Assembly (NCBI GenBank): GCA_965214835.1
Contig: CBDCCK010000002.1
Span: forward strand, 96,001-160,000
DNA length: 64,000 nucleotides
Reading direction: 5' to 3'
Origin: Nitrosopumilaceae archaeon
GTDB lineage: Archaea; Thermoproteota; Nitrososphaeria; Nitrososphaerales; Nitrosopumilaceae
In this document: positions 1-64,000 of the stretch, piece by piece
Numbering within the stretch: the first letter of the stretch is position 1
How the letters are laid out: each line of letters begins with the position of its first letter
Position numbers and translations under genes: made by a program
The notes under the pieces: generated by a model
What the model was told of the DNA's origin: nothing
Seen by the model: the letters and a program-made list of their open reading frames with translations, nothing else
Databases searched by the model: none

Positions 1-235
1 CACCCCCACGTGAGTGGAGCGCCTCGCCGACCTCATAGTCTATCATCTCCTCAAATCCCTGGCCGTACTCGCCAAGGACGGCATCAGGCAGCTTTTTCCT
101 GAGGCGGTCAAACACCTTCAGGACTTGCTCTTGCGAAGGCTCCTGGTTTGTTCCGTCGCACGTCATGCGCTCATGGACATCCTGCCACGTAAGCGTCAGG
201 ATTGGTACTGGTTCTGGCATGTTTTCATAATTCAT
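1..235 (-). CDS. Hypothetical protein (3' end runs off the window), paralogue of 3803..4108
   Basis: Reads MNYENMPEPVPILTLTWQDV..., nearly identical to the ENMPEPVPVLVLTWQDV segment of 3803..4108; GGAGG-like RBS upstream. Confidence 0.6.
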   Translation of the reverse strand, partial: MNYENMPEPVPILTLTWQDVHERMTCDGTNQEPSQEQVLKVFDRLRKKLPDAVLGEYGQGFEEMIDYEVGEALHSRGG

Positions 236-326
236 TTTCTTCCTCCATTGGTTTTTTCTGCGGGGATGATCCCGCCGGTGCCATGCTGGTGGCACATAGT
301 CTGACAGGGACAGTTGTCGGACCCCG

Positions 327-584
327 TCATGGTGGCGCGGTCTCCTCTATCTCGGCTATGCGCATATGGCCTGCCTGCCCGTTGCCAATGCACATCAGGC
401 AGCATCCGTTCGGATGCTGGCCTGTGTCAGTCGCACCAATTGTGGGCGCATGGGCGGCAGGGTATATCTTTACAGTGACATAGTCGCAGCTGTCGCATCT
501 TGAGGTTGCCAAAAGGTTTGATGCAGGCCGGACTCTGCAGTCACGCGGTCCGGGAACATGGCAGTCGACTTTTTTCCCGGCCAT
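327..584 (-). CDS. Small Cys-rich hypothetical protein
   Basis: CDSC and CLMC motifs; part of a chain of abutting minus-strand ORFs. Confidence 0.45.
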   Translation of the reverse strand: MAGKKVDCHVPGPRDCRVRPASNLLATSRCDSCDYVTVKIYPAAHAPTIGATDTGQHPNGCCLMCIGNGQAGHMRIAEIEETAPP

Positions 585-763
585 CAGTCGAACTTGTCTC
601 CTGCGTCGCTTGCCAGATCCGCGATCATCTCTGCCGCGTCTGCAATCCGCAGGGCCTGGACCCTGACGGCCCCGGGATCCGCGTCCTCCTTGAGTTTTTT
701 CAGGTGTGACTCGATCTCCCCGATCTTCTCTGTCAGGTGCCTGTCATAATACTCCTTTTTCAT
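584..763 (-). CDS. Small coiled-coil hypothetical protein
   Basis: MKKEYYDRHL start overlaps the stop of 760..1005 (ATGA). Confidence 0.5.
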   Translation of the reverse strand: MKKEYYDRHLTEKIGEIESHLKKLKEDADPGAVRVQALRIADAAEMIADLASDAGDKFD

Positions 764-1005
764 CGGCTGCCGGCCTCCTGGTACACATAGACGGCGCTGC
801 CGATGACGGCATCGTGCGCCTTGCCTGTCTTTGCGTACTCTGAGCAGTACATGTCGATGTTCCGGTATCCGGGTATCTTCTCCGGGAACGGCGTGTCCGA
901 GTCGCGGCGCATCTGGTGCCTGACAAACACCTTGCCCCACAGCAGCTCGATCCTGGCGTCTGGAAACGCCTTGGAGAACGCCGCCATACATTTTTTTGAA
1001 TCCAT
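760..1005 (-). CDS. Hypothetical protein, paralogue of 3516..3806
   Basis: AAFSKAFPDARIE resembles AAFARAYPNARIS; translationally coupled to neighbours. Confidence 0.55.
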   Translation of the reverse strand: MDSKKCMAAFSKAFPDARIELLWGKVFVRHQMRRDSDTPFPEKIPGYRNIDMYCSEYAKTGKAHDAVIGSAVYVYQEAGSR

Positions 1006-1343
1006 CAGTATCCGGCCTCAGTCATCATCGGCGGATCCCTCGATTCCGAATCCTCTTCTGCCGCATCTTCCTCGACCCTTTCGCTGAAAAACCTTCCAGC
1101 CCAGATTGAATCTGGAACGAGTTTGTATTCCAGTTCAATCCCGTTGGCATTCCACTGAATTGCCGGACATTCGTAGCAGTGTATTGTCTTTGCAGCAAAG
1201 CAATTACGTTTATGCACCTGTACCTGTACATTCCCGTTCCTCGCAATGAAGATCTCAAAGTGTTTTCTGCCCAGCATTTCGTTGAACTCCCTTTCGAATA
1301 CCTTCTTGATCACTGCACGATCTGTTTCAACCAGTGAGGCCAT
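1005..1343 (-). CDS. Hypothetical protein with acidic tail
   Basis: Start and stop overlap neighbouring ORFs on both sides. Confidence 0.55.
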   Translation of the reverse strand: MASLVETDRAVIKKVFEREFNEMLGRKHFEIFIARNGNVQVQVHKRNCFAAKTIHCYECPAIQWNANGIELEYKLVPDSIWAGRFFSERVEEDAAEEDSESRDPPMMTEAGY

Positions 1344-1588
1344 TAAGAGTCGGCCTCCCTGATTCCAAATGCAGCAAGTCCGGCCTCTACCTCCTCGGCT
1401 GCCTCTTCTGCCTCAAACATGGTGATCGCCTCCAGGGTCAGCTCCTCTGCGTTCTTGCCGCACTTTATGCGGTCCCGGATCAGGACGTCGTGTGCCGACT
1501 TGCCGCCGGGGGTTTTCGGCTTTTGGAGCCGCTCCCAAAAGTCGACGCCCTTTCTGACTATAATCTCCGAGTCGATAACGAAGATCAT
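1343..1588 (-). CDS. Hypothetical protein
   Basis: MIFVIDSE start preceded by AAGGA; coupled to the downstream ORF. Confidence 0.5.
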   Translation of the reverse strand: MIFVIDSEIIVRKGVDFWERLQKPKTPGGKSAHDVLIRDRIKCGKNAEELTLEAITMFEAEEAAEEVEAGLAAFGIREADS

Positions 1589-1892
1589 GTCCTTGTTATA
1601 CTGCGTGAGGCGGCTCAATCCGTGTCGTCCCCGGCGTAGGAGAGGGTCACCACGTCCCCGGACTTGGAATTGCAAATCCCGGACAGCGTGTATGACCGTG
1701 CGCCGCGACGCACGCGGTACGGGATGTCGCGGATCTCGATTTCCGGGATTGTGACATCCACGGAGCTGCCGACGACATACACGCCTGACACGAAGCATCC
1801 GAACGATCTGCGAAAGAGACCCTTGACACCCTTCAGGTAGTCGTATCTCTCTTGCAAAACGTCGCCAATGCCTGGCAGTGCCGGCTGGACGC

Positions 1893-2366
1893 TCAATTCG
1901 CGTTCCCGGCTGCCGGTATCGGGTCTGCCACCTTCGGCAGGATTATGCCTGCGCTCTTTAGAAGGAACGCGGCAGGCCCGTAGCCTGACAGATGGCAAGT
2001 CATGCCAGGCGGCAGCCCCACGATTACGGCCCGAAGCCTGTTACAGGCATCGGCACTCCATGAGTATCTGGTGCGCCTGCCACGTGTGATGACGCGGCAG
2101 TCATCCTCTGATATGCAGGCCGGAATCATATGGTTGATGCGGCTTTTGGCGGCATCCAGTATGATCTGGTAGGCAGTCTCCGTCGGATCGGCATTGTCCA
2201 GCGAGCGAAAGGTGTCATTCTCCGCATGCAGTTTCTCTGCCAGATCAAACGCCGTCAATCCGGCCTCCTTGACGGCCCCCAGGGCCTCATTTACATCCTC
2301 TGGATCCCACGCGGGGTGGAACCATCCGTAAAAGTCCTCGATGTCCTGTTCTGATATCTCGTTCAT
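1893..2366 (-). CDS. Hypothetical protein
   Basis: MNEISEQ start preceded by GGAGGG; globular-looking composition. Confidence 0.55.
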   Translation of the reverse strand: MNEISEQDIEDFYGWFHPAWDPEDVNEALGAVKEAGLTAFDLAEKLHAENDTFRSLDNADPTETAYQIILDAAKSRINHMIPACISEDDCRVITRGRRTRYSWSADACNRLRAVIVGLPPGMTCHLSGYGPAAFLLKSAGIILPKVADPIPAAGNAN

Positions 2367-2797
2367 TTTATCCCTCCAATGGTGGGTGGTTGTCACACAG
2401 ATGCAGTTCCGGTCTGTCGCCGGTGGCGCATCCGTGTCCTGCTTCCTTGGCATTCTCATGGCTGCTCCACGCCCTCCTGAGCCTGCCGATAAGCGACAGC
2501 TCAAGCCTGATTACGCCCCTCAAGGAGGCGTTGAGCATGGCAAGCTCCTGGTCCGAGGAGCAGACAGCCATCTCGCTGAGAATGCGGGTGCGCCGCCTGT
2601 ACGCGTCATATAGGCGCCCAAGCAGCTTTACGTTATCTGCCAGGAGATGGCGGCGTGGGTTGTGCGTCTCGCGGACGCAGGCAGATGACGCGCTCAATCC
2701 TGGCTGTTCCTGGTCATCGCTGTGACAAGGCACGTCTCCCTCTGGAACATCTCAAGGATACGCGCGTTGTGTCCTGCCAGCTCCTCATCGGCCAGCC

Positions 2798-3256
2798 TCA
2801 TGATGATCCCTCCAGCTGGCGCGAGTCATAGTCGGTATGGGTATTGACCTTGTAGGCCGTCCATTCCAGGTATTTTCTGCTCATCTTTGTCTCCTCGCCC
2901 ACGAGCCGGGCTGCCAGCTCGGCTGCCATGGAGGCGGGATTATCCGGCATGCGTAACAGTCCTGCCCACTCGGCCAGGCCGGATTTTGCGTCCAGGCCGG
3001 CACGGGTCAGATCCCCCTCGATCTTTTTGAGCCGGGAGTATCCGTCAGGATGTATAGAGCGGTGCAGAATGTCCCAGACGGCATACATGTATGCATTTGT
3101 ATCGGCCTGCCTTGCGGCAGACGTGCCAGTGCCATTGATGCCTCCGGCCTTTTTTCGGCCGGATGGCCGCCTGCTGCAGGGACAGCCGCCGTTTCCGGGG
3201 CCTCCTGACATGTTCTCCAGGGCGTCATGAATCCCGCATATGTCGTGGCCGCTCAA
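2798..3256 (-). CDS. Hypothetical protein
   Basis: ATGA overlap with 3253..3519. Confidence 0.5.
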   Translation of the reverse strand: MSGHDICGIHDALENMSGGPGNGGCPCSRRPSGRKKAGGINGTGTSAARQADTNAYMYAVWDILHRSIHPDGYSRLKKIEGDLTRAGLDAKSGLAEWAGLLRMPDNPASMAAELAARLVGEETKMSRKYLEWTAYKVNTHTDYDSRQLEGSS

Positions 3257-3519
3257 TTCAGGACCTCCTGCAGCGTGTTGCCGATCACGTCAAGCTCAAG
3301 GCGGGCATTCCGGATGATGCAGTCGCATTCACCGCACTTCCAGACGAGTCTGGGGGAAGGCTCGCCTTCATTCAGCGGACCAATCTCCAGCTTTGCACTG
3401 ACGTTTCTGCCGCAGCCCGCGCAGTGCCGTGTTCTTACCGTATCCCCGGGGACATTGAGCGTCCTTTTCAGGGATCCGCCGGTGCCGTCAGTCGCGTATC
3501 CCCTTATCGTGCCAGTCAA
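3253..3519 (-). CDS. Zinc-ribbon protein
   Basis: CAGC...CGEC pair; ATGA overlaps at both ends. Confidence 0.55.
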   Translation of the reverse strand: MTGTIRGYATDGTGGSLKRTLNVPGDTVRTRHCAGCGRNVSAKLEIGPLNEGEPSPRLVWKCGECDCIIRNARLELDVIGNTLQEVLN

Positions 3520-3806
3520 GGCTTTTTCGCCTTCTTGTAGATGATGTACGCCTTTGGTCCGGCAGAGTCCACGGCGTAGATGCGCCAGCCCGGTATTCCG
3601 TCAGGCACGCGTATGGACGCGGCCGAAACGGTGACGGTATCCTCGTTGATCATGGAGATCCTGGCATTCGGATATGCCCTGGCAAAGGCGGCCTCCGTCT
3701 CTTTCCTGCCGGCAGTTGCATGGCCTATACCGATAGTGGCAAGATATGCCCTGGCAAAGGCGGCCTCCGTATGCCTCCGGTGTTCCTCTGTTTGTGTCAT
3801 GCTCAT
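3516..3806 (-). CDS. Hypothetical protein with internal TEAAFARAY repeat
   Basis: Motif duplicated within the ORF; paralogue at 760..1005. Confidence 0.55.
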   Translation of the reverse strand: MSMTQTEEHRRHTEAAFARAYLATIGIGHATAGRKETEAAFARAYPNARISMINEDTVTVSAASIRVPDGIPGWRIYAVDSAGPKAYIIYKKAKKP

Positions 3807-4108
3807 TCTGATTCCTCCTCATGTGTGGTTGCATATGTCGCGGGCATCTCACAGGACATGGCCCCATCAAAGTCAGACCAATACTCCTGCAGAAACGACT
3901 TTGGAAGCCTCCGCTTGAGGTGGTCAAACACGGTTATGACCTCCTCGCGCGTCGGCATCCCACCGCCTGTCTTGTGGCGCCTTATCTGATCGTAGACGTC
4001 CTGCCAGGTCAGCACCAGGACTGGTACCGGTTCAGGCATGTTCTCAAAGTTTTTCATGTCTTGTGGCTCCTCCACGGAATGTGGTGATCCTTCGGCATGC
4101 ATGCTCAT
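3803..4108 (-). CDS. Hypothetical protein
   Basis: Paralogue at 1..235; ATGA overlaps. Confidence 0.6.
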   Translation of the reverse strand: MSMHAEGSPHSVEEPQDMKNFENMPEPVPVLVLTWQDVYDQIRRHKTGGGMPTREEVITVFDHLKRRLPKSFLQEYWSDFDGAMSCEMPATYATTHEEESE

Positions 4109-4356
4109 TTTCCGGCCTCCCCAGCTTTTTGGGAAAGCGACTGCCTTTCTGCAAGATCAAGGTCGGCCTGCAGGACGTACTCCCGCAGGACGGGGTGGCG
4201 ATCGTGCGCCTTGAGGCGCGCAGCACAGCCCGGATGGGAGCACGTAAGGAGGTGCTCTGCGTTGCGCAGCCGCTGCGCGTCGCTCTGATCCTTGCTGAAT
4301 CTGCCGCCCTCGGCAAGCAGATGCTCCCAGACCGTGCATTCTTTGGTGCCGCTCAT
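4105..4356 (-). CDS. Small hypothetical protein
   Basis: ATGA overlaps on both sides. Confidence 0.5.
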   Translation of the reverse strand: MSGTKECTVWEHLLAEGGRFSKDQSDAQRLRNAEHLLTCSHPGCAARLKAHDRHPVLREYVLQADLDLAERQSLSQKAGEAGK

Positions 4357-4739
4357 TTTTCCACGACCTCCCAGGCTGCAAAGTCGTTTACGGTATCGGC
4401 GACTATCAGATCTTCACGCTGCCGTAATTCTTGGTCGCCGCGCAGGGCTGTAACACAGCTGTTGAAGATGTGTGCGAGCTCAGCCTTGGTCGGCTCGCGG
4501 TGCAGTGCATCGGCAAGCGCGAGACGGATGCTCTCTGGATCCAGTACTCGGATCTGTGTTATTTCCAGGGTAATCGGTCGTCTGCCTCCGGCCAGGAATG
4601 AATCCCCGGCAATCTCGGCAGCATCGATGTCGTACCTGCCACTGGACAGCAGATCACTGGCATTCGAACACGCCTCCTCCCAGGTATCGGCAAGGATGTC
4701 CGGAAGGTCGATAGTAACTTCCCATTTTTTCTGGCTCAT
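4353..4739 (-). CDS. Hypothetical protein
   Basis: MSQKKWEV start overlaps the stop of 4736..5050. Confidence 0.55.
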   Translation of the reverse strand: MSQKKWEVTIDLPDILADTWEEACSNASDLLSSGRYDIDAAEIAGDSFLAGGRRPITLEITQIRVLDPESIRLALADALHREPTKAELAHIFNSCVTALRGDQELRQREDLIVADTVNDFAAWEVVEK

Positions 4740-5050
4740 TGTATCAGCTCCGTTGATACTGTTCTTACAGGTACTGGCACGTGTGGCCGCAGACCTGATC
4801 CTCCGGCAACTGCCGGAATGCCGCATATCTGGCCGGAGTGGTCCCGGACAAGCTCGGCGTCTTCTGGGACAAGCTGTCCCAGCATGCAGCCGTACACCTG
4901 GTTGTCATATCTGACAAAGAGCGCGGCCGTGTTCTTTTGCAGGGCCTTCTCCTTTAGTAGGGAGCCGGCCATAACTTTCCTGACAGTCTGCGGGATCGCA
5001 GTGCCGTCCAGGAATTTTCCGTTGTATTTTGCTACTGTTTTCTGCCCCAT
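4736..5050 (-). CDS. QKTV-family hypothetical protein, copy 1 (short)
   Basis: About 85-aa N-terminus nearly identical to 8247..8894 and similar to 11589..12401; AAGGAG RBS. Confidence 0.6.
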   Translation of the reverse strand: MGQKTVAKYNGKFLDGTAIPQTVRKVMAGSLLKEKALQKNTAALFVRYDNQVYGCMLGQLVPEDAELVRDHSGQICGIPAVAGGSGLRPHVPVPVRTVSTELIQ

Positions 5051-5099
5051 AACATCCTCTCCTTGTAGTCTATAAAAGCATCCTGTCCCTGCGACCATC

Positions 5100-7247
5100 T
5101 CATGATGATGATGCAGATGACAGCTTCCGGTCAAGCCCGGCCAGTATGTTCCCGATGGCGACATGATTGTTCTTTGCGTCAAGTATGGCAGCGTAGGCCT
5201 CCCTGATGTCCGCATTCGATATCGACTCGTATGCGTCAGACACCGAAAGCATGTGCCTTGTCACGCTGCCGCCATCCATCGCATCACCCCACATCCTTTT
5301 CAGAAGCGGGGGGCTACCGTCGGCAAGGTCGTCGACGCACAGTCTGTCGAGGAGCCTGCCGGCTGCCACGCACAGCTCAAGCGGGTGCGACCCAAGGTCG
5401 ACCAGTATCTTCCCGTCGGGGATCCGGAGATCCCCGCATTCTTCGAGGGAGACCTCGTCGAGTACGACGACCTCAAGGCCGGTCTGAGCGATATCCCATC
5501 CGGACATGACGCCAAGGCTGGTATTGTACAGTATCCTGCCGCACATCCTCCTGAACGCATCCAGGGTGATTGCGCGGGGAGGGGGGCTGTTGCGCACGCA
5601 CATTCTGTATTTTTCGCCATAGCTTGCGTCGAAAAACGGCGTTTTTCTGAAGTAGTCGAACCTGTGTGAAGAGTGTGGATAGCGGGTGTAATGGCTCTCC
5701 CATATCGATGACAGCATCTTCATCTCGTCATTTGTGACGCAGATGACGCCGTCATCCACGTCTCTCTCGTACTTGTCGCAAAGCTTGGCGCCCATCATGG
5801 AATACATCACTATCCTTCTTCCACCGCTAGCCGAAGGCTTTAGGCCGTGACGCCTGATATAGCCGTCAATGGTCTCAATCCCAGAGCCTGCAACGAGCGG
5901 ATCGTCTACGATTCCTGCGTCGTCCGGACGGAAGACGCGGACGTCAGGAGAGTGCTTGTAGACCGCAACAAGCTTGATGCGGCTCGGATTTTTTGCGAGC
6001 AGCAGGCGCCACTGGTGGCCGCCACGATCCATTAGATCCCCGAGACGGCAGGAGGTGCCGTCGACAACCCCGCCCTCGCACAGGACAATCTCCGAGTACC
6101 GGCGGTTGTGTCCCGGGATGTCAATGCCCTGGTCCACTGCCAGGTCAAGAATGCAGTTTTCAGGGCGGTTTATGTGCTCCCTGAAGGATGGGGCGGCCAT
6201 CGAGGACAGCTTTTCTGTGATCATAGAGTCGATGTGCCTGTCAATTCTCATGCCGGTATCTGCAGGAAACCCGTCCCTGTTTGGCAGCGGTCGAAACCTG
6301 CGCTCGTCCTTGACGTGCACTACCATGTCGCCTGCTATGTGCTCAAACGCGCCGGCATACGTGTAGTTGATCGGCATTCGCGCAAGAAACGACGCGACTG
6401 ATGATACGGGACGTCCGGCATCGGCTGCCACCTCGATCAGGTCGTCAGACATGTGAAGCAGCGGCCGCAGTTCAAGCCGTGAATTTGCAGGCGCCCTGCC
6501 GGAAGGACGCGCCATCTCCAGGACCGAGCTTGGCTGCGTGCACATATCAGACAGTATGTTTCCTGACGCGCCAGCCACGGTAATACTCGTTGCGACGCCG
6601 CTGAGCGCGGCGCAGTGGCCTATATACGACTCGAGGGGCTCCCCGACAGCATCAGAACGCATTGTCATCGTGATGCGCGTGCCGTACGAGTCAAGATCTG
6701 CAGGAGCATCCAGGATCTCAAAGCCGAGCCCGCCCTTTCCCATTACTCCGTATTTCTCGCCGGTCTCGCGGGAATACGTCTCGACGATACACACGTCTGA
6801 TATGGTCATGTAGCTGGCAAAGCCCATGCCGAACTGGCCTGACTCTTCCCCGTCAAAGTTGTCGCTGCGGCCCAGCACGGACACCACCTCAAGGAAGCGC
6901 TCCTGGGATATACCCATCGAGTCCACACCGTGTATTACCAACTGGCGGGTCTGCTCGTTTATACTAATATGTATCTCGGGACTGGCGCCGTGCTCTTTTT
7001 TTGCGGTCCGGCAGGCGCGCGCCTCGTTTGCATACATCTCGCGTATTCCGGACAGCGGGCCCGTGTACAGGTCGCGTGAGACGCGCTGTATCATGACGTC
7101 GTGCTCCATGCGGACCGGTATGAGCCCCGTCTTTGGATTTACGGCGCCTGCAAGCCTTTTGGCATGCGAGGAGTCAACGCCAGCAACACATGCGGACTCG
7201 GCGGCAATTACGGGCTTTGATATCCTGATGCCGCTCATTGCCTGCAT
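5100..7247 (-). CDS. HtpG/Hsp90-like GHKL ATPase-domain protein
   Basis: IREMYANEARA (N box), DSMGIS (G1), GQFGMGFASY (G2), GTRI (G3). Confidence 0.8.
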   Translation of the reverse strand: MQAMSGIRISKPVIAAESACVAGVDSSHAKRLAGAVNPKTGLIPVRMEHDVMIQRVSRDLYTGPLSGIREMYANEARACRTAKKEHGASPEIHISINEQTRQLVIHGVDSMGISQERFLEVVSVLGRSDNFDGEESGQFGMGFASYMTISDVCIVETYSRETGEKYGVMGKGGLGFEILDAPADLDSYGTRITMTMRSDAVGEPLESYIGHCAALSGVATSITVAGASGNILSDMCTQPSSVLEMARPSGRAPANSRLELRPLLHMSDDLIEVAADAGRPVSSVASFLARMPINYTYAGAFEHIAGDMVVHVKDERRFRPLPNRDGFPADTGMRIDRHIDSMITEKLSSMAAPSFREHINRPENCILDLAVDQGIDIPGHNRRYSEIVLCEGGVVDGTSCRLGDLMDRGGHQWRLLLAKNPSRIKLVAVYKHSPDVRVFRPDDAGIVDDPLVAGSGIETIDGYIRRHGLKPSASGGRRIVMYSMMGAKLCDKYERDVDDGVICVTNDEMKMLSSIWESHYTRYPHSSHRFDYFRKTPFFDASYGEKYRMCVRNSPPPRAITLDAFRRMCGRILYNTSLGVMSGWDIAQTGLEVVVLDEVSLEECGDLRIPDGKILVDLGSHPLELCVAAGRLLDRLCVDDLADGSPPLLKRMWGDAMDGGSVTRHMLSVSDAYESISNADIREAYAAILDAKNNHVAIGNILAGLDRKLSSASSS

Positions 7248-7254
7248 CCGGGTC

Positions 7255-7740
7255 TCACAGCTTTTTCCGGGAGGAGGCCGCCTCTTCGAACTCCTTTTTG
7301 CGCCGGGACGCGCCGTCTGCTACAAACCCGCAGCTCTCGGCGCATGCCTTCATGATCCTCACAAAGTCCTCGCCGTGGACGGTAAGCTCGCCGGTCGAGT
7401 ATACAATGCATGCTATCTCGTAGCTTACGGATCCTTCTATCATCAGGTACGCAAGGGCGATATCCTGAGAAAAGTCCGAACCGCAGGCAGTCAGCGCCAG
7501 ATAGTGCGCCTCGTCATTGAGGTTGTACACTACAGTCAGGTTTGTCCTCTCGTGTATGAGGGATATCGTCTTGCCGTCAGGCTTGTCTACCAGCCGGTAG
7601 GCAGCATTGTATATGGGAATGTACTCGTCGTACAGCTCGTCAATCTGCTCGTCGGTCATCTTTGACTCCTCGTGGTTTCTGCCGGTCATCTCCCATGTCT
7701 CGCTGTCTGACCAGTCATCTACTTCTATAATACGGTTCAT
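7255..7740 (-). CDS. Hypothetical protein
   Basis: GGAGG RBS; fills the gap between two confident genes. Confidence 0.55.
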   Translation of the reverse strand: MNRIIEVDDWSDSETWEMTGRNHEESKMTDEQIDELYDEYIPIYNAAYRLVDKPDGKTISLIHERTNLTVVYNLNDEAHYLALTACGSDFSQDIALAYLMIEGSVSYEIACIVYSTGELTVHGEDFVRIMKACAESCGFVADGASRRKKEFEEAASSRKKL

Positions 7741-7771
7741 TGCATTTCCTCCATTTTTTTCATCATGCCGG

Positions 7772-8266
7772 TCATGCTATCATTCCGCGGCATCGAAGCT
7801 CCTCCCGGGACGGCTTGTGGATGTTATCCTCGGTGACGTCCCCGTTTGAGATGGTCATGCCGCCTACAAAAAAGCCGGCCTCCTCCTCAGAGTCTACTAT
7901 ACGTATGGTCACATCCGGATGGATGCGGCTCAGGTGCCTGAGGATCCCCACTGGCAGACTCCATGCGGTGACCAGGTCTGCCTGTATTTTGGTATCAGTC
8001 GAGTCGTGCATCTTGACTTCTGCGATCCACTTTGTGCCCCACTTTTCGAGCCTCCAGTCGTACCAGTTGTCATGCCCGTATTTGCTCGTGAGGGCGGCAC
8101 GATGCTCCGCCTCCTCGTCGGATTTGGGAGTCGAAAAGCCGTCTACCTCATCCAGCTCCGGCGGAGTCGGAAGTATCTTCTCAAAGTCAAGCCCGGTGGC
8201 CAGTATCTTTTCTATCTGTTCCTTGGGGCCCGTAATTTTTAGTTGGCTAAATACCCAGTTTGGCAT
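7772..8266 (-). CDS. YubB/Api92 (DUF1281)-like ferredoxin-fold protein
   Basis: MPNW...LDFEKILPTP...WYDWRLEKWGTKW...TAWSLP signature, typical of mobile elements. Confidence 0.8.
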   Translation of the reverse strand: MPNWVFSQLKITGPKEQIEKILATGLDFEKILPTPPELDEVDGFSTPKSDEEAEHRAALTSKYGHDNWYDWRLEKWGTKWIAEVKMHDSTDTKIQADLVTAWSLPVGILRHLSRIHPDVTIRIVDSEEEAGFFVGGMTISNGDVTEDNIHKPSREELRCRGMIA

Positions 8267-8894
8267 TGTTTTTTCCTCCGTTTTTGTCGTTTGCTGCCGT
8301 CTTGCGGCAGGCGCACGCGGGGATGTTGTCCTCGCGATCATAGAAGAGCTTGGTGTCGTCTCCTTCCTCGATGCGTATGGTTGCAACCCTGTAGCCGTGC
8401 AGCTCGGCGGGAATGTCGATGAACTCGATTCCATCCTGCAGCGTGACGATTACGGAATCCTCATAGGCATAGACGCGCCGTGCAGTATCGCCGAATCTCT
8501 TACGGAACGACTCTTCTGCTGCAGTCAGGAACGTCTTTGCGCCGGAGCCGCAGCGATCGCCGCCTGTGGCAGGCTCCCGTACGCAGGGTGCGCACATGGT
8601 GCCGGCGACAGCGGGTACGCACGACAGGCCGGATCCTCCGGCAACTGCCGGAATGCCGCAGACCTGGCCGGAGTTATCCCGGACAAGCTCCGCATCCTCT
8701 GGGACAAGCTGTCCCAGCATGCAGCCGTACACCCTACCGTCATATCTGACAAAGAGCGCGGCCGTGTTCTTTTGCAGGGCCTTCTCCTTTAGTAGGGAGC
8801 CGGCCATAACTTTCCTGACAGTCTGCGGGATTGCAGTGCCGTCCAGGAATTTTCCGTTGTATTTTGCTACTGTTTTCTGGTCTATGATAACCAT
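8247..8894 (-). CDS. QKTV-family hypothetical protein, copy 2
   Basis: Shared N-terminal domain; AAGGAG RBS. Confidence 0.6.
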   Translation of the reverse strand: MVIIDQKTVAKYNGKFLDGTAIPQTVRKVMAGSLLKEKALQKNTAALFVRYDGRVYGCMLGQLVPEDAELVRDNSGQVCGIPAVAGGSGLSCVPAVAGTMCAPCVREPATGGDRCGSGAKTFLTAAEESFRKRFGDTARRVYAYEDSVIVTLQDGIEFIDIPAELHGYRVATIRIEEGDDTKLFYDREDNIPACACRKTAANDKNGGKNNAKLGI

Positions 8895-8901
8895 CTCCTT
8901 A

Positions 8902-11181
8902 TTATTTGTCGTTTCCAAGCCTTGCATCGGCGTCAAGCGCCAGTGCAAGCATCTTCTCTACATTTTCGGTGTCGGCGTTGCGGTTTGCCAGCAGCCAGAA
9001 CATCCTGCTTATGGTCTTGTCGCGTATCCCGAGCTCCCCGTGAAGGTACAGCATCTTGTGGCGCGACGTGACATAACTCAGGCACTCGCCGGAGTGCTCC
9101 TTCATGTTATTACTCATGACGTCTTTGATGTCGCAGTACTTGTCGGCGGACTTGCCGGTTCTGTCATACCAGGCAGTAGAGATCTTGTAGGGGATGCGCC
9201 TGGCGCTGAGGCACGCCTCCAGTTCAAAGAGGCGGTCACCGGTCTCGATGACGAGCAGCTTTTTGTCTGATTTGACAAGCTCTGCAAGCCTGGGCCAGTT
9301 ATGGAGTACAAGGACTATGTCCTTGCCGGCAGCAGGCATATGCGCAGGGAGCATCGGCCCCTCGCTTGTGACATACGCCGAGCCTTCGGCAGTCCTGATA
9401 AGATCGTCCTCCCGTATGCAGGAGCCGGAGAGCGCACTGGAGGGCTTGGTCAGGCAGTATCCGGTGTCCCAGCGCCCGAGGATTTTGCGCATGACAGGCA
9501 TCCTGCCGTTGTTTACGACGACAGTCATCCTGCCAACGTCTGCAACGCCCCTTCTCTCAGAGAGTACCACGCCTTTTTCCCCGGCCCTTTCCCTGTGGAA
9601 GTGGACTGGGACCTCGGTGACCGCAGGCGGCGCCATACGTTTGACTGCCAGGCCGTGCCTTTTGATGTACCCGTCAAGCGTCTCAATTCCAAGACCCGTG
9701 AACCTGTCCATCCAGACAGACGGATCATCGGGCCGGACGACCTCGATGCCGGGATCATGGCAGCGTACGGCATCGACCTTGGACTTTTCCATCTTTTCGG
9801 CTGCCAGGAACCGGCTGCCGCTGCAGAGTCCGAGCCTTGTGCGGCCGCCTCTGCTGTTACGAACCTGGTGTCTTGCGACTGCCAGGATCTCCTGCATCTG
9901 CTGATCGGACTCACTCCAGAGATTCTCGTCAATGCATGTCATCAGCGTCCGTTTTGGGTGGGAGAGATACTCCTCAAGCGTACCAACGCAGAACTGCTCT
10001 TTGAAGCATTTCTTGAATGCGGCATCAATGCCTGCGGTGATCCTTTTAGACGAGCCGTCGCTGAGCCTCTCCCGGTCAGGGGTAGGCGGGTACTTGCGCT
10101 CGTCAAGTATGTTGACAAACATCCTGGCGCAGTGGTATTTCAAGAAGCCGCCATAACCGTACTCGATTGGAATCCTTGCAAGAAACGTCTGCGCCGCAAA
10201 ATTGTAATGTGGGGTCTCGATTTTGCCGTTCTTCGTCCGTATGATTCTGAACACACAGGCAGCATCAAAGTCGTCATCGCCGAACTCAAAGACGTATGAT
10301 CCCAGAGACTGGTTGCCATTACAGGAGTTGAACAGGGGCTCGTCTTCCGCGCATCTTCCGGCCATCCCGGATATGGTTTCGGGCAGATAGGAGTGCGTTC
10401 CCTCCTCATACGTGTTGGCATACTCGGCACTGACGCGGGATCTGAGGTTCAGGATTGTGGGAACCCCGCTGAGTCGTGAGAGGAACTTTATCATGTCGCA
10501 TAGATGCACCATGTCGATCTTCTCGTACAGGGTGAGGCTTATCCTGGTTCCAAAGTGATCCATGTCAGGCTCCGGCAGCCCCGTCTGGAACCCCATCCCG
10601 TTCTTTCCCAGGACCGAGTACTTTTTGCCGGTCTCCCTAGAGTGGACGTCCATGATCATTATCTCTGACAAACACAGGTATGCGGCGCGTCCGAACCCGA
10701 ACTGCCCGTTCTCCGTTCCCTCAAAGTTGGTGGAGCGGCCAAGGACGGTATACACGTCGGTAAACGTCTCCCAGCTCATACCCATCGAGTCGATGCCCTC
10801 TATTGCCAGGCTGCGGTTTACAGGATCAAGGGTTATCTCTATGCGGGAGTCGGCGCCGTGATGTTTCATTGCGTGGCGGCACGCGCGGGCCTCGTTTGCG
10901 TACAGCTCCCGCAGGCCCGAACTGGCATGCTCGTACAGGTCGTGCGATATCCTCTGGATTACCACGTCCTCCTCCAGGGACGTCCTGATGAACCCGTCCT
11001 TTGTGCCGTCAGGCAGGGAGCCTGTACTGCCGGGGTTTGGGATAGGAAGCGGCTTTTCTGATATTATCTCCGGCTTGTAGTATTTTGTCCCGCTCAAGCC
11101 AGAGCAGTCATCAGAGTCACCCATCGTACGGCACCGGTCCGGATCGCGGGATCGTGGTGCGGCCAGGGGACTTTCCGTCAT
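8902..11181 (-). CDS. HtpG/Hsp90-like GHKL ATPase-domain protein (paralogue of 5100..7247)
   Basis: LRELYANEARA, DSMGMS, GQFGFGRAAY, GTRI; true start may lie further downstream. Confidence 0.8.
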   Translation of the reverse strand: MTESPLAAPRSRDPDRCRTMGDSDDCSGLSGTKYYKPEIISEKPLPIPNPGSTGSLPDGTKDGFIRTSLEEDVVIQRISHDLYEHASSGLRELYANEARACRHAMKHHGADSRIEITLDPVNRSLAIEGIDSMGMSWETFTDVYTVLGRSTNFEGTENGQFGFGRAAYLCLSEIMIMDVHSRETGKKYSVLGKNGMGFQTGLPEPDMDHFGTRISLTLYEKIDMVHLCDMIKFLSRLSGVPTILNLRSRVSAEYANTYEEGTHSYLPETISGMAGRCAEDEPLFNSCNGNQSLGSYVFEFGDDDFDAACVFRIIRTKNGKIETPHYNFAAQTFLARIPIEYGYGGFLKYHCARMFVNILDERKYPPTPDRERLSDGSSKRITAGIDAAFKKCFKEQFCVGTLEEYLSHPKRTLMTCIDENLWSESDQQMQEILAVARHQVRNSRGGRTRLGLCSGSRFLAAEKMEKSKVDAVRCHDPGIEVVRPDDPSVWMDRFTGLGIETLDGYIKRHGLAVKRMAPPAVTEVPVHFHRERAGEKGVVLSERRGVADVGRMTVVVNNGRMPVMRKILGRWDTGYCLTKPSSALSGSCIREDDLIRTAEGSAYVTSEGPMLPAHMPAAGKDIVLVLHNWPRLAELVKSDKKLLVIETGDRLFELEACLSARRIPYKISTAWYDRTGKSADKYCDIKDVMSNNMKEHSGECLSYVTSRHKMLYLHGELGIRDKTISRMFWLLANRNADTENVEKMLALALDADARLGNDK

Positions 11182-11346
11182 ATATGGTTGCTGTTTTCTG
11201 GTTCATAACATCATCTCCTTTGTTTTTTGAAATGGCGGCAGACATGCTGCCGGGACATCCGGTGCCGTGTGGCACTGGCTGATCCGGCAGGCGCGGCCGA
11301 CGCGCTGGAAGGGAGGAGTTCGTTGTGTATGAAACATTTCCTCACC

Positions 11347-11491
11347 TTCCATACATGCGCTGCAGCCGTCTGGTGGCTGTGGGCGCATGTTTCGGCCTTC
11401 CCCTTTTTCAGAGAAGGAGAAGGCCAACCCGGATTGCTACTCCGAGCGTTCCACATGACACGCAAAGGTGCCGTGGAACTCATCAGTGGAA
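11347..11491 (-). ncRNA. Type I hammerhead ribozyme variant with a large insertion (copy A)
   Basis: TTCCA-CTGATGA-[2 hairpins]-GGCCTTC..GAAGGCC-GAAA-CATGCGC..GCGCATG-TA-TGGAA. Confidence 0.65.
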
Positions 11492-11588
11492 TTTTCCCTT
11501 TTTGACTTGTGGCCGGCATGGATGCCGGACGGATTGGGCGCACCGCCGCCGCCGTCATGGCAATGGCCGGTGCTGGCTTGGCGGACAT

Positions 11589-12401
11589 TTACCTGTCTGC
11601 CACGTACCACAGGGTATTCCTGTGGCGGCCAGACATCGGCCACGGCATGCCGGATCGCGAAACCGTAACACCGCAGCCGGGTGCCTGCCAGCTGTCAAGC
11701 GTGAACCGGCCTATCCTTTCCGGTGCCTGTCCGTGATTTGCAGCCCGTGTCAGGTCTACTGTGACGCCGCTGCTGGTTACGACCATCGTGTCAATCCTGT
11801 CGCCAAACACGTCCTCAAAGAGGTGTCTGGTACGGGCCTCGTCGCACAGCTCGTAGTACAGGTTCACGTGGCGGCTGCCAAGTACCCAGTAGTCAAGCTT
11901 GTACAGGCCTATCACTTCAGGAATCCGCCGGTGGCCTGTCACGCGATGCAGCTTTTCAAGGAATTCCTCGGCAGAAGCAAACCCCCTGCTGGGAAGGTGA
12001 TCGATGCTGCCAGCCGGTTTCAGGGTTACATGGACGCCCCAGCCGCGTATGTCGATGTAGGTGCAGAGGGGGTTGTCGCCAAACTCGGCCTCAAAGAGGC
12101 GCCGGGCACAGGCCTTTATGTCGTCTATGACACGCGACCCTCCGGGTGCGGCTGGAACGCCGCACACCCTGCCGTGCCTGTCACGGACAAGCTCCGAGCC
12201 CGCTGGAACGTACATGCCTAGGTTGCAGCAGCCGTACACCTTTCTGCCGTATTTGATAAAGAGCGCGGCAGTGTTCTTTTTCAGGGCATGCTGCTTCCCA
12301 AGAAGTGAGCCTGCAGCGATACACTCGGCAGTATCCGGTACCGAGGTTGATGGCAGGAATTTGCCGTCATACATTGTCACTGTTTTTTGGTCCATGATCA
12401 T
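11589..12401 (-). CDS. QKTV-family hypothetical protein, copy 3
   Basis: MIMDQKTVTMYDGKFL... homologous N-terminus; AAGGAG RBS. Confidence 0.6.
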   Translation of the reverse strand: MIMDQKTVTMYDGKFLPSTSVPDTAECIAAGSLLGKQHALKKNTAALFIKYGRKVYGCCNLGMYVPAGSELVRDRHGRVCGVPAAPGGSRVIDDIKACARRLFEAEFGDNPLCTYIDIRGWGVHVTLKPAGSIDHLPSRGFASAEEFLEKLHRVTGHRRIPEVIGLYKLDYWVLGSRHVNLYYELCDEARTRHLFEDVFGDRIDTMVVTSSGVTVDLTRAANHGQAPERIGRFTLDSWQAPGCGVTVSRSGMPWPMSGRHRNTLWYVADR

Positions 12402-12529
12402 CTCCTTTTTTGCAGGTGCGGCAGTCACGCTGCCGGGACATCCGGTGCCGTGCGGCACTGGCTGATCCGGCAGGCGCGGCCGATGCGCTGGAAGGGAGGA
12501 GTCCGCTGTGTGTGAAACATTTCCTCACC

Positions 12530-12675
12530 TTCCATACATGCATCCACTGCCGTCTGACGGCTGTGGGTGCATGTTTCGACCTTCCCCTTTTTCAGGGACG
12601 GAGAAGGCCAACCCGGATTGCTGCTCCGAGCGTTCCACATGACACGCAAAGGTGCCGTGGAACTCATCAGTGGAA
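12530..12675 (-). ncRNA. Type I hammerhead ribozyme variant with a large insertion (copy B)
   Basis: Same core as copy A; stem III covaries (CATGCA/TGCATG versus CATGCG/CGCATG). Confidence 0.65.
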
Positions 12676-13080
12676 TTTTCCCTTTTGATTCATGACCGGC
12701 AGAGGCGCCGGTTCAGGCTGTCTGTTCTGGCGCGATGCCTGAATCATGGCACGCGCATCCGGACTGCACCATCCTGCGATGCGTCCGAGGTTTCCTATAC
12801 TGGAGGCGCACATGGCGCGCACCAGATCGACGCGGTCGTCCCGCGCAAGCGCGTTGAGAACGCGCACTGCGACGCGGGGGTCCACCCTGTTCTTATGGGT
12901 GACGCACCCGGCTACTGCCAGGGACGCGTTCCCGGAAAGGGACTTGCGCGCGCCCTGCCAGTTGTGGCCGCAGCAGGAATAGAACTCGGCTGCAAGGCCG
13001 GAGTGGCCGTTAATGACCAGGGCGTTGATGATGCCCGATACGTTCTTTGCGCTTAGCAATGCCAGGTGGTGCTGCAGCAG

Positions 13081-14976
13081 TTATACTGCAGGCATGGCAC
13101 TGTGAACCGGGCCCTGGCGGCCGTCCTGCGGAAGCGTTCTGCGACTGGAACGGCCGGCATGACTGCCGCGCTTGCCGCCGGCACCACTGCCGGAGCCCCT
13201 GGACTTTAGGAGGGTCCTGGCAAGACCGGCCTCCGTGCCTTTGCGGTCCACCGATTCCAGGGCAGATGACAGCTGCCTGAGGGATCCGGTGTCAAGCGAC
13301 CTCATCGAGGCGAGGACGTCGACTGTGGAGGAGTGTGTGTCCGGATAATCCGAATCCTCCGGCAGGGGCAGATCCATTCCGGACTCTGCCACATATGCGC
13401 CGTACTCCTTGACAAGCCTGTCGACTGCGCCGTTTTTGTGGCCACTTGCGGGCCTGCCGGCAGAATCCCTTGCGGGCCTGCCGCCGAGGATGCGGTATGC
13501 AAGCTTTGCCTCGGTTCCGCGACAGCCGGAGTTACGGAGATCGGCTGCCAGCCTCTTCAGGGAGTCCCTCTCAAGGCTTCTCAGTGATGCCATCGTCTCC
13601 TCGATGGAAGACTCGACGTCAGGGTATGCGTACTCGAACTCTGACTCTGTAGAGTCGATTCCGGATTCCGTCACATACTTGCTGCATTCGGCAATCGCTG
13701 CCGCGTTGGCATTCATTGCAGAGCCGTGGCGGCTGCCTGCAGCGGTCTTTTTGGCCCTGCCGCCTGCCGACTGCTTTCGGGCTGCCGGCGCGGTGCCTTG
13801 GCATCTGGCATGCGCGATTATGGCAGACGGATCAAAGGTTCTTTTGCCGCCCAGTCCTGCCTTTGACTTGGCGCGACTGAGAGTGCCCCATCCGGAGCGG
13901 CCGTCAGCAGAAGATGACGGCGACCGGTTACTGCGACTTTTGGATCTTGCCGCCATAGGCTGGTGCACCCTGCGTACGGGGAGCTCCTCCGGAGAGTCGT
14001 CCATGACCTCGGAGTAGAACTGTACCAGTGAGGCCTGCTCGTCGAGCTCAGAGGCGCTTGCCTTGAGATACTCGGCAGTTGCGGCGTCCTTTTCTTCTGC
14101 CAGTATGCCGGAGAACGTCTCGCGAACCTCATCAGACATCTCTGCCACGCATGCAAGGCTGCACACGCTGTCCTGCACGGCAGGATCAGCCGCCGTTGAC
14201 ACGACGGAAGGCTCGCAGGTCTTGACAGACATCCTGTCAAACTTGGATCCGGTACTGCTGATCTTTCTCCAGGATCCACTGCGGTCGCGGATTGCAAACG
14301 CTATCTCCGCTTTCCTGCAGCTGTCAATGTATTGCTGCCACGGTGATGCGGAGCGTTCGCGCCTTGTAAGCAGTGCCTGGCCGGCCGGCACCATTCCGTC
14401 AACGCCTGATGCGTGAGACGGGGTATCGGCATGAGATGACACGTGGGAGTGCACATCGTTGATGCCTGCAAGGACGCCGGTGTCGGTGACTGTGCTCACG
14501 GAGCCGTCATCCATGCGGGCCGCAAGGAGGGACAATCGCCTGTGACAGTCCTCCATGGCGTAGATCTCGCCGGGACACCCGTCGTCTGCAGGGTTCAGTG
14601 CAGATGATACCGTCTCATCGAGCATGCACTCTGCTGTAAGCTCGGTCCACTCGTCGCACATTGACTGTGCAAGCGATTTGGCCCGGGCTATCCTTACGTG
14701 GCGCGGTTCCCGCATCCTGACGGGGTTGCCAGTGTCCACAAGGATTATACTCCCGTTGGACATGACTGCGACAATCTCGCCACGTGACATGAACATATGC
14801 GTTTTACCGCCGCCTGCACCGGACGTCTTGTAGTAGACGGCCCCGCGGACGTTGGCGGATCTTCTCACCTGTCGGCAGACGCTGTTCACGTCGTGTTTTT
14901 TGCCGTCGACACTTATCGCGTCGAGGCGCGTATCTGTTTGTTTTGGTTTTTGTTTTTGTTTTTGTATTTGACTCAT
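13081..14976 (-). CDS. Large hypothetical protein with a duplicated C-terminal module
   Basis: About 630-aa ORF from MSQIQKQKQK; repeated YVxESG...YPD...ASxRSL...GTEA module. Confidence 0.65.
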   Translation of the reverse strand: MSQIQKQKQKPKQTDTRLDAISVDGKKHDVNSVCRQVRRSANVRGAVYYKTSGAGGGKTHMFMSRGEIVAVMSNGSIILVDTGNPVRMREPRHVRIARAKSLAQSMCDEWTELTAECMLDETVSSALNPADDGCPGEIYAMEDCHRRLSLLAARMDDGSVSTVTDTGVLAGINDVHSHVSSHADTPSHASGVDGMVPAGQALLTRRERSASPWQQYIDSCRKAEIAFAIRDRSGSWRKISSTGSKFDRMSVKTCEPSVVSTAADPAVQDSVCSLACVAEMSDEVRETFSGILAEEKDAATAEYLKASASELDEQASLVQFYSEVMDDSPEELPVRRVHQPMAARSKSRSNRSPSSSADGRSGWGTLSRAKSKAGLGGKRTFDPSAIIAHARCQGTAPAARKQSAGGRAKKTAAGSRHGSAMNANAAAIAECSKYVTESGIDSTESEFEYAYPDVESSIEETMASLRSLERDSLKRLAADLRNSGCRGTEAKLAYRILGGRPARDSAGRPASGHKNGAVDRLVKEYGAYVAESGMDLPLPEDSDYPDTHSSTVDVLASMRSLDTGSLRQLSSALESVDRKGTEAGLARTLLKSRGSGSGAGGKRGSHAGRSSRRTLPQDGRQGPVHSAMPAV

Positions 14977-15160
14977 TAAAACACCTTTTTTTGGTTGTCT
15001 CTTGGCACTGTCGTCATGACAGTGCAACGGCACGGCATTCTTTCCCGCGCCCGGTGTGATGCTGTAAAAAAACACATGATATGGGCCAGGTGACATCCGG
15101 CCCAAATGACACATGATAGAATCTTCATGCGCCGCTATACTGCGGAAAACTGTTCTCGGA

Positions 15161-15230
15161 CTCCCACACCTGCCTGCCTGTCAGCCTACAATAGTAGGTA
15201 ATGCAGGATTTGGAGGCCGCTGTCAGGTCA
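15161..15230 (-). ncRNA. Unknown structured motif X, copy 1
   Basis: TGACCTG..CTCC-AAAT-CCTGC-ATTA-hairpin-CTGACAGGCAG-GCAGG-TGTG-GGAG, following a T-tract. Confidence 0.6.
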
Positions 15231-15314
15231 CGAAAAAATTGGGGTTTGGACCGTCTACATGCGGCCCGTGTTCAGATACGCACAGTTGGGACATGCCGTC
15301 ACATGCCTCCTGCC

Positions 15315-15379
15315 TTCCACACCTGCCTGCCTGTCAGCCCTTTCGGGTATTGCAGGGTTTGAAAACAGTTGCCAGGTCA
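15315..15379 (-). ncRNA. Unknown structured motif X, copy 2
   Basis: Same conserved blocks with a shorter apical hairpin (CCC-GAAA-GGG). Confidence 0.6.
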
Positions 15380-15410
15380 CTAAAAATGTTGGATGCGTGC
15401 AGCCCCGAGG

Positions 15411-15758
15411 TCAGTTGCTCTTTCTCAGATACCCGGCGATCTCCCTGAGAATTGCCGTGATGTCATCCAGCTTGTCCAGCTTGGTGTCGATTCGATCCAG
15501 CTTGTCCAGCTTGGTGTTAATCCGGTCAAACCGCTTGTGTATCTTGGAGACCTCGTCATGTGTAAGAAGCAGCATCGTAATCCCTACGATCGCAGGCATT
15601 ATAAAGACTCCGTACACGGGCCACTCTCTTAGCAGCTCCAGCACGTCAGATTCCCCGCCAAACATGAGGAAGAATCCGAACAGAAGCATGCTTACAAATA
15701 CGACTCCCATCGGTCTTCTGAAGAGGAGCTGTACCTTTGCAGTAACGTGTTTGTTCAT
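15411..15758 (-). CDS. Two-TM protein with LDKLD heptad coiled-coil tail
   Basis: Hydrophobic segments then RFDRINTKLDKLDRIDTKLDKLD; tandem duplicate of 15877..16191. Confidence 0.75.
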   Translation of the reverse strand: MNKHVTAKVQLLFRRPMGVVFVSMLLFGFFLMFGGESDVLELLREWPVYGVFIMPAIVGITMLLLTHDEVSKIHKRFDRINTKLDKLDRIDTKLDKLDDITAILREIAGYLRKSN

Positions 15759-15776
15759 GTTGTTTGTTCCTTCGGA

Positions 15777-15845
15777 CTCCCACACCTGCCTGCCTGTCAG
15801 CCTACAAAGTAGGTAATGCAGGATTTGGAGACCGCTGTCAGGTCA
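15777..15845 (-). ncRNA. Unknown structured motif X, copy 3
   Basis: Ends about 19 nt upstream of the ATG at 15758. Confidence 0.6.
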
Positions 15846-15876
15846 CGAAAAAATGTTGGATGCGTTGCCCTTGATG

Positions 15877-16191
15877 TCAGTCCTTCTTCAGATACCCTGC
15901 GATTTCCCGCAGAACGGCGGTAATCTCGTCAAGCTTGTCAAGCTTGGTGTCAATCCGGTCAAACCGCTTGTGTATCTTGGAGACCTCGTCATGTGTAAGA
16001 AGCAGCATCGTAATCCCTACGATCGCAGGCATTATAAAGACTCCGTACACGGGCCACTCTCTTAGCAGCTCCAGCACGTCGGACTCCCCGCCAAACATGA
16101 GGAAGAATCCGAACAGAAGCATGCTTACAAATACGACTCCCATCGGTCTTCTGAAGAGGAGCTGTACCTTTGCAGTAACGTGTTTGTTCAT
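15877..16191 (-). CDS. Two-TM protein with LDKLD heptad tail (one repeat fewer)
   Basis: Nearly identical to 15411..15758. Confidence 0.75.
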   Translation of the reverse strand: MNKHVTAKVQLLFRRPMGVVFVSMLLFGFFLMFGGESDVLELLREWPVYGVFIMPAIVGITMLLLTHDEVSKIHKRFDRIDTKLDKLDEITAVLREIAGYLKKD

Positions 16192-16209
16192 GTTGTTTGT
16201 TCCTTCGGA

Positions 16210-16277
16210 CTCCCACACCTGCCTGCCTGTCAGCCTACAAAGTAGGTAATGCAGGATTTGGAGCCCTTGTCAGGTCA
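16210..16277 (-). ncRNA. Unknown structured motif X, copy 4
   Basis: Ends about 19 nt upstream of the ATG at 16191. Confidence 0.6.
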
Positions 16278-16312
16278 CTAAAAAATTTATGGTGTTTGAA
16301 GGAACAGGATTC

Positions 16313-16741
16313 CTACGGCACCCGCCTGTCCATGGCCGACTTTATGCCTCCCAGAACAGACAGTATTTCCTTTAGCACGACGCGCGTCATCTCGCCGTCG
16401 TCTTTGAGTGTCTTGCGCGTCATCTCGCCGTCGTCTTTGAGTGTCTTGCGCGTCATCTCGCCGTCCTTTCTGATGGCCTCCGTGAGTGTCTTGCGCGTCA
16501 TCTCGCCGTCCTTTCTGATGGTATCCTTGATTCCGGATGCGACATCGGCCGTAAGGAATGACATTATCAGTCCTACGAAGCCGGCGATAATAAAGGCTAT
16601 GCCCTCGCCGATCATGTCGATTCCGTCATTGATATGGGAGGACACGGCCATGACGACGCCGGTGCCGGTTATCCATCCGAACACGATGTTGGCGCGCCTG
16701 ATGATCCTGTCCTTGATTCTCTTCCTCATGTTCACGTTCAT
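16313..16741 (-). CDS. Two-TM protein with DGEMTRKTL repeats
   Basis: Two hydrophobic helices followed by four DGEMTR repeats. Confidence 0.7.
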   Translation of the reverse strand: MNVNMRKRIKDRIIRRANIVFGWITGTGVVMAVSSHINDGIDMIGEGIAFIIAGFVGLIMSFLTADVASGIKDTIRKDGEMTRKTLTEAIRKDGEMTRKTLKDDGEMTRKTLKDDGEMTRVVLKEILSVLGGIKSAMDRRVP

Positions 16742-16775
16742 TTTTTCTCCATTTGGCGTCTCACTCGCCGTGCAT

Positions 16776-16852
16776 TTCCCACACCGGCCTGCCTGTCAGC
16801 CCCGTGCCGCAATGGGACGGGATGATGCCGGTTTGGAATGGTTGGCAGGTCA
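16776..16852 (-). ncRNA. Unknown structured motif X, copy 5 (covarying)
   Basis: CCTGC/GCAGG becomes CCGGC/GCCGG and CTCC/GGAG becomes TTCC/GGAA, while the loop blocks are unchanged. Confidence 0.65.
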
Positions 16853-16883
16853 TAAAAAAAATAAAGGGGTGTTACGGCCTTTT

Positions 16884-17555
16884 TCAGCAGCCGTATGACT
16901 GTGCCCACGCTTCTCGCGCGAACTCGCTTTTTGTGCAGAACCTTTCCAGTATCTCGGCATGCCCGGAGGTGACAAGCATCTCGTTGATCGAGACCGCATC
17001 GGAGCTGTAATGACAGATCACCTTTGCTATCACCCTGTCATACGAGCCGCCGGGCTGGCCGTCGTCCACGTCGTATACCGCGACGCTTCCGACCGGGCAC
17101 TTGGAGCTGACGTATGCCGTGGCATCCTTGTACCCGAACTCCCCCCTCTCGGGGGTGTTGACTAGTGCAAGCCTGACCCGCTTGCCCTCAACGTCCAGCG
17201 TGTCGCCGTCGATGATCCTCGTTACCGCACCGGCCTTCAGGCCGATTACCGATGACAGCCCGGTGCCGCTCTGGTTGAGATACACCTGGTGACGCCCAAG
17301 GGGGTCTGCAGGCCTGTCCTTGTCGTCTGCCTGCTGGCTGTCTGGCGTGCTGTGCCAGTTGCCGGATCCGCGGCGGCTTTCTGCTGCGCCTGTGAACTGG
17401 GAATCAACGGCATGGCCTATGCTGTCAACAACGCTGTCCACGCCGCCTGAAACGACTGGCGTGAAATGGGCCGAGATTGCCGGCGCCACAACGATGATGG
17501 CCATCATAAGCACCATTCCGATGATGATGGTTCCTGTTGTTCTTAGTTTGGTCAT
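16884..17555 (-). CDS. Membrane-anchored thermonuclease (SNase family)
   Basis: RIIDGDTL, RVRLALVNTPE, YDRVIA and INEMLVTSGHA motifs; N-terminal TM helix. Confidence 0.9.
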   Translation of the reverse strand: MTKLRTTGTIIIGMVLMMAIIVVAPAISAHFTPVVSGGVDSVVDSIGHAVDSQFTGAAESRRGSGNWHSTPDSQQADDKDRPADPLGRHQVYLNQSGTGLSSVIGLKAGAVTRIIDGDTLDVEGKRVRLALVNTPERGEFGYKDATAYVSSKCPVGSVAVYDVDDGQPGGSYDRVIAKVICHYSSDAVSINEMLVTSGHAEILERFCTKSEFAREAWAQSYGC

Positions 17556-17623
17556 AGACGCCCAAAAATTTGGCGTTTCGGGTCTGCATAGCCCAGTCGG
17601 GCTGACCCAATCCTCAGTATGAC
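17551..17623 (-). ncRNA. Type I hammerhead ribozyme overlapping the thermonuclease start codon
   Basis: GTCATA-CTGAGGA-TT-GGGTC..GACCC-GAAA-CGCC..GGCG-TC-TATGAC. Confidence 0.88.
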
Positions 17624-17673
17624 TGCGTTGAGTGGAAATGAAAACAAGAAAAAAGAAGGGGCGGGCGTGAGCC

Positions 17674-17919
17674 CTAGTGGAAGTCGCATCGCCGGCGGTG
17701 AAAACCGTCCCAGCGGCAGCGGGGGCATGGCAGAATCTCCGGATCGCTCAGTACCCACCGGGCAATCCAGAGATAATCGTACCTGATCAGCCAGCGTACG
17801 GCCATCCGCATGCCGCCCCTGCGGACTGCGGAGCCAAAGCACCTGAACTCCTTGAGGATGTTCCAGAGCACGCGCGCCGAGACGTGCGTGTATACGCTGC
17901 TGTTTTTGCTAGAAGTCAT
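17674..17919 (-). CDS. Small Cys-containing hypothetical protein
   Basis: ATG lies in hammerhead stem I; CPRC...CDFH end shared with 18262..18636. Confidence 0.6.
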   Translation of the reverse strand: MTSSKNSSVYTHVSARVLWNILKEFRCFGSAVRRGGMRMAVRWLIRYDYLWIARWVLSDPEILPCPRCRWDGFHRRRCDFH

Positions 17920-17991
17920 AGACGCCCAAAAGTTTGGCGTTTCGGGCTTGCATGAACCCCTGGAGGGGGCTGGCCCAATCGTCAGTATGAC
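17915..17991 (-). ncRNA. Type I hammerhead ribozyme overlapping a start codon
   Basis: GTCATA-CTGACGA-TT-GGGC..GCCC-GAAA-CGCC..GGCG-TC-TATGAC. Confidence 0.88.
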
Positions 17992-18063
17992 CGTTGAGTG
18001 AAAGGAAGAAAAAGAATGGGTGGGGAGGACTTGAGGATCCTCCCGGATCGAGGAGCGAATGAC

Positions 18064-18192
18064 TCACCGGTCTGCCGGTACAGTACGTCCCAGGTTCCTG
18101 AGATAACATTCGTCCTTGAAATCTGCTATGGCTGCCAGCTCATCGGAGGTCTCAAAGTCCTCTGCTGCGCCTGTATCATAGATGTAATCCAT
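18064..18192 (-). CDS. 42-aa acidic micropeptide (MDYIY family), copy 1
   Basis: MDYIYDTGAAEDFETSDELAAIADFKDECYLRNLGRTVPADR; frame and length conserved across three full copies. Confidence 0.55.
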   Translation of the reverse strand: MDYIYDTGAAEDFETSDELAAIADFKDECYLRNLGRTVPADR

Positions 18193-18261
18193 GAGTGTAA
18201 TGTGGAAATTCTTGCAAAGTGTAAATTGTAAAAAGAAAAAAGGGGGTTGTGACTGCGGCCG

Positions 18262-18636
18262 CTAATGGAAGTTACACCACGTCCAGTACGAGCCCCAGTT
18301 CTCATCTTCCTGAACCCAGACTTTGTAACAATGGGGACACTTCACGTCAAACGGCGCCTCACGAGCCAATCGGAGAACCTCCCGGGTGCAATCCCAGAAA
18401 CGGCGCCATTTGGTTCTCAGGCTACAACCATAGCCATACCAGAGGCGCAGTTCGCAAAGGCGTTCTGCATGGCGCAGGGTACAACCGTGCAGACATGCAC
18501 ACGACTCAGGCCTGAAATTACGGTAGAGTTGATAGCAGACGCGCACCCACAGGTGTGAATAGATGCCTCTTTTTTTCACACGAGGGTATTTTGCCAGTGC
18601 TGTCTTTTCGTCGTAATAGATGCTTTTCGAAGTCAT
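18262..18636 (-). CDS. Cys-rich hypothetical protein
   Basis: Starts MTSKSIYY at the hammerhead; CPHC...CNFH end. Confidence 0.65.
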   Translation of the reverse strand: MTSKSIYYDEKTALAKYPRVKKRGIYSHLWVRVCYQLYRNFRPESCACLHGCTLRHAERLCELRLWYGYGCSLRTKWRRFWDCTREVLRLAREAPFDVKCPHCYKVWVQEDENWGSYWTWCNFH

Positions 18637-18707
18637 AGACGCCCAAAAATCTGGCGTTTCGGGCTTGCGTGAGCCCCTTGCGGGACTGGCCCAATCATCA
18701 GTATGAC
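18632..18707 (-). ncRNA. Type I hammerhead ribozyme overlapping a start codon
   Basis: GTCATA-CTGATGA-TT-GGGC..GCCC-GAAA-CGCC..GGCG-TC-TATGAC. Confidence 0.9.
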
Positions 18708-18790
18708 CGTTGAGTGAAAGTAAGAAGAAGGAAAAAAGAATGGGAGGGGAGGCCATGAGAGGGCCATCCCCGATCAAAGGTTCGAACGGC

Positions 18791-18919
18791 TCACCGGTAT
18801 ACCGGTACGGTACGCCCCAGGTTCCGGAGGTAGCATTCATCCTTGAAATCTGCTATGGCTGCCAGCTCATCGGACTTCTCAAGGTCCTCTGCTGCGCCTG
18901 TTTCATAGATGTAATCCAT
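18791..18919 (-). CDS. MDYIY micropeptide, copy 2
   Basis: MDYIYETGAAEDLEKSDELAAIADFKDECYLRNLGRTVPVYR. Confidence 0.55.
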   Translation of the reverse strand: MDYIYETGAAEDLEKSDELAAIADFKDECYLRNLGRTVPVYR

Positions 18920-18978
18920 GAGCGTAATGTGGAAATTCTTGTAAAGTGTAAATTGTAAAAAGAAAAAAAAAGGGGGGA

Positions 18979-19533
18979 TCAGTCTCTGCCGAAGAGACTG
19001 TTCCATTGTGCCAGGAGGCGACCAAAGACAGGCCACGAATACCCGTCGTCGTGACAAGGATGCGCGCCATACCTTCCAACGAAGAGATCGGCCCATACCT
19101 CGCTGGCAAAACTCTCACGATTCATGAGTCCATCGGCCATCTCCCGATGGCAGTGCCTCGTGAGCGCAGAGAGGTTCATGCCGTGTTTGATGGCGTGCCC
19201 TATCCACTCGGGATCGCCGGAGCGCGGCAGCAGGTTGGCCTCGTGATGCCCAAGCTCGTGGTAGAGTGTGTTCCTGACACACGCGCCGCAGTGCTGAATG
19301 CCGCAGATGGCAATCTCCATTGAGGAAGGGTCATAGTACCCGTAACAGTCAGGTCTCGAATCTTCCACGTAAAGGAGGCAGACGCCGCGCCTCAGGTACG
19401 ACGGTATGCGAAAATACTCCTCACGGATCATCTCGACTTCGTGGACGTACGGGCGCATCTCCGCGCAGACGGACACTGCCGTCTGTGGTTGCTCGCGGGG
19501 TCGGCTATTGAAGTGGTGAACAGATGTGTTCAT
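18979..19533 (-). CDS. Zincin-like HExxH metallopeptidase
   Basis: GYYDP...YHELGH...SEVWAD (gluzincin-type third ligand). Confidence 0.75.
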   Translation of the reverse strand: MNTSVHHFNSRPREQPQTAVSVCAEMRPYVHEVEMIREEYFRIPSYLRRGVCLLYVEDSRPDCYGYYDPSSMEIAICGIQHCGACVRNTLYHELGHHEANLLPRSGDPEWIGHAIKHGMNLSALTRHCHREMADGLMNRESFASEVWADLFVGRYGAHPCHDDGYSWPVFGRLLAQWNSLFGRD

Positions 19534-19601
19534 TGTAATGTGTAACATGGAAAAAATGGGGGATGGGATGCGACAAACAGCCGCATCCGGATGAGGGGAC
19601 T

Positions 19602-19691
19602 TTAGTCCCAGATTTCCCGGTCTTCGGGATCCTCTTCGAACTCGCGGATTATGCGAGGGTAAAAGGGTGTCTTTTTCTTTTTGGAATTCAT
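19602..19691 (-). CDS. Possible 29-aa micropeptide (MNSKKKK...)
   Basis: Short ORF followed by hairpins and a T-tract; identical copy at 21411..21500. Confidence 0.3.
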   Translation of the reverse strand: MNSKKKKTPFYPRIIREFEEDPEDREIWD

Positions 19692-19817
19692 TACTGAAAT
19701 TTCTGGAATCAGGAAATGCCAAAGTCCTCTGCTGCGCCTGTTTCATAGATGTAATCCATGAGCGTAATGTGGAAATTCTTGTAAAGTGTAAATTGTAAAA
19801 AGAAAAAAAAAGGGGGA

Positions 19818-20375
19818 TCAGTCTCTGCCGAAGAGACTGTTCCATTTGGGGAGCAGGCGCCTGTAGGTGTCCCACGAATAGTGGAAACAGCTCCATCTGG
19901 ATCCGTGCCTTCCAACGAAGAACTCTGCAAAGACTTCCCCTGCGAATGTGTGCGTGTCCATCTCGCCGCGCTCCATCTTCTGATGGCAGAACTCAGTGTA
20001 CCACGAAAGGCTCCTGCCAAACTCAAGGGATGCAGCAGTCCAGTCCGGGTGTGCCCAGAGCTTGTGCGTCTTGGAGCAGTGGTGCCCGAGCTCATGGTAG
20101 ATGAGAGACCTTACGCATCTGCGACAGTGCTGCAATCCACAGACGGTGATCGTCTGATCCGTCCAACAATAGAACCCTCCACCTTCCGGTCTGGGCCCTG
20201 CAATGTGCAGACAGCGGATACCGCGCCTGAGATCAGGGCGGACGCGAAAGTACTCCTTGCGGATTATTCTGACAGCATGCTCATGTACGAGCATTTCCTT
20301 GCTGACAGTGAACTTCGGCGTGTAGCGCTCCGGAGAGCGTCGGCATTTGAAGATGTTTGTAAACATGTTCACCAT
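19818..20375 (-). CDS. Zincin-like HExxH metallopeptidase (divergent paralogue)
   Basis: GFYCW...YHELGH...GEVFAEFF; ends WNSLFGRD like its paralogues. Confidence 0.75.
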   Translation of the reverse strand: MVNMFTNIFKCRRSPERYTPKFTVSKEMLVHEHAVRIIRKEYFRVRPDLRRGIRCLHIAGPRPEGGGFYCWTDQTITVCGLQHCRRCVRSLIYHELGHHCSKTHKLWAHPDWTAASLEFGRSLSWYTEFCHQKMERGEMDTHTFAGEVFAEFFVGRHGSRWSCFHYSWDTYRRLLPKWNSLFGRD

Positions 20376-20600
20376 AATGTAGAAAAATCGGGGTATCGTA
20401 GTGAGAGGTCTTGAAAAAACCTGTCACTCTGCGTTCTAGACTTTGGATTCGCGGAACCTGCGGCGGCCGGGACACTTCACACCAGCGCCGGTGCCACAGG
20501 GATTGTTGGAGGTTGTGATTCTGGAAAATCCTGAAAAACTGAAAGAAAAAGAATGGGTGGGGAGGACTTGAGGATCCTCCCGGATCGAGGAGCGAATGAC

Positions 20601-20729
20601 TCACCGGCTGGCTGGTACGGTACGTCCCAGGTTCCTGAGATAACATTCGTCCTTGAAATCTGCTATGGCTGCCAGCTCATCGGAGGTCTCAAAGTCCTCT
20701 GCTGCGCCTGTTTCATAGATGTAATCCAT
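20601..20729 (-). CDS. MDYIY micropeptide, copy 4 (copy 3 at 19709..19759 is truncated)
   Basis: MDYIYETGAAEDFETSDELAAIADFKDECYLRNLGRTVPASR. Confidence 0.55.
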   Translation of the reverse strand: MDYIYETGAAEDFETSDELAAIADFKDECYLRNLGRTVPASR

Positions 20730-20787
20730 GAGTGTAATGTGGAAATTCTTGTAAAGTGTAAATTGTAAAAAGAAAAAAAGGGGTGGA

Positions 20788-21342
20788 TCAGTCTCCGCCG
20801 AAGAGACTGTTCCATTGTGCCAGGAGGCGACCAAAGACAGGCCACGAATACCCGTCGTCGTGACAAGGATGCGCGCCATACCTTCCAACGAAGAGCTCGG
20901 CCCATACCTCGCTGGCAAAACTCTCACGATTCATGAGTCCATCGGCCATCTCCCGATGGCAGTGCCTCGTGAGCGCAGAGAGGTTCATGCCGTGTTTGAT
21001 GGCGTGCCCTATCCACTCGGGATCGCCGGAGCGCGGCAGCATGTTGGCCTCGTGATGCCCAAGCTCGTGGTAGAGTGTGTTCCTGACACACGCGCCGCAG
21101 TGCTGAATGCCGCAGATGGCAATCTCCATTGAGGAAGGGTCATAGTACCCGTAACAGTCAGGTCTCGAATCTTCCACGTAAAGGAGGCAGACGCCGCGCC
21201 TCAGGTACGACGGTGTGCGAAAATACTCCTCACGGATCATCTCGACTTCGTGGACGTACGGGCGCATCTCCGCGCAGACGGACACTGCCGTCTGTGGTTG
21301 CTCGCGGGGTCGGCTATTGAAGTGGTGAACAGATGTGTTCAT
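20788..21342 (-). CDS. Zincin-like HExxH metallopeptidase (near-identical to 18979..19533)
   Basis: Duplicated at a 1809-bp offset; YHELGH motif. Confidence 0.75.
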   Translation of the reverse strand: MNTSVHHFNSRPREQPQTAVSVCAEMRPYVHEVEMIREEYFRTPSYLRRGVCLLYVEDSRPDCYGYYDPSSMEIAICGIQHCGACVRNTLYHELGHHEANMLPRSGDPEWIGHAIKHGMNLSALTRHCHREMADGLMNRESFASEVWAELFVGRYGAHPCHDDGYSWPVFGRLLAQWNSLFGGD

Positions 21343-21577
21343 TGTAATGTGTAACATGGAAAAAATGGGGGATGGGATGCGACAAACAGCCGCATCCGGA
21401 TGAGGGGACTTTAGTCCCAGATTTCCCGGTCTTCGGGATCCTCTTCGAACTCGCGGATTATGCGAGGGTAAAAGGGTGTCTTTTTCTTTTTGGAATTCAT
21501 TACTGAAATTTCTGGAATCAGGAAATGCCAAAGTCGGCGGAGTTATATGGTGGGATAATTGTACAGGAAATGGTGAT

Positions 21578-23172
21578 GAGGGCTCAGACTGCTCCCTGTC
21601 TTCATTGCATCGCAGTGATGCTCAGAATGAATGGTGTCTCATCATCGCCCTCGTTTGTGTAGCAGAATAATGCGGGAATCTAATCGGCAAAGCAGGTTGG
21701 AGTTATATTACAGAATAATGATTCAGGAAATGGTGATGAGGGCTCAGACAACGCCAGATTCATCATGAATCAGACTGGGGGTGTCTCATCATCGCCCTCG
21801 TTTGTGTAGCAGAATAATGCGGGAATTTTCAAAGTCAGAATGGCTGGAGTTATATGGTGGAGTGTGGTACGAAACATGGTGATGAGGGCTCAGATGTCAC
21901 GGCTTTCTTCATAGCCACGACAGGCTCGGAGATTATTGCTGATCTCGGCCCTTTGTTCTTCATCATCGCCCTCGTTTGTGTAGCAGAATAATGCGGGAAT
22001 TTTCAAAGTCAGAATGGCTGGAGTTATATGGTGGAGTGTGGTACGAAACATGGTGATGAGGGCTCAGACAACGCCAGATTCATCATGAATCAGACTGTGT
22101 GTGTCTCATCATCGCCCTCGTTTGTGTAGCAGAATAATGCGGGAATTTTCAAAGTTGGAATGGCTGGAGTTATATGGTGGAGTGTGGTACGAAACATGGT
22201 GATGAGGGCTCAGACAACGCCAGATTCATCATGAATCAGACTGTTGGTGTCTCATCATCGCCCTCGTTTGTACAGCATAATTTGCAGAAGTTTCTGCTTC
22301 AAAGTTGGCTGGAGTTATATGGTGGAGTGTGGTACGAAACATGGTGATGAGGGCTCAGACTGATCTCTGTCGTCATTGCATCGCAGTGATGCTCAGTATG
22401 AATGGTGTCTCATCATCGCCCTCGTTTGTGTAGCGGAATAATGCGGGAATCTAATCGGCAAAGCAGGTTGGAGTTATATTACAGAATAATGATTCAGGAA
22501 ATGGTGATGAGGGCTCAGATAGGTAGCTGTCTTCATTCACGAAGTCAGAATAACAGGCTGTCATCATCGCCCTCGTCTGTGTAGCGGAACAATACGGGAA
22601 TCTCGGCGGCAAATCAGGTTGGAGTTATATGGTGGGATGATAATTCAGGAAATGGTGATGAGGGCTCAGACTGACTCGACCGTCATTGCATCACAATGAT
22701 GCTCCGGATGAATGGAACTCATCATCGCCCTTGTTTGTGTAGCGGAATAATACGAAAATCAAAAGTTAGAATGGCTGAAGTTATATGGTGGAGTGTGGTA
22801 CGAAACATGGTGATGAGGGCTCAGAATGCTAACTGTCTTCATTCGTGAAGTCAGTATAACAGGCTGTCATCATCGCCCTCGTTTGTGTAGCAGAATAATG
22901 CCGGAATGACCGGGTTGGAGTTATATTGCAGAATGATGATTCGGGAAATGGTGATGAGGGCTCAGACCTATAGCTGTCTTCATTCGTGAAGTCAGAATGA
23001 ATGGAACTCATCATCGCCCTCGTTTGTGTAGCAGAATAATGCGGGAATCTAATCGGCAAAGCAGGTTGGAGTTATATTGTGGAATGATAATTCAGGAAAT
23101 GGTGATGAGGGCTCAGATAGGTAGCTGTCTTCATTCGTGAAGTCAGAATGAATGGAACTCATCATCGCCCTC
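21578..23172 (-). ncRNA. Tandem array of 11 box C/D guide sRNAs
   Basis: Each unit reads GAGGGCG-ATGATGA(C)-guide-CTGA(D')-loop-ATGAAGA/ATGATGA/ATGACGR(C')-guide-CTGA(D)-GCCCTC. Units: 21578-21652, 21738-21799, 21884-21973, 22058-22119, 22204-22265, 22349-22423, 22509-22574, 22660-22732, 22815-22880, 22956-23021, 23107-23172. Confidence 0.9.
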
Positions 23173-23271
23173 GTTTGTGCAGCGTAATAATGCCGGGATG
23201 GATCTGTATCTCAATCAAGTCGGACAGTCAGTTGCAGGGGGGTATAATGCTCAAAAAATGGCTGGTTTTGC

Positions 23272-23509
23272 CGTCCTCGAATTCGGGGACGCTTGGCGGA
23301 TTTTTCGGCGTTTTTGAAGAGTTGTCTTAAAGATAGAGATTTTTCCTAATGTTGCAGTTCTGTTTTGTTTGGGATTATTCCCGGTTTTTTGTGCCTACCT
23401 CTGGATCTTTTGTATTAAGGACGTTTTGCGGGGGTATACTATCCAGTTTTTGGGGGCGTCCCCGATACCGGGGACGGAGGGGCAAAAGCGTCCCCGAATT
23501 CGGGGACGC
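23272..23509. promoter_or_regulatory. Three palindromic operator/centromere-like sites
   Basis: Perfect 22-bp palindrome GCGTCCCCGAATTCGGGGACGC at 23488..23509; variants at 23272..23292 and 23456..23476. Confidence 0.65.
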
Positions 23510-23547
23510 CTTTTTGGCCATTAAATGCAAACCGTGCTGCGGTATGC

Positions 23548-24459
23548 ATGGGAAGAAGCACAGAGTCCACGCCGGCCGGCGGGAAGGCGGCATCTCTAGG
23601 AGGCGCCGACATCGCCGTCGGGCTGGACATCGGGACAGGATCAGTCAAGGTCGCGACCAGAAGGCACCGCTTCAAGTTCCCGTCGGTCGTGGCAAGGGGC
23701 CGGGCAATATCCGTCGACGGCTCGGAGCCCGAGTCCGTGTTTGTCGGGGAGCAGGCAATGCGGCAGGAGCACGTCAGGTCCATGCTGCTCAAGACGCCAG
23801 TATACCGGGGGGTGCCGACTGCGATGGACGACTATATCGAGCTGGTGCGGCACGCCCTCGACCTGGTGATCAGGGCCGACAGGAACACGGTCTGGCACGG
23901 GCCGTCAGGATACTCGGAGATGGCAATAGTGGCAGGCATCCCGTACAACTCGCGGGACAGGGTGGAGGCCATAAAGAAGGCAGTGCAGGCCGAGTTTGCC
24001 CCGCACAGGTTCGGCGTGATGTTCCAGGCCAGGGCAACGCTTGAAAACGAGGGGATGAGGGACGGAATAGTGTGCCATATCGGCCACGGGACGACAGAGA
24101 TGATGGCGGTAATCGGCGGGAACACCGCATACGGGGAGACCGTGCCTCACGGCGTGGGAGACGTCGTCATGGCAGTCACGGGATCCAGGACAGGATACAC
24201 CGACCACTCGGTGTTTGCTTCGGGCTCGCAGCTGCTGGCAGAAAACAGGCGCATACTTGCCGGCCACATAGCCGACAGCCTTGAGAAGATAGTCATAGAC
24301 TATCCGGGGCTGGACGTGGTGTTTGCAGGCGGCGGGGCGCTTGTACCGAAGCTGGTAGGCGAGATACGGGTCAGGACGTCGGGGACTGTCAGGACGGCAG
24401 ACGAGCCGGTGTTTTCAAACGCCCTGGGAATGCTGAAGAAGGCGACGGGGCTGTGCTGA
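23548..24459 (+). CDS. ParM/StbA-like actin-family ATPase
   Basis: GLDIGTGSVK (phosphate 1), HIGHGTTE (phosphate 2), AGGGA (adenosine), NALG (connect 2). Confidence 0.85.
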   Translation: MGRSTESTPAGGKAASLGGADIAVGLDIGTGSVKVATRRHRFKFPSVVARGRAISVDGSEPESVFVGEQAMRQEHVRSMLLKTPVYRGVPTAMDDYIELVRHALDLVIRADRNTVWHGPSGYSEMAIVAGIPYNSRDRVEAIKKAVQAEFAPHRFGVMFQARATLENEGMRDGIVCHIGHGTTEMMAVIGGNTAYGETVPHGVGDVVMAVTGSRTGYTDHSVFASGSQLLAENRRILAGHIADSLEKIVIDYPGLDVVFAGGGALVPKLVGEIRVRTSGTVRTADEPVFSNALGMLKKATGLC

Positions 24460-24707
24460 CGCCGCGAGACCGCCGGTACCTGGAGTCCCCGGGATCGCTG
24501 TCAGGCGAGGCAAGGAGGAAGGCAAGGTACAGGATGAGGGCTAGGATTGCGGCAGTGATGGATGATGCGCGGCTGCTCATGAGCAATGCCGAGACGGTGA
24601 GGCGGGAGTTTGGAATCGACGTGCGCGGGATCCTGCAGGACGGGGCTGAGGAGGCGCAACAGGAAAAGGAAGCCGTGGAGGCCGGAGGGGATCCGGATCT
24701 GCTGTAG
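24453..24707 (+). CDS. Small basic protein, candidate partition adaptor
   Basis: Overlaps the end of the ParM-like gene; basic helical N-terminus and acidic tail. Confidence 0.55.
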   Translation: MLTPRDRRYLESPGSLSGEARRKARYRMRARIAAVMDDARLLMSNAETVRREFGIDVRGILQDGAEEAQQEKEAVEAGGDPDLL

Positions 24708-24720
24708 CGGGGATGCCGGA

Positions 24721-25578
24721 ATGCGGGAAATGACTGCCGGATCCGGGGATCGTGGCGCCGGAGGTGCCAAAAAACTTGAGACGGTAAGGGAGAGGGTAGG
24801 CAGGCCGTATTACGGGGATGACAGGGTGCTGCTGTACAACCTTGACTGCCAGGAGCTGATGCGCAGGATAGGATCACCGGTAGTCGACCTGACGGTGACA
24901 TCCCCGCCGTACAACATCGGAAAGGAGTACGAGCGCGTTCGGAGGCCGGAGGACTATCTTGCGTGGTGCGGCGCATGGATGAGGCAGATCTTCGAGATAA
25001 CGGACGGGCGCGGTGCCTTCTGGCTCAACCTTGGGTACTTTGAGCTGCCGGGGAGGGCAAGGGCGGTCCCCATAAGCTACCTACTGTGGGACAGGACACC
25101 GTTTTACCTGATGCAGGAGATCGTGTGGCACTACAGGGCCGGGGTGTCGGCAAAGAGGCGCTTTGCGCCAAGGAACGAGAAATACCTGTGGTATGTCAAG
25201 AACGGGGACTCGTACACGTTCAATCTGGACGCCGTAAGGGATCCGGACGTGGCGTATCCTAAACAGAAAAAGAACGGCAAGCTAAGGTGCAACCCGCTCG
25301 GGAAGAACCCGACAGACGTGTGGGAGATTCCAAAGGTCACATCAGGCAGAAACAGATCGTCCCCGGAGCGGGCTGAACATCCGGCGCAGTCGCCCCTTGC
25401 CGTCCTTGACAGGATAATAAGGGCCTCAAGCAATATCGGCGACCTTGTCTTTGATCCGTTCGTCGGCTCCGGCAGTACGGTTATCTCATGTGTGGCCAGC
25501 GGCAGGAAGGTGATAGGATGCGATACCAACGCGGGATACCTGGACGTGGCCGTGGAGCGGATCCGGGCTGCGGGCTGA
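24721..25578 (+). CDS. N4C/N6A DNA methyltransferase (beta arrangement)
   Basis: TSPPY precedes HPAQSP and DPFVGSGS. Confidence 0.9.
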   Translation: MREMTAGSGDRGAGGAKKLETVRERVGRPYYGDDRVLLYNLDCQELMRRIGSPVVDLTVTSPPYNIGKEYERVRRPEDYLAWCGAWMRQIFEITDGRGAFWLNLGYFELPGRARAVPISYLLWDRTPFYLMQEIVWHYRAGVSAKRRFAPRNEKYLWYVKNGDSYTFNLDAVRDPDVAYPKQKKNGKLRCNPLGKNPTDVWEIPKVTSGRNRSSPERAEHPAQSPLAVLDRIIRASSNIGDLVFDPFVGSGSTVISCVASGRKVIGCDTNAGYLDVAVERIRAAG

Positions 25579-26018
25579 CTGCCGCCCTCGGGGAATAATG
25601 CGGCATCCGGGCCTGAAACTGCAGGACACGGAACGTCAGGCAGCGCCTGTATCCGGGGCGCCAACCGGATCCACTGCAAGCTCAAAACCGGACTCTTCCA
25701 TGGACGCGGCGATCCTCTTTGAGGTATCCACGCAAAGCATGCACGTCTCGTCGGATATGACGCCGAGCCCCCCTGCGCGACCTTTTTCCATAGACCCGTG
25801 ACGATGGCACGTCATACGGCGGGGCCATCATATCGTCCACGTCGCGATCGCATTTCCGGCTACGGCGGTATCCTGCGCGCCGGGCGGTTCCGGTGCCTAC
25901 GAGCCAGGCCATGTTGCAGATACCCTGAACTCCTTTAGTGTAACAGGTCGGGCTCTGGAAGTTCAGGCATGAATTTTACCACCAAAGAGGCCTCCGCAGA
26001 TGTAATTCGTGCCTAAAA

Positions 26019-27218
26019 TCACAAGTCACTTCCAAAGTCCGAGCTGTTACCCTTTAGTTCCTTTTTCGAGTTTCGCTTTCTGATTGCCGTTGTCGTGACG
26101 TCGCAAAAACCGTAATGCGACATCATGTCTGCATAAATCCTCTCGGTCGGAACTACGGTCCCGTAGAACGTGGAGTTTCCTATTATATAGTGGGCCCTGG
26201 CACCCGGCCTGAGTACGCGTCGCACGGACTCAAAATGCCTCGACATGTCGTCGCAGTACTTGCCCACGTAGTTTGACAGGACCTTCCCGCTGCGGTCGTT
26301 TCCTGCAATGCTGCGCAGTATCTTCCCGACATATTCAGGGATCCACGACCTTCCACCAGTCCAGCCTGCAAGCCTGCTGGTGGCAATTCCCCACGTCCCG
26401 CCGATGGTACGCCAGTCCATCTCGCCTGCATCGCGCCCGCTTGAAAGGTGGCCAAGCCAGTACATGAACGGACGCAGTTCGCGTATGTATGACATTCTGT
26501 TGGCGTACGGCGGGGACGTAATTATGACGTCAAACATGGATGCGGCGTCCGAAAACTCGCGGGAATCCCCGAGCATGACGCTTACCTTCCCGTATACCGG
26601 CCGTCCAGCGCCGGCGATGACAAAGTCCAGGTTACGCAGAAAGACATCCCTCATCCCGGCACTGGACTGCACGCTGTTCGGCGCGTCCTTGAACGACATG
26701 GACTGGTGGCCGAAATCGGCGCAGGAGAGCTGGATCAGCGTCCTGCAGAATGCGACGTAAAGCAGGTCAGACACGCCGCCCCCGGTCCGCATTATCCCGG
26801 TCTTGAGGCGCCTGATGAACATCTCGGCGTCACATGACCACCACCGGCGCATGTTGTGGATCGGGGGGGACGGCTCTGGCTGTACATGTGGCCCGTCTTC
26901 CAGGATGAGACGTCCAGCCCTTTTGGCGGATCTTATCGTGTCTGCACCGTAATGCCCCGTCTTTGCTCTGGCCAGCCACACCAGGAACGGGTTTACGTCT
27001 ATCGTGGTCGCATCATGACCCCGGTCTGCCGCACATAGTGCAGTAGTACCCACGCCGCAGAACGGATCAAGTATCAGACTGCCTGCAGGACACCGTGATA
27101 TGATCTCGTCGACGATCCTGACAGAATATGCCGGGGTAAGACGCAGCCATCCGTGTCTGCCTGCATCCGTGTTGAATTTGTAGGTATAGTCGCTTCTCTG
27201 CTCTAGCGCAGCCATCAC
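26019..27218 (-). CDS. N4C DNA methyltransferase (alpha arrangement)
   Basis: DPFCGVGTT precedes TSPPY. Confidence 0.85.
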   Translation of the reverse strand: MMAALEQRSDYTYKFNTDAGRHGWLRLTPAYSVRIVDEIISRCPAGSLILDPFCGVGTTALCAADRGHDATTIDVNPFLVWLARAKTGHYGADTIRSAKRAGRLILEDGPHVQPEPSPPIHNMRRWWSCDAEMFIRRLKTGIMRTGGGVSDLLYVAFCRTLIQLSCADFGHQSMSFKDAPNSVQSSAGMRDVFLRNLDFVIAGAGRPVYGKVSVMLGDSREFSDAASMFDVIITSPPYANRMSYIRELRPFMYWLGHLSSGRDAGEMDWRTIGGTWGIATSRLAGWTGGRSWIPEYVGKILRSIAGNDRSGKVLSNYVGKYCDDMSRHFESVRRVLRPGARAHYIIGNSTFYGTVVPTERIYADMMSHYGFCDVTTTAIRKRNSKKELKGNSSDFGSDL

Positions 27219-27383
27219 TTGTCCCTCCCCAGCAATCCCCTCAATACAGACCGCGTTCCGTCTCTCAGCGCGGATTGATTGCGCCTGAAGAACCCGGCCA
27301 GATCATACCCCGTAATGTGATGTATAAAGTCAAACGTGGATGATGTCGGCTCCTGTATCCCGGCTCCGGCAGTCCCGTCCGGC

Positions 27384-27659
27384 CTACGGCCTATCCCGCC
27401 CATCCCCCAGCCTGTCCCTGAGGATGTCACGAATTTCATCGAGGGTAGATGACATACGGTCCAGCTTGTCCAGCTTGGCATCGATACGGTCCAGCTTGTC
27501 CAGCTTGGCATCGATACGGTCCAGCTTGCCTCCAAGCAGCTCCTCGGTCTTTCTGATTCTCCTTTCGCTCAACCACAAGTTGATTCCAAATAACGGCAAA
27601 GCAAATAAAGCCGAAAAGAACAGCCACGTCCGGATGGCCTCGCCGTAGACGGCATGCAT
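27384..27659 (-). CDS. LDKLD heptad-repeat membrane protein (5'-truncated copy)
   Basis: HAVYGEAIRTWLFFSAL matches the middle of 63127..63555. Confidence 0.6.
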   Translation of the reverse strand: MHAVYGEAIRTWLFFSALFALPLFGINLWLSERRIRKTEELLGGKLDRIDAKLDKLDRIDAKLDKLDRMSSTLDEIRDILRDRLGDGRDRP

Positions 27660-27695
27660 GCCCCTCGCCCTGCCTGCCAGAGCACGGATTCACGT

Positions 27696-28154
27696 CTATT
27701 TCAGCTTGCCGCTTATCTCATTCAGCTTGCCGCTTATCTCATTCAGCTTGCCGTTCATCTCCCTGAGGGTGTCGCGCATCTCCTTGAGGGTCTCTGATAT
27801 GTCGTCCAGCTTGTCCAGCTTCTTGTCCATCGTCTCAAGCTTGTCCAGCTTGTCCAGCTTCTTGTCCATCGTCTCAAGCTTGTCCAGCTTCTTGTCTATT
27901 ACGTCCAGCTTGCCTCCAAGCAGCTCCTCGGTCTTTTTAATCCTCCTTTCGCCCAACAACAAGTTGAATATGAAAAGCGGCAAAGTAGATAAAGCCGAAA
28001 CTGGGGCCGCAATCTGCACTGCCCAGTCATATGCGGCCGCTATCTCCGGGAAGAATCTCACGACAATGGCGGTTCCTACCAGTGTGGAGATTGATCCTGC
28101 CAGGAATGCTCGCACTATTCTCAATGCAATATCCAGCCGATCGCGCTTGGCCAT
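27696..28154 (-). CDS. LDKLD heptad-repeat membrane protein
   Basis: Two TM helices plus LDKLETMDKKLDKLD repeats; TTAATT box about 24 nt upstream. Confidence 0.75.
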   Translation of the reverse strand: MAKRDRLDIALRIVRAFLAGSISTLVGTAIVVRFFPEIAAAYDWAVQIAAPVSALSTLPLFIFNLLLGERRIKKTEELLGGKLDVIDKKLDKLETMDKKLDKLDKLETMDKKLDKLDDISETLKEMRDTLREMNGKLNEISGKLNEISGKLK

Positions 28155-28354
28155 GACACATTGCCGGTATGGGAGCCAATTAAGGTGGCGATCACTGCCG
28201 GCCAGATTGCCACCTTGTTTCACATGTGCCTGCTGCGGCCTTCAAATCCGCGCGATGCCATCCGGCAGGGCGTGCAAGAGGACGGAAGTTCAAAAGAGCG
28301 CAGGTCGTACCATATACAAACCTCTGTTTAATAGCAAACGGCAGTAAATATGAC

Positions 28355-28468
28355 ATGTCGTTGACGGCAATGCATGGGGACATATCCACGCTTGCGATAG
28401 CTGCCGGCGTAGCCGCACTGCTGGCAGGTTACGCGGTTCACATACTTGGGATAGGCCCGCACAGCTGA
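28355..28468 (+). CDS. 37-aa single-TM peptide, copy 1
   Basis: MSLTAMHGDISTLAIAAGVAALLAGYAVHILGIGPHS; paralogue at 39675..39788; TTAATA box upstream. Confidence 0.6.
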   Translation: MSLTAMHGDISTLAIAAGVAALLAGYAVHILGIGPHS

Positions 28469-28537
28469 AGATGTCACACCAATGGAGGTGTCACGATATC
28501 CGGCATTCTGCTAGGGGCAATCCGGTCACCATCAAAG

Positions 28538-31324
28538 TCATGGGCATGATACAGTCGTGTTGTATGCCGATATCATACTGTTTATCTGCTCATGCTGTAC
28601 GGCATCGGCATCATCAAGCATCCGGCACACTTGGTCGGCATTTGCATTTGCAACAGCAAGTGACAGTTCTTGAATCGATGTCATTGCATGCCGAGCCGAG
28701 CCTTGAGACTCGTCAGACGCAGGAGGGGTGGTGCCAAGATAAAAGTTGTCAAAATATGCCTTTTGTCGCCAGTCGGCAATCCATGAATCAGTCAATCCAA
28801 GCCACACAGAAACGTCGTCATGTCCGGACACCGCATCAGTCACATTGGCACTGAATGACTGCCAACCGGTGTTAAACGTGCCGCCCCGGTTAAGCCATGT
28901 GGTGTATATGGAACTTCCATGAGAATCAAATATCTGCAGCATGGCATTAGTCACAGACGAAGAAGCAAAGTTGGAAGTGGCCTTGTAGTCAACTCCGATA
29001 AACAGGGAATCATCTTCATCCAGGTTGCGCAGATCAACAGTCTGTTTCATGCCGGCAGTGGCAACAAAACCGTCACCGCTGATGAGGCCCGAAGGTGCCG
29101 GATTGCCATCGTTCGAATCCAGCCCCAATACATACCGGTTATTGGAAGTGTCATAGTCAGACGAAGCAGTCCTGTGCAGGGTCCAGGAATCAACATCTGA
29201 ATAGTCATCAGTTATGGCCTCAAAAGATGGGGTGGGCTCGGTTGCAACCCTGACAAAGTTAGACTGATCAGACAGTCCAGCGCTGTTGATTGCCTTTACC
29301 CTGTACACGTATATGGCATCTGCAAGTACGTTCACATCAACAAATGTGGTGTCGGTGTTTTGCGTGTTTTCAACATAAACGGAGAGGGCAGCCTGTGCCG
29401 GTACGGCCCGCTTGAGTATCTGATATCCTGAAACATCTCCATCAGGCGCATCCCAGCTGAGTGTCACCGAATTGTGAGATGAGACGGCTTTAAGGTTCTG
29501 GGGTGCATCAGGTATGGTGGTAGCACTGGCAGGCAAAGTCATGACACGAATGAACGCAGAGCGGGGCGAATCGCCAAAATCATTTGACGCAACCACACGA
29601 TAGACGTATTCCGTGTCTGAATTTACGTTTCCATCAACGTAGGAGGGAGCAGAAACAGTGTCAATGACGGCAAGATCAGGGGTTCCAACCAGCTTTCTCA
29701 AGACATCATACGAGGTGGCTGACTCGGATGGAGACCAGCGCAAATTCACGGAATCAAAAGCTACAGATTCTGCACGCAGGTCAAGGGGAGCATCAGGTGC
29801 GGCAGGCTGCACAGAAACGACAACATCAAAGCCCACGCTGGCAGAGTTGTCATGATCGTCAGTTGCAGTACAGGTGACAGTGGTGGTACCGACAGGGAAC
29901 ACAGAGTTTGGTGCCGGAATGCAGGACACGTCGACATCATCATCTGTAAGATCCGTGGCAGCCGGAATGGCATAGTCGACTGCAAGAGAGCCGGACTCGG
30001 TCATAACAGATACATCATCAGGCGTAGAGTCAAATACAGGGGGTGTCGTATCTTGGACCGTGATTATCTGGGAATCAGTTGCAGAATTTCCAGAGGCATC
30101 AGTTGCAGTCCACGTGACCGTGATGGTGCCAAGCGGGAAGGATGCGGGGGCATCATTGGTTATGGTCGGAGATAAATCCTGATTGTCATCTGCGGTGGCA
30201 GTACCAAGGGATACCTGTGTAAGTGTGTCTGAGGCCTCAACTGTAATGTCATCAGGCGCAGTAATGGTTGGCGGAGTACTGTCGATACCGGAAGAATATT
30301 GCAGGGTAATGACGCCGTTGTCTGAGAATTCGCCGTCAGATACGGAATAGGTAATGGAATCAGTATCAGTCAGGCTGACAGGCGTGTAAACCAGCTGTGA
30401 GGACTCGGGGCCCTGATTCGGGATTTCCTGGGCCCTGTTGTTGTGATCCAGGGTACCGTATGTCGGGAAGCTGATCAGGTTGAACTCGATGTGCTGGCGG
30501 TTGGGCTGGGCCACCTCCAAAGGTATGGTTACAGGCTGGTCTTGGACCTGAACCGTCTTGTCAACTGCGACAGGGGCCGTATTCTGGGAAGGCAGGTCGT
30601 CACAATCCAACTCCGTCACGATTCCTGCAACAAACGTATTGTGAGAACCGCATTTTGTCAGCTTGTAGCCCTGGGACGTCGAAATACGGGTATTGTCCAA
30701 TCTGTTATCAGACCATTCCCCGTCTTGCAGTTTTTCTGAATCTGCGAATTTGGCAACCCCGATGGAAGAGTACTGGTCAGACCGCAGTGTTCCTTCCAGA
30801 CCAGATTGGATGTCATTTCCCTTGTCACCAAACATATCAAAACTGGCTATTGGAAGGGAGGAATACTCGTGTAGGTACAGCAGCCAATTGTGGTCTTGCG
30901 TGCCGCGTCTAATCTCAAAATTCAACGTGTCGCCAACATCAAAGTCATGTGAAATGGTATATTCAGAATATTGTGTAGTCATTTCCATCATATAATAATA
31001 ATTAAAACCATAATACACGCGTTCATCTGAAATACAGACATCTCCGGTTCCATCACCGTCTGAATCTTGCAAGCCGCCTTGTGTAACTCCCAATTCAATC
31101 CATTCGTTTTTAGGTAAGATAATCCATTGCGTAGCCACTGCAACATTAGTCAGACAGTCATCTGATTTGATAAACATGTCAGGCACATGGAGTTGATATT
31201 TTATTCCCTGATAAGAAGCAGGAACATCTGATTGGCTTACTTGGGCATAACAATGAGGAGACACACAAAGAGACGCATCTGCATATTGCAATCCTACAAG
31301 AGTGGAGGAAACCACAAACATCAA
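28538..31324 (-). CDS. Large secreted/surface protein with HYR and FN3 domains
   Basis: DSTPPTITAPDDITVEA...ATDASGN (HYR-like, twice) and PDAPxxL...W...Y.YRV.A.N..G.S (FN3, twice). Confidence 0.85.
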   Translation of the reverse strand: MMFVVSSTLVGLQYADASLCVSPHCYAQVSQSDVPASYQGIKYQLHVPDMFIKSDDCLTNVAVATQWIILPKNEWIELGVTQGGLQDSDGDGTGDVCISDERVYYGFNYYYMMEMTTQYSEYTISHDFDVGDTLNFEIRRGTQDHNWLLYLHEYSSLPIASFDMFGDKGNDIQSGLEGTLRSDQYSSIGVAKFADSEKLQDGEWSDNRLDNTRISTSQGYKLTKCGSHNTFVAGIVTELDCDDLPSQNTAPVAVDKTVQVQDQPVTIPLEVAQPNRQHIEFNLISFPTYGTLDHNNRAQEIPNQGPESSQLVYTPVSLTDTDSITYSVSDGEFSDNGVITLQYSSGIDSTPPTITAPDDITVEASDTLTQVSLGTATADDNQDLSPTITNDAPASFPLGTITVTWTATDASGNSATDSQIITVQDTTPPVFDSTPDDVSVMTESGSLAVDYAIPAATDLTDDDVDVSCIPAPNSVFPVGTTTVTCTATDDHDNSASVGFDVVVSVQPAAPDAPLDLRAESVAFDSVNLRWSPSESATSYDVLRKLVGTPDLAVIDTVSAPSYVDGNVNSDTEYVYRVVASNDFGDSPRSAFIRVMTLPASATTIPDAPQNLKAVSSHNSVTLSWDAPDGDVSGYQILKRAVPAQAALSVYVENTQNTDTTFVDVNVLADAIYVYRVKAINSAGLSDQSNFVRVATEPTPSFEAITDDYSDVDSWTLHRTASSDYDTSNNRYVLGLDSNDGNPAPSGLISGDGFVATAGMKQTVDLRNLDEDDSLFIGVDYKATSNFASSSVTNAMLQIFDSHGSSIYTTWLNRGGTFNTGWQSFSANVTDAVSGHDDVSVWLGLTDSWIADWRQKAYFDNFYLGTTPPASDESQGSARHAMTSIQELSLAVANANADQVCRMLDDADAVQHEQINSMISAYNTTVSCP

Positions 31325-31343
31325 TGAAAAAATGAAAAAGAGA

Positions 31344-32240
31344 TCATTCAGGTATGATCACACCTTGAATCGAATTGGCAATTTTTATGCCCTCGTCATA
31401 AGGCAGGGCTTCACTTTTATAGCCCAAATCAACATAATATGTTTCAAAGTGCAATTTGGTATGGAATCCAAGGTATTCGTTATCAGGTTTCTTCATACCG
31501 AAATAACCATTTGTCTGATTTACAACCGTATCTGAGATAGTTTGTTCAGAATAATTGCCTGGCAAGCGATACAGAAGAGAACGCATTTCATCATATGTCA
31601 GATGAGAAGTCGCCGTGGAATCATGAGGGGATACATAATAAATTATCCCTCCGGTGTTTCTAACATCATTTTCAGTGGTTGAATTTGTATAAACAAATGA
31701 CACGGGTACAAAGTGCATGATCAATCCGTGCTTGGTAGAATTGGCAGAGGTATGCCAGCCATGTACGGAATAACCAAGCTTGTATCCCGTTGGAACATAG
31801 TCAGGTACCCAGTCAGTCACCACAAACTCGTCAGAGGTTGTATGTCTGGCTGACAGCTGTGATATCTGCTTGGCAGTCTGCAGTTCCTTTAGTGTCTGGG
31901 TCATGATTTCGTGCGGGTTTGAAAAGTTCTTTTGCAGTATTGGTATGTCAATCGGCCCTCTTCGAAGAACAGTAGACTCTTCCCTTTGTATCTGCAACGG
32001 GTTTGCAATGGCAAAGCCGGATTTTTTCTCCAGTCGCTCAACTGAGCTCCAGTTCACACAGACAGGCGTCCCCCTGTTGGTCTCCATCAGTATTTTGGAA
32101 TCCCTGCACTGTATCTCCTGCAGCGGCGTTCCGTTTTGAAATTGCGTGTGAGGAGCGTCAGTCTCTGCAAGTGCATGAATCGTGATTGATCCGACTGCCA
32201 AAACCGCTGCCAGCCCCAGCATTGCCACTACGGTCATCAT
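31344..32240 (-). CDS. Secreted protein with a Nitrosopumilaceae-type Cys-pair N-terminal module
   Basis: Signal peptide; QFQNGTPLQEIQC...GTPVCV motif. Confidence 0.7.
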   Translation of the reverse strand: MMTVVAMLGLAAVLAVGSITIHALAETDAPHTQFQNGTPLQEIQCRDSKILMETNRGTPVCVNWSSVERLEKKSGFAIANPLQIQREESTVLRRGPIDIPILQKNFSNPHEIMTQTLKELQTAKQISQLSARHTTSDEFVVTDWVPDYVPTGYKLGYSVHGWHTSANSTKHGLIMHFVPVSFVYTNSTTENDVRNTGGIIYYVSPHDSTATSHLTYDEMRSLLYRLPGNYSEQTISDTVVNQTNGYFGMKKPDNEYLGFHTKLHFETYYVDLGYKSEALPYDEGIKIANSIQGVIIPE

Positions 32241-32553
32241 ATTTCATGCAAAATCAAGCCTATTAAGGGAACTGTCAAGTCAACGGGCGGAATTTGGCTG
32301 TCAGAAAACTTCCGCAAAGCGTCCTGACATTGCGCCCTGCAGGGGATTCGTAACCTGCCGAGGAGATCCCCCGGCATTCCGCCGAGTCCCTGAAGTCAAA
32401 GTACCGGACGTCGATTGCGGCCGCCGAGTACTGCAACGGGGCCTGCCAGGTAACCGATGATGCCGACATCCGGCTGTCTGCCGCAGAGATACCGGATGCC
32501 TCCAGGGGAATGCTGCGCGTAATCCGTGCGCCGGCCGTCATTTGACATGCATG

Positions 32554-32799
32554 CTATGAGGCAGGCGCATTCCTGCTGCCGTGAACCTGGGTGCCGAGCC
32601 ACACGCCTGCCTTTGGTATGTACTGCACTACCGGCGAGCTCCCACACCTGTCGTATACGGCCACCACCTTGCTGATGTTCTTCTCAGTCCTGGAATGGTG
32701 GACCACCATGTCATTTACGACGACTATCCAGTGACCTGCGTATCTCCTCCTGTCCTCCTCGCTCATGTTGTCGATGTACTTCCTGCTAGGGACTTTCAT
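32554..32799 (-). CDS. DUF5678-like small protein
   Basis: RYAGHWIVVVNDMVV pattern. Confidence 0.55.
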   Translation of the reverse strand: MKVPSRKYIDNMSEEDRRRYAGHWIVVVNDMVVHHSRTEKNISKVVAVYDRCGSSPVVQYIPKAGVWLGTQVHGSRNAPAS

Positions 32800-33050
32800 G
32801 ACCGCACATCAATGCGGGTTTGGTATTTAAAATTCACTTGGGTGCCTGTATTGCACGGCCTGTGGGGGTCGGGTCTCTTGGCGTAGATCCACGCCCTCTC
32901 CCCGCCATTCAATGTGACTGTAACCCTGGAGTAGGCATCCGTCTCCCATTTGTCAGGTGCGGCAGTCCCCCAGCCTTGTGAAGCCCCGCGCACAGTACCC
33001 GGAAGCCGCCAACTTAGAACCGACCGGCCATGAAAAATCAGATCATGCAT
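32796..33050 (-). pseudogene. Gamma-glutamylcyclotransferase/AIG2-like remnant
   Basis: TVRG...DKWETDAYSRVTVTL...AWIY is the C-terminal half of the fold; the N-terminal YG motif is missing. Confidence 0.4.
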
Positions 33051-33871
33051 TCGCTGCCGCAGGGGCTATCGACCCGGACGGACGGCAGTCCCTTCCCGCC
33101 CTTCATGATCCTGCCAAGCTCCCTCAGTGTGTAGCCCTTTGGCGCCAGGTGCTGCCTTCCAAAGTGCTTCCCGCCCTCCTCGAGCTCCACGGCCTGCCTG
33201 TACAGATCCGGGTGGTTTTCATGGATCTCGGCCCACCTTTCCATGCTGTTGAACGGGCACATCGTGCATCCGCTCTTTACGGGAACCGCAAGTCCGGCAT
33301 CCCCTATCAGATCGATGCATCCCCTCCTGTCAATCCGCGAGTCAACCAGGGGATACAGGTTGGTTATCCAGTCCTCCCCCGACGGTTTCATCCTGCGGAC
33401 CTCGCCATAGTCTATCCCCATGTACTGGTATACGTGTGATTTCAGCGCGCGATAAAACGCGTGAATCGGGGTCACCTTCATGTCGCGCGTGCACCAGCGC
33501 CAGACCTGCGACGGAATAACCCTTCGCTTCTGGCACCGGTCTGACAGCGAGGTCTTGTTTCTGGTGCTGACAATTTCAAACGGTATGTCCCTCCTTTGTA
33601 GATATCCCTTCATCACCTTCAGGTACCCGTATGTCTCAGGCATCTCGTTGCCGGTATCAGAAAAGACCACATAGTCCAGGGGAAGCCCGTTGTTTACCAG
33701 GTGGATGATCATGGCAGTGGAATTGACTCCTCCACCATAGCTTGCCACGTATCTTGCATCGGACTCACGCTCCATTCCGACGGTGCTGAGGATCCTTTTC
33801 TGGATCACAGTCTGCCGTTCAGGGTTTAGCTTGCCTGCTCTTCTGCCTTTATGCATTCTATCCAGAATCAA
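33038..33871 (-). CDS. PAPS-reductase-family (PP-loop) protein
   Basis: SYGGGVNSTAM, SDTGNEMPETY, WCTRDMK, SGCTMCPF. Confidence 0.85.
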   Translation of the reverse strand: MILDRMHKGRRAGKLNPERQTVIQKRILSTVGMERESDARYVASYGGGVNSTAMIIHLVNNGLPLDYVVFSDTGNEMPETYGYLKVMKGYLQRRDIPFEIVSTRNKTSLSDRCQKRRVIPSQVWRWCTRDMKVTPIHAFYRALKSHVYQYMGIDYGEVRRMKPSGEDWITNLYPLVDSRIDRRGCIDLIGDAGLAVPVKSGCTMCPFNSMERWAEIHENHPDLYRQAVELEEGGKHFGRQHLAPKGYTLRELGRIMKGGKGLPSVRVDSPCGSECMI

Positions 33872-34076
33872 TAATTTTTGCTTAAAAACCGGGTTTTCTT
33901 ACGCAGAAATTTTGAATCGATTGGCAGACATGGCGTCATAACAGGCAGGGCTCTGGAAGTTAAGGCGTGAGTCTTGTCAAAGGCACCGCTCAAACATAAT
34001 TTGCGCCTAAAATGGCAGGTCATTTCCAGAACCATACTGCTGCCATCATCAGTACAGAAGAAACAACATCCTTATC

Positions 34077-35261
34077 ATGTGTCATGCTGATCGTGATTAT
34101 ATGGGCGTGGATGCATGGCATGAGAGGATGGCAGAATGGCTGGGGATGAATCCTGCCCATAGGCCAAACCGCCTCGTCTGCGTGCTTGAGGACGGCGGCG
34201 GGGATGACGGTATACATGAGGACGCCAGGCGTCTGGGGGTCATGGCGTGTGATGTAGGTGACGAGAGATGGATGATGGCGCCGTCCTCACCTGCCGTCAT
34301 AACGGGCACGCATGATGAGATCTTCTCTAGGGCCCTCAACAGGGGATACGGGGTGCGAGCAGACATGTGGAACATGCAGTTCGGACTGCTCAACAATGAC
34401 TGCCTGTGGGTTGACGGGACGGACAGCGGGCTGCACGCAGCCCTGTCTGATCTGCGCAGCAGGCTTCCCACGTTTCGCACGCCGGAAACTGTAGATCCGT
34501 CACAGTGTCATACCCAAGACATTCCGATTCACGGGCTGTTCGGCACCGGTAACATGTCTGACATAGCCAGGTTCATGCCAAAAGACATGATAGATCAGGA
34601 CGGGTCAATCATTTTAGGTGATATATCTGACATAGCCAGGTTCATGCGGAGACCGGTGGACGGCTGGGAAGGGATACGACCGCCGGCAGGAAGACATCTT
34701 GGAACGCAATGGATTACCCTTGCCGAACACCTCTCCATGACAGAGCGTCTGATATCAGACGTGTGTCCTGCAGGCGTGCCGGACATTGGCTCTCTGAGGA
34801 CTGCTGCCAGGTACCACGACTACGGCAAGGCGCATCCGGAGTTTCAGCGGTGGCTCTTGCAGGGGCTCCCACAAAACGAACATGAGTCAAGGGCGGCCAC
34901 GGCATGGGCAAAGAGAAGACCAAAGGCGGCACTTGGCAGGATAGATTACAGTCACGAGATTGCAGGAGCGGGTGCTCTTCTGCGGCTCCACCCAGGGGAT
35001 CATCTGGCCGCATACCTCGTCATGTCGCACCACGGCAGGTTCAGATCAGACATACCGGATACCACAGGCAGTCTTCCAAGAACGGATCTGGGTGACGGGA
35101 TGGTGGCCGACGAGGTATCATTTATGGTGACATCAGAAGGATGGAGAAAGACATTCGGTGGACTCTACAGGAGGTACGGACCGTTCCTTTTGTCATATTA
35201 CGAGGCGCTGTTGCGCACAGCAGACATGATTGCAAGTGATTCGGATGAGCGCAGACAGTGA
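34077..35261 (+). CDS. cas3: Internally deleted type I-G (I-U) Cas3: helicase remnant plus C-terminal HD nuclease
   Basis: PAVITGT..SRALNRGYG..GLLNND is the I-G Cas3 signature but DEAH is lost; HD domain EHL..HDYGK..HE..HHG..LRTAD is intact. Confidence 0.75.
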   Translation: MCHADRDYMGVDAWHERMAEWLGMNPAHRPNRLVCVLEDGGGDDGIHEDARRLGVMACDVGDERWMMAPSSPAVITGTHDEIFSRALNRGYGVRADMWNMQFGLLNNDCLWVDGTDSGLHAALSDLRSRLPTFRTPETVDPSQCHTQDIPIHGLFGTGNMSDIARFMPKDMIDQDGSIILGDISDIARFMRRPVDGWEGIRPPAGRHLGTQWITLAEHLSMTERLISDVCPAGVPDIGSLRTAARYHDYGKAHPEFQRWLLQGLPQNEHESRAATAWAKRRPKAALGRIDYSHEIAGAGALLRLHPGDHLAAYLVMSHHGRFRSDIPDTTGSLPRTDLGDGMVADEVSFMVTSEGWRKTFGGLYRRYGPFLLSYYEALLRTADMIASDSDERRQ

Positions 35262-36846
35262 TCTCCCAAGGGTATTTTCCAAAAAAGCCGTGCCGTTTTG
35301 GATTGCGGGGTTTGCCGTAACCTGCGCCATGCTGCAGATATTCGGCGGCGACCACCTGCGGCCGGGAAGCCCAGAGGAGGCAATAGCATTCATCACTGTA
35401 AACGTCGAGATACTGGTGACCATGCTGACGGTCACCATGGGCGTGACGCTTCTGGGCCTGCAGTTCAGAGCCCAATCCTATACCATGATGGCACTTGTTC
35501 GATACATCAAGGATCGCGTGGTGTACGGATTCATCTCCGTCTTTACGGCACTGATAGTCTTCAGCATGTCAGTCATGATAATTCCTGGAATAGATCCGGT
35601 AGCAGTCTCACCGTTTGCATTTGCCGGAACGTCGTTTTCAATCGTTTATCTTATAGGGTATGTCTATTACATGGTTCACGAAATCCAGCCTACGCGGACG
35701 ATGGCACACATCAAAACTCAGATAGACGGAATCAGGACATCGGAGATGATACCCGATATCATGGCAGGACGGGATACGGAGTCGGGCTGGATTGAGCGGT
35801 TTGTAGTATGGGAGCAGATAATGCTGCGTGCAGTGGAAACGGACAACCTTTACGTTTACCGGACAGGACTTGACGTCATCTTCGACAAACTCCACCGATG
35901 CCTGGAGGCCTGCAAGGACGACACAAGGGATCCGGTCTATGCATTCTTCTTCCAATACGTGTCGGCCGTAACGCTTGCAGGGGTCAGGGAAAACAGGGAC
36001 AGGTTCGTCAGAATAACAATGGACAAGCTGAAGACCGTGGACGAGGCGATTCCCGAAAGCCGTGACAAGTTCAGCTCGAGACGCATGATGGTGTTTCACA
36101 TGTGGCAGCATGTCATGAGGGAGTCGATACGAATTGGAAACGTCCGCATGTCGCATTACGGAATGCTCGTGATAAGACAACTTCTTGACAGATACCTCAA
36201 AAGGCATCCCAAGGATGCCGGGCACATCCTGACATTTTTCCACATGTACATGTCACGCGCAGTGGATACAGCCATCACAAACAACAACACCGACTATCTG
36301 TTTGACTACGTGAGGATCATTGGAGAGATGGTCTTTCCAGAGAGGCGAGCCGCCGACGAACACACCCCGCTTGAGGCCTGGATAATGATAATGAAATACG
36401 CGATCCGCACGGAACGCATAGGCATGCTTGAGTATGGCATAGGCAGGCTCTTTTCTGTCTTTGGGAGTGCCAAACATGGTACGGATGCCATAAAACACAC
36501 TCACCGCGCCATTGAGGCGGTGGCCATCGAATGTGGATCGGATGAAAGATGCGTGCGTGTCCTGATGGACTCGTATCGGAAGCTGCCGCCGGAGCGATGG
36601 CCGGTACGCGCGTGGAAGCACGTCATGTTTGACTCGATCCACTCTTCTAGGGATGTGATCTTTGATCTGTGTGTGAGTGCCATCCATGACGAGCTGTCAG
36701 ATTCGGATGCGGGGTTCTTTGCCGGGGTTGCACCGGAAATGAGGAGCAACTCCCGGTTGGGCGTGAGCATGCCATCTGAGAGAATACGGGAGATTGGCGC
36801 ACACATTGACATGTGCCTTCACAAATCGGGCGTTCCCCCGGACTGA
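35248..36846 (+). CDS. DUF2254-like membrane protein with helical C-terminus
   Basis: Four N-terminal TM helices; LQFRAQSY..P pattern. Confidence 0.65.
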   Translation, partial: SADSDLPRVFSKKAVPFWIAGFAVTCAMLQIFGGDHLRPGSPEEAIAFITVNVEILVTMLTVTMGVTLLGLQFRAQSYTMMALVRYIKDRVVYGFISVFTALIVFSMSVMIIPGIDPVAVSPFAFAGTSFSIVYLIGYVYYMVHEIQPTRTMAHIKTQIDGIRTSEMIPDIMAGRDTESGWIERFVVWEQIMLRAVETDNLYVYRTGLDVIFDKLHRCLEACKDDTRDPVYAFFFQYVSAVTLAGVRENRDRFVRITMDKLKTVDEAIPESRDKFSSRRMMVFHMWQHVMRESIRIGNVRMSHYGMLVIRQLLDRYLKRHPKDAGHILTFFHMYMSRAVDTAITNNNTDYLFDYVRIIGEMVFPERRAADEHTPLEAWIMIMKYAIRTERIGMLEYGIGRLFSVFGSAKHGTDAIKHTHRAIEAVAIECGSDERCVRVLMDSYRKLPPERWPVRAWKHVMFDSIHSSRDVIFDLCVSAIHDELSDSDAGFFAGVAPEMRSNSRLGVSMPSERIREIGAHIDMCLHKSGVPPD

Positions 36847-37087
36847 CGGAAATCTGCCATGTCGGATTTGCGGTTTTTATGCAAAGCACGTACCGTAAGT
36901 GTGGCAGACAGGGACGACACGGATCCAAATGACAGGCTGGACAGGATCGAGGAAAGACTGGTCAGGCTGGAGGGCATGGTCAGGGACGGAGGTCTGCAGG
37001 GATCGCAGGCCGGCGCACCGGATTCGGAGCCGTCACGTGAAGGCATTGGGGATTTCATTTCGCATACAATAAGGCTGGAGCGCCTCA

Positions 37088-37897
37088 TTGGAAGGGGATA
37101 GGACGTCACGCGGGGGAATCGCACAGTTGTCAGACAGCAGACAGGCCGACGGGAGCACGATAATCAACGACGACTGCATCGACGGGATGAGATCACTTGA
37201 CGACGGGTCGGTGGATCTGATAGTTACTGATCCCCCGTTTGCCATAGGCTTCGGGGCCAGAAGATCAAACTACAACCGCAGACCGGACAACGTCCTGGAC
37301 GGATACGGCGAAATCAGGCAAAGGGACTATCTTTCCTTCAGCCGGAGCTGGATCAGCGAGGCATATGGGGTTCTCAGGGAGTCCGGAAGCATGTTTGTCT
37401 TTTCGGGATGGAGCAACCTGAAGGACGTCCTGATTGCACTGGATGAGGCCGGTTTCATCACGGTCAACCACATAATCTGGAGATACCAGTTCGGGGTCGT
37501 TACAAAGAAAAGGTACGTCACATCCCATTATCACTGCCTCTATGTCTGCAAGGACGACAAAAAAAGAAGGTTCTACCCGGATTCCCGCTTCGGGCCCGGC
37601 AGCGAAAGGTACAGGGACATGGAGGACGTATGGTACATCAGGCGCGAGTACTGGAGGAACGAAAAGAAGACGCCCACCAAGCTGCCTTCGGAGATAATAA
37701 GAAAGATTCTCCAGTACGCAAGCAGGCCCGGTGATCTGGTCCTGGATCCCTTTCTGGGATCTGGCCAGGTGGCGGCAGTCAGCAAGGAGATGGGAAGGTG
37801 CTATCTGGGGTTTGAGATCATCAGGGAATACTTTGACTTTGCCAAAAGGCACATAGGGAAGACCCGGGCGCAGGAGACCTCAGGCAGCCGGTCATGA
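37088..37897 (+). CDS. N6A DNA methyltransferase (beta arrangement)
   Basis: VTDPPF precedes PTKLP and DPFLGSG; exact start uncertain. Confidence 0.9.
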   Translation: MEGDRTSRGGIAQLSDSRQADGSTIINDDCIDGMRSLDDGSVDLIVTDPPFAIGFGARRSNYNRRPDNVLDGYGEIRQRDYLSFSRSWISEAYGVLRESGSMFVFSGWSNLKDVLIALDEAGFITVNHIIWRYQFGVVTKKRYVTSHYHCLYVCKDDKKRRFYPDSRFGPGSERYRDMEDVWYIRREYWRNEKKTPTKLPSEIIRKILQYASRPGDLVLDPFLGSGQVAAVSKEMGRCYLGFEIIREYFDFAKRHIGKTRAQETSGSRS

Positions 37898-38030
37898 TGG
37901 CGGGGCAGGCCCGACCGCAGCGGGGATTCCGCTTTGCATGATCCGGATCCCGTGGTTGACAATTATTACTCGTTTTGTGATTAATTTTAAATCAAGCCTG
38001 CCAAGTCGCGTCATATAGATCTGACACGGG

Positions 38031-38732
38031 TTGACACAAAGACGAATCGCTGATCATCGCAGGTTTGTGCCGGTGATTGCGGCACTGGTGCTGGCGTTAT
38101 CGGGCCCTGCATGCGTGCACGCCTCAGACGGGGCCGACGGCGGTGAGCTGGCAGGTGAGCTGAGAGGCATCCGAGAGTCGCTTGATGCCATCAACCTTAG
38201 CAATTCGCTGAACTTTATGATTGGGATCACAATCGCCTTCATAGCTATAATTGCCACCATCTATAACAGCAAAAAACTGAACAGGCAGCTGGCAATACAC
38301 GAGCGGGAGATCAAGTACAGGACAAGGCCTGTTCTTGTAAGGGGGCGCTATGATGACGGCAACACGTTCAGCATAAGGGATGCAGACCGCCGGTTATGGA
38401 TCAAGGTCACAAACGTCGGACCACTTCCGGCAGTCGGCATAAAACGTCGGATGCGATCAGGAATAGCCAGAAAGGACCGCAGCGCGGAGACGCTGGAGGA
38501 GATGCAGTATGTGTCAACCGACATGCCGTCAATAGGCCCCGACGAGTATGTCGACAACATAATACGCATGTCAGAGGAGGAATACGGCGAGCTGTGCGGC
38601 GGCGAGCGTTATTTCTTCGAGCTTGAAATAGAGTATGCAGAGCCAGAGAACAGGGAGAAGAGGTACCGCTATCACATACGCGGGCATTTTGAGAAGAGGA
38701 ACCTGATCCAGGATCATGTTGACATGAGCTAG
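38031..38732 (+). CDS. Membrane-anchored hypothetical protein
   Basis: Signal peptide, TM helix, then RPVL...NVGPLPA beta-rich domain. Confidence 0.65.
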   Translation: MTQRRIADHRRFVPVIAALVLALSGPACVHASDGADGGELAGELRGIRESLDAINLSNSLNFMIGITIAFIAIIATIYNSKKLNRQLAIHEREIKYRTRPVLVRGRYDDGNTFSIRDADRRLWIKVTNVGPLPAVGIKRRMRSGIARKDRSAETLEEMQYVSTDMPSIGPDEYVDNIIRMSEEEYGELCGGERYFFELEIEYAEPENREKRYRYHIRGHFEKRNLIQDHVDMS

Positions 38733-39568
38733 GACCTTGTGCGCCCAGACCTGCACGAGTGGTACATCATGCCGGTATTGTATGATACGCCGGTCCTCCC
38801 CGTATAATCGACGGTTATCAGTCCTCCCAGGCCGCCGCGCATGCAGCCAAGCTCCCTTATTGCGAGATCTGCGGCCGCCTGTGCCGCCGCCCCGGATTCC
38901 ATTATATCGCACGCCCTTTTTGCGGCGCATGATTTCATCAGGACGTCCCCGTTTCCAGTAGTCACGGCCGCACCGGCCCCGTTTTTGGCGTAATATCCGG
39001 CACCCACTATTGCAGAGTCTCCGACCCTGCCGGGAGTCTTGCCCCACACTCCTCCGGTTGAGACTGCGGCGGCAAGGTCGCCATCCTTGTCGAGCACGAC
39101 ACATCCGACGGTTCCGTACTTTTCCCTTGCGGCCTCAAGCCCTCTCAGTTGCACTCTTCCTGGCGCCATCTCGTGCTTCTGTATCCCATGGGAGCGTGCA
39201 AACTCGGATGCGCCGCCGCCTGTAACGAGGGAATGGGCAGATCCGGACATGACGTACCATGCCACCCTTATGGGGTTCCTGACATGCTTGATGGCCCCGA
39301 CACCCCCGCATTCCATGGTTTTCCCGTTCATCATCCCGGCATCCATCTCGATGGTGCCGTCGCTGGTGAGGCAGGAGCCTGCCCCCGCGTTGAATGCGCC
39401 GTCATCCTCCATCCTGGTAATGCAGTGGAGTGCCACATCAACTGCGCGTCCTCCGCCATCGAGGATTGAGTAGGACTCGTCGGCAATGCAGTTGATTGTA
39501 ATTAACACACCGTCATCAGGCGTTCCATCCCCTGCCCCGCCGTGAACTAGGATGCCGTGTTTTGACAT
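38729..39568 (-). CDS. Isoaspartyl peptidase/L-asparaginase (Ntn hydrolase)
   Basis: VHGGAG, FNAGAG, EMDAG, GTVG (catalytic Thr), STGG...GRVGDS, TGNG. Confidence 0.92.
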   Translation of the reverse strand: MSKHGILVHGGAGDGTPDDGVLITINCIADESYSILDGGGRAVDVALHCITRMEDDGAFNAGAGSCLTSDGTIEMDAGMMNGKTMECGGVGAIKHVRNPIRVAWYVMSGSAHSLVTGGGASEFARSHGIQKHEMAPGRVQLRGLEAAREKYGTVGCVVLDKDGDLAAAVSTGGVWGKTPGRVGDSAIVGAGYYAKNGAGAAVTTGNGDVLMKSCAAKRACDIMESGAAAQAAADLAIRELGCMRGGLGGLITVDYTGRTGVSYNTGMMYHSCRSGRTRS

Positions 39569-39674
39569 GTATCTACAACTCGCGACGATCATATTTAACC
39601 TATCAATGCCGGCACCGTGCAAGTTCATCCCATGCACAAACCGCGGCTTAATAGCAAACGGCAGTGAATATGAC

Positions 39675-39788
39675 ATGGCGTCGACTGTGATACATGGGGG
39701 CATATCTACACTTGCGATAGCTGCCGGCGTGGCAACACTGCTGGTAGGTTACGCGGTGCACATACTTGGGATAGGCCCGCGCAATTGA
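39675..39788 (+). CDS. 37-aa single-TM peptide, copy 2
   Basis: MASTVIHGGISTLAIAAGVATLLVGYAVHILGIGPRN. Confidence 0.6.
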   Translation: MASTVIHGGISTLAIAAGVATLLVGYAVHILGIGPRN

Positions 39789-39820
39789 AGATGTCATACC
39801 AATGTCGGTGTCTGATATTA

Positions 39821-40367
39821 GCTTCAATGGGACCACGACATTATCGTCGCGGAAATGGATGATGGCGCCGTCTTCGCCTGCCGTCATAACGGGCTTCAAT
39901 GGGGCCGCAACTTTATCGTCGCGGAAAGATATAATGCGAGATTTAACACAGGAACTCGGAAACTTGCTTCAATGGGGCCGCAACTTTATCGTCGCGGAAA
40001 GGTCGGAACCATGGGACGGATTGGCGGGACGGGAGGACGCTTCAATGGGGCCGCAACTTTATCGTCGCGGAAAGGTCGGAACCATGGGACGGATTGGCGG
40101 GACGGGAGGACGCTTCAATGGGGCCGCGACATTACCGTCGCGGAAATTCGTGAGGGCCCTGGAAATGATGATGCGTATATCACAGCTTCAATGGGGCCGC
40201 GACATTACCGTCGCGGAAATAGCTTTCTGCATATGCCGTTACATGCATCGTCATTACGCTTCAATGGGGCCGCGACATTACCGTCGCGGAAATTGGGTAA
40301 TGACGTGACTACCATATCCCTGCAGGGCAACGCTTCAATGGGGCCGCGACATTACCGTCGCGGAAAT
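39821..40367 (-). CRISPR. Type I-G-like CRISPR array, 8 repeats and 7 spacers
   Basis: 36-bp repeat GCTTCAATGGGGCCGCGACATTACCGTCGCGGAAAT (two variants) at 39821, 39893, 39966, 40039, 40112, 40185, 40258, 40332; spacers 36-38 bp, spacers 3 and 4 identical; minus orientation ends in ATTGAAGC. Confidence 0.97.
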
Positions 40368-40593
40368 ACTGCAATGCCGACAGGTTCGGCCATTGCCTGT
40401 GCGTGACAGGCATCTTTTTTGTACAGCCCTTGCGTTTTTCGCACCACACATGCCGCGATGGCATGCGTCCTCACACTCACATATAATACATTTTCAAGCG
40501 CCTCCTCACAGCGGTGGTACCCAGGATCCCTCGCATGCCACGCCTGCCGGTGACACCAGAGACATACGTGACGATCTGACGCATATGCAGGAT

Positions 40594-40821
40594 CTACCAC
40601 GCATCCGGAACCGACAGAGCAAGTATGACCATCAGGAATCCGTAAATGACAATCGGAATCCAGAGCGAGTGGATGAGGTGTTTTTTTGCGGCATCGTTGT
40701 TGCGGTCCTTCCATACCAGATAGCATATCAGCCCCGATATTACCCAGAAGAACACGTGCGCGACCCACCACAGCCTTGACGGGGCCTGCCTGGCGTCACC
40801 GTGGATATCTTCGTCTGACAT
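40594..40821 (-). CDS. Small membrane protein
   Basis: WW...GLICYLVWKDRN..AK pattern with hydrophobic helices. Confidence 0.6.
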   Translation of the reverse strand: MSDEDIHGDARQAPSRLWWVAHVFFWVISGLICYLVWKDRNNDAAKKHLIHSLWIPIVIYGFLMVILALSVPDAW

Positions 40822-41422
40822 GCCATCCCAAACCGGGTTTTGTTAATAAACGCAGAAACGGCGGATTCGGAAGCAGGGCAGCTGTTACACCTTCTTGCAT
40901 CACTCGGCGGCCAACATCAGGAATTATCATGCCATGAGTTGACAGAACCTTTTCTCGAACAAGTTATAACCGGCAGTGGCGCCATGTACCGCATACTGTC
41001 ATGACGCAAAGAACCGAATCCAGTCTTGAAAAAACAGTTCTGGACATATATGCCAGTGATCAAAGCATCCTGAAATACCTCGTACAGTCGCACGGCAGGG
41101 TAAGATATCGAAAAAGAACGCGATGACATCCCGTCAGATAAGGCGTGACGGGTTGCCGCTTTTGTCTGGTTGCCGGGGCGTCGTGCCTCCAGTCCGGCCT
41201 CGGTTTTACACGATTTTTTGTATGAATTCGTCCCTAATGGCAAATCCAGACAAAACCCACAGTCAATTTCGGATCTATCTGTGATCAAAATCAGGTGCTT
41301 TTTTTAAAACGAGAAACGAAGTCATGCATCCAACAAACTAGAAGCCAGGCAATCCTTTTAATTTGGCAGATTACAGTCAATGCATGGCTGTAACGCCTGC
41401 TGTCTCAGGTAATCCTCAATCC

Positions 41423-41992
41423 ATGCCAGGATCACCCCTGATCGAGATAAGGGACATCTCCGGGATTGCGGCACGGCAGCTTCTGCAGGCAGTGAAGATT
41501 TACAGGAATTCGTTTCCGGCAAACGAGTCAAGGCCCGTAGGCGACGTCATGGAGTTACTGGAGCGCGGCGTCTACACGATGTATGCCGCCGTCGATGGCA
41601 GCGGGGCCGACGCGCCGGTCGCCGGATTCATGCTGCTGTATCCGCTGGACTCTGATTGTGTATTGCTTGACTATATGGCCGTGCGGGCAGGCGCTCGCGG
41701 GCGCGGCACAGGCAGCATCATGATGGGATATCTGAGGGATCACGTCCTGGGAACGTACGGGACTGTCCTGCTTGAGATTCAGCTGCCGCAGGGCGACGGC
41801 ATCCAGGCCAAGCGCGACAGGATCAGGTTTTATGTCTCGCACGGCGTCAGGCCGCTGACTGACAGCTATGTGATGCCAGGGTACGGCAGGGACGGCAGCG
41901 AGGTGATGAGCCTGATGTATATGGGCAGAAGGCCGGAGGATATTGGGCAGGTGACTGCAAGTATTCACTTTCGGGTATACGGCAAGGATTAG
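41423..41992 (+). CDS. GNAT-family acetyltransferase
   Basis: LDYMAV..ARGRGTGS..RIRFY. Confidence 0.85.
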   Translation: MPGSPLIEIRDISGIAARQLLQAVKIYRNSFPANESRPVGDVMELLERGVYTMYAAVDGSGADAPVAGFMLLYPLDSDCVLLDYMAVRAGARGRGTGSIMMGYLRDHVLGTYGTVLLEIQLPQGDGIQAKRDRIRFYVSHGVRPLTDSYVMPGYGRDGSEVMSLMYMGRRPEDIGQVTASIHFRVYGKD

Positions 41993-42026
41993 TTCAGAGG
42001 CAGCGGCGGGGAAGGAAGGGACTGGC

Positions 42027-42425
42027 TCACCGTATCTCGACTACCTTGGTCCTGACTATGGTGCTGCCGTCGGTCCCCGACGCATCCACTATGAGCGTTA
42101 TATGCGTGGCCCCTTCTGCGCCGTCCACTATTCCAGATATCAGTCCGGACGATCTTCCTGCGGGCAGGGAGGCGCCGGGCTGGTCCACTGCCAGATCAGA
42201 CGGGGTGCTGACCGACAGGCCGGATATGTCCACGTTGCCTATGTTGTGCAGCGAGTAGCTCAGCAGCACGTCGCCGGACTGGGACAGGCGCCTGGCCTCG
42301 GCGCTCACCTGCAGGTCAAGCCGGTCAATGTCAAACTGCCCGGAGCTGAATGCAACTGCCAGCACGACGGGAACGATGACGCCGGCCGCAAGAAAAATCG
42401 CCAGGTATTCAGAAGAGAGGTTCAT
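42027..42425 (-). CDS. Pilin-like/surface protein
   Basis: Short N-terminus with Glu, a hydrophobic helix, then NIGNVDI beta-sandwich. Confidence 0.55.
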   Translation of the reverse strand: MNLSSEYLAIFLAAGVIVPVVLAVAFSSGQFDIDRLDLQVSAEARRLSQSGDVLLSYSLHNIGNVDISGLSVSTPSDLAVDQPGASLPAGRSSGLISGIVDGAEGATHITLIVDASGTDGSTIVRTKVVEIR

Positions 42426-42928
42426 TTCCTTACGTACCTTTTCAGCCTGGAGACGGCGGCCAGTATCTCGTCCATGCTACGGCCCCCGACTACTGCGTGA
42501 TACCCGTACGCCTTGACGTCGCAGCCGCCGATGCGGATCTGGACGCGCGCAAACCTCTCGTTGGATCTTATGTATCCCGGGGCGCCGCGCAGCCTGTCTA
42601 GGTCCAGCATCCTGCCGTCAAAGGAGACGTGCGTCACCACGTACCGCACGGTGAACTTTTCGACGGTCCTGATCTTCATGCCGAGCCTTTTGAGCAGCGA
42701 GACGAACGCCCTTGCCGCGCCGACTGCCGCCTTCTCGGAGGTGGAGCCGACCGACGTCACCCTTCCGGAATCGTACAGGTATATCATGGCGCCGCCGGAC
42801 GGCACGTACAGGGCAGGAAGGCCGTTGGGGCGGTACTGGGCATCGCGGACGCTGCGGACTATGGCCTCCGGGTCGTGCCCGGATATCATGCCGGCGGCAA
42901 TTACGTTGTCCACCTTTACCATCATCAT
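42422..42928 (-). CDS. tbp: Divergent TATA-box-binding protein
   Basis: VKVDNVIA, YRPNGLPALY, YDSGRVTSVGSTSE and a second repeat (VRYVVT..LDLDRL..ERFA..VVGGRS); ATGA overlap with the upstream gene. Confidence 0.7.
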   Translation of the reverse strand: MMMVKVDNVIAAGMISGHDPEAIVRSVRDAQYRPNGLPALYVPSGGAMIYLYDSGRVTSVGSTSEKAAVGAARAFVSLLKRLGMKIRTVEKFTVRYVVTHVSFDGRMLDLDRLRGAPGYIRSNERFARVQIRIGGCDVKAYGYHAVVGGRSMDEILAAVSRLKRYVRK

Positions 42929-43329
42929 TTCCCGGGATTCTCCATCCTCCTCTTGACGATGATCGACCTGACGGCCTCTATGTTGTTGGCAACGGCGCAC
43001 AGGTGGATCATGCCGACAAAGAACGGCAGGAACGCGTCGGCCATTATGACGTACCATCCGAGGCAGACCGCTATGCCTGCCGAGAATATCACCATGATTG
43101 CATGGTACGGGCCCATGTGGCGGCGGAGGATGCCGAACATGGCGTTCTTCTCGTACCGTTCAAAGTCGCGCACCCGTATGGTGGTAAAGGCGTCAGCCGC
43201 AAAGCAGACCGTGTAAAACGACATGGCCACTGCCATCCCGTGGCCGCCAAGCAGCGTGTGCGCAAACACCCCGGTCACAAACGAGAAGGAAAGCGTTATG
43301 ATTCCGATAAAAAGGGGGATGAGGTTCAT
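42925..43329 (-). CDS. Membrane protein
   Basis: Four hydrophobic segments; EKN motif. Confidence 0.6.
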   Translation of the reverse strand: MNLIPLFIGIITLSFSFVTGVFAHTLLGGHGMAVAMSFYTVCFAADAFTTIRVRDFERYEKNAMFGILRRHMGPYHAIMVIFSAGIAVCLGWYVIMADAFLPFFVGMIHLCAVANNIEAVRSIIVKRRMENPGK

Positions 43330-43338
43330 GCCGGGCTC

Positions 43339-43698
43339 TCACCTGGCACGTGCCACGTATGCTGTAGTACCGGCTGCCGCCGTCCGCATCCTGGCGGCGC
43401 AGTGTCTGCACGGAGTGTCCATGCGAAGGGTTATTCCGACCATGACGGATCCGCCTATGATGACCAGGTATATTGCCATCTGCATGTACACCTTCATCTC
43501 AGAAAAGAAGTCAGTCATGAATCCGCCGAAGATCCTGTCGTCCTCGTCGGCCAGATCCGTCGTGTCGACTGCAAACAGGCTGTCGGCCGCATAAAGTGAT
43601 CCCGCTATGATCACGATGCCGATTATCATGTACATCGGCGATCCGCGTAGCGCGTCTGACAGATCCTCGCCCTTTCGTTTTTCTATCATGGAATCCAC
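43339..43698 (-). CDS. Membrane protein
   Basis: Two TM helices; lies within the transfer operon. Confidence 0.55.
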   Translation of the reverse strand: MDSMIEKRKGEDLSDALRGSPMYMIIGIVIIAGSLYAADSLFAVDTTDLADEDDRIFGGFMTDFFSEMKVYMQMAIYLVIIGGSVMVGITLRMDTPCRHCAARMRTAAAGTTAYVARAR

Positions 43699-43712
43699 AG
43701 GACGGTTAGAAT

Positions 43713-46709
43713 TTAAACCCTAGATTGACTGTCTTCCCTCTTTTTTCCCATCCTGTACAGGTGCGCCCTGCCGCCCTTCCTCATGCGTATGGCATACCCC
43801 ATATCGGCTATCTGGCCTGCGATATAGTCGACCTCGTCGCGCTTTGAGGGATCGTTCCTGTTGGATTCCCACATCTGCAGGAGCCGCTGGCAGTGCAGCC
43901 GCTCGGCGTCTGCCTGCGGGCGGTCCCCGTCACCGTCGTCCTCCTTTGCTACAGCCGCTGCTGCTGCTTCTGCGTCATGCGGCCCGTCCTCGCAGTCCGG
44001 AGCCGGAAGCGCCGGAATCCTTTCCTGCGCGGCATCTGCTGCAGTGGTGGCGTCGTTGCCGTCATTATCACCGTCGGCATCGACATCAGCTGCATCCGTT
44101 GTGGCATCTGCAAATGTCACCGGTCCGGCGGATTCTTCTGCGGTATCCGGAGTGCCGTGGGGGATATGAGAACCGGACGGGGTCGCCGCCTCCGCTGCAG
44201 GCTGCTGCCCGGAGCCCTCATTCGCGACACCGCCGCCATCATCTGCGGTGTCGCCGGCATCCGCAGGCCGCCGTCCCGCCTTCAGGTGCTCATACCATCC
44301 GGCCTTGTTGTACGTGTCAACCCTGTCAGTGTCACGACCGCTGGCGACGGCCCCGTCCCTGGCAGCTGTATGGAGGGGGACCGGATCATCATCGTTCTGG
44401 CCGCCACCGTCCGCGTCTCCGCCGCCGGCATCAGCAGGGGGCGACACGCTGCCGCGTCCCCTGTACAGCACGTCCATGTCCTCGGGCCCGAGATCGCCGG
44501 ACTTGTCGGGGAGCAGCGGCCTGACTCCCGGCAGCGACCAGACGACATACAGCGACGGATCCTGCACGCGCCTGCCGTCCGCATCTCCGCCCCGGCCGGT
44601 GATGCCGCTCCTTTCCAGCCTGCCTTCCAGCCCCTGCAGCGACGCGATGACGTCTGCCTCGTCAAACTGCCATACTGAGTCGCAGACGAACCGCTGGGTG
44701 GCAGTCCCGCCTGCGCCCGAGAGCACCTCCATGATGCGGGCCTCACAGGCCGACATTGATCTTATGTTCTCGGATTTCGTATCAGTCAGGTGTGTCCTGT
44801 CCATTACCGTGAGCCGGTACTTGTCGCGCGAGACGCCGTTCTGCTTCATTGTATCGTGCATCCTCTCGGCCGTTGCCGCATCAAAGACGACAAACCAGAC
44901 TGAGTGGCCCAGCGCAGACGACTTTTGCCAGTTTACATACACCTGCTCCCAGTGCTTGCCTGGCCCCGTCTCGACCTCGACTGCCGTGATATCATCAGAC
45001 CACTCCGACGGGTTGAACAGTACGTCTTTGCGGCCGTCCCTGTCCCTGACGGGCTTGGGCGAGTATATCACGAGGTCTGCCTGCTTGGCCGCCCCCCTCC
45101 CGAGATCGGGAACGCAGTACCTCCCGTTGTTGACGTTGATCTCCATTATGGCAAATATGGCAGACAGGTGGAGGTCCCCTCCGGCCCTGCGGCCTGCGGC
45201 CGACCTCGAGAACAGGTTGTGCATGGCAGACTTTGTTATGGTGTATCTTGACTCGAACTTTTCGTCGCCGTCATCGCTTACCGTGTCGTGCTGGGAGACG
45301 TACCCGTTTGTGGCAATCAGCGTGTCGTGCAGCGCCGAGGAGACGTGCCGGGCGTCAGTCGCGTACCTGCGCAGCATGGCATCCGTTATCTCCTTTTTTG
45401 TCATGTCTCGGCTTTCTGTGCGCAGCAGGTTGAGTATCCCGAACTCCAGCGGCGTCAACTGCACGTCTGCGCCCCCGCCGCTCTGCGTGTAGTATTTGTC
45501 AAGGGAGACGAACTTGCCCAGCCGCATGACGCTGTGCCGCGAGGCCTCCTCGGAGCGGTCAGGTATCTCCATGTGGCGCGTCTTTGCCACCGCCTTTACC
45601 GGATTCGTGCCCCCCGACCAGAACGAAAAGTGGTGGAACGGCAGCTGCGTCTGCCGCTCGGGCTTTATCGGCAGTATGGACTTGAGCGAGGCGGCAGTCG
45701 TCGCGTCGCACCTGAAACAGGCGATTGCGCGGCACAGCGTCGGCAGCTCGGCTGCAAACTCGCGCTCTATGGCAGACGTTGACTGGGTGGCAATGGTCGC
45801 CTTGATGCCGTACTTGCGGACGGTATTGAGCAGCTCCCTGATCATGGGCTCTGAGAACATCTGCACCTCGTCCAGGTACAGGTTAAACGGCGCAAACCCC
45901 CCGCCGGGCTGGCGCTGTCTCTTGAGGTACGCGGTATAGAACAGGTGAAGAAACACGTTTCCCAGAAACTTTGTCATGTCGTTTGTCACCCCGCCAAAGT
46001 CCAGCACCACGTACATTCCCCGGTTCAGTATGTCCTCAAACGTTATGGAGGAGCGGCGCGTGTTGAACATCGCATCAAGCTCCGGGACGGTAAGCATCTT
46101 GTTGAGCTTGTTGAAGATGACGCCGCCTGCCTCCTTTGGATACTGCTCCCAGTATACCCTGGTGAAAAAGTCGCGGGCCTGCCGGTTCTGTATCTGTCCG
46201 ACGAACCCCTCGGAGAACTCCTTGTCCGTAAGAAGGCGGATCATGGCGCCAAGCGTGTCTGACTGCGTCCCGATTACGGCAAGTGCGCCGTTTCTGGCGC
46301 ACGTCTCCACGCGGGCCCCCCACGAGTCCGAGAACGCCTTTGCCAGGCATTCTGTGAACGTCAGCGAGACCATTCCCGCCTCGTGGGGATCGTCTATCTG
46401 CAGCGGGTTGAACCTTAGCGTCTTGTCAAGCTTCTTGATCGAGGAGAGGCTGACGTACACTATCCGGTCGTACTGCTCTGGCGGTATCAGCGAGAGGACC
46501 TCGCGGGACAGCTCCGAGTGGTTCTCTGCAAGCAGAAAGCCCCTTCCGGCCTTGATATCCTGCAGGATGAGCAGCCTCAGGACGCTTGACTTGCCGGAGC
46601 CTATCTCGCCGAGTATCAGCATGTTCTGCCGGGCCCTGTACGGCATCGTGAGGACCTTGCGGCCTGCCAGGTATCCGATTACCGAGTGATCGTGCGGGTT
46701 GACCGACAT
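43713..46709 (-). CDS. VirD4/TraD-like coupling ATPase with wHTH and PD-(D/E)xK-like C-terminal extension
   Basis: GEIGSGKS, FNPL, LYLDEVQ, RKYG..ATQ; then ADLVIY..AVEVETG. Confidence 0.8.
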   Translation of the reverse strand: MSVNPHDHSVIGYLAGRKVLTMPYRARQNMLILGEIGSGKSSVLRLLILQDIKAGRGFLLAENHSELSREVLSLIPPEQYDRIVYVSLSSIKKLDKTLRFNPLQIDDPHEAGMVSLTFTECLAKAFSDSWGARVETCARNGALAVIGTQSDTLGAMIRLLTDKEFSEGFVGQIQNRQARDFFTRVYWEQYPKEAGGVIFNKLNKMLTVPELDAMFNTRRSSITFEDILNRGMYVVLDFGGVTNDMTKFLGNVFLHLFYTAYLKRQRQPGGGFAPFNLYLDEVQMFSEPMIRELLNTVRKYGIKATIATQSTSAIEREFAAELPTLCRAIACFRCDATTAASLKSILPIKPERQTQLPFHHFSFWSGGTNPVKAVAKTRHMEIPDRSEEASRHSVMRLGKFVSLDKYYTQSGGGADVQLTPLEFGILNLLRTESRDMTKKEITDAMLRRYATDARHVSSALHDTLIATNGYVSQHDTVSDDGDEKFESRYTITKSAMHNLFSRSAAGRRAGGDLHLSAIFAIMEINVNNGRYCVPDLGRGAAKQADLVIYSPKPVRDRDGRKDVLFNPSEWSDDITAVEVETGPGKHWEQVYVNWQKSSALGHSVWFVVFDAATAERMHDTMKQNGVSRDKYRLTVMDRTHLTDTKSENIRSMSACEARIMEVLSGAGGTATQRFVCDSVWQFDEADVIASLQGLEGRLERSGITGRGGDADGRRVQDPSLYVVWSLPGVRPLLPDKSGDLGPEDMDVLYRGRGSVSPPADAGGGDADGGGQNDDDPVPLHTAARDGAVASGRDTDRVDTYNKAGWYEHLKAGRRPADAGDTADDGGGVANEGSGQQPAAEAATPSGSHIPHGTPDTAEESAGPVTFADATTDAADVDADGDNDGNDATTAADAAQERIPALPAPDCEDGPHDAEAAAAAVAKEDDGDGDRPQADAERLHCQRLLQMWESNRNDPSKRDEVDYIAGQIADMGYAIRMRKGGRAHLYRMGKKREDSQSRV

Positions 46710-46721
46710 CGGCCGGGCCCC

Positions 46722-48563
46722 TCACCTCGGCCTGAACAGCTCCAGCTGCTCCTGGTCGGGAAGCACGTCGACCGGGACCACGGAGTTGCCAAAGCGCACG
46801 AGCGCCTGCCCGCGCCGCATCCGCATCAGCCAGTTGCTCATCTCGCCAGACAGCACAAAGTGCTCGTTGAGGGCGCGCGACGTGGCCTCGGACTGGCGCA
46901 GAAACATCACGGTGTCCGAGTTGACCAGGACGTTGCGGGCCGCCTCGTTTGCTGTCATGTCCTCGATGTTCTGCGTTGCCATGAGCATGTTGATGTTGTA
47001 CTTTCTTCCTCGGCGGGAGAGGTGCTGTATATAGTCTCCCAGCGGCCCGTGCTGGAGGAGCATCCACACCTCGTCGAGCATGAACAGCTTGGGGACTGTC
47101 TTTGACATCATCAGCGAGCGGCCAAGCGCGTACGACAGAGCTATCTGGGTTATCAGGCGGTGGACCGTCCCGCCCGCGGAGCCCACGTTCTTGAGGGAGA
47201 GTATGACGCGCTTTGTGTCCGGCGCCATGCCCCGGAAAAAGTCCTCGTACGGGTGGTGGCACAGCATCCTGAACTGGCCGAGCACCTGCCTGTCCTCGGG
47301 CTCCGTGTGCTTTTCCACCGCATCCACAAATCTGAAAAAGCTGCGCTCCTCCATCGGCATGTTCGACATGTCGGTGGCCGCCATGTTCGCGGGCATCCTC
47401 TTTTCCTCGGGTATGAGCAGCGCGTCGCACAGCGTCTCGGAGGCCGCAAAGGCGTCGGGCACCATCCGGAATAAATCGAGGCCCATCTGCTTGCCCGTCG
47501 AATAGTCCAGGTACGTAAAGCCCATCGAGTCGCCCAGCGCGCGGTACTCGGACTCGGGGTCTATCCCGAATATGAACGCCTCCGGATACATCCGGTCAAA
47601 GGCGTGTATTATCATCATTGCAAGCGTCGTCTTGCCGGATCCTGACAGCGCCGCAAGCACGGTGTTGCGGTTTATGCGGTTGTTGATGTTCCACCGGAAC
47701 GGGTTGCCGGTTACCGTATTGACTCCGAGCAGTATGCCGCCGTCCTCGTAGAGCTCCGACGTCGAGAACGGGACGAGCGCCGCAAAGGTCTCCGTTATGG
47801 CAAGCATCTGCTGGCCCTGCTCCCCTGCAAGCATCTGCGACTGGACGTGGCGCGCAGTCTCCACCCCGGGTACCCCGCGCATGTCTGCCTCGAATACGCG
47901 GGCGCGCTCCCTCAGCTTCTGGTAGTCAAGGGCAAACACCAGCGGTATTATCCGCATCGTATACAGCGACGTCTGGTTTCCGGTTATCATCTCCTTGATT
48001 GCCCGCGCGCTTGCGGCCACGTCGACGCCGCTTGCCGACGAGTCCGTGCTTGAGGAGGCCATGTGGCTTGCAACAACGGAATGCCGCTTTTCGGGTGGGA
48101 TCGGGTTCACGAACATCCTGACGGCATCGGCCTTGGAGTATATGCCGTATATCCACCCTGGGGGCAGCTCGTCGGCAAGCATCCCGATGGTGTACGCCTT
48201 GCAGTATATCCCCGACTTTAGCACGGTACAGTCGGTGTGCTCCCTCTCGACGTCCCATCGGCGGACCTCCGCCGGGCCCGACGATATCGGGGCGACGATA
48301 TGTTCTGCCTCCTTTTCTGCGGTTGTCAGCATGACAGTATCCATCGGGCACCTGCGGACCGTCTTGTTGAATGACAGCTCCTCATAGTCGCGTATGACGT
48401 CCACCGTGAACGGCTCGCGCAGCCTTGAGAGCACGCCGGTATAGTTTGACACCAGGACGTCGCGCTCTGAAACGTCCGATACGGTGCTCTCCGGGTTTGA
48501 GAACATGATGTTTATCGGGCTCAGCCTGAATGCCCTGGGCTTGCCGCGCGTCCTTTTTGGCAT
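46722..48563 (-). CDS. VirB4-like conjugative ATPase
   Basis: GILLGVN, LSGSGKT, IDPESEY, LDEVW, RRGRKY..ATQ. Confidence 0.88.
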   Translation of the reverse strand: MPKRTRGKPRAFRLSPINIMFSNPESTVSDVSERDVLVSNYTGVLSRLREPFTVDVIRDYEELSFNKTVRRCPMDTVMLTTAEKEAEHIVAPISSGPAEVRRWDVEREHTDCTVLKSGIYCKAYTIGMLADELPPGWIYGIYSKADAVRMFVNPIPPEKRHSVVASHMASSSTDSSASGVDVAASARAIKEMITGNQTSLYTMRIIPLVFALDYQKLRERARVFEADMRGVPGVETARHVQSQMLAGEQGQQMLAITETFAALVPFSTSELYEDGGILLGVNTVTGNPFRWNINNRINRNTVLAALSGSGKTTLAMMIIHAFDRMYPEAFIFGIDPESEYRALGDSMGFTYLDYSTGKQMGLDLFRMVPDAFAASETLCDALLIPEEKRMPANMAATDMSNMPMEERSFFRFVDAVEKHTEPEDRQVLGQFRMLCHHPYEDFFRGMAPDTKRVILSLKNVGSAGGTVHRLITQIALSYALGRSLMMSKTVPKLFMLDEVWMLLQHGPLGDYIQHLSRRGRKYNINMLMATQNIEDMTANEAARNVLVNSDTVMFLRQSEATSRALNEHFVLSGEMSNWLMRMRRGQALVRFGNSVVPVDVLPDQEQLELFRPR

Positions 48564-48608
48564 GTACCCTGCGACACGGCAGATATCATATAAAGCTGGA
48601 TTGGGGCC

Positions 48609-49694
48609 TTACGGTCCGTGCCCGTCGACGGAGCAGTTGTACTCTGCTGCTGCCGCGTTGTAGCTGTCGACTGCGTCGTTGTAGCTGTCCCCCAGGCGGT
48701 CATGGCCGGCGGCGGCCTCCTCCATCTGCGCCTCGACGCCCCTTATCCTTTCCAGAAGATCCCCGAGCTGGACGTACAGCGATTCTGCCTGCCCGTGGTC
48801 TCCTGCTCCTGTTGCGGCTGCGGCCAGCCGCTCGTACCTGCCGCCAAGCTGCTCGTACCGCTCCACGAGCCTCCCGTGCTCTGTCTCCATGCGATCAAGA
48901 CTCCTGACGATTCCGTCCATTTCTTCCTCAAGCCCTGCCATCTGCGACTCTGATGCCTGCATCCTGGCAAGTATCGGGGTTACCGCGTCAAACTGCAGGT
49001 GCTCGGCTGCCTGCGGTATGTCGTACCCGAGATCGTCAAAGGATTCCGGCAGTACACCCGGCGGGTCGCGCGTCCCGTACATCAGGTGGGACTCGTCTGT
49101 GACGTGTCCCAGTCCCAGGTGGTGGCCCAGCTCGTGGGCTATGGTGTCTGCCATCATCTCCCCGGAGTACGGGCGGAACGTGCCGTCGCACCACGGCCTG
49201 CCGGTCTCGACTGTTATCGTTGCAGGCCGGCCCGGAAGCGACGGGTGCTCGTACAGCCCGACTGTATCGCCCTCTATCCTGTCTGTAAGCACTATCACGA
49301 CGTCGCCGTCTGCCACATCCCCCACCAGGCGTACCGTTCCCGGATTGTCAGCGTTCCACATGGCGGCCGCCTGCCTTGCGGCAGCACCGGCTGCAGCAGC
49401 AGCAGCGGCGGCGGCGGCACCGTCTCCTGCCGACTCCCGGTCGACTGCCATTCTTACCGGAGGCCCGCCGCTCTCCTGGGCGCCGGCATTGACGGATGCG
49501 TGATGATGCGCCGGAGGCTGCCTGTCATGCGCGCCCGGCTCCACCGCGCTCTGCTGCCTGTCTGCGGCAGTCTCCCCCGGCCCGGCCCCGCCGCCGTCCG
49601 TGCCTCCTCCCGTGCCGCTTATCCCGAACCACGCGATTCCGGATATCACCGCGACCACTATGATCCCGGTTATTATTCCAGACATGCCATACAT
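48609..49694 (-). CDS. Membrane-anchored matrixin-type metzincin with coiled-coil tail
   Basis: HELGHHLGLGH plus Met-turn HLMY; N-terminal TM helix. Confidence 0.85.
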   Translation of the reverse strand: MYGMSGIITGIIVVAVISGIAWFGISGTGGGTDGGGAGPGETAADRQQSAVEPGAHDRQPPAHHHASVNAGAQESGGPPVRMAVDRESAGDGAAAAAAAAAAGAAARQAAAMWNADNPGTVRLVGDVADGDVVIVLTDRIEGDTVGLYEHPSLPGRPATITVETGRPWCDGTFRPYSGEMMADTIAHELGHHLGLGHVTDESHLMYGTRDPPGVLPESFDDLGYDIPQAAEHLQFDAVTPILARMQASESQMAGLEEEMDGIVRSLDRMETEHGRLVERYEQLGGRYERLAAAATGAGDHGQAESLYVQLGDLLERIRGVEAQMEEAAAGHDRLGDSYNDAVDSYNAAAAEYNCSVDGHGP

Positions 49695-49867
49695 GAGGCA
49701 TTCCCGCTATTAAGGCCCGTGGCATGCCCGGGACAGTTGCGCGTTTATATCGAATTTGCTGTACGGATGGCAGGCCGCCGCCAAAAACATTCATTCGTTC
49801 ATTCTGGCGATGTTCTCACGTGCGGCGGTGGTCCCGCATTCCGCATGGCTGCCGTCGTTGCCGGCGG

Positions 49868-51805
49868 CTAGCATCCGACGCTTTCGTTGAACTTCCAGTG
49901 GGGTATGACGTGCACGCCGTCGCCGGCTTCCAGGGCTCCTGCAAGGATGGTTGCAAGGTCGGTGTCGTTGGAGAGGAGGATGACGTTGCCGCCTTCCGAC
50001 CTTGCTATGGCCATCGCCTGCGCCATTATCCTCATGTCCCCCTTCCCTATGCGGTCTGTCAGGATCTCGACTGCCTGATCCCTCCGCGCCTTGCTGTCGC
50101 AGATTGCCGGAATGACTGAGTCGTATACCTCGTTGTGGTTGTCCATGTCACTGTCATGCAGCACCGAGTTGAGATCCGCGTATTTCTGCGGATTCTGCGC
50201 CGCGTATTTCTGCAGATCCCTTCTCTTGGCCTTTATCCATTTCTCCGCCTCTTCCTTGGAGTCGGCTATGCCTTTCACGTGGCGCTGCAGGCGCGGCATA
50301 TGCTCCATGTATTGATCCCACTCGGCATCCGTCTCCCTGCCGCCAAACACCCTGTCAAATTCCGGCTTTAGGCGCTCCCATCTCCTGGAGTCGATTTCAC
50401 GGCGGGCCCCGGACGGCACCATTACCCTGTCCAGGTTGTCAAGCACGTATGCTATCTCCGCCTTTAGGCCGTCTGACTCCAGGCCGGTCGGATACTGCAG
50501 GATGTCGATTATCATGTTGGAATCGGGCACTATTGCCTCCCTTCCCGTTATCCTGTAGGCTGGCTCGGCGCCTGCCTGCCGCATGTCAGAAGAGGGTGAG
50601 TAGGATCTTACCGGCGTCCTGTCTTTCTGGCCATGCTGCATGGGAGTCTGGGAGCCGTGCGTGTCGGCTGGGGCTCCGGAGGATGGTACCGGCCGTGGCG
50701 GTGGTGGTGGTAGCGATGATTCCTGCGGTACGGTATCCGTCCACACACCGCCTGCACCTGCGGAATATGCCTGGTTCTCCTCCCCCGGACCGCCCCCTGT
50801 TGGTTTGCGCCTCCGCGATGCCGCCGCAACGACTGCTATTATGATCACTGCCAGGATGACGACGGCCGCAACCAGCATGATCATCGGATTGATGCCGGCT
50901 TCCGGCATGAGGCCGGACAGCAGGCCGATTACTGGATCCGCCGGGCTGTTGCGATCTGCGCCGGCCGCAGGCGCCGCGCCGAACGTAAACGCGGTAGTTG
51001 CCGGCCCTGACGGCCCCGACGAGCCGACCCATACCTCGTGGGTCCCGTCTGCGAGCCCCCTCCTTCCGGCAGTCTCTATCTCCAGGAGGTACGTGCCGTC
51101 GGGATGCACGCCGACTGACTCGTATACGGATCCCAGCGTGGCCCGTATCATGACGGTCTCCGACATTTCTGCCGTTCCGTATATGCGGACCGTATCGCCC
51201 GGATGGTAATGCGGCCTGTCAGTGTATACCGTCAGTCCCCTGCCGCCTGCCGGGGGCTGCGGCGGCCGCATCTGGTTGCCGTCTGACTGCGGCAGGACCG
51301 TGCCTCTGCCGGCATCCTCCCGTCCGGCCCCTGTCTGATCCCCGTGCCGCACGTCCGGCGGCCCTCCCATGTATCGCATCTCAAAGCCCACCTGTCCCAG
51401 CACCTTCCCGTCTGCCCGTGCCGAGACGTAATACGTCCCTGTCTGGCTCGTGTGATAGTCCAGGATGTGGTGGTGGACAAACGCGCCGTCTCGCGAAGAC
51501 CTGACTGTATGCGTCTCCGGGTGCCCGTCAGGATGCGTTATCGTTATATCTATTTTTGTCCGCCCCGCATCGTACACCTCGCCGGAGATGGCGACCATCA
51601 CGTTCTTCCCCTGCCCGACGGCATATCCGAACTGGTCAACGCCCACCTCGCCGTGTGCTGTGCTGCCGACGTTGGCCGCATGTGCCGTATCGCCGCCCGC
51701 AAGCATTACTGCCAGCGCGCACAGTGCCGTTGCACACGATACTGCGGCAGCTCTGCGTGCCGTCATTCCTGCCATCCCCGGCTCACCCCCTCCTCCTGCC
51801 CGCAC
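49868..51805 (-). CDS. Single-pass protein with extracellular Ig-like domains and a cytoplasmic PIN-like domain
   Basis: Signal peptide; TDRPHYHPGDTVRIYG; TM helix; IVPDSNMIID..E..GDMRI..SNDTDL. Confidence 0.7.
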   Translation of the reverse strand: MRAGGGGEPGMAGMTARRAAAVSCATALCALAVMLAGGDTAHAANVGSTAHGEVGVDQFGYAVGQGKNVMVAISGEVYDAGRTKIDITITHPDGHPETHTVRSSRDGAFVHHHILDYHTSQTGTYYVSARADGKVLGQVGFEMRYMGGPPDVRHGDQTGAGREDAGRGTVLPQSDGNQMRPPQPPAGGRGLTVYTDRPHYHPGDTVRIYGTAEMSETVMIRATLGSVYESVGVHPDGTYLLEIETAGRRGLADGTHEVWVGSSGPSGPATTAFTFGAAPAAGADRNSPADPVIGLLSGLMPEAGINPMIMLVAAVVILAVIIIAVVAAASRRRKPTGGGPGEENQAYSAGAGGVWTDTVPQESSLPPPPPRPVPSSGAPADTHGSQTPMQHGQKDRTPVRSYSPSSDMRQAGAEPAYRITGREAIVPDSNMIIDILQYPTGLESDGLKAEIAYVLDNLDRVMVPSGARREIDSRRWERLKPEFDRVFGGRETDAEWDQYMEHMPRLQRHVKGIADSKEEAEKWIKAKRRDLQKYAAQNPQKYADLNSVLHDSDMDNHNEVYDSVIPAICDSKARRDQAVEILTDRIGKGDMRIMAQAMAIARSEGGNVILLSNDTDLATILAGALEAGDGVHVIPHWKFNESVGC

Positions 51806-51827
51806 GCAGCAGGCGCCAGTGCCGCTC

Positions 51828-52019
51828 CACGTCTGCGTACATTCTCCGGCTGTCCCGGGCCCAGTGCGGCGCGGTACTGCACTGGAAGCGCACGATCATT
51901 CTGTGGGGCGAGGTCTGGCGGCGCGGATGCGGGTTCACGTCTGCGTACCTTCTCCAGTCGTCCCGGGCCCAGTGTGGTGCTTTATCGCACCGGAGGCGCA
52001 CGATCATCTTGTGGGGCGA
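51828..52019. repeat. Two-copy direct repeat (about 83 bp, about 110-bp period)
   Basis: CACGTCTGCGTAC...GCGCACGATCAT..TGTGGGGCGA occurs twice, within minus ORF 51783..52208. Confidence 0.7.
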
Positions 52020-52333
52020 AAGTGGGGGGAGGCGGCTCCGCGCTGTTGTAACCGGGACACCGGCATGTCCGTTACGATACACGGTACTGCGTCCGGCGGT
52101 ATTGCCGTATGCATCTACCGGCACACCGCTGCCGCCGTCCCACTCTGGGTGTGCCTCCCTGGCCGCCTTTTTTTCTGTCCGTTTTTTCGTGTCCGGCATT
52201 ATGAGCATGTTTGGAGGGCGCAGGTTATAAGGATAAAATCGCGAAGGTGCCCCGACCTGGAGGATTGCGCGTTACCGGTGTGATTACTGACTCTGGAAGT
52301 TCAGGCATGGGTTTTGTTACTGATTGTAAGTTA

Positions 52334-52418
52334 CGTGGAAGGCGGGATTCGAACCCGCGGATCGGTTAGAATCAATTGCTTAGGAGACAACCGCTATACC
52401 TGGCTAAGCGACTTCCAC
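52334..52418 (-). tRNA. tRNA with anticodon CCT (nominally Arg) and a long variable arm
   Basis: Acceptor GTGGAAG/CTTCCAC plus G73; D arm GCTT-AGCCAGGTA-TAGC; loop CTCCTAA; variable GATT-CTAACC-GATC; T arm GCGGG-TTCGAAT-CCCGC; TTTTAT box upstream. Confidence 0.88.
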
Positions 52419-52713
52419 ATGATTCTGTCTTTACGTAATGATAAAAATGTTCTAGGGCTGATCCTAACCTTTGTCTCCCACCCTAGAACCGCCTAATCGA
52501 TTAATCCAATCTGCATGACAGAGAGGACCGCGAGCGCGAAGGCAATATTGGATTTCAAAGGCTATTATATAATTATTTGTTAGCCCAGGAGCTGGGACAT
52601 TAACGGGTGTTTATTCTCCTTGGGACATGCTGGGTGCTGGAAATCTCAGATTTTGAAGACTTAAAAACAGCATGGTCGTATGCAATTATCAGTATGGTGA
52701 TGACCTTAACTGG

Positions 52714-55577
52714 TCAATCAGGTGTCAGGGTTTCTCTGGCACTTTTCATTTTAGGTTTCCTAACGCTTGGCTCGGCACACCACAATTTTGTGACCGACCT
52801 TGCGTCATAGTTTCCAAACCCCATCATGGCCGATACCTTCTCGTTTATCTCATCGCGCACCTTGTCTGAATCCGCCTGGTTGGTTATTGCCAGCTCCTTT
52901 TCTGACAGTCTGTCAAACTCTGAGGATATGGCATCAAGCCTTTTGTCTCCAAATGATGAAAAGTCCGGGCATTTAAGACTCCCCAGTGCCCCCACTTGAA
53001 GCCTGCTTCTGCGTGTCTGGGCCCTCCCTCCAATGGACCAGTAGGTCATCATTCCGTATATCGAGTTGGCCCACATTGCAAACGCCTTTTTGACCCGCTC
53101 GTCCTTATGTCCTAGACTCGTATATGAGGGCCCTCCCATCACATCATTGCTTGTTATTGCTGCTACGAGTTTTTGTGAGGTCCATCTCACATTCCTGCAA
53201 ATAAAGAGGTTCGACCGCGTATCCCACATGGCATCTGCCTTTTCATCCCTGTACCTCACTCCCTTGTGTGTTGCATGTGTCATCATGCTGGTCTGAACCT
53301 TGCTGTCAACGGACCACAGCGACCTGTATCTTCCCATCGAATCGTTGTCCCCCAGCACCCTGTTGAATGTAAAGGCCCCTATGTCATCCTTGCCACTGAT
53401 GTGGCCTATGAGATGATGCGTCGGACCAACATCAAAAAGGGCATCCAGCCTCGTTATGGGAATCGTTCCGATGACCTCTCCGTCCAGACCAATCAGTTTT
53501 CCCTCGCGAAGCTTTATGCTGATGTCGTTGATACTGTCCCCGACTACCCCTACCGAGCTCCACGGGGCGCCCCCTCCTGCGCCATCCAGCGTCTTGAACA
53601 TCCTGGAGACTCCAATCTCCGAGCCTATAATCACCGGCCCGTCCTTTGGTGCAGCCCTGACGGCCTTTGCCATCTCTATGGCAACACCAAGCCGCAGTAT
53701 GGGCTCGTAAAGCGTAACACACCGTACATCGGATCGCTGCCCGTCTGACTCGGCTTTCTTTCTGGCAACAAGGAACATCTCCTCCATGTTGGTGTCAGCA
53801 GATATGGCATTCCTGCCTATTGCCTTGCCGGACTGTGTCGCGACTACTGTGATGTCCTCAAACTCACACTCTATCATATTCCTTGTGACCTTCCAGGTGT
53901 CTGCATATGCGGCAGTCCTTGGAAGCACGAACCCCATCATCCCGCCAGGCCTGATCTTCCTTCTTGCTATGCACAGGTACGTGGCGGCCATTCCAGCCGT
54001 CTTTACACACGGCTCCTCTTTTACCAGATCCCCCCATTTCTCCTGGCACAGCTTGCGCTCCTCCTCACTCAGGCCTGCAATGTCAAACGCACTCTGGCCG
54101 CCGCGTGTCCTACTGTATGGCGGATTCATCAGTATCACGTCAAAGGCGCCGTCTGCAATCTTTACAGATGAAAAGTGCTCGTCAAGCGATTCCCTGCCGG
54201 TGGAGTGCCCGAACATGCCGTGCGCCATGTCGGTGATGGCGCTTGCCGTGATGTATTCTATGGAGCCGGTCTTGATCGCGCCAAAATCCCTCTTTTTTAT
54301 TTTCTGCTTCCTGTCATCCCTCATGTCCCCGACTGATACCCATCCTATGTTGCTCAGACTGTACGGGTTCGTGGATCGCATGGCAAGTCCGGCAGACGTA
54401 AGATGTGCCGCTATCGGGGAGACATCCACGCCGTACAGCCCGTGCTCCATGGCGTTCTTGTGGAGTTTTTCCACATTGGGCTTTTTTCTTCCCTTGAAGG
54501 CCTGGTGATACGCCTCTATCTGGGCATATGCGAACCTGAGCAGCGTGCCGGTTCCGCATGCAAGGTCGCATATCCTGAACCCGTCAAACAGCGCCGGATC
54601 CGACCAGTCTGCCATGTTGTCAGTTATCGTCATTGCCGAAAGGAACTCGGCATTGTGGGCCTGCGTGTAAAACGCGGCTGCCTCTTTTCTGTCAGAGGAC
54701 AGCTTTGGAAAGAGTTCTGCTCCGATGCTGATGTCAGTTCCGGTCTTTGTCGCATCAATAAGCTCGACAGCATCAAGCAGGCGCTCAAGTGATTCTGTCA
54801 CCGGTCCGGGACTCTCGGTTCTTATTTCATCTAGCACCCTGATGGCAGGCTCAAAGATCGGCTTCCAGTTTATTTGGAGCAGCTTTCTCCATGCCGATAC
54901 ACATTCACTGGGAGTCTTTGATGGGGGGGGGTGTCGTGATAGTGCATCAGCTTTCGCTGTACTATGAATGCATCAATCCACAATATGGCAGTCGTACGCA
55001 ACCCGTCAAACTGGGATCTCTGGTACAGTGTCTTGGATATTTTCTCCAGCCTGCTTTTAGGTATGGCATCCATCATCTTTGTGGCAGCCTCACCTACCTT
55101 TGATGCAACCTTGCCTCCGACAATTTCGAGCTCCTCCTTGGGAATTGATGCCGATGTTGCAAGTCGGGAGATGTCAGCATACGTGCCCTTCATGAATCCG
55201 GAGCTTGGAAACCTAAAGTTTCCATTAGGCGTCTGCTGGTGCAGTGCGTAACTGAACACGTCATCCCTTTTCAGCTTCTTTGACTTGCGGTATTTTTTAT
55301 CCAGTTCGACTGATATGGCGGTTCTGATGGTGTCACCCGTCCTCGCGTGACATTTTCCAAGTCTGGCAATCGCGTCATTGTCGGCATCCCCTGGGAGGTA
55401 TGATGTCTCTATTATGACTGCCGGTAGCCCTTCAATGTCAAGCAGTATGTCGGGTCTAAGGCCCCTTGATTCTTTGAGCATTCCGGTCTCCTCGATGTGC
55501 ACGCGCCCGCCAAGTCTCTGGTTGGTACGTTCCATGGCCTCCCCAAGTATTCTGTTGAACTCGCCTTCCTGCTTCAT
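52714..55577 (-). pseudogene. Type IIG-like restriction-modification fusion, frameshifted at a C9 tract (54923..54931)
   Basis: N-part: PDILL..IIETS nuclease motif. C-part: FYT, DLACGTGT, NPPY. One extra C fuses the frames (..DTPPPSKTPSECVSAWRKLLQINWKPIF..). Confidence 0.85.
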
Positions 55578-56132
55578 TCAATCATCCTATCCTTTCTTTT
55601 TGATTATCATAATCCAGGAACCCTTTATCTTATCAATGTCCCATTCTAAATGATCCCCCTGAGACAGTACCGAGTCTTTTTCGGGACTGCTTTTTGCTAT
55701 TTCCGCCTGGAGTCCCTTGTCTGCGACATCCTGTCTTGATTTGAATGCCGGAAGAAGGTCATCAAATTGTTTGTCTATGTAATTTAGACGAAAGTGGATG
55801 AACGCGATAAAAACGGCAACTATTGAGGCGACTATGGCTAAAAATTCAACACCCAAACTGTTGGTCTGACATGAATGTCAAAGTTAAACCTTGCTGATGC
55901 CTTCATCGTACGAGTTTACCCCTCAGGAGACAAGGCTGGCCCGAACCTTCATGATCGTGCCTGCTACGCCGTATTCCTCGAGATGGGGTAAACTCATACG
56001 CCTTCATCAGGAGGGCCAATTAAGGTGGCGATCACTGCCGGCCCTGTACCGCCGCCTGTTTTCACATGTGCCGGCAGGATGTCAAATCCGCGCGATTTTA
56101 TCCTTATAACCTACGGGCTCTAAACATATCAC

Positions 56133-58313
56133 ATGCTTACAAGACAGGCGACCGAAAGGGCGATAGCAGAGGAGATACCCCTCAAGAAGGGCAGGAAGCT
56201 CGACGTCACGAACCTCAAGGTGTCCGTGTACACGGACGACGGCATCACCGTCTCTGTTCCGGCGCCGTCGCTGCGCTGCATCATTCCGCTTGACAAGAAA
56301 AAGGTGCGCATCCAGTACTGGGCGCCGGTCGCAGGAAACCCCGAGCCGCAGAGGCAGTACACAGACATCGAGCTGCACAAGCCCGAACGCGAGGCAGTCC
56401 ACCTGTGCCGCCAGATAAAGGACGCATACGAGAAGGCCGGTATATTTTCCCACAACCCCCGGGGGTTCGTTCTTCTCGTGCCCGACGAGCGCATCGTGAC
56501 CGTATACGATGACATACGCACCGAGCACGGGCGCGGCATGATGTACATTACAAACGTCGGCGTAATAGTGGAGACCGGCGGCGGCGTAATGTACGAGATC
56601 CCGTTTGACTGCATCCAGATAATATCTGACCACAAAAAAGATTCCCTTAGGCTGGTCTGGACGGAGGGGAATGCCACCCACAAAGCCGACCTGCGCATGT
56701 CCGGCGCCGGGCTCCGCAACGAGGCAGGCGGCCTGATACGCCGCGAGCTGGACACGTACCGCTCGGGCAGCGGCTACGAGTTCCGTCAGCTTGACGCAAA
56801 GTACTCGCAGCTGTCAGTAACGGACATACGCGAGATGGTCGGCCGCTCGGACCCCGAGTACGCCAGGTACGTCCGGCTGCACGCCATCCAGGTGTTCGGG
56901 TTCGAGTCGTGGTCTGAGATCGACGCCTCGCACGTGCTTGCCTGCAAGATCCTGGGGGTTAACCCGGAGGTTCTGGTGCGCGACATGCCAGAGGACGAGC
57001 TGCGCGACCGCCGCAGGTACGTCACAAAGTTCACGCCGGAGCTTGAGCGCAAGCTGTACGAGTACGAGATGACGCTGACGTATGCCGGCAATATCAAGGG
57101 AAGCGCCCTCACACCCGAGACGACAAAGCAGCTGCTGGATACCGACGAGTGGAAGGAACTCGTCAAGACGGCCAATACAATGCTGGATGACGAGGATCTA
57201 AAGTGGTACTTTGGCGCCGAGTCAAAGAGGCTTGCGGCCTCCATGTTCCGCGCCGACATACGCATGACCGGCATATTATATGACATATGGCGCAAGGACC
57301 ACCCCCTTACCGACTTTCGGGACGGGTATGACACCAGGTGGATTGACTGGCTGCTAAAGGAGACCGACAGGCCCGAGTATGATTTGGTGTTTGGCCATCC
57401 GTACTTTGAGAGGGCGTCGCTGATAGAGATGATAAAGATTGCAGACCGCAACCGCGTAACCCTTGAAAGCTTTAGAAAGCCCGACGGCATACCCGACGAG
57501 GACATCTTCAACAACTGCTGGTACGACAAGAAGAACAAGATGTGGTGGGTACAGGACGACCACCTGCCGGACTGTGTTACCGAGCTTGCTGCATCAGACC
57601 CCGATCACTCGCAGGCGACCATCGGCAGGCGCGTCTGGGGGTTTGCCGAAAAGGACGTCCTGAAGGTGTATGACAAGTATCCCTCCATCCTTCTCGACCT
57701 GCCTGGCTGCGACTGGCTGGTTGACAGGCCTACCCAGAAATGGGATCCGGATACGGGTTACATCGGTATCGGCAAGGCCGTATCACGGATACGCCACTCC
57801 CTTGCCATACTCCGGGAGGGACAGATCCGGGCGATTGACACTCCCGTGATGGCCACATACATGCGATGGCAATCTCCGGAGCTTCATTACATTCCTGTGG
57901 CATCCGGTGGTATGACTACTGGCACACCTCTATCCATGTATGAGCATACACGGCTGTTCAGGCGTCCGTTCGTGCCCTTCAACGAGTGCCTCCGCAGGGT
58001 GCTGTTCTCGGCGTTCTGTGGTCTCGGGTTCAACGGTTACGTTCCGTACACCGAGGAGCAGCCGTACGCGTATGTCAGGCCGGAAAAGAGGCCCGGGTTC
58101 AGGGAGGACACAAAGTGGGAGAAAATGAGGATGGAGGTTTTGCGCCACCTGTATGCCGGAGACCTGGAGTGGCTCAAGCAGCATAAAAAGTCCAGGACTT
58201 TTTTCGATCCCAATGTACATGGCGACGTAAAGGCGCTGTATGAGACAGAGCCGGACGCCCGCAAAGACACGTTTGATTTTTACGGCATGACCCACCACGG
58301 AACCTACTATTAG
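56133..58313 (+). CDS. Large hypothetical protein
   Basis: 726-aa ORF with strong GC3 bias; TATA-like TTATAA about 25 nt upstream. Confidence 0.75.
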   Translation: MLTRQATERAIAEEIPLKKGRKLDVTNLKVSVYTDDGITVSVPAPSLRCIIPLDKKKVRIQYWAPVAGNPEPQRQYTDIELHKPEREAVHLCRQIKDAYEKAGIFSHNPRGFVLLVPDERIVTVYDDIRTEHGRGMMYITNVGVIVETGGGVMYEIPFDCIQIISDHKKDSLRLVWTEGNATHKADLRMSGAGLRNEAGGLIRRELDTYRSGSGYEFRQLDAKYSQLSVTDIREMVGRSDPEYARYVRLHAIQVFGFESWSEIDASHVLACKILGVNPEVLVRDMPEDELRDRRRYVTKFTPELERKLYEYEMTLTYAGNIKGSALTPETTKQLLDTDEWKELVKTANTMLDDEDLKWYFGAESKRLAASMFRADIRMTGILYDIWRKDHPLTDFRDGYDTRWIDWLLKETDRPEYDLVFGHPYFERASLIEMIKIADRNRVTLESFRKPDGIPDEDIFNNCWYDKKNKMWWVQDDHLPDCVTELAASDPDHSQATIGRRVWGFAEKDVLKVYDKYPSILLDLPGCDWLVDRPTQKWDPDTGYIGIGKAVSRIRHSLAILREGQIRAIDTPVMATYMRWQSPELHYIPVASGGMTTGTPLSMYEHTRLFRRPFVPFNECLRRVLFSAFCGLGFNGYVPYTEEQPYAYVRPEKRPGFREDTKWEKMRMEVLRHLYAGDLEWLKQHKKSRTFFDPNVHGDVKALYETEPDARKDTFDFYGMTHHGTYY

Positions 58314-58433
58314 GACTCGTCATTGCCGGACGAGTCAATTTGATCTGTGCGGATGCCCCTCCCCCACATGCCGCCTGTGGCCCGTCTCATCTCTTGTAAC
58401 ACCGACGCAGGGACAAGCCCCGGGAAACCTCAT

Positions 58434-60764
58434 CTAAGGATTCTGTTGATGTTGTATAGTGACTGTTGTTTTTGGAGCCGTTGTACTGACACCACCCGAC
58501 GCCAGCCCATCCAGCGGAGAAGTTCCGGAGGCTATGCCATTGCGGAGCCCCTCTGCCATCGCAACCCTCTCGTTGAACTGCTCTATCCCTGCCGTTTGTG
58601 GTGATACCAGCGGCATGTTGATCATTCCCATTGCCGGCAATATCTCGTGGTTGATGGGCAGGCGGCTTTTCATGGTGATGCCGGCGAGATCCTTCTCTGT
58701 CGCAATCATCCCGACAGCCGATGCCATGTCAGTTGCCTCGGCGCTGCCCGGTGTGTCTATGGCCCCGCCCCTGAGTGGCCTGCTGCCCTGGAAGGTCGCG
58801 CCACCGCCGCCAGAGTAACCCGCAGGAGCGTGACCCCCCGTAAACCACCGCTTCATGCGCGCCCACCTCGACTCAGGCTGTCCGGCATCGCCCGCAGGAG
58901 CGTGGCCCGGCGCCGGGACAAAGACGGCTCCCGGCGGCCTCACCGATGCGGCCGCCCTGTCGTATATCGCGTTGCCCGTGCGCGGCGGAGGCGGCGGCAG
59001 CTCGTCGCCCACGTGCGCCGGCGTCCCTATGGGCCCTGCCCGTACCGTTCCTGCCGCCGCTCGCGGCGGAGACTGCTGCTGCTGTACCGCCGGCGGCGCG
59101 TCGGCGCCCGGAGTCGCGGCCCTTGCCCCGTGCATCATCCCCGACGAGCCCTCGCCGAGCCCCATCGTGTTGGCGGCAAACCCGCCGCCGGCGCCTCGCC
59201 CCAGCCCCTTTGCCGCGCCGTACGCAAGCGATCCGAGGCCGGCCCTCGTCCCCAGCAGGTTGTGCATGCCCGCAAGGCCGCCCCCGCCGGCCGCTGCCGT
59301 CCCTCCAAAGACTCCCCGCGCAGCCGTCCCCATGCCGGCGGCAGCCCCGCTGACTGCCTGCGTGGTGGCCATGACCCCTGCCATGGTCCCCGTCATCACC
59401 ATCCGCTGGCCCATCGACGACACGGATCCCAGCATGGGTACGAACATGACGGGTGCCATCACCCCCAGCGACAGCGTGGCGACTGCGGCCACCCAGAACA
59501 GGAACCGCTCCTCGTAGACGTCCTTTGGAAGTATCTGGCAGGTGGCCGCAATGTCCGGCGGCAGGCTGTCGCGGTCAGTTACCGTTATCTGGCCGTCGGC
59601 TCCCTCGCAGCTGGCCGCAAACGTGGTGGCATCATCCTCCATGTTCAGAAGCGCGACCGCACCTGCCGAGATTATCAGCGCCGTAAAGAAGGGCACCATC
59701 AGTAAAGGCACAAAGGCCTGCAGCAGCATGTTTGAGAGCCGGTCGATGTGGAACAGCGGGATGCACCGCAGCGCAAGCAGTATGGGCAGCGATATCGCTA
59801 TGATATCCACCAGGACTATCCTGACCGTGGAGACGAACACGGCCATGGTGGCCACGAACAGCAGCATCGACATCTTTGCAATCCCTGCAAAGATCGCAGT
59901 GACTATCCCCTCCAGATACGTCTGGATGTATGCTGACAGCTGCGTGAACATGGCAGTCAGATCAAGATCGTCGCCGAATGCCCCCGTGTCCAGCTCGACT
60001 GAGGCCCCAAAACGCGCCTTTGCAAACAGGTACTCGGGCCGCAGGTTATAGTCGCACATGCCGTCTTCTGTCGGCGCGCCCAGGAACTCCTGGAGCGGGA
60101 TTCCTCCCGGATGGCTCCGGTCGTATATCTCGCGGTTTATGTCGGCTATCTGCGCCAGGTACCCGTTCCCGAGCGATCCTATATCGTACGCGCAGAGCGG
60201 GTCGTCGGGGCCGTCGGGAAACCCGTACAGCGGATTTAACATCCACAGCGCCGAGTTTGTCGAGGCGTCCGATATCGGATCCCAGACGTACGGGAACACC
60301 ATGATGAATATTATCCCGAATACGGCAGACTTGAACATGTTCTTCATGTCGTCGCCGGTGACTATCTCGGCCTTTTTGAGGATCATCAGCGCGCCGAACA
60401 GCAAAAACACGAATATGAAGAATACAAGCGAGGCCTCGCGCAGCATCGCGTACTGGACAAAGCTGCTGTTGCCCATCTCCCTGCCGTCGGGCGCCACGTG
60501 AAAATCAAATCCGGGGGTGGTGGTTATCAGCTCCGCATAGTGCGGCGCTATCATGTCGACGAAGGCGCCCAGCAGCGCGATGGTCAGCAGGTTGCCTCCG
60601 ACCAGAGTGGCGATATGGATTATGGCATCAAGGCCGGGCACCACTGCCGCAAGCGAGGGGGCCCGCGATGCGAATGCCGCCGATGCTGCCGTGCGCATCC
60701 GGCCGAGCGCGCCCCGCATCCGTCCCGGGTCGGCGTACAGCAGGCGCCCGAGGGATGCCGTCAT
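58434..60764 (-). CDS. VirB6/TrbL-like polytopic membrane protein
   Basis: Multiple TM helices and a Gly/Ala-rich C-terminal tail; co-oriented with the PrgI-like, VirB4 and VirD4 genes. Confidence 0.7.
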   Translation of the reverse strand: MTASLGRLLYADPGRMRGALGRMRTAASAAFASRAPSLAAVVPGLDAIIHIATLVGGNLLTIALLGAFVDMIAPHYAELITTTPGFDFHVAPDGREMGNSSFVQYAMLREASLVFFIFVFLLFGALMILKKAEIVTGDDMKNMFKSAVFGIIFIMVFPYVWDPISDASTNSALWMLNPLYGFPDGPDDPLCAYDIGSLGNGYLAQIADINREIYDRSHPGGIPLQEFLGAPTEDGMCDYNLRPEYLFAKARFGASVELDTGAFGDDLDLTAMFTQLSAYIQTYLEGIVTAIFAGIAKMSMLLFVATMAVFVSTVRIVLVDIIAISLPILLALRCIPLFHIDRLSNMLLQAFVPLLMVPFFTALIISAGAVALLNMEDDATTFAASCEGADGQITVTDRDSLPPDIAATCQILPKDVYEERFLFWVAAVATLSLGVMAPVMFVPMLGSVSSMGQRMVMTGTMAGVMATTQAVSGAAAGMGTAARGVFGGTAAAGGGGLAGMHNLLGTRAGLGSLAYGAAKGLGRGAGGGFAANTMGLGEGSSGMMHGARAATPGADAPPAVQQQQSPPRAAAGTVRAGPIGTPAHVGDELPPPPPRTGNAIYDRAAASVRPPGAVFVPAPGHAPAGDAGQPESRWARMKRWFTGGHAPAGYSGGGGATFQGSRPLRGGAIDTPGSAEATDMASAVGMIATEKDLAGITMKSRLPINHEILPAMGMINMPLVSPQTAGIEQFNERVAMAEGLRNGIASGTSPLDGLASGGVSTTAPKTTVTIQHQQNP

Positions 60765-60769
60765 CGCAG

Positions 60770-61486
60770 TCACTGCCCCCCTCCTCCTCCTCCCCCCTTC
60801 TTGGCAAAGCGGACGGTATCCCGGTACAGCTCCTCGCCGTCGGGGCCGGCTATCCTTATTCTCTTTGGTCCGTACCTGTCTATCATTACGGTCCACGAGA
60901 CCTTGCCGCCCTTTTCTGTCGGCGCGCTTGCGACCAGCTGCTCTTCTGCACCGTCTGGCTCTCCCATGTATATGGCGCATCTCGTGAACCTCTTTTCTGC
61001 GGACGTCCTGACCGTTATCGTCAGCGGCATCTCAATGTCGTCTATGTACATCGTATTTTCCGTGCCTGCTGCTGCCGACTTGGGCATCGCCGGGCTGCCG
61101 CCGGACTTGCCGCCTGCCGCCGCCGTTGCTGTTGTTGCTGCTGCCGCCTGCCCGTCAGCTGACCGCAGTCCCGCGCCTGCAAGCCTGGATGCCTCCGGCC
61201 TCCTCTTCTTTGTTCCCCTTCCCGATACCCCCAGATGGAACTGCAGCATCGCCGCTATCTGCCTCTCCGGCGCAAGAAACCCGCTGGGCTTGAGCCCTAT
61301 GACCAGGATGAACAGCCCGATGGCAGCCGACGCAGGATGCCAGGATCCGGAGACGGCCGCAGATATCAGCCCCAGCCCGAAGGTCAGCGACAGTATCTGG
61401 CGCGGCGAGAACCGGTACACCGATAAATCTACCCACCGTATGTCCATCAGCGACTTTGTGGGAACGGACAGTATTCTCATATCCAT
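60770..61486 (-). CDS. PrgI/VirB3-like membrane protein with an extra C-terminal domain
   Basis: VP...FSPRQI, two TM helices, KPSG..PE pattern. Confidence 0.55.
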   Translation of the reverse strand: MDMRILSVPTKSLMDIRWVDLSVYRFSPRQILSLTFGLGLISAAVSGSWHPASAAIGLFILVIGLKPSGFLAPERQIAAMLQFHLGVSGRGTKKRRPEASRLAGAGLRSADGQAAAATTATAAAGGKSGGSPAMPKSAAAGTENTMYIDDIEMPLTITVRTSAEKRFTRCAIYMGEPDGAEEQLVASAPTEKGGKVSWTVMIDRYGPKRIRIAGPDGEELYRDTVRFAKKGGGGGGGQ

Positions 61487-61633
61487 GACATCAGGATTTG
61501 TATTAAAGGACTAAATTGGTGCCAAAATGGGCATGTTTGGAGCCGAATCTGCAGGTAGTACACCAGGACTAATCCTGTATGGAATGGGACTCAAGTCATT
61601 GACGGTACCGCATCATCACAGGTACATGTGTGA

Positions 61634-62032
61634 CTATTTCAGCTTGCCGCTTATCTCATCCAGCTTGCCGTTCATCTCCCTGAGCGTGTCGCGCATATCC
61701 CTGAGGGTCTCTGATATGTCATCAAGCTTGTCCAGCTTCTTGTCCATAGTGTCCAGCTTGTCCAGCTTCTTGTCCATAGTGTCCAGCTTGTCCATGATCT
61801 TCTTCGTGTCACCCCTGCTTAGAAACATGTCAATCACAAAAACCGCGATTCCTATTAAAGCCCCAAAAATGATGCCTAGTGCAGGACTGTCAAACTGGTT
61901 CCAGAAAAAGAATGTGGCTATCAGGGCGGCGGCTACCACTATTGTACAATGTATCGTCAGTGCGATCCAGTCCCTAGTCCCTGGTGGCTCTTGGAGCTTT
62001 CTCCCCATCATGAGGAGTTGTTTGAGTGTCAT
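61634..62032 (-). CDS. LDKLD heptad-repeat membrane protein
   Basis: Two TM helices plus MDKLDTMDKKLDKLD. Confidence 0.75.
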   Translation of the reverse strand: MTLKQLLMMGRKLQEPPGTRDWIALTIHCTIVVAAALIATFFFWNQFDSPALGIIFGALIGIAVFVIDMFLSRGDTKKIMDKLDTMDKKLDKLDTMDKKLDKLDDISETLRDMRDTLREMNGKLDEISGKLK

Positions 62033-62075
62033 GCTAATATGTGATCATGTCAGAAGATGTCGTGGGAGCCTTGCG

Positions 62076-62453
62076 TTACTTTCTCTCCGGAAGGCGCTCG
62101 CGCAGGATGTCGCGAATCTCCTTTAGAATGTCTTTCATTTCAACCTGTGTCTCTATGATGTCGTCCAGCTTGCCGTCTATGCTGTCAAGCTTGGCATCCA
62201 TGCTGTCAAGCTTGGCATCCATGCTGTCAAACCTGTCCCTTACCTCGTCCATTGACTTTCTTGACAGAAACATTCCACCCACGAAAAAGGAGCTTGCTAT
62301 TAAAGCCGAAATGAAGAACGCTTCTGGCGGATCGATGCTCGGGAGAAGGTAGCTCAGCAGCAATGAGAGAAGGAAGAACAGTCCGATGGCCGCGAGCATC
62401 ATGTGATAGTTTATGTTGCTGCCCCTGTCATCCCTGCGGCCGTCTGTCTGCAT
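62076..62453 (-). CDS. LDKLD-like heptad-repeat membrane protein
   Basis: Two TM helices plus DSMDAKL repeats. Confidence 0.7.
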   Translation of the reverse strand: MQTDGRRDDRGSNINYHMMLAAIGLFFLLSLLLSYLLPSIDPPEAFFISALIASSFFVGGMFLSRKSMDEVRDRFDSMDAKLDSMDAKLDSIDGKLDDIIETQVEMKDILKEIRDILRERLPERK

Positions 62454-62843
62454 CAGTCTGTGTTGTGGCGAGGCCGTGTAAGTCTTTCCCCTGTACTCCC
62501 GGTTGCATGCAGCCTGCCCGCATTCGCATCACCCTGCGGTTCCGCGCTTCCCGGGGCCGCCGGCGACGTCCCGCAACGCGCAGCACCGTCAATTATTTCA
62601 GATTCCCATTCCCCACATGATCAATCCCGTGATGACGCCCAATACAAAGAATATGGCAACGCCCACGGCGGTGTCTTTCATTTCACCCATCAGCCTGCCG
62701 TCTTTCTGCCCATATGCCGCATTCCTCATATTGCCGCCATCTGAATGCCATCGGTTCTGTCCAGCAATCGGTTGAAACTGGACAGCCTGATGCCTACACG
62801 TGCGCGGCCCCTTCGCCCTGCCTGCCAGAGTGCGGATGCGCCG

Positions 62844-63116
62844 CTATTTCAGCTTCCGGCTGATCTCGCCAAGCTTTCCGTTTATCTCCCTGAGCGTGTC
62901 GCGCATCTCCTTTAGGGTCTCCGATATGTCGTCAAGCTTGTCCAGCTTCTTGTCAATGGTGTCCAGCTTCTTGTCCATCGTCTCAAGCTTGTCCAGCTTC
63001 TTGTCAATGGTATCAAGCTTGCCTCCAAGCAGCTCCTCGGTCTTTCTGATTCTCCTTTCGCTCAGCAACAAGTTGACTATGAAAAGCGGCAAGGCAAATA
63101 AAACCGAAAAGAACAC
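62844..63116 (-). pseudogene. 5'-truncated duplicate of an LDKLD membrane protein
   Basis: Begins mid-TM directly after the stop of 63127..63555. Confidence 0.55.
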
Positions 63117-63126
63117 GAATTCACGG

Positions 63127-63555
63127 CTATTTCAGCTTCCGGTTGATCTCGTTAAGGGTGTCGCGCATATCCCTGAGTATCTTCGATATGTCGTCAAGCT
63201 TGTCCAGCTTCTTGTCCATCGTCTCAAGCTTGTCCAGCTTCTTGTCAATGGTGTCCAGCTTCTTGTCCATCGTCTCAAGCTTGTCCAGCTTCCTGTCAAT
63301 GGTATCAAGCTTGCCTCCAAGCAGCTCCTCCGTCTTTTTGATCCTCCTCTCGCTCAGCAACAAGTTGATTACGAAAAGCGGCAAAGCAATTAAAGCCGAA
63401 AAGAACAGCCACGTCTGGATGGCCTCGCCGTAGACGGCGTGTATCTCCGGCCACAGCAGCCTGAGCACGACCGACAATGCGGCCGCCAGAAGGAACGACA
63501 CCGCCGCGATAATCAGCATCACAAAGTAAATCATCGGGCCGTTGAGTCCGGTCAT
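63127..63555 (-). CDS. LDKLD heptad-repeat membrane protein
   Basis: Two TM helices plus repeats; TTAATT box about 24 nt upstream. Confidence 0.8.
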   Translation of the reverse strand: MTGLNGPMIYFVMLIIAAVSFLLAAALSVVLRLLWPEIHAVYGEAIQTWLFFSALIALPLFVINLLLSERRIKKTEELLGGKLDTIDRKLDKLETMDKKLDTIDKKLDKLETMDKKLDKLDDISKILRDMRDTLNEINRKLK

Positions 63556-63737
63556 GACACACTGTCCACGCTAGGGCTAATTAAGGAGGCGGTCACCGTT
63601 TGTATCAAAGTCGTAACTTGCCCCCGAATCCGGGGATCCGGCGGCGGCTGTCCGGCGGCGCATGTGAGGACCGGCGGCAATACCTGGCCGACGTCCATGA
63701 TCGCCACCTTAATTGGCCCCGATGGGTGCAGGATGTC

Positions 63738-64000
63738 ATGGCGGGGCGCGACTGGTCGGATATAATGCACAGGATGGCCAGCATTGCGATAGCGGTCCCC
63801 ATTGCGATACTGCTTGCGGCCCACGTACTCGTATTCCTTTTTCCCGACTGGAAGGCCGCCTACTATGAAACGCTCCTGGCTGTAGCCTTCATTTCGTCTT
63901 TAATAGCATTGCCGCTATTCGGGTTCAACATGTGGCTTGGCAACAGCGGCAAGAAGGAGATCATGGACAAGCTTGAGACGATGGACAAGAAGCTGGACAA
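63738..64000 (+). CDS. LDKLD heptad-repeat membrane protein (runs off the window)
   Basis: MAGRDWSDIMHR...LIALPLFGFNMWLG..MDKLETMDKKLD; CGCCACCTTAATT promoter upstream. Confidence 0.75.
   Translation, partial: MAGRDWSDIMHRMASIAIAVPIAILLAAHVLVFLFPDWKAAYYETLLAVAFISSLIALPLFGFNMWLGNSGKKEIMDKLETMDKKLD

Follow-up and report, generated by a model that had tools for sequence, protein, structure and literature searches.

What does an archaeal conjugative element do with a dense series of structured RNAs at the head of a long gene block, and do these RNAs act on the host ribosome? The question is raised by region 11246..23270 of the window, by which we mean the whole stretch of 64,000 nucleotides analysed. 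This region is the promoter-proximal head of a one-direction gene block in an integrated conjugative element of about 190 kb in a Nitrosopumilaceae archaeon, and it is present in contigs from all four of four runs (contig coverage, which reports presence only). It carries 11 box C/D RNAs, three compact and two branched hammerheads, and five copies of a structured RNA termed motif X. The earlier note had described all genes and RNAs here as lying on the minus strand, divergent from a ParM-like locus, and both the ORF scores and the RNA strands bear this out. Within the block 327..21531, every ORF with a good coding score is on the minus strand, while the plus-strand ORFs of at least 90 aa score at most 0.23 and all overlap minus-strand genes. 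The C/D units, hammerheads and motif X copies are likewise all on the minus strand, divergent from the ParM-like gene at 23548. The surroundings of the region are the following:

23548..24707, plus strand: divergent ParM-like actin and a small ParR-like ORF, so labelled from its position and size
5100..11181, minus strand: continuation of the block, with two HSP90/GHKL-like ATPases and a YubB-like gene (7772-8434), from family matches
43713..48563, minus strand: VirD4-like and VirB4-like ATPases belonging to this element, from family matches

The element has VirB4 and VirD4 ATPases, pilus genes, a tyrosine integrase (a weak match, E 1e-3, below the cut-off) and chromosomal flanks; as attachment-site repeats, there is a single 14-bp direct repeat between the element ends, which is at chance level. 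No relaxase family matched among the element ORFs scanned, and an oriT was searched for and not located, comparison with a candidate oriT region giving no match; in the strict sense the region is thus at most a putative leading region. The YubB-like proteins, zincin peptidases and small acidic proteins that had been taken as typical of such regions hold up in part: a YubB-like domain (PF18406) scores just above the cut-off, but at 7772-8434, outside the range given for the unit, and the zincin assignment is an HExxH motif only. A second ParM-bearing island in the same genome has none of the three RNA types within 40 kb, and no counterpart of a hairpin cluster at 20416-20525 was seen in relatives. 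The protein genes of the region are:

21411..21500, minus strand: 29-aa basic/acidic peptide, second copy at 19602-19691, conserved in three related elements
18979..21357, minus strand: three HExxH zincin-like ORFs (20788-21357, 19818-20375 and 18979-19548), local duplicates of putative function
18064..20729, minus strand: 42-aa acidic peptide in three copies (20601-20729, 18791-18919 and 18064-18192), from translation
16884..17555, minus strand: Staphylococcal-nuclease-family gene with a hydrophobic N-terminus, conserved in related elements
15411..16741, minus strand: three small membrane/coiled-coil genes, each with one motif X copy ahead of it; homologs follow motif X in most relatives
13081..14976, minus strand: 631-aa ORF outside known families, with one weak homolog, in the related genome G004
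11589..13059, minus strand: two conserved ORFs (12667-13059 and 11589-12401) flanking a branched hammerhead, from homology search

The zincin-like ORFs have no Pfam or NCBIfam match, no fold match and no homolog found other than the protein itself, for which AlphaFold gives a low-confidence model (pLDDT 47). A search of related loci gave neither these ORFs nor the 42-aa acidic peptide, and both look like local cargo. An Atlas search with the membrane protein returned leads that were all below 0.9.

The RNAs closest to the ParM-like locus form the C/D array, whose guides pair with the host RNAs as follows (E. coli numbering):

21579..23170, minus strand: 11 box C/D sRNA genes with C, D', C' and D boxes and a terminal stem of 5-6 bp, from Rfam and box inspection
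22661..23170, minus strand: D' guide of units 1, 2 and 4, forming 11 Watson-Crick pairs with 23S rRNA; A1969 is the predicted site
22510..22878, minus strand: D' guide of units 3 and 5, forming 10 Watson-Crick pairs with the peptidyl-transferase centre; A2451 is the predicted site
21739..22263, minus strand: D guide of units 7, 8 and 10, forming 10 pairs with 16S helix 31; C970 is the predicted site
21885-21971, minus strand: D guide of unit 9, spanning the anticodon of tRNA-Asp with 10 pairs

The array has a period of 141-174, and all 11 units have the four boxes, guides and terminal stem, some with variant inner boxes. One unit lies above the cut-off of the Rfam snoPyro_CD model (45.7 bits); the others match C/D families below the cut-off. 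At least 10 perfect pairs to rRNA or tRNA are found for one guide in nine of the 11 units, with 9 pairs plus a wobble in unit 11 and 8 in unit 6; these two units keep 8 pairs in the A1969 register. Pairing to host rRNA is far above chance, in keeping with the earlier claim that the guides act on ribosomes, as far as their targets are concerned: five of 18 distinct window guides have at least 10 perfect pairs, where 0.18 would be expected (0 in 5,000 shuffles, and 0 of 18 in the sense control). When guide families are counted and tRNAs added, four of 14 pair over 10-11 bases, against 0.21 expected (0 of 20,000 shuffles). About two thirds of the window guides (12 of 18) have fewer than 10 perfect pairs to any rRNA or tRNA. 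Among guides from other loci, nine of 42 have at least 9 pairs against 2.0 expected, the relatives' guides being scored against the rRNA of this genome and the kin not being independent.

Across elements, sites with at least 9 pairs are U966, C970, C1407, G1494, C750, G1918, A1969, G2117 and A2451. The guide register is kept across genomes, for A1969 in four and for A2451 in five; outside this genome, the A2451 register is found in G392, G345, G370 and G396, and a related sRNA of G310 has a guide to the peptidyl-transferase centre that is one base off, at A2450. Among 251 genomes of the family, the A1969 guide pattern occurs in three and the A2451 pattern in six, one of them by chance, and this rarity argues that these are not housekeeping guides. 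In supplement 1 of PMC4644070, the A2451-pairing heptamer is in no sRNA of seven archaea, and the 2'-OH of A2451 is described in PMC13215694 as the critical group in peptide-bond formation.

Several candidate matches were set aside. The A2451 match in G406 is not a C/D RNA, nor are the free-register matches inspected in G128, G157 and G257, and three of three matches to the A2451 pattern in metagenome contigs lacked a C/D unit. Two stand-alone C/D genes (C2:1121384 and C2:1620637) were considered as host housekeeping genes, a reading that was dropped because their flanks match an IS6-linked family.

The hammerheads and motif X copies lie downstream of the array:

18631..18708, minus strand: type I hammerhead 1, predicted to leave a single base ahead of the ATG of ORF 18262-18636
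17914..17992, minus strand: type I hammerhead 2, predicted to leave a single base ahead of the ATG of ORF 17674-17919
17551..17624, minus strand: type I hammerhead 3, predicted to leave a single base ahead of the nuclease gene's ATG
12530..12675, minus strand, and a second copy at 11346-11491: branched hammerhead variant, a predicted ribozyme with an intact core and several hairpins in place of stem II
15153..16857, minus strand: five copies of motif X (16768-16857, 16202-16282, 15769-15850, 15306-15384 and 15153-15235), with three covarying helices and invariant loops

The three compact copies have the CUGANGA and GAAA core, a NUH site and stems I-III of type I, and among the 12 compact hammerheads examined the predicted cut falls 1 nt before the ATG in 11 and 2 nt before it in one. 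As the start codon lies inside stem I, cleavage would yield a leaderless mRNA, and the placement of the hammerheads supports the release of leaderless mRNAs by the predicted cleavage, in line with the ribozyme-released mRNAs proposed earlier. In the two branched copies the core is kept and stem II is reduced to one base pair; relatives of this variant are found in G004, G213, G382 and G392. Rfam hammerhead models matched none of the copies here, and Rfam covariance models gave no match at any of the five motif X copies down to E 1. Motif X has a possible pseudoknot at its 5' end, and the genes behind it have leaders of 22-38 nt. Counts of G-U versus C-A in motif X (14 versus 18) do not fix its strand. 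A motif X pattern run on viral contigs gave five matches, all five without the full motif.

At the head of the unit, two kinds of sites were found:

23410..23427, minus strand: promoter-like BRE/TATA-type site, conserved in an alignment of seven intergenic regions
23272..23508, no strand: three 20-bp palindromes (23272-23291, 23457-23476 and 23489-23508), one of them in the array leader

The pattern of the head site occurs once in contig C2 and once each in eight of nine elements selected by ParM, with a variant in the ninth. The palindromes, which lie between and behind two promoter-like sites in the intergenic alignment, are likely repressor or ParR operator sites, as predicted from the sequence; relatives have palindromes at equivalent places with a different sequence. 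A promoter model built on 50 tRNA upstream regions was too blunt, as it missed the conserved head site (below 7) and scored A-rich antisense tracts; with it, two T-tracts before motif X score 8.5 and 10.0, which is tRNA-promoter-like (median 10.0). A scan for bacterial sigma-70 promoters and terminators gave chance-level counts (11 vs 8.0 and 7 vs 12.4).

On the sense strand of 15.0-23.3 kb there are 26 tracts of five or more Ts, including one before the first C/D unit, and an intact single precursor is hard to square with some 26 such interruptions. The earlier description of cassettes as T-tract, structured RNA and short gene applies to eight of the 10 non-C/D RNA elements: the three compact hammerheads lie 17-25 nt, and the five motif X copies 3-4 nt, after a tract. 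It fails for the two branched hammerheads, whose nearest tract is more than 2 kb off, and for the array interior, where T5 tracts are absent. Behind the zincin-like and 42-aa cassettes there are a hairpin and a T-tract, but no known RNA precedes these cassettes.

Among the nine relatives, which were selected by ParM alone, C/D RNAs diverge directly from ParM in seven and are lacking in two, motif X is present in seven, a hammerhead in seven, and all three RNA types in five. Hence, C/D arrays, hammerheads and motif X are found together in related conjugative elements, and the opposing expectation, that each cassette has its own promoter and the components do not co-occur, failed because they co-occur in the same order and on the same strand behind a single conserved promoter-like site.

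Since the guides match ribosome centres and the layout recurs in related elements, the element likely borrows the host RNA-methylating enzyme in order to slow protein synthesis, as has until now been described for a human virus. We give about even credence to a repressor-gated early operon whose C/D guides would methylate translation centres and throttle host protein synthesis. An element-encoded repressor would hold the operon off in the carrier cell, and the operon would fire briefly after transfer into a repressor-free cell. The transcript would then be cut into pieces, with hammerheads making the 5' ends of leaderless mRNAs and the 3' ends of C/D RNAs, and with motif X forming or shielding 5' ends directly after U-tracts. 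The C/D RNAs would load onto the host Nop5-L7Ae-fibrillarin enzyme (the host has one Nop5 and one fibrillarin gene, which are adjacent), leading to methylation at 23S A2451 and A1969, 16S C970 and the tRNA-Asp anticodon. The resulting slowdown would be general, not selective for element mRNAs.

The same RNAs could instead be a toxin held under a repressor, acting not after transfer but to punish loss of the repressor or partition locus or to abort virus infection, to which we assign a small but appreciable probability. Stand-alone sister RNAs before IS6-type transposases carry guides to A2451, tRNA anticodon positions 35/36 and 16S C1496/U1498, one of them with a divergent MazE/AbrB-family gene, and the position of the palindromes relative to the two promoter-like sites would also suit a toxin. 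However, no antidote was identified, loss of the element would take toxin and repressor together, and the array heads an operon of nuclease, membrane and ATPase genes.

It is unlikely that the RNAs work as decoys or antisense RNAs without methylation, soaking up the single C/D protein set or L7Ae of the host or stalling rRNA folding by staying paired, and in IS6 leaders doing no more than gate the translation of the transposase. The 11 tandem copies, the combination of one matched and one unmatched guide in most units, and the finding of only three other C/D-like genes in this genome are consistent with such a sponge, yet a sponge needs no rRNA match and the matches are far above chance and in one register across genomes; moreover, the array units are not in a gene leader.

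The bias of translation toward element transcripts suggested in the earlier note is not borne out, and we regard a selective takeover, in which guides remodel ribosomes to favour the ribozyme-released leaderless mRNAs, as decidedly unlikely. Guides and leaderless-mRNA hammerheads do share one operon, and the targets 16S U966-G971, C1407 and G1494-U1498 surround the P and decoding sites, where start selection takes place. Against this, A2451 serves every mRNA and the A2451 and anticodon targets are blind to mRNA identity, the genes behind motif X carry leaders, and, together with the T-tracts, the 5'-OH ends argue against a bias, as such ends weaken leaderless initiation complexes in Saccharolobus in the data drawn from PMC11698992.

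Benign cargo is very unlikely, a reading in which the element has captured ordinary C/D genes for the fine-tuning of ribosomes, every cassette has a promoter to itself, and the copies were duplicated by drift. Ordinary archaeal guides likewise cluster at the peptidyl-transferase centre and helices 68-71, native guides of hyperthermophiles lie 2 nt from A1969 and 1 nt from C970, the local duplications are recent, and an ATATAA hexamer is present in every array linker. However, these hexamers lack the purine-rich upstream element and score at most 7.5 in the tRNA promoter model, the 2'-OH of A2451 is catalytic, and the position behind ParM is fixed in seven of nine elements. Finally, a TIGR-type array guiding an element-encoded Nop-domain protein to DNA is hardly credible and was rejected for want of a Tas protein next to the array and of a tandem DNA target, since, for all the resemblance of the units and their two 10-13 nt spacers to TIGR arrays (PMC12045711), the only Nop domain in the genome (PF01798) adjoins fibrillarin about 240 kb away with none among the element ORFs scanned, paired 8-mer DNA targets in the own genome number 0 for nine of the 11 units and 1 and 2 for the other two, and the guides match rRNA.

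Beyond the throttling operon, we put forward tentatively, and as less probable than not, a protein-free, reprogrammable toxin of Nitrosopumilaceae conjugative elements and IS6 transposons. Its guides would turn host fibrillarin on the catalytic A2451 2'-OH, on the decoding centre and on tRNA anticodons. Conjugative elements would carry them in arrays on one repressor-gated transcript, cut by hammerheads and by motif X as a ribozyme or nuclease-blocking fold of a new kind. The usual view of prokaryotic C/D RNAs is that they are housekeeping guides. If true, natural guides that sit on mobile DNA and are directed at A2451 and anticodon bases would make RNA-guided methylation a weapon in archaea, paralleling a herpesvirus, and the operon would give a first concrete picture of how an archaeal conjugative element establishes itself in a new host, as well as a natural use of hammerheads for making leaderless mRNAs; motif X would be a structured RNA class of a new kind that lends itself to a clear test in vitro.

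Compared with known systems, the element shares with thaumarchaeal ICEs (PMC6563490) the VirB4 and VirD4 ATPases, a pilus ATPase and membrane protein, a tyrosine recombinase, ParB and the absence of a recognisable relaxase, but it is about 190 kb with a ParM-like locus, against a median of 64 kb; the words sRNA, ribozyme and ParM each have 0 occurrences in that paper. Like the leading regions of bacterial conjugative plasmids (PMC12282955), it has co-directional small genes, nearby methyltransferases, a nuclease, and YubB-like and DUF932 genes. Those regions are defined by oriT and single-strand promoters, neither of which was found in this element, and RNA guides and ribozymes are absent from the portion of that account consulted. 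The hammerheads share the full catalytic core and stems I-III with known type I ribozymes, unlike which they hold the start codon inside stem I and, in two copies, a branched stem II. With TIGR arrays (PMC12045711), the array shares tandem stem-loop units, two spacers between C and D motifs and a location on mobile DNA, but it has no adjacent Tas and no tandem DNA target, and its spacers pair with rRNA. The units share the C, D', C' and D boxes, 10-13 nt guides and terminal stem with archaeal box C/D sRNAs (RF00095 clan; PMC4644070, PMC6009581, PMC7994747), as well as complementarity to rRNA and tRNA near functional centres. In contrast to ordinary ones, they are element-borne, arrayed, rare in the family and predicted to target A2451 and anticodon positions, and about two thirds of their guides lack a 10-base match. 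The nearest parallel in action is v-snoRNA1 of Epstein-Barr virus (PMC13597479), a C/D guide of a mobile element that uses the host methyltransferase, with rRNA methylation lowering host translation. That system is one guide in a eukaryotic virus, whereas here an 11-unit array in an archaeal conjugative element, with a predicted effect, is embedded in a ribozyme-punctuated operon and has predicted sites that include the catalytic A2451.

The earlier note described a block read from a single strand, and this was borne out: every well-scoring ORF from 327 to 21531, and all the RNAs, lie on the minus strand, in a region covered by contigs from all four of four runs. Downstream of the box C/D RNA array come cassettes that have been duplicated (the HExxH ORF and the 42-aa peptide are each present three times, the 29-aa peptide twice), three compact, type I hammerheads, a nuclease gene, five copies of the structured RNA motif X together with three genes for membrane proteins, and two hammerheads of a branched form with variant stem II. 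The proposed succession of T-tract, structured RNA and short gene held in part: of the 10 non-C/D RNAs, 8 stand close behind a T5+ tract, and no such tract lies in the array linkers or close before the branched hammerheads. Two hammerhead-led ORFs (window 17674-17919 and 18262-18636) are rich in Cys, Trp and Arg, with CxxC and a C-x-F-H terminus; their coding score is low and a homolog search gave none.

In C/D RNAs, the methyl site is marked by the fifth base upstream of the D or D′ box. Target sites were predicted by this rule, with E. coli numbering obtained by alignment to an annotated operon:

21579-23170, minus strand: C/D array of 11 units
Units 1, 2 and 4: 11 bases paired, predicted site 23S A1969
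Units 3 and 5: 10 bases paired, predicted site 23S A2451
Units 7, 8 and 10: 10 bases paired, predicted site 16S C970
Unit 9: 10 bases paired, spanning the tRNA-Asp anticodon

At least 10 bases pair with rRNA in 5 of the 18 distinct window guides, compared to 0.18 expected (0 of 5,000 shuffles; sense control 0 of 18). With tRNAs added, four of the 14 guide families attain 10 pairs (0.21 expected, 0 of 20,000 shuffles); the remaining 12 of the 18 guides have at most 8 perfect pairs. All this makes the units genuine RNAs of the C/D type, and the TIGR reading of the array was rejected. The 2′-OH of A2451, in the peptidyl-transferase centre, is the critical group in peptide-bond formation according to PMC13215694, and a term search of a table that lists the sRNAs of seven archaea (PMC4644070, supplement 1) did not find the heptamer that pairs with A2451. 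Over-reading is cautioned against by the native archaeal guides, which gather in the same helices as the element guide sites, two of them targeting positions 1-2 bases away from C970 and A1969. A C/D RNA elsewhere in the genome (G000:C2:1642789), with different flanks, carries a guide to 23S position 2441 and may be a true host guide.

Relatives of the element were chosen by the ParM protein alone: among 400 other genomes of the family, 8 gave a total of 10 matches, nine of them distinct. On the strand divergent from ParM, a C/D RNA lies within 1.4 kb in 7/9 elements, motif X in 7/9 (weakly in an eighth) and a hammerhead in 7/9. The joint occurrence that the earlier note had put forward as a check was thus found, all three RNA types being present together in five of the nine; C/D RNAs are missing from two of the nine, G213 and G314. 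Two genomes located through their RNAs, G004 and G019, carry the same mix. The nuclease and membrane genes come next in most relatives, the 29-aa peptide is present in three related elements, and the zincin-like ORFs and the 42-aa peptide were not found in the 32 loci searched.

Guides at related loci, scored against the rRNA of the window genome, attain 9 pairs in 9 of 42 cases, compared to 2.0 expected, and a relaxed scan placed sites at U966, C970, C1407, G1494, C750, G1918, A1969, G2117 and A2451. Among 251 genomes of the family, 3 carry the A1969 pattern and 6 the A2451 pattern, one of the six being a chance match within a gene and one already known from the array of genome G392. Three further A2451 carriers are stand-alone C/D RNAs, and in a fourth stand-alone RNA the guide register has moved to A2450. 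Stand-alone RNAs with common flanks directly precede IS6-type transposases (five ORFs over the Pfam cut-off and one below, 16 proteins scanned), and one has a divergent MazE-family gene. By a raw count, 12 of 24 such stand-alone RNAs hold a guide with at least 10 pairs, at A2451, A1969, 16S U1498 or the anticodons of tRNA-Asp and tRNA-Ala. The IS6-linked RNAs (loci L235, L236, L238, L038, L055 and L061; G000:C2:1121384 and 1620637) have guides to A2451, to the anticodons of tRNA-Asp and tRNA-Ala and to 16S helix 44, often with a methyltransferase and a small divergent gene upstream. A role of such copies as gates on transposase translation would account neither for the matches nor for the arrays. 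In the G392 array (L057 19850-20000, L058 1-700), two types of C/D unit that differ in their terminal stems take turns, and both the A2451 and the C970 guide sequences are present.

Alignment of the intergenic regions revealed one promoter-like site toward the array and a TATA-like site toward ParM. The former occurs once in the whole of the window's contig and once per element in 8/9, and this single occurrence favours one regulated start for the block, as judged from sequence. Intergenic palindromes, one downstream of the array promoter, vary in sequence by element. The sense strand has 26 T5+ tracts, and two T-tracts score like promoters; both findings argue against a single intact RNA. Four related elements (L063, about 10390-10480; L224, about 250-330 bases past the promoter-like site; L070; L104) have a further conserved block, motif Y, behind their head promoter, and the window does not have it.

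The predicted cut lies before the ATG in all 12 compact hammerheads from the six sources examined, by 1 base in 11 and by 2 bases in one; their stem I sequences differ. In G019, motif X directly precedes the C/D RNAs and hammerheads directly follow them, suggesting for both a role in cutting the RNA or in forming its ends. Motif X forms three helices with compensatory changes and nearly invariant loops. In an alignment fitted to that structure, 87.5% of cells are paired, and two-sided changes number 172 compared to 53.9 in shuffles (0/500), exceeding all slid controls. Its 5′ end could pair with an internal loop; these putative pairs never vary. It matched no Rfam family, and of 151 genomes across the order 3 carried it, every one within the family. 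Transcription can terminate at U-tracts, and exonuclease-resistant RNAs are known. Motif X would most likely create or protect a 5′ end that follows a U-tract, putatively as a ribozyme or by stopping an exonuclease.

The window sits in a 3.2-Mb chromosome contig of the archaeon; of the named public records that share the RNA motif, one is given only as "bacterium" and the rest as Nitrosopumilaceae, Nitrosopumilus or Thaumarchaeota. The enclosing element, of about 190 kb, is flanked by the housekeeping genes NurA-HerA-Mre11-Rad50 and NadA. It encodes PolB, ribonucleotide reductase, primase, ParB, DUF932, methyltransferases, VirB4-like and VirD4-like ATPases and pilus genes, and has a weak tyrosine-recombinase match. 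By this gene set it fits the thaumarchaeal ICEs, which, according to PMC6563490, likewise have no recognisable relaxase. The VirD4-like ATPase (window 43713-46709; 998 aa) has a C-terminal extension, matches in relatives spanning about the first 720 residues, and a TBP-like gene (42422-43057) adjoins VirB4/VirD4 in relatives too. The element also holds a short CRISPR array (39966-40369; CRISPR-DR16 match, period 73), a type I-G Cas3 fragment (34077-35261), tRNA-Arg(CCT) (52333-52419) and a high-copy short repeat (25940-25990) with depth far above its flanks and many loose ends, likely a MITE end. Several tRNA-like genes lie at G000:C2:65293, 66616, 87939, 176244 and 182875; the D′ guide of unit 8 is complementary to the gene at 87939 at 11 of 12 bases. 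A second island (G000:C2:2748235-2799095) has homologs of ParM, TraG-like protein, pilus ATPase and PolB, and C/D RNA, hammerhead and motif X are all absent from the 40 kb scanned there.

A bias of translation toward element mRNAs, raised in the earlier note, is unlikely, because the guide targets serve all mRNAs and because in Saccharolobus leaderless mRNAs initiate more weakly when their 5′ end is a 5′-OH (PMC11698992). Pairing, layout and conservation were observed; for repression, timing, processing, methylation and effect, we infer the following. An element repressor would hold the operon off until it fires after transfer; the transcript would then be cut into guides and short mRNAs, and the guides, using the host's only Nop5 and fibrillarin (its genome has one set), would impair newly made ribosomes and a tRNA, and host translation would slow as a result. 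In yeast, guides aimed at a wrong site can be toxic. This course, from repression through firing and processing to slowed host translation, is the most likely reading of the sequence.

In a literature search that left most subscription papers outside its reach, no paper was found that describes conjugative elements of archaea carrying C/D arrays, guides that naturally target A2451, or leaderless mRNAs released by hammerheads. In summary, the system is real, conserved and surprising, and the closest working analogue is v-snoRNA1 of EBV (PMC13597479).

What the first reader, a model, noticed from the sequence alone, without database searches (positions are those of the whole stretch)
15161..16852. 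Five copies of an unrecognised covarying RNA motif occupying the same slot as the hammerheads
Seen: each copy follows a T-tract, and three lie 19-35 nt upstream of an ORF. Constant blocks are UGACCUGnCA, AAA, A(U/A)(U/C)A, CUGACAGGCAG and UGUG. Stems covary (CCUGC/GCAGG to CCGGC/GCCGG; CUCC/GGAG to UUCC/GGAA) and the apical hairpin is freely variable. The 5' block can pair with the internal-loop UGACAGGCA to form a pseudoknot. I cannot match it to hammerhead, HDV, twister, twister-sister, pistol, hatchet or the common riboswitches. Inference: candidate new self-cleaving ribozyme or leader element; an ssDNA promoter hairpin of a conjugative leading region is an alternative.
Basis: partly seen in the sequence, partly recalled or inferred. 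Interest (0 to 1): 0.85.

Follow-up and report, generated by a model that had tools for sequence, protein, structure and literature searches.

The report
New pseudoknotted RNA beside archaeal hammerheads
A previously undescribed, tightly conserved folded RNA sits in front of genes in a mobile-looking gene island of ammonia-oxidising archaea, in the position where neighbouring and orthologous genes carry self-cutting hammerhead RNAs, so it may be a new kind of self-cutting or transcript-shaping RNA.

Summary
Five copies of an ~80-nt element lie on the minus strand between 15158 and 16861.

A covariance model found the same element in 7 of 151 genomes of the same family (Nitrosopumilaceae by record titles) and in one genome of another family. 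It found none in 131 genomes of other families of the phylum.

Across 44 distinct copies, three nested helices and a pseudoknot are 92.7% paired. 17 of 22 pairs show double changes, and 0 of 500 shuffles reach this. The pseudoknot has three complementary versions.

Rfam 15 gives no match even at E<=10.

The element follows a pure T-run just after the upstream stop codon. It precedes unrelated genes and, in one genome, C/D-box sRNAs.

The same islands carry hammerheads that cut one nucleotide before the start codon. One orthologous nuclease gene is led by a hammerhead-like element here and by this motif elsewhere.

Best reading: a new gene-junction RNA-processing element, most likely self-cleaving (about 0.38). 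Catalysis is untested and no RNA data were available.

The parts
15158..15238 (-). Motif copy 1: T-run, 5' block, P1-P2-P3 and pseudoknot. It precedes the large ORF that ends at 13081.
   Evidence: R1 hit at 99.6 bits; sequence.
15310..15386 (-). Motif copy 2, a diverged version with an 8-bp P1. No intact ORF follows before copy 1.
   Evidence: R1 hit at 84.9 bits.
15774..15853 (-). Motif copy 3. It ends 19 nt before the ATG of a 115-aa membrane plus repeat protein (15411-15758).
   Evidence: R1 hit at 97.2 bits.
16207..16285 (-). Motif copy 4. It ends 19 nt before the ATG of the 104-aa paralogue (15877-16191).
   Evidence: R1 hit at 95.7 bits.
16773..16861 (-). Motif copy 5, the version with P2 as CCGGC/GCCGG and a long P3. 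It ends 35 nt before the ATG of a 142-aa membrane plus repeat protein (16313-16741).
   Evidence: R1 hit at 78.7 bits. Its orthologue in L078 is also led by the motif.
16884..17555 (-). SNase-like gene. Its stop codon lies about 20 nt before the T-run of copy 5, and its own start lies inside a hammerhead-like element.
   Evidence: Pfam SNase, E 5e-05.
17545..17624 (-). Hammerhead-like element 3. The predicted cut falls between 17557 and 17556, one nt before the ATG at 17555.
   Evidence: Not called by Rfam.
17911..17992 (-). Hammerhead-like element 2. The predicted cut falls one nt before the ATG at 17919 (81-aa ORF).
18631..18708 (-). Hammerhead-like element 1. The predicted cut falls one nt before the ATG at 18636 (124-aa Cys-rich ORF).

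Best explanation
The motif is a cis-acting RNA of a new structural class. It marks gene junctions in long, read-through transcripts of a mobile-looking gene island of Nitrosopumilaceae.

Each junction reads: upstream stop codon, a pure U-run (an archaeal terminator-type signal), then at once the motif, then a short leader that often carries a Shine-Dalgarno-like word, then the next gene or a C/D-box sRNA.

The RNA folds into one long hairpin of three helices (P1, P2, P3) separated by two conserved internal loops. Its 5' tail pairs with the 3' side of the inner loop. The result is a nested double pseudoknot of the same topology as HDV-like ribozymes.

I commit to this mechanism: the fold is a small self-cleaving ribozyme that cuts at or near its 5' edge, between the U-run and the conserved UGA. 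The cut separates the upstream RNA, which ends in U's, from the downstream RNA, which keeps the compact fold as its 5' end.

Shown: the fold, its strand, its conservation, its slot, and its equivalence of position with hammerheads.

Inferred: catalysis, the place of the cut, and polycistronic transcription.
For: 1. Real structure. 44 distinct copies are 92.7% paired, 17 of 22 pairs have double changes, and 0 of 500 shuffles or slid registers come near (seed set).

2. The pseudoknot was not in the model, yet it is 98.9% paired. It has three complementary versions: CCUG/CAGG, CCGAG/CUCGG and CUGAG/CUCAG.

3. 37 G-U cells would be A-C on the other strand, so the gene strand is the one that folds.

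4. About 35 nearly invariant nucleotides lie in the junctions, not in the helices. This is the pattern in small ribozymes; that comparison is established knowledge, not a test here.

5. The same islands hold canonical type-I hammerheads. 10 of 10 found by a strict scan have a start codon (9 AUG, 1 GUG) beginning at the 2nd nt after the cut. The window has three hammerhead-like elements of the same design.

6. Slot equivalence. SNase-like genes are led by a hammerhead or hammerhead-like element in the window and in G164 directly, and in L078 through an 11-codon mini-ORF. The orthologue in G176 (39% identity, E 4e-45) is led by the motif 10 nt before its ATG.

7. In G145 the motif precedes four C/D-box sRNAs with canonical box spacing. 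Its job is therefore at the RNA level, not translational.

8. There is no room or signal for a promoter between the T-run and the motif. The P1 and pseudoknot 5' strands must be in the RNA, so transcripts enter from upstream.

9. Precedent. [quoted passage not shown] HDV and hatchet cut at their very 5' end (PMC6561176, passages read).
Against: - No cleavage or transcript-end data exist. No RNA run was listed.
- No known ribozyme class matches.
- From memory, not from a call: most conserved motifs found near hammerhead or twister loci did not self-cleave when tested.
- The conserved U-run (39 of 44 copies) is not needed by any known ribozyme and hints at another logic.
- Single-sequence folding is not unusually stable (z from -1.5 to +0.8). 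It recovers P1 and P2 in only 3 of 5 copies, and P3 fully in one of these.
- Several G145 copies have mismatches in P2.
- In G164 one copy sits 45 nt behind a hammerhead, which would make a second ribozyme redundant.
- The distance to the start codon varies, unlike the exact hammerhead design.
Confidence: 0.38

Rival explanations
1. The motif is a non-catalytic roadblock, like an exonuclease-resistant RNA. A host nuclease (the termination factor FttA/aCPSF1, or RNase J-type 5'-3' exonucleases) cuts at the U-run. The pseudoknot starts 4-6 nt later and stops 5'-3' digestion. The downstream RNA then survives, and the polymerase may escape termination.
For: - A pure T-run of 5 or more ends 0-3 nt before the motif in 39 of 44 distinct copies.
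- The T-run lies 4-27 nt after the upstream stop codon.
- The very first nucleotides after the U-run are locked into the pseudoknot.
- No promoter-like signal lies between junction and gene, so read-through is needed.
- The motif stays with the downstream gene.
- The action of FttA at U-tracts is recalled from the literature, not read here.
Against: - No exonuclease-resistant RNA is known outside viruses of eukaryotes.
- No Rfam xrRNA family matches.
- Two G164 copies lack the T-run yet keep the whole fold.
- Nothing here tests resistance to a nuclease.
Confidence: 0.2
2. The motif is a protein-recognised leader. An island-encoded or host protein binds the fold to cut it, in the manner of Cas6, or to control stability, antitermination or translation of the genes behind it.
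For: - There are 5-9 copies per island in front of unrelated genes.
- Invariant loop nucleotides could be a protein-binding surface.
- Many island proteins have no known family.
Against: - A pseudoknot plus about 35 invariant junction nucleotides is far more than protein-binding hairpins usually need.
- No candidate RNA-binding or nuclease partner that co-occurs with the motif was identified, and I did not search for one systematically.
Confidence: 0.2
3. The motif is a riboswitch or another ligand-sensing aptamer that controls the downstream gene.
For: It has a compact pseudoknotted fold in 5' leaders. Shine-Dalgarno-like words follow several copies.
Against: - The downstream genes share no pathway: an SNase-like gene, small membrane proteins, large unknown proteins.
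- Four copies precede C/D-box sRNAs.
- No conserved alternative pairing with the variable downstream leader exists.
- No Rfam riboswitch matches.
Confidence: 0.05
4. The element works at DNA level. Either the T-run is a TATA box, with initiation about 22 nt downstream at the invariant C-AAA and the conserved blocks acting as operators, or it is an ssDNA hairpin of a transferred strand.
For: - tRNA promoters of this genome are T-rich boxes about 22 nt before the mature 5' end, and some share the word AACATTTTT with copies 2 and 3.
- The spacing from the T-run to C-AAA is 20-22 nt.
Against: - Such a start would leave the 5' strands of P1 and of the pseudoknot out of the RNA, yet both covary with their partners.
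- The runs are pure T. The tRNA boxes nearly always contain A.
- In G164 the runs are preceded by C-rich sequence and two copies lack them.
- In the ssDNA reading the T-run is unpaired, so no duplex promoter forms.
Confidence: 0.05

Closest known systems
HDV-like self-cleaving ribozymes
   Same: Nested double-pseudoknot topology. A 5' strand pairs behind a hairpin that is enclosed by a second long-range helix. HDV cuts at its very 5' end with no demand on the upstream sequence (PMC6561176, passages). About 70-90 nt long.
   Different: - The pseudoknot helix is 4-5 bp and does not start with G-U.
- There is no P1.1 and no P4.
- The enclosed hairpin is variable instead of a 3-bp P3 with a conserved loop.
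- There are extra conserved junctions (AAA, UGUG, ANUA).
- No Rfam HDV model scores.
Hatchet ribozyme
   Same: A long hairpin of three helices separated by two conserved internal loops, with a conserved 5' element. The cleavage site is at the 5' end (PMC6561176 and PMC6154101, passages). Found near other ribozymes.
   Different: Hatchet starts with a P1 hairpin joined by three conserved nucleotides. Here the 5' element is a single strand that forms a pseudoknot. The conserved nucleotides differ. There is no Rfam hit.
Hammerhead ribozymes of the same islands
   Same: The same slot: after the upstream gene and a T-rich tract, before the next gene, on the same strand. Orthologous genes use one or the other.
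   Different: The hammerhead core (CUGANGA ... GAAA) and its three-way junction are absent. Hammerheads cut exactly one nt before the start codon and give leaderless mRNAs. This motif lies roughly 10 to over 60 nt before the start codon and is often followed by a Shine-Dalgarno-like word.
Exonuclease-resistant RNAs (xrRNA) of flaviviruses and plant viruses
   Same: A compact fold in which the 5' end is tied into a pseudoknot, placed where a 5'-3' nuclease would enter. This comparison is recalled knowledge.
   Different: No sequence or model similarity. The known ones act against eukaryotic Xrn1. Nothing of this kind was tested here.
RAGATH motifs (conserved RNAs near genes linked to twister and hammerhead)
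   Same: The same discovery logic and the same kind of neighbourhood. A canonical hammerhead of G176 weakly matches the RAGATH-1 hammerhead model (19 bits, E 1.2).
   Different: No RAGATH family in Rfam 15 matches the motif.

Membership tests
Hammerhead ribozyme | Core CUGANGA ... GAAA around a three-helix junction, with the cut after NUH. | tested here: not met
   The motif has CUGAC-AG, not CUGANGA, and no GAAA strand. It is one hairpin plus a pseudoknot. No hammerhead model scores at E<=10.
HDV-like ribozyme | Nested double-pseudoknot topology. | tested here: met
   The order of strands is PK5'-P1-P2-P3 hairpin-PK3'-P2'-P1'. All helices covary.
HDV-like ribozyme | A 6-7 bp P1 starting with a G-U wobble at the cleavage site, a 3-bp P3 with conserved L3, P1.1, and a catalytic C in J4/2. 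| tested here: not met
   The pseudoknot is 4-5 bp and starts with C-G. The inner hairpin varies in length and loop. The junction after the pseudoknot is CAG, UGG, CGG or CCC. No HDV model hit.
Hatchet ribozyme | A 5' P1 hairpin, a three-nucleotide conserved linker, then P2-L2-P3-L3-P4 (PMC6561176). | tested here: not met
   There is no 5' hairpin. Only a U-run and about 11 nt precede the first helix. No Rfam hit.
Twister, twister-sister, pistol, hairpin, glmS, VS | A match to the family covariance model. | tested here: not met
   0 matches at E<=10 on 261 nt holding two copies, and none on the motif in the whole window. A true minimal hammerhead scored only 19 bits in a like search, so a weak relative could be missed.
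Small self-cleaving ribozyme (generic) | Site-specific cleavage without protein, giving 2',3'-cyclic phosphate and 5'-OH ends. | not testable with these tools
   No RNA run was listed. Only contigs could be laid.
Riboswitch | An aptamer upstream of functionally coherent genes, with an expression platform. | tested here: not met
   The downstream genes are unrelated, and four copies precede C/D-box sRNAs. Nothing conserved follows P1 outside single lineages.
-1 frameshift site (slippery run plus pseudoknot) | A slippery run inside the upstream reading frame. | tested here: not met
   The upstream ORF's stop codon lies 4-27 nt before the T-run in the copies read.
Integron attC or ssDNA promoter hairpin | An imperfect palindrome with conserved R''/R' ends, or a hairpin that rebuilds a duplex promoter. 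| tested here: not met
   There are no inverted core sites. The T-run is unpaired. The pseudoknot and about 35 invariant loop nucleotides are foreign to attC.

The most novel reading that the evidence does not exclude
The motif is not an enzyme but a barrier, and it would be the first exonuclease-resistant RNA of a prokaryote. It sits directly behind the U-run where the archaeal termination factor cuts the nascent RNA, and it blocks that factor's 5'-3' chase. The upstream mRNA gets its 3' end while the polymerase carries on. This would be a 'cut-and-continue' gene junction, letting a promoter-poor mobile island make many separate RNAs from one transcription run. The hammerheads would be the alternative device in the same slots.
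Probability: 0.15. Interest if true: 0.92.

Novelty: categorically new. Interest (0 to 1): 0.8.

Why it matters
Only about ten classes of natural small self-cleaving ribozymes are known, and the last few were found exactly this way, as conserved folds next to hammerheads. This motif is a well-supported new fold with a pseudoknot and invariant junctions. It is exchangeable in position with hammerheads, so it is a ready candidate for a bench test that takes days.

Whatever its chemistry, it exposes an unusual way of building operons in ammonia-oxidising archaea. Every gene junction of an island carries a U-run plus an RNA device. The hammerhead version cuts one nucleotide before the start codon, which would turn internal genes into the leaderless mRNAs that these archaea translate.

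That makes two open questions directly testable: how archaea express internal cistrons, and how archaeal termination is bypassed.

Tried and rejected
Rfam 15. The gathering search and the E<=10 search of the whole window gave nothing on the motif and no hammerhead call. An E<=10 search on 261 nt with two copies gave nothing. An E<=10 search on the hammerhead-like stretch gave only two chance hits. A gathering search of five related loci gave 0 hits.

Viral contigs. Two pattern scans gave 10 and 1 stretches, none with the whole motif.

Metagenome contigs. One gapped-pattern scan gave 40 stretches, and only L165 is real, with 2 copies. The pattern was strict, so this is no measure of rarity.

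Genome contigs. Of 108 stretches, 7 loci from 5 records hold the whole motif. I judged the rest chance from the printed flanks. L037, L042 and L097 passed a loose regex and I dropped them by eye, because they lack the T-run, the CAAA and the helices.

Expression. No RNA holder was listed. Laying four runs gave contigs only, broken at the repeats, and no ends can be read from them.

Single-sequence folding gave z-scores from -1.5 to +0.8, so there is no thermodynamic signal.

Readings considered and set aside:
- T-run as promoter TATA box.
- Frameshift site, because stop codons precede the run.
- The CA/UG extension of the pseudoknot.
- Direct-repeat protein sites, because the two blocks stay complementary rather than identical in the variants.
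- attC or ssDNA promoter.

Island identity. Pfam and PHROGs named only SNase, an actin-like partition protein, a DNA methylase and a weak metalloprotease match. The nature of the island stays open.

Literature. Six searches found nothing on this motif. This covers only the held library. Supplements are closed, so the hammerhead alignments of PMC3088659 (Dataset S1) could not be checked for these loci.

Full report
WHAT IS THERE. The five copies are real and lie on the minus strand, the strand of all flanking genes. The invariant 11-mer of the inner loop occurs exactly five times in the window, all here. With one mismatch allowed there are 11 sites against 1.5 expected, and 0 of 100 shuffles reach 11. 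The 21-nt 3' block occurs five times in the 3.22-Mb genome, all here, with 0 for the reversed control. Copies 1, 3 and 4 are nearly identical because the genes behind copies 3 and 4 are a recent 300-nt duplication at 98% identity. The window alone therefore gives three independent versions.

RELATIVES. An exact-pattern scan of one genome per species returned 108 stretches. Seven loci from five records carry the whole element. All are Nitrosopumilus or Nitrosopumilaceae assemblies by title, except one titled only 'bacterium' that is nearly identical to a Nitrosopumilus locus. They hold up to six tandem copies.

A covariance model (R1) then found the element in these samples:
- 4 of 151 genomes of the order: own family 2 of 23, one other family 1 of 23 (a 36.8-bit hit), the remaining 18 families 0.
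- 7 of 151 genomes of the family, in three genera: 2 of 4, 1 of 5 and 3 of 3.
- 0 of 131 genomes of other families of the phylum.

These are samples searched with strict filters, so 'not found in those searched' is the most that can be said. One metagenome contig holds two more copies, and no viral contig holds any. Each positive genome has 2-9 copies, all in one region.

STRUCTURE. On 44 distinct copies (53 hits) the three nested helices and the pseudoknot are 92.7% paired. 17 of 22 pairs carry changes on both sides, in 167 cells. No one of 500 shuffles and no slid register comes close (seed alignment).
- P2 occurs as CCUGC/GCAGG, CCGGC/GCCGG, CUCAC/GUGAG, CCGUU/AACGG, CUCCC/GGGAG and CCAAC/GUUGG, among others.
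- The pseudoknot was not part of the model, so the alignment is not biased towards it. It is CCUG/CAGG in most copies.
- It is CCGAG/CUCGG in two near-identical Nitrosopumilus loci and in the genome of the other family, and CUGAG/CUCAG in one further copy.
- The two blocks stay complementary rather than alike, which rules out a pair of identical protein sites.
- 37 G-U cells fix the folding strand as the gene strand.
- Nearly invariant nucleotides sit in the junctions: UGA before the pseudoknot, CAA after it, C-AAA between P1 and P2, A-N-U-A before P3, (CU)GA before the 3' pseudoknot strand, and UGUG between P2 and P1.
- Single-sequence folding shows no special stability. This is common for tertiary-structured RNAs and proves nothing either way.

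CONTEXT. The region is a conserved island.
- It holds an SNase-like membrane protein, tandem small membrane proteins with variable C-terminal repeats, large proteins of no known family, C/D-box sRNA arrays, an actin-like partition protein and a DNA methylase.
- The motif precedes members of all these gene types. In G145 it precedes four C/D-box sRNAs with canonical box spacing, 12-15 nt after P1.
- In G164 the same gene family always carries the motif in its leader. This holds whether the motif follows a T-run, follows a hammerhead by 45 nt without a T-run, or interrupts another gene. The motif therefore belongs to the downstream unit.
- 39 of 44 distinct copies have a pure run of 5-12 T ending 0-3 nt before the conserved UGA. 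The run lies 4-27 nt after the upstream stop codon.

THE HAMMERHEADS. Rfam calls none. The window nevertheless has three elements with CUGA-N-GA (N = U, C, G), GAAAC, a 5-bp stem III, a GUC cut site and a 6-7-bp stem I. Two extra U's stand before stem II.

A strict scan of related loci found ten canonical type-I hammerheads, or eight if the two near-identical loci count once. In 10 of 10 a start codon (9 AUG, 1 GUG) begins at the second nucleotide after the cut. A looser scan added one more, with the ATG at the third nucleotide. The window's three have the same design, and their ATGs are the starts of real ORFs. These ribozymes would release mRNAs with a one-nucleotide leader.

A precedent of a hammerhead close to a start codon in haloarchaeal viruses, with the mapped 5' end near the cut, is described in PMC3088659 (passages read).

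SLOT EQUIVALENCE. The SNase-like gene is led by a hammerhead-like element in the window and by a canonical hammerhead in G164. In L078 a canonical hammerhead leads it through an 11-codon mini-ORF. Its orthologue in G176 (39% identity, E 4e-45) is led by the new motif 10 nt before the ATG. So are a second G176 paralogue and a G145 gene with the same motif words; those two were read by eye and not confirmed by Pfam.

PROMOTER OR RNA? tRNA promoters of this genome are T-rich boxes about 22 nt before the mature 5' end. If the T-run were a TATA box, initiation would fall on the invariant C-AAA. That would leave out the 5' strands of P1 and of the pseudoknot, which covary with their partners. In addition, the runs are pure T whereas the tRNA boxes contain A. 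In G164 the runs follow C-rich sequence, and two copies lack them. I therefore read the run as a U-tract in a read-through transcript.

MECHANISM. The case for an RNA-processing role rests on five points:
- the device sits at gene junctions;
- it is exchangeable with hammerheads;
- it is independent of what lies downstream;
- it is tied to the downstream unit;
- it is built like a small ribozyme.

I rank self-cleavage near the 5' edge first, at 0.38, by analogy of topology with HDV-like ribozymes and of architecture with hatchet. Both cut at their 5' end (PMC6561176, passages).

The unexplained U-run keeps a non-catalytic roadblock or antitermination reading alive at 0.20. A protein-dependent reading stands at 0.20. 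Riboswitch, DNA-level and frameshift readings are weak or excluded, as set out in the rival and membership sections.

COMPARISON AND NOVELTY. No defining feature of hammerhead, hatchet or the other classes is met. Of HDV only the topology is shared. No Rfam 15 family matches. A true minimal hammerhead reached only 19 bits in a like search, so weak kinship cannot be excluded by this test alone.

Six literature searches found no description.

I rate it a new RNA class with unproven function.

Noticed in passing
window 17545-17624, 17911-17992, 18631-18708 (minus); L160 ~11004; L136 573, 1838, 2212; L157 6195, 11493; L078 4575, 5088: Hammerheads sit so that the cut falls exactly one nucleotide before a start codon: 10 of 10 canonical ones in relatives, and the same design in the window's three variants, which carry two extra U's before stem II. 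They would produce near-leaderless mRNAs from internal genes. Rfam misses all of them at gathering score.
   Followed up: partly
window 21579-23170 (minus): A tandem array of about 11 C/D-box sRNA genes at a spacing of about 150 nt, each with a conserved spacer of about 85 nt. One reaches the Rfam gathering score and the others fall just below. In G145 the equivalent sRNAs are preceded by the new motif instead of this spacer.
   Followed up: partly
window ~11260-11500 and ~12440-12690 (minus): Two copies of a roughly 190-nt element with CUGAUGA, a 7-bp hairpin, a ~50-nt insert, GAAAC, a 7-bp stem and GUA. This may be a larger hammerhead-like variant upstream of two paralogous genes. Here the putative cut would split an AUG.
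   Followed up: no
window 39821-40369 (minus): A CRISPR array. Eight repeats match RF01330 at E<=10, and one reaches the gathering score.
   Followed up: no
window 16313-16741, 15411-15758, 15877-16191; L078 1087-3537: The small membrane proteins behind the motif differ between paralogues mainly in the number of short C-terminal repeats (33- and 45-nt DNA repeats here; 111-132 aa forms in L078). This suggests rapid copy-number change.
   Followed up: partly
L157 8906-8988 and 11591-11668: Two G164 copies lack the T-run. One interrupts a gene related to the window's 'PAVAGG' proteins. The other lies 45 nt behind a hammerhead whose cut is followed by an 11-codon GUG mini-ORF ending just before the motif. 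The motif plus its gene seem to move as a module.
   Followed up: partly
L078 4470-4580 (minus): The hammerhead cut is followed by an 11-codon mini-ORF whose stop overlaps the SNase-like start (UAAUG). This suggests translational coupling from a leaderless mini-ORF.
   Followed up: no
L157 and L158, directly 3' of each motif copy: In G164 two further conserved GC-rich hairpins follow P1 before the Shine-Dalgarno-like word. This extension is specific to that lineage.
   Followed up: no

Follow-up and report, generated by a model that had tools for sequence, protein, structure and literature searches.

Three type I hammerhead motifs enclosing start codons in a Nitrosopumilaceae archaeon: candidate sources of mRNAs with a one-base leader

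Introduction

To our knowledge, little has been established about what DNA-encoded hammerheads do in prokaryotic cells, and few are on record from archaea. Perreault et al. (2011, PMC3088659) put the number of archaeal hammerheads at "at least three", and described tandem hammerheads that cleave bacterial prophage polycistronic RNAs in vitro, including three-ribozyme arrays that cleave during in-vitro transcription. The locus described here resembles these arrays in that same-sense copies lie between genes, in a mobile-element-like region. However, the prophage arrays are bacterial and, as described there, are not known to hold a start codon in stem I, whereas our locus belongs to an archaeon, with the predicted cut at position -1 of an AUG in all three copies. 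The same source reports a hammerhead of the haloarchaeal viruses HF1/HF2 (HHphage) that cuts 13 nt ahead of a start codon; the 5' end of the transcript was mapped there to no more than 3 nt from the cleavage site. It is similar to our motifs in its archaeal setting, in an insertion adjacent to the core and in its position just upstream of a start codon, but it is viral and single-copy, has its insertion close to C3/stem I and cuts at 13 nt, while here the insert follows A9, three copies are chromosomal and cleavage is predicted a single nucleotide ahead of the AUG.

A link between hammerhead cleavage and translation has been described in eukaryotic RNA viruses, where translation from a chrysovirus 5'-UTR needs the cleavage of a type I hammerhead (Lopez-Galiano et al. 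2026, PMC13725137). The chrysovirus and fusarivirus hammerheads of that study share with our motifs the lack of evident loop-loop contacts and the position upstream of an ORF; as presented there, they serve a cap-independent initiation of unknown mechanism and do not cut at the AUG. In contrast, the motifs reported here are DNA-encoded and archaeal, and they suggest an explicit mechanism, namely, the creation of a leaderless 5' end.

In RiboJ-type insulators, the ribozyme lies upstream and the 3' strand of stem I is kept on the product. The same design underlies the hammerheads engineered to obtain exact leaderless 5' ends (PMC11698992, Methods): the ribozyme body is upstream, the product retains the 3' strand of stem I alone, and the 5'-OH end of the mRNA coincides with the AUG or adjoins it. 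These are laboratory constructs, of which the present locus would be a natural counterpart. Our searches of the literature outside Dataset S1 of PMC3088659, which lists archaeal hammerheads, yielded no report of a natural ribozyme that makes leaderless mRNA or of thaumarchaeal hammerheads.

The window that we analyzed is a 64,000-nt stretch of contig CBDCCK010000002.1 of a Nitrosopumilaceae archaeon. The host, an ammonia-oxidising archaeon, has archaeal amoA in its genome (3.22 Mb searched).

Results and Discussion

Anatomy of the hammerhead motifs

Reading of the sequence confirmed the three type I hammerhead motifs of the original prediction and placed all of them on the minus strand, which had been left unstated. 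The motifs are paralogous and lie within 1.2 kb of each other:

18631-18708, minus strand, HH3: type I hammerhead motif, N7 = U; predicted cut between 18638 (C17) and 18637 (U1.1)
17914-17992, minus strand, HH2: type I hammerhead motif, N7 = C; predicted cut between 17921 and 17920
17551-17623, minus strand, HH1: type I hammerhead motif, N7 = G; predicted cut between 17557 and 17556

Read from 5' to 3', the first half of each motif consists of GUCAUA (5' strand of stem I), C3 U4 G5 A6 N7 G8 A9, UU and stem II, and the second half of G12 A13 A14 A15.1, stem III (CGCC...GGCG) and U16.1 C17, followed across the predicted cut by U1.1 A U G A C. The core (C3 U4 G5 A6 N7 G8 A9 / G12 A13 A14 / A15.1-U16.1 / C17) is complete in every copy, with all 13 conserved positions intact and N7 as the sole varying one. 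Stems I and III adjoin the core, and stem II, which retains the G10.1-C11.1 pair, is set off from A9 by the UU insert in all three motifs. The outer part of stem II has four to five pairs; an asymmetric internal loop separates it from the inner part, a 4-bp hairpin capped by a tetraloop. In HH3, stem I is formed by 6 bp and a G.U pair, and stem II by GGGC/GCCC with the inner hairpin UCCC-GCAA-GGGG. The inner hairpin of HH2 is CCCC-UCCA-GGGG. Stem II of HH1 (GGGUC/GACCC, inner hairpin GCCC-GACU-GGGC) has a U-A pair where HH2 and HH3 have C-G. The 3' strand of stem I is UAUGAC in each copy, and its AUG opens the next ORF. Thus, the anatomy proposed earlier (complete cores, a stem II that varies, UU inserted after A9 and a stem I that contains the AUG) holds for each of the three copies, and the proposed cut 1 nt before the AUG, with predicted 5' ends at 17556, 17920 and 18637, agrees with their layout.

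With type I hammerheads of Rfam family RF00163 and its relatives, the motifs share the full consensus core, the three-way junction, the open stem I and the G10.1-C11.1 pair. They differ from them in the UU between A9 and G10.1, in the long stem II with its internal loop and inner hairpin, in having no recognisable stem I loop, and in being unscored by Rfam models. Owing to the UU before stem II, they also fail the filter that requires three helices directly beside the core and allows neither a mispair nor an insertion there, as given in the Methods of PMC3088659. In free energy, the hammerhead fold exceeds the minimum by 1.5-2.8 kcal/mol, and the minimum-energy fold of HH1 is the three-way junction itself. 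In the minimum-energy fold, the UU is paired with G12-A13, which would mask the core. Inspection by eye revealed no obvious tertiary contact between stems I and II and no Watson-Crick pseudoknot, nor any convincing pairing of the conserved 5' flank or the downstream coding region with the loops of stems II and III. Candidates for tertiary contacts are the conserved block CACUCAACG on the 5' side and the internal loop of stem II, which ends in A 4-5 bp from the core; the idea of such a motif comes from PMC2632901. We read the three motifs as probably active type I hammerhead ribozymes of a variant form, in which a UU bulge separates A9 from G10.1.

Chance expectation, conservation and occurrence elsewhere

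In the window, the pattern CTGANGA..GAAAC..GTC has three matches versus 0.44 expected. A descriptor of type I hammerheads that allows 0-3 nt between A9 and stem II and requires stems I, II and III of at least 4, 3 and 3, respectively, has exactly three matches on the two strands of the whole 3.22-Mb genome, and these are the three motifs. With a looser descriptor, 10 simulated genomes gave 26 matches, including two with summed stems of at least 15, as in the real motifs, i.e., about 0.2 motifs of equal stem quality per simulated genome. As a lone motif of this kind is not rare by chance, the case rests on the conservation pattern. Columns constrained by the hammerhead vary in 2 of 40 cases, which represent one compensatory U-A to C-G exchange at 10.4/11.4, while unconstrained columns (N7, distal stem II, loop III) vary in 16 of 37; the Fisher p value of 9e-5 is indicative and no strict probability, because the copies are paralogues and thus not independent. 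Possible covariation among the three paralogues and close strains includes, besides this pair, the inner hairpin of stem II, which is kept with three different sequences and one strain variant: in HH2 of a related strain, G at 17965 is changed to A and 17961 is lost, and the hairpin is re-formed as CCCC-UUCC-GGGG. Stems I and III are invariant in the same set. The variation among the copies fits the predicted hammerhead structure.

A search of the window with Rfam 15 gave no hammerhead at the gathering score, nor did searches of 17000-19500 and 17540-17635 at E<=10, and RF00163 had no match in the whole genome. We do not take these results as a disproof, since Rfam also misses a clean hammerhead-shaped motif, with the same UU insert and all three stems, in an independent viral contig (L021). 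A hammerhead variant with UU after A9 thus appears to escape current covariance models. The L021 motif was found with a UU/GGG..CCC pattern, which had seven matches in viral_contigs, and it alone of these has all three stems. In JGI metagenomes, the same pattern gave 16 matches, none satisfying the descriptor; in genome_contigs, 80 of the 99 matches were scanned and four passed a very loose filter, none of them convincingly. One genome_contigs match, L126, was rejected after folding. A stem-I-specific pattern had no match in genome_contigs or in viral_contigs (IMG/VR), a looser GG..CC pattern had none in 400 further genomes from the host's class, and covariance model R1, used on 40 relatives, gave two matches only (E ~0.7-1), both without the core. 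In the databases searched, homologues of the motif were confined to close strains.

Some of these results would also be expected if the motifs were not catalytic but formed a repeated intergenic element (a terminator, processing signal, protein-binding site or recombination junction) with a hammerhead likeness that, in the ancestral copy, arose by chance or decayed upon the UU insertion. We regard this explanation as unlikely. It is in line with the absence of Rfam hammerhead matches and of homologues elsewhere, with the frequency of chance motifs of similar stem quality, with the location of paralogous copies within so short a distance, and with the UU itself, which interrupts stacking between A9 and G10.1 and is able to base-pair with G12-A13. 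Moreover, the conservation of the U-tract and CACUCAACG block upstream of the motifs indicates that other constraints act at the locus. However, this explanation sits less easily with 13 core positions kept intact amid heavily diverged free positions, with three different bases at N7, or with the compensatory changes in stem II between copies and in the related strain, and the unrelated motif of L021 contains UU as well. In addition, De la Pena and Flores are said to have described, in 2001, single extra nucleotides at the same A9/stem II site in natural viroid hammerheads.

Genes that start inside stem I and leaderless initiation in the host

The predicted ribozymes are followed by three ORFs, which start at the stem I AUGs as had been proposed and encode an SNase-like nuclease and two Cys-rich proteins:

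16884-17555, minus strand: SNase-like ORF, 223 aa; AUG 17555-17553 in HH1 stem I, first in-frame start
17674-17919, minus strand: Cys-rich ORF, 81 aa; AUG 17919-17917 in HH2 stem I, first in-frame start
18262-18636, minus strand: Cys-rich ORF, 124 aa; AUG 18636-18634 in HH3 stem I

The 223-aa product has a signal/anchor-like N-terminus, MTKLRTTGTIIIGMVLMMAIIVVAPAISA, followed by a staphylococcal-nuclease-like domain (PF00565, E 5e-5; phrog_452, E 2e-15). Judging by its sequence, this is a bona fide SNase-like gene, the signal-like N-terminus of which begins at the HH1 AUG. The 81-aa ORF, which ends with CPRC...CDFH, had no match in family searches. The 124-aa ORF (C-terminal end CPHC...CNFH) starts at an internal AUG of a longer open frame (18262-18840) and is an ORFan, with one 95%-identical relative among 5.8 billion clusters and no match in four genomes of the genus. 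In a related strain, it is frameshifted by a 2-nt deletion at 18341, which alters its C-terminus and points to weak selection on the gene. The sequences 3' of UAUGAC are mutually unrelated among the three copies, so the module provides the start codon to three different ORFs.

In the host genome, the starts of TTTAWA motifs peak at -30 from the ATGs of 1890 long ORFs (31 counts versus a background of ~1). This TATA-like peak is the signature of leaderless mRNAs and indicates that the host uses leaderless initiation widely; the original prediction had noted that many archaeal mRNAs are leaderless. Consistently, 11 of 11 Thaumarchaeota were grouped with leaderless-rich archaea in a gene-finder study, according to its classification of genomes (PMC6028130). 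The three genes starting in stem I lack both a TATA-like box at -30 and a Shine-Dalgarno-like motif upstream (a sigma-70/terminator scan is uninformative for archaea); the 30 nt upstream of each of them are the ribozyme motif.

Upstream module and the proposed role of cleavage

Upstream of the motifs, the following elements were identified, given here for HH3:

18709-18740, minus strand: pyrimidine/U-rich tract and block CACUCAACG, directly 5' of HH3
18746-18771, minus strand: GC-rich hairpin read from the sequence, between the small ORF and the U-tract
18791-18919, minus strand: acidic ORF of 42 codons (MDYIYETGAAED...)
18940-18959, minus strand: triple TTTACA promoter-like motif, the middle copy of which starts 33 nt before the ATG of the small ORF

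Equivalent U-rich tracts are present at 17992-18016 (HH2) and 17626-17657 (HH1), and the 9-nt block CACUCAACG is identical in all three copies. HH2 is also preceded by a counterpart of the hairpin (18023-18044), in which the stem sequence differs and the hairpin is retained, by a second copy of the small ORF (18064-18192), and by the same triple TTTACA element (18213-18232). Apart from this kind of element, no promoter-like signal lies 5' of the ribozyme motifs. The U-tracts resemble archaeal terminators, and most transcripts may end there. As the nearest promoter-like element is located 5' of a 42-codon ORF, with a hairpin and a U-tract then in front of each ribozyme, the ribozymes would be transcribed by read-through. 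Given the terminator-like tracts, the polycistronic transcript of the original prediction would have to be a read-through RNA.

In the mechanism that we propose, transcription would start at the promoter before the 42-codon ORF, and some polymerases would continue past the hairpin and the U-tract to transcribe the ribozyme together with the gene that follows. In the uncut RNA, the AUG, paired in stem I and devoid of a Shine-Dalgarno sequence, would be untranslatable. Self-cleavage after C17 would leave the entire ribozyme on the upstream fragment, with a 2',3'-cyclic phosphate end, and melting of the short stem I would set free an mRNA beginning with 5'-OH-U-AUG, i.e., with 5'-OH instead of 5'-PPP, which could enter the leaderless initiation pathway. 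Precedents come from Haloferax, where the fdx mRNA is reported to begin 1 nt before its AUG, and from the block of leaderless mRNA by a structured 5' add-on described in the same source (PMC8241225). It is quite possible, if short of probable, that cleavage turns RNAs made by read-through into mRNAs whose leader is a single base. More tentatively, self-cleaving ribozymes might act here as archaeal translation switches, in which the AUG is locked in stem I, cleavage makes a leaderless 5' end for a promoter-distal cistron and the -1 base replaces the triphosphate; the U-tract, CACUCAACG, ribozyme and AUGAC would then form a portable start cassette fused to unrelated ORFs.

If the ribozymes are active, their effect might also be negative or insulating: the downstream ORF would be uncoupled, the 5'-OH RNA poorly translated or degraded, the nuclease and the other products kept low, and the upstream small-ORF RNA would gain a structured 3' end with a cyclic phosphate. 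The likelihood of this is rather low in our judgment. A search for a Clp1-type 5'-kinase in the host found none, which would agree with such a role. In Bacillus, the 5'-OH product of the glmS ribozyme is degraded by RNase J1, a precedent for this fate. By the layout of the motifs, the whole ribozyme is retained on the upstream product, the terminator-like U-tracts may already limit downstream expression, and the 124-aa ORF is frameshifted in a related strain. Furthermore, in Saccharolobus, initiation complexes on leaderless mRNAs were reported to be less stable with 5'-OH than with 5'-PPP (PMC11698992). On the other hand, in a leaderless-type system, an internal AUG that has neither a Shine-Dalgarno sequence nor a 5' end close by should be silent anyway, with no need of a ribozyme, and a cut exactly 1 nt before the AUG in three of three copies, on unrelated ORFs, is superfluous for insulation. 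The retained -1 U could also substitute for the triphosphate by acting as the -1 base that the latter mimics, as the results in PMC11698992 may suggest.

Should the motifs cut as predicted to yield mRNAs with a one-base leader, they would have a clear role, i.e., the supply of a translatable, leaderless-type 5' end to genes without their own promoter or ribosome-binding site. This would bear on the translation of internal cistrons in archaea that rely on leaderless initiation and on the acceptance by archaeal ribosomes of a 5'-OH end with a -1 base. For internal genes, ribozymes would then take the place of Shine-Dalgarno sites, and there would be a possible prokaryotic counterpart to the link between ribozyme cleavage and translation in eukaryotic RNA viruses.

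Tandem arrangement and genomic context

The three motifs all point in one direction and do not differ in their stem I strands, so that the 5' end released from one copy could pair perfectly with the 5' strand of stem I of the next. This arrangement, together with the presence in the host genome of a gene for RtcB (E 2e-175), brings to mind retrozymes and viroid-like RNAs, i.e., the excision by tandem hammerheads of unit RNAs (364 nt for HH2-HH1 and 717 nt for HH3-HH2) with 5'-OH and 2',3'-cyclic phosphate ends, which RtcB or the ribozyme itself would join into circles. The surroundings, in which a ParM-like partition protein, DNA methylases and a phage-type nuclease are encoded, are also compatible with this; the chromosomal cassette array that holds the motifs looks like a mobile-element remnant. 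Nevertheless, we consider the production of circular RNAs very improbable. The segments between the motifs are unrelated protein genes, with no repeats, and the 717-nt unit would have to span the terminator/promoter module. In the host genome, the hammerhead and small-ORF modules are confined to this one locus, with no extra copy. The contigs of four runs, which yielded strain variants, contained no joints of such circles, which says little, as none of these runs is recorded as RNA.

A third full copy of the 42-codon ORF, with no hammerhead after it, is located at 20601-20729, and a truncated copy begins near 19769. In pairwise comparisons, the differing codons are divided into synonymous and non-synonymous ones as 6/5, 3/2 and 6/4.

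Three hammerhead motifs and the genes that follow them

Each of three minus-strand stretches spells a complete type I hammerhead, in the 5' to 3' order GUCAUA (5' strand of stem I), CUGA-N-GA, UU, stem II, GAAA, CGCC-loop-GGCG (stem III), UC and UAUGAC (3' strand of stem I). In all three, ORF calling places the start of the next gene at the AUG within UAUGAC. Predicted cleavage after C17 would give 5' ends at 17556, 17920 and 18637, with each AUG 1 nt further on. The original prediction had described such hammerheads at these places, and re-reading of the sequence gave the same cores, AUGs and cleavage positions, so that both its coordinates and its description are right.

Hammerheads and their downstream ORFs
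17551-17623, minus strand: HH1, preceding the gene of a 223-aa protein that combines a staphylococcal-nuclease domain (PF00565, E 5e-5; phrog_452, E 2e-15) with a signal-like N-terminus
17914-17992, minus strand: HH2, with the AUG of a Cys-rich 81-aa ORF inside UAUGAC
18631-18708, minus strand: HH3, with the AUG of a Cys-rich 124-aa ORF inside UAUGAC

In protein searches, the ORFs downstream of the hammerheads are ORFans. In related-strain contigs, 2 nt are missing at position 18341, which shifts the frame of the C-terminal CPHC...CNFH of the 124-aa ORF; the ribozyme cores are unaltered in the covered parts of these contigs.

Hammerheads between genes are of a known kind, the nearest case being that of haloviruses HF1/HF2, where a variant hammerhead lies 13 nt upstream of a start codon and a mapped 5' end lies at most 3 nt from the cleavage site (PMC3088659). 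What is new here is that stem I incorporates the start codon, that cleavage is predicted at -1, that there is a UU insert and that the host is an archaeon with the motifs in its chromosome. Our literature search, with the supplementary hammerhead alignments of PMC3088659 outside its scope, did not find a natural ribozyme making leaderless mRNA.

The cassette array and its surroundings

The genome contains archaeal amoA, and its relatives have small genomes, as is typical of marine ammonia oxidisers. The surroundings of the locus, with a ParM-like partition protein, DNA methylases, a phage-type nuclease, weak metalloprotease matches and many ORFans, look like a mobile-element remnant. The hammerheads belong to a cassette array in which a 242-nt module occurs in three repeats and a truncated fourth copy; a genome search found hammerheads and modules at this locus only.

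Copies of the repeated module
18006-18247: full copy
18733-18974: full copy
20543-20784: full copy
19720-19880: truncated copy

The module comprises a T-rich tract, a triple TTTACA promoter-like element, the middle copy of which begins 33 nt upstream of the ATG of a 42-codon acidic ORF (MDYIY[DE]TGAAED...), this ORF, a GC hairpin whose stem sequence differs from copy to copy, and a U-tract. Translation of the small ORF, whose stop codon is about 20 nt upstream of the hairpin, might therefore influence termination, in a manner resembling attenuation. Downstream of two modules come a hammerhead and then a Cys-rich ORF; HH1 lies after the 81-aa ORF and before the nuclease gene.

Alternating with the small-ORF modules are three paralogous minus-strand ORFs (18979-19896, 19818-20375 and 20788-21531) that contain a YHELGHH motif and a region rich in Cys, and that lack an upstream hammerhead. 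They have no Pfam match, and their only match is a weak one of one copy to the phage metalloprotease family phrog_87 (E 8e-5).

Chance, constraint and activity

The simple core pattern matches three times in the window, versus 0.44 expected. Our own type I descriptor (0-3 extra bases after A9; stems I, II and III of at least 4, 3 and 3 bp) picks out HH1, HH2 and HH3 and no other site when both strands of the 3.22-Mb genome are searched. A looser descriptor gave 26 matches in ten simulated genomes, two of them with summed stem lengths as good as those of the real ones, so a single motif would be unremarkable alone. The case for hammerheads rests on the pattern of differences among the three copies. 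Only 2 of 40 hammerhead-constrained columns vary, and both belong to one base pair (U-A in HH1, C-G in HH2 and HH3), as against 16 of 37 unconstrained columns; these include N7, the sole free core position, which has a different base in each copy. The Fisher p of 9e-5 for this comparison is indicative only, since the copies are paralogues. Stem II keeps its inner hairpin in three different sequences, and in HH2 of related-strain contigs a 4-bp stem capped by a tetraloop is formed anew by a substitution and a one-base deletion. The three sequences 3' of UAUGAC show no similarity. In folding, the hammerhead is 1.5-2.8 kcal/mol off the minimum free energy, and the minimum-energy fold of HH1 is the three-way junction itself. 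We consider it likely that the three motifs are ribozymes.

A less likely reading, which draws on the UU insert, the failure of Rfam and the missing homologues, is that they are inactive repeats. The insert adjoins the catalytic core, between A9 and G10.1, and pairs with G12-A13 in minimum-energy folds. With Rfam 15, neither the gathering score nor a cut-off of E<=10 yielded a hammerhead, even when the query was a 96-nt slice. Searches for homologues beyond close strains found none (none in 400 further genomes of the class by pattern scan; no real match among 40 relatives with a covariance model; 0 in genome_contigs, IMG/VR and JGI metagenomes with the patterns used), so phylogenetic support is thin. 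The UU-type pattern gave nothing convincing among the 80 loci examined of 99 matches in genome_contigs, or among 16 matches in metagenomes. The insert is rare though not unique, since it recurs after A9 in a hammerhead-shaped motif of unrelated sequence at 944-1003 (plus strand) of L021, the viral contig IMGVR_UViG_3300035696_000158. This motif, also missed by Rfam, has all three stems (stem I of 5 bp, stem II of 8 bp and a short stem III); a terminator-like hairpin and a T-run come after it, and no start codon adjoins it. De la Pena and Flores reportedly described in 2001 viroid hammerheads with single extra nucleotides at the insert position.

No clear tertiary contact between stems I and II was found. 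A 9-nt block, CACUCAACG, lies directly 5' of stem I, identical in all three copies, and the internal loop of stem II has an A at its end, 4-5 bp from the core; the flank 5' of stem I and the stem II internal loop are sites of such contacts in natural hammerheads (PMC2632901).

Possible production of leaderless mRNAs

In a set of 1890 long ORFs from this genome, TTTAWA shows a sharp peak 30 nt upstream of ATG (31 counts vs about 1) and positions -15 to -9 are enriched in SD-like motifs; therefore leaderless messages prevail among first genes, and SD serves some of the others. This signature agrees with the assignment of 11 of 11 Thaumarchaeota to the leaderless type (PMC6028130). The three hammerhead-preceded genes have neither signal: the 30 nt upstream of them are stem III and the core, and their start AUG is paired in stem I of the hammerhead model. 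The only route to their transcription would be read-through that starts at the small-ORF promoter and, for HH1, crosses the 81-aa gene. Self-cleavage would leave the whole ribozyme on the upstream RNA and free an mRNA beginning U-AUG, the shape of a leaderless message. The production of leaderless mRNA by the predicted cleavage is the best available mechanism, held tentatively at somewhat under even chances. Each of its steps is plausible because of published results: besides the halovirus case, tandem hammerheads cleave polycistronic RNAs of prophages in vitro (PMC3088659), in Haloferax the fdx mRNA begins one base upstream of AUG and a leaderless mRNA is silenced by a structured 5' extension (PMC8241225), and translation of RNA viruses that infect fungi and plants requires type I hammerhead cleavage in the 5'-UTR (PMC13725137).

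The weak point of this proposed mechanism is the predicted 5'-OH end of the product. In Saccharolobus, the 5'-triphosphate mimics a -1 base and stabilises the initiation complex, and its removal lowers the toeprint (PMC11698992). The real -1 base (U) of the cleaved mRNA might compensate for the absent triphosphate. A genome search found no Clp1-type kinase.

Cleavage may instead be real and act in insulation, in forming the 3' end of the small-ORF RNA or in down-regulation. We rank this below the leaderless reading, since an internal AUG lacking SD would be silent anyway and the cut falls precisely at -1 in each of the three fusions. With RtcB encoded in the genome and stem I strands identical between copies, tandem ribozymes could also excise units that RtcB circularises, but the excised units would be ordinary, unrelated genes.

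Other features of the window

It is unusual that C/D-box-like genes cluster so densely beside the cassette array, where about 10 units of roughly 150 nt, each with C-box/D-box-like motifs (ATGATGA ... CTGA), stand in tandem. The Cas3 ORF and the CRISPR repeat are about 15-20 kb away from the ribozymes and, together with the methylase and ParM-like ORFs, suggest a defence or mobile-element island.

Features outside the cassette array
21560-23270, minus strand: C/D-box-like tandem array; its unit 21741-21796 matches the Rfam Pyrococcus C/D-box sRNA family (45.7 bits vs gathering score 45)
23548-24459: ParM-like ORF
24610-25578 and 26019-27218: DNA methylase ORFs
34077-35261: Cas3 HD-domain ORF (E 5e-6)
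40332-40369: CRISPR repeat match RF01330 (38.6 bits)
52334-52418, minus strand: tRNA gene (54.5 bits)

In the Rfam alignment, the tRNA gene has a 14-nt insertion, possibly an intron, in the region of the variable arm. Between two near-identical small membrane-protein ORFs (15411-15785 and 15877-16218; 300-nt repeat, 98% identity) lies a 47-nt intergenic motif, of which 15193-16287 contains four copies.

Follow-up and report, generated by a model that had tools for sequence, protein, structure and literature searches.

We describe a tandem array of 11 box C/D guide RNA genes in a 64,000-nt stretch of DNA from a Nitrosopumilaceae archaeon (hereafter the window), and consider it probable that these are functional genes carried as cargo by a family of plasmid-like or integrated mobile elements of Nitrosopumilaceae-like ammonia oxidisers, borrowing the host ribonucleoprotein (RNP) and methylating host rRNA. 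C/D guide RNAs usually count as housekeeping genes of the chromosome. In this case, a plasmid-like module conserved in its make-up (a nuclease gene, the guide array and an actin-like partition gene) appears to move rRNA-directed guides between ammonia-oxidising archaea, and none of these guides is seen in related genomes that lack the module. Active guides would make the pattern of rRNA modification a horizontally transferable, strain-variable trait that includes, among its predicted sites, the catalytic adenosine of the peptidyl-transferase centre (PTC), and the comparison of array-bearing with array-free ribosomes would constitute a direct test of the roles of individual 2'-O-methylations. 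The array may also be viewed as a natural intermediate between snoRNA-type guides and arrayed TIGR guides.

An earlier note on this DNA had proposed an 11-unit tandem C/D array on the minus strand, with a constant terminal stem, boxes C, D', C' and D and two guides in every unit, a repeat unit of 140-175 nt and semi-conserved linkers. Direct reading of the minus strand and a motif scan agree on this architecture, giving exactly 11 complete box C/D sRNA genes arranged head to tail between positions 21578 and 23172, with gene lengths of 62-90 nt and a start-to-start spacing of 141-174 nt. Stem, boxes and guides are complete in 11 of 11 units. The terminal stem spans 6 bp and reads GAGGGC/GCCCTC in 10 units, with AAGGGC in unit 4; box C is ATGATGA preceded by G, and box D is CTGA, in all 11. 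The D' box reads CTGA in nine units, CGGA in unit 4 and CCGA in unit 9, and the C'-like box is TGATGA in three units, TGAAGA in six and TGACGA or TGACGG in two. Each unit carries a first guide of 11-13 nt and a second of 10-12 nt, and the 22 guides form a redundant set with 18 distinct sequences. Tandem Repeats Finder describes the array as 8.3 copies of a 151-nt period, and no open reading frame (ORF) of at least 80 aa overlaps positions 21532-23348.

All units lie on the minus strand, and several share guides. The D' guide of unit 1 (23107-23172, 66 nt; R1 score 83 bits) pairs with LSU rRNA positions 2073-2083, with A2076 as predicted target; unit 2 (22956-23021, 66 nt) has an identical D' guide and differs in its D guide, the last 6 nt of which are the reverse complement of the last 6 nt in unit 1. 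The same target is predicted for the D' guide of unit 4 (22660-22732, 73 nt), which contains an internal hairpin, and the D' guide of unit 6 (22349-22423, 75 nt, also with an internal hairpin) forms only 8 bp at the A2076 site, while its D guide is shared with a unit in genome G151. The D' guide of unit 3 (22815-22880, 66 nt) pairs with LSU 2551-2560, with A2554 (E. coli A2451) as predicted target, as does that of unit 5 (22509-22574, 66 nt), whose D guide is that of unit 1. Small-subunit rRNA is addressed by D guides: that of unit 7 (22204-22265, 62 nt) pairs with SSU 906-915, with C909 as predicted target, and recurs in unit 8 (22058-22119, 62 nt), whose D' guide differs from that of unit 7 at two positions; C909 is also the predicted target of unit 10 (21738-21799, 62 nt). 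The D guide of unit 11 (21578-21652, 75 nt) pairs with SSU 1324-1333 (10 bp, one G-U), with C1327 as predicted target. Unit 9 (21884-21973, 90 nt) has a long middle part; its D guide, which also occurs unchanged in a dispersed paralogue at C2:1121377, forms 10 bp with the anticodon arm of tRNA-Asp(GTC).

The ten linkers between the units (75-85 nt each, within 21653-23106, minus strand) are semi-conserved and fall into two sequence variants. In each, a conserved 5' flank precedes the stem, and there are AT-rich boxes that may act as promoters of individual units. Units 2 and 3 differ at only 8 of 117 positions of scaffold and linker, yet at 12 of 24 guide positions. The guides change more than the scaffold in only two of nine unit pairs (units 2 and 3, p=2e-6; units 6 and 11, p=0.03); there is therefore no general hypervariability of the guides.

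The identification of the units as archaeal-type C/D sRNAs, advanced in the earlier note on anatomical grounds, withstands whole-genome controls. A strict motif scan of the 3.22-Mb genome returned 11 matches, all of them array units, and none in the reversed genome; a minimal scan (box C, box D and a stem of at least 5 bp) returned 15 matches, 11 of them in the array, and again none in the reversed genome, so that the array holds 11 of about 15 recognisable C/D candidates. Among 59 distinct related sequences, in an alignment fitted to the model, 95.4% of stem cells pair, a level reached by 0 of 500 shuffles, and changes on both sides are seen at six of six pairs. These compensatory changes, together with the strict conservation of the boxes, argue for selection on an RNA. 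Comparison with covariance models gave a mixed picture: against Rfam snoPyro_CD (RF00095, cut-off 45 bits) unit 10 scores 45.7 bits, but units 8 and 7 remain at 40.7 and 39.8 bits, and the ten units other than unit 10 fall below the cut-off of every family. The matches listed by E-value are mostly to C/D families, on the minus strand.

Pairing with the genome's own rRNA exceeds chance. Under a criterion of at least 10 bp with at most one G-U pair, spanning the N+5 position, 6 of the 18 distinct guides pair with rRNA over 10-11 bp; shuffled guides give a mean of 0.80, 0 of 300 shuffles reach six, and none of the 18 guides pairs with reversed rRNA. The remaining 12 distinct guides form fewer than 10 bp. 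The predicted targets are LSU A2076, LSU A2554, SSU C909 and SSU C1327. The LSU A2076 site is addressed by guides in five genomes and the SSU 905-909 stretch in four (G000, G016, G152 and G245); LSU A2554, the peptidyl-transferase adenosine, is addressed in two, on different RNA scaffolds. Guide families are kept between genomes whose SSU rRNAs are only 94-98% identical, and are shared across genera. Published accounts, in their accessible text, place the hot spots of archaeal C/D guidance in domain IV and the PTC (PMC7994747, PMC4644070). The critical catalytic group, according to the portion of PMC13215694 available, is the 2'-OH of A2451, and its methylation should impair peptidyl transfer; a simple view of the modification as helpful therefore sits uneasily with units 3 and 5.

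Complementarity to tRNA is not above chance, with two guides against a null mean of 2.47. One further match, of 11 of 12 positions between the D' guide of unit 8 and a 96-nt 'tRNA-Thr' called by ARAGORN at C2:87939, was set aside because the ARAGORN assignment is questionable and the guide consists of a simple CA repeat. Perfect 12-mer matches of the guides to their own genome number 0 against 5.5 expected (10 of 300 shuffles are as low), counts of 11-mer and 10-mer self-matches are unremarkable, and nowhere in the genome do both guides of one unit match within 60 nt of each other.

The genome encodes L7Ae, Nop5 and fibrillarin as single genes (C2:1297221, C2:361373 and C2:360409, respectively), all distant from the window. 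Searching the genome with the Pfam Nop model at E<=1 retrieved Nop5 alone and no second Nop-domain match, and a tblastn search with Nop5 against the window (best E 0.54) revealed no Nop5-like frame. The statement that the window lacks a Nop-domain, fibrillarin or Tas gene accordingly holds at the level of these sequence searches, and any loading of the units must draw on the host proteins, in keeping with the proposal that the array borrows the host C/D RNP.

The array lies in a region with accessory and mobile character. Three copies of a 21-nt palindrome (23272-23509), which may represent operator or centromere sites, separate it from a gene for an actin-like, ParM-type ATPase (23548-24459, plus strand; Pfam ALP_N 29.8 bits, cut-off 26.3) that is divergent from the array; no ParR-like adaptor gene was recognised beside it. 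Homologues of this actin-like protein (ALP; 47-58% identity by tblastn) adjoin arrays in genomes G151, G153, G245 (two copies) and G221. A Staphylococcal-nuclease (SNase) homologue is encoded at 16884-17555 (minus strand; Pfam SNase) and likewise has tblastn homologues near arrays elsewhere. At a distance of 20 kb from the array, the minus strand (43713-48563) carries a pair of ATPase genes of VirB4/TrbE type (46722-48563) and VirD4/TraG type (43713-46709), with Pfam matches to TraG-D_C (24.6 bits), P-loop_TraG (44.2 bits) and AAA_10 (30.5 bits). The region had been called a conjugative element, and its accessory nature and type IV secretion (T4SS) ATPases agree with that description, but neither an integrase nor an att site unites the array with the T4SS genes: no integrase was found among the 40 of 84 window ORFs scanned, and a search of C2:1-400000 for repeats of the tRNA-Arg gene yielded only short chance matches.

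Positions 1-60000 of the window lack a collinear counterpart in three of four congeners compared; in the fourth and closest, G080, they match in patches only. A control region containing the fibrillarin and Nop5 genes matches all four congeners at 64-86% identity. The unit model finds nothing at E<=0.1 in G039 (98% complete) or G061 (96%), two near-complete congeners that keep fibrillarin and Nop5. Assembly contigs from four runs were also compared: those of X1 and X3 are identical to the window and end at the edges of the array, and contigs of X5, from another study, cover 20787-21665 and 23142-23986 with 8 and 12 differences. The contig joints in these four runs revealed no element ends.

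Searching for the array DNA by BLAST within the family gave matches in just 4 of 151 genomes, and a covariance model was therefore needed to locate the remaining relatives. Run on other Nitrososphaeria genomes, the model did find related units: the class-wide scan at E<=1e-5 matched 10 of 151 genomes, with only two single matches outside the family. The family covariance tally of 39 of 151 genomes, G093 included, is not a count of this type of array, because most of it reflects another sRNA, conserved and present in single copy, whose stem is GATGC (15 of 15 single matches inspected); no other result draws on G093. Of 11 flanked loci, six have an ALP homologue next to the units and six an SNase homologue. 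Three ORFans of the window (15877-16218, 16197-16898 and 18979-19896) likewise recur at arrays. Gene orientation was measured at four loci (the window, L042, L045 and L060), and in each the ALP gene and the array are divergent; in L042, as in the window, palindromic repeats fill the ALP-proximal intergenic region. Genome G245 harbours two copies of the module that are 97-99% identical over several kb; in G221 just one unit accompanies the ALP gene. Neighbours at other loci include restriction-modification genes, transposases, an ArdC-like gene and a HerA/VirB4-like ATPase gene; G152 has two loci amid ordinary-looking genes, and at one of them (L044) the units are visibly degenerate. A viral collection contained no match to the unit pattern and no ALP relative. 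The pattern scan of metagenomes returned six short contigs, of which L064 and L067 carry a related unit and L066 a unit-like match; the other three (L063, L065 and L068) look like chance matches in GC-rich coding DNA.

Under the reading that we favour, in which the array is the cargo of a mobile element, each unit would be transcribed from its own upstream AT-rich box or within a longer precursor, and the transcript trimmed to a stem-closed RNA. This RNA would fold into C/D and C'/D' kink-turns, assemble with L7Ae, Nop5 and fibrillarin, each encoded once by the host, and direct 2'-O-methylation to the nucleotide paired with the fifth guide position upstream of D' or D, with at least four guide families directed to the conserved host sites LSU A2076, LSU A2554, SSU C909 and SSU C1327. 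Since the guides address conserved host rRNA sites, the element would add modifications that are not predicted in array-free congeners, and since several of them match functional rRNA sites, a mobile element may be rewriting the modification of its host's ribosomes. How the element might benefit is a more speculative matter. One possibility, which we regard as rather unlikely, is that the plasmid reprograms ribosomes by RNA guidance through the fibrillarin RNP, with the 2'-OH of the catalytic A2451 among the predicted targets, either shielding them from toxins or antibiotics that act on the PTC or decoding site, or throttling translation as a means of addiction or host control.

That 11 of the genome's roughly 15 C/D candidates sit in the array and that their guides address conserved rRNA sites could instead indicate a cluster owned by the host, that is, a normal guide set amplified in tandem within a variable genomic island and not mobile cargo. 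Chromosomal-looking neighbours at the two G152 loci, and the fact that element ends were not found, would fit such an origin. We nevertheless deem it unlikely: the two near-complete congeners have no model match despite keeping fibrillarin and Nop5, the whole window is without collinear matches in congeners, and array, ALP and SNase homologues recur together in different contexts and genera, twice within G245. The redundancy of the guide content and the degenerate units at L044 would fit a locus in decay, in which one or two sRNA genes were captured and then multiplied into copies without function. We hold this to be highly improbable, because all 11 units retain flawless C and D boxes and the 6-bp stem, and because guide families are conserved across genomes at the SSU rRNA divergence given above.

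Two further readings, both of which we hold to be very unlikely, concern what the repeats are for. The earlier note had considered a CRISPR-like library of guides or an orphan relative of TIGR arrays, and a defence or offence system of this kind, relying on a Nop-like effector that has escaped recognition or on the host RNP acting on mRNA, would be consistent with the array architecture, the mobile setting, the divergent guides of the otherwise near-equal units 2 and 3, and the roughly two thirds of distinct guides without a convincing cellular target. The library reading is at odds with guides that are few, redundant, conserved in the arrays of other genera and complementary to conserved rRNA, and with the lack of any place in the genome where both guides of a unit match within 60 nt. 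Kinship with TIGR is not supported either, since sequence searches returned no second Nop-domain match in the genome at E<=1, no Nop5-like frame in the window (E 0.54) and no Nop or Tas gene nearby, and units of 62-90 nt with canonical kink-turn boxes and linkers of 75-85 nt misfit, in size and spacing, TIGR arrays and their 36-nt RNAs as presented in the accessible part of PMC12045711. The repeats could also function mainly as DNA, serving the actin-like partition protein encoded next to them as a centromere-like site of parC type, to which the likeness to sRNAs would be secondary or a dual use. The ALP gene directly adjoins the array, divergently, in several genomes. Type II partition loci typically carry arrays of direct repeats upstream of a parM-type gene. 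Compensatory stem changes and strict boxes speak instead for selection on RNA, the ALP gene of G221 is accompanied by one unit only, the intergenic stretch next to the ALP gene is already taken up by separate palindromes in the window and L042, and no ParR-like adaptor was identified.

Mobile features of C/D guides were described as yet to be discovered in a 2021 review, as far as its accessible text goes (PMC7994747), and the open-access literature on C/D sRNAs in Nitrosopumilus, Nitrososphaera and archaeal conjugative elements, in which the term 'C/D' is not literally searchable, returned no mobile C/D arrays. Thaumarchaeal integrative-conjugative elements, as portrayed in the main text of PMC6563490, share with the window a VirB4/VirD4 pair, DNA methylases, many ORFans and a strain-specific region; unlike the window, they come with no such RNA cargo there, the terms 'sRNA', 'non-coding', 'actin' and 'ParM' being absent from that main text. 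Polycistronic snoRNA clusters of plants and trypanosomes and the MITE-like sRNAs of Pyrobaculum calidifontis resemble the array in being clustered or multi-copy and in evolving by duplication and guide replacement, but they are, in the material available from PMC6009581, chromosomal and without linkage to partition or conjugation, and the P. calidifontis copies are dispersed where those described here are arrayed. With TIGR-Tas systems, going by the accessible portions of PMC12045711 and bioRxiv 10.64898/2026.09.09.750476, the array has in common tandem dual-guide RNAs related to snoRNAs, frequent residence in mobile elements and repeats that are kept while guides change. TIGR arrays combine repeats of roughly 12 nt with 9-nt spacers into 36-nt tigRNAs (PMC12045711), whereas the present units measure 62-90 nt, carry kink-turn boxes, are separated by long linkers, have no adjacent Nop or Tas protein, and bear guides that are conserved and match rRNA.

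The closest resemblance is to archaeal box C/D sRNAs (snoPyro_CD and sR families), with which the array shares unit size, boxes, dual guides of about 12 nt, a short stem, complementarity to functional centres of rRNA and dependence on the host RNP. That such genes are normally dispersed, as the earlier note had it, proved too strong in the light of the accessible text of the 2021 review, where clusters of two or three are frequent (PMC7994747). Set against these, the array of this mesophilic ammonia oxidiser joins eleven genes in a single tandem arrangement with homogenised linkers, forms part of a plasmid-like accessory module found again in other genera, and includes a guide family predicted to address the catalytic A2451.

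Eleven box C/D sRNA units lie head-to-tail on the minus strand between positions 23172 and 21578, a plan read from the sequence on which a motif scan and parsing by coordinates concur, and the tandem guide RNA array proposed in an earlier note is thereby confirmed. Every unit, numbered from the 23172 end, is closed by a 6-bp stem (GAGGGC/GCCCTC, with unit 4 beginning with A) and comprises a box C (G followed by ATGATGA), a first guide of 11-13 nt, a box D' (CTGA in nine units, CGGA in unit 4 and CCGA in unit 9), a short loop or hairpin, a C'-like box (TGATGA in three units, TGAAGA in six, TGACGA or TGACGG in two), a second guide of 10-12 nt and a box D (CTGA) that leads into the closing stem. 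Units are 62-90 nt long, start 141-174 nt apart and are joined by linkers of 75-85 nt in two sequence variants; Tandem Repeats Finder reports a period of 151 and 8.3 copies, and no ORF of at least 80 aa overlaps 21532-23348. A strict motif scan of the whole 3.22-Mb assembly returned 11 matches, which are the 11 array units, and none in the reversed genome. Without the stem requirement nine matches were obtained, all in the array (control, 0), and a minimal scan for box C, box D and a stem of at least 5 bp gave 15 matches against 0 in the control, with four of the 15 outside the array. The box and stem pattern is far beyond chance. In Rfam, unit 10 matches snoPyro_CD at 45.7 bits, just over the cut-off of 45, units 8 and 7 score 40.7 and 39.8 bits, under it, and C/D families on the minus strand predominate in the E-value listing. 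The second guides of units 1 and 2 (22956-23172) differ in their last six letters only, which are exact reverse complements and may record a 6-nt inversion or template-switch mutation. Just downstream of the array lies a direct duplication of about 1 kb (18733-19726 and 20546-21535, 96% identity); ORF 20788-21531 duplicates a portion of ORF 18979-19896, and neither has a Pfam match.

Predicted targets were sought by taking as guide the 12 nt upstream of box D' or D and accepting uninterrupted pairing through the fifth position with no more than one G-U. By this rule, six of the 18 distinct guides form duplexes of 10-11 bp with rRNA of the organism itself; because they fall into four families, they are not independent. 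The D' guides of units 1, 2 and 4 form 11 Watson-Crick pairs with LSU 2073-2083 (predicted target A2076), a site at which the variant D' guide of units 6 and 11 keeps 8 bp, and those of units 3 and 5 pair with LSU 2551-2560 over 10-11 bp (predicted target A2554). Among the D guides, those of units 7, 8 and 10 match SSU 906-915 over 10 bp (predicted target C909), and that of unit 11 matches SSU 1324-1333 over 10 bp with one G-U (predicted target C1327). The signal is supported by both controls: shuffled guides gave a mean of 0.80 pairing guides, with none of 300 shuffles reaching six, and none of the 18 guides paired with reversed rRNA. The remaining 12 distinct guides reach less than 10 bp on the organism's rRNA and tRNA complementarity is at chance level (2 versus a mean of 2.47), which goes against a complete target set; the 10 bp that the unit 9 D guide can form with the anticodon arm of tRNA-Asp(GTC) lack statistical support.

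Numbering was transferred by aligning the organism's rRNAs to the E. coli operon, with D2449, m2G2445, Psi2457, m2G966/m5C967 and G1401 assumed as landmarks. On this basis, we take LSU A2554 to be E. coli A2451, LSU A2076 to lie at about A1969, beside helix 71, SSU C909 to be C970 in helix 31, and SSU C1327 to correspond approximately to G1386. Two papers place known archaeal hot spots of guide-directed methylation in domain IV helices 68-71 and the peptidyl-transferase region (PMC7994747, PMC4644070). A2451 is an odd predicted target, because a review describes its 2'-OH as the critical group in peptide-bond formation (PMC13215694).

A pattern scan across 185,579 species genomes located the same stem and boxes in three MAGs that carry the label Nitrosopumilus sp., whose SSU rRNA is 94-96% identical to that of the window organism. 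A covariance model made from 15 units recovered, in its own genome, the 11 array units and two dispersed relatives with the same stem, which may be remnants of related elements. About 10 kb from one (C2:1620630-1620701, 46 bits), close to a tRNA-Met gene, there are fragments with homology to window 26019-27535; the other (C2:1121377-1121469, 29 bits), whose D guide is that of unit 9, adjoins an N6_N4 DNA methylase paralogue (C2:1120272-1121030). Elsewhere, the model detects a cluster of five to six units with an ATGGGC/GCCCAT stem in G014, of the same genus, and unit clusters in G016, G041, G151, G152 and G153; G080 carries a 98% identical array fragment, and the complete genome G245 has two arrays, of 7 and 5 units. 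In all, 39 of 151 family genomes contain a match, but in most of them the match is solely to another sRNA, conserved and single-copy, whose stem is GATGC. This GATGC/GCATC-stem sRNA is conserved in 15 family genomes (L018-L032), and the window's genome yielded no copy of it; the D' guide of this sRNA shows complementarity to the sRNA's own 3' flank and, in the case of G041, to LSU around 2603-2613. Over 59 distinct sequences, in an alignment fitted to the model and therefore favouring structure, 95.4% of closing-stem cells are paired and all six stem pairs change on both sides, a level reached by none of 500 shuffles. Guide families recur between genomes, some shifted from the D' to the D position or to another scaffold: the A2076 site is addressed in five genomes, the SSU 905-909 stretch in four (the window's own, G016, G152 and G245) and the A2554 site in two. 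The guides are therefore conserved and of a working type, and not a library of spacers with rapid turnover.

The array's neighbour is a divergent gene 375 bp away that encodes an actin-like, ParM-type ATPase (ALP_N, 29.8 bits against a cut-off of 26.3), with three 21-nt palindromes in between. Among 11 array or unit loci taken with their flanks, an ALP homologue (47-58% identity) stands beside the units in six (window, G151, G153, G221 and twice in G245, where one copy is interrupted by a transposase) and is divergent from the array in all four loci measured (window, L042, L045 and L060). A staphylococcal-nuclease homologue is nearby in six of the 11, and further neighbours include MmeI and other restriction-modification genes, transposases, an ArdC-N-like protein, PIN and Fic genes, a HerA/VirB4-like ATPase and a TBP paralogue. 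The last, at L060:13315-13854 in G245 (Pfam TBP, E=7e-34), lies about 1.2 kb from the ALP gene of the module, whose two copies in that genome are 97-99% identical over several kb. The window also carries, among the 40 of 84 ORFs scanned, four DNA methylases, a nuclease homologue of this kind, a PAPS-reductase-like gene, an HD protein and many ORFans, together with a VirD4/TraG-like and VirB4-like ATPase pair at 43.7-48.6 kb. By blastn, positions 1-60000 show patches and no collinear match in the four other genomes of the genus, and the closest relative, G080, matches in the array fragment and a few pieces only; as a control, 3.66 kb around fibrillarin/Nop5 match almost end to end in all four congeners (64-86% identity). 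In two of these congeners, G039 (98% complete) and G061 (96%), the covariance model matches nothing at E<=0.1. Several observations speak against a clean element: the 40 of 84 ORFs scanned include no integrase, a search for repeats of the tRNA-Arg gene within C2:1-400000 yielded no att repeat, an asparaginase gene lies in the 20 kb that separate the T4SS genes from the array, and the two G152 loci, one of them degenerate, have ordinary-looking neighbours.

Other features of the region were recorded in passing. An element of about 112 nt (25940-26051) is repeated at 40 or more sites across the genome and occurs in G080 as well. Contig depth over it shows a spike of about 70-fold, along with many loose ends, and it resembles a MITE or an insertion-sequence end. 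Two large ORFan genes (5100-7247 and 8902-11181; 715 and 759 aa) form a paralogous group with genes upstream of the window at C2:72204-77113, which suggests tandem or nested related elements. An Rfam CRISPR-DR16 match at 40332-40369 (38.6 bits) is probably a false call, lying inside ORF 39855-40406 of a repeat-protein family with 33 tblastn matches, mostly at C2:2.48-2.49 Mb. The assembly's second small contig, C1 (13,188 bp, GC 52.5%), could be an extrachromosomal element.

The assembly encodes one fibrillarin (C2:360409-361068), one adjoining Nop5 (C2:361373-362029) and one L7Ae (C2:1297221-1297493), all distant from the window (C2:96001-160000), and no second Nop-domain gene at E<=1 with Pfam Nop; array RNAs would therefore have to use the host proteins. 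In C/D sRNAs, L7Ae binds the kink-turns, Nop5 and fibrillarin follow, and methylation falls at N+5. Each unit would accordingly be transcribed, L7Ae would attach to the stem-closed RNA at both kink-turns, C/D and C'/D', Nop5 and fibrillarin would then be recruited, and the RNP would methylate the N+5 nucleotide of rRNA while the ribosome assembles. A conserved flank with AT-rich boxes precedes each unit, also in other genomes, and suggests per-unit promoters; a long precursor is equally possible. The array would provide several gene copies for just four clear rRNA sites, so that dosage may be relevant. Between units 2 and 3, scaffold and linker are shared (8 of 117 mismatches) and 12 of 24 guide positions differ, which shows modular guide replacement on a homogenised repeat. 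Candidate reasons for a mobile element to keep such an array are that it shields ribosomes from toxins or antibiotics acting at specific sites, that it tunes or throttles translation in the host, or that it simply hitch-hikes.

The array belongs with the archaeal C/D sRNAs. TIGR-Tas systems are defined by an adjacent Nop protein and a compact 36-nt unit, whereas the array has units of 62-90 nt and no Tas-like partner detectable by sequence: Pfam Nop and a tblastn search of the window with Nop5 (best E-value 0.54 over 20 residues) bear out the earlier observation that the window holds no Nop-domain or Tas gene. The array is therefore not TIGR-Tas, and the interpretation first attached to it is supported in part, its guide RNAs and missing partner genes standing and its readings as a CRISPR-like library or an orphan TIGR relative finding no support. 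In open-access text, where "C/D" cannot be matched literally, we found no description of such a mobile C/D array. What is new is its scale, with 11 units in tandem against the two or three genes per cluster given in a 2021 review, its location within a recurring plasmid-like module of mesophilic ammonia oxidisers, and the predicted A2451 target.
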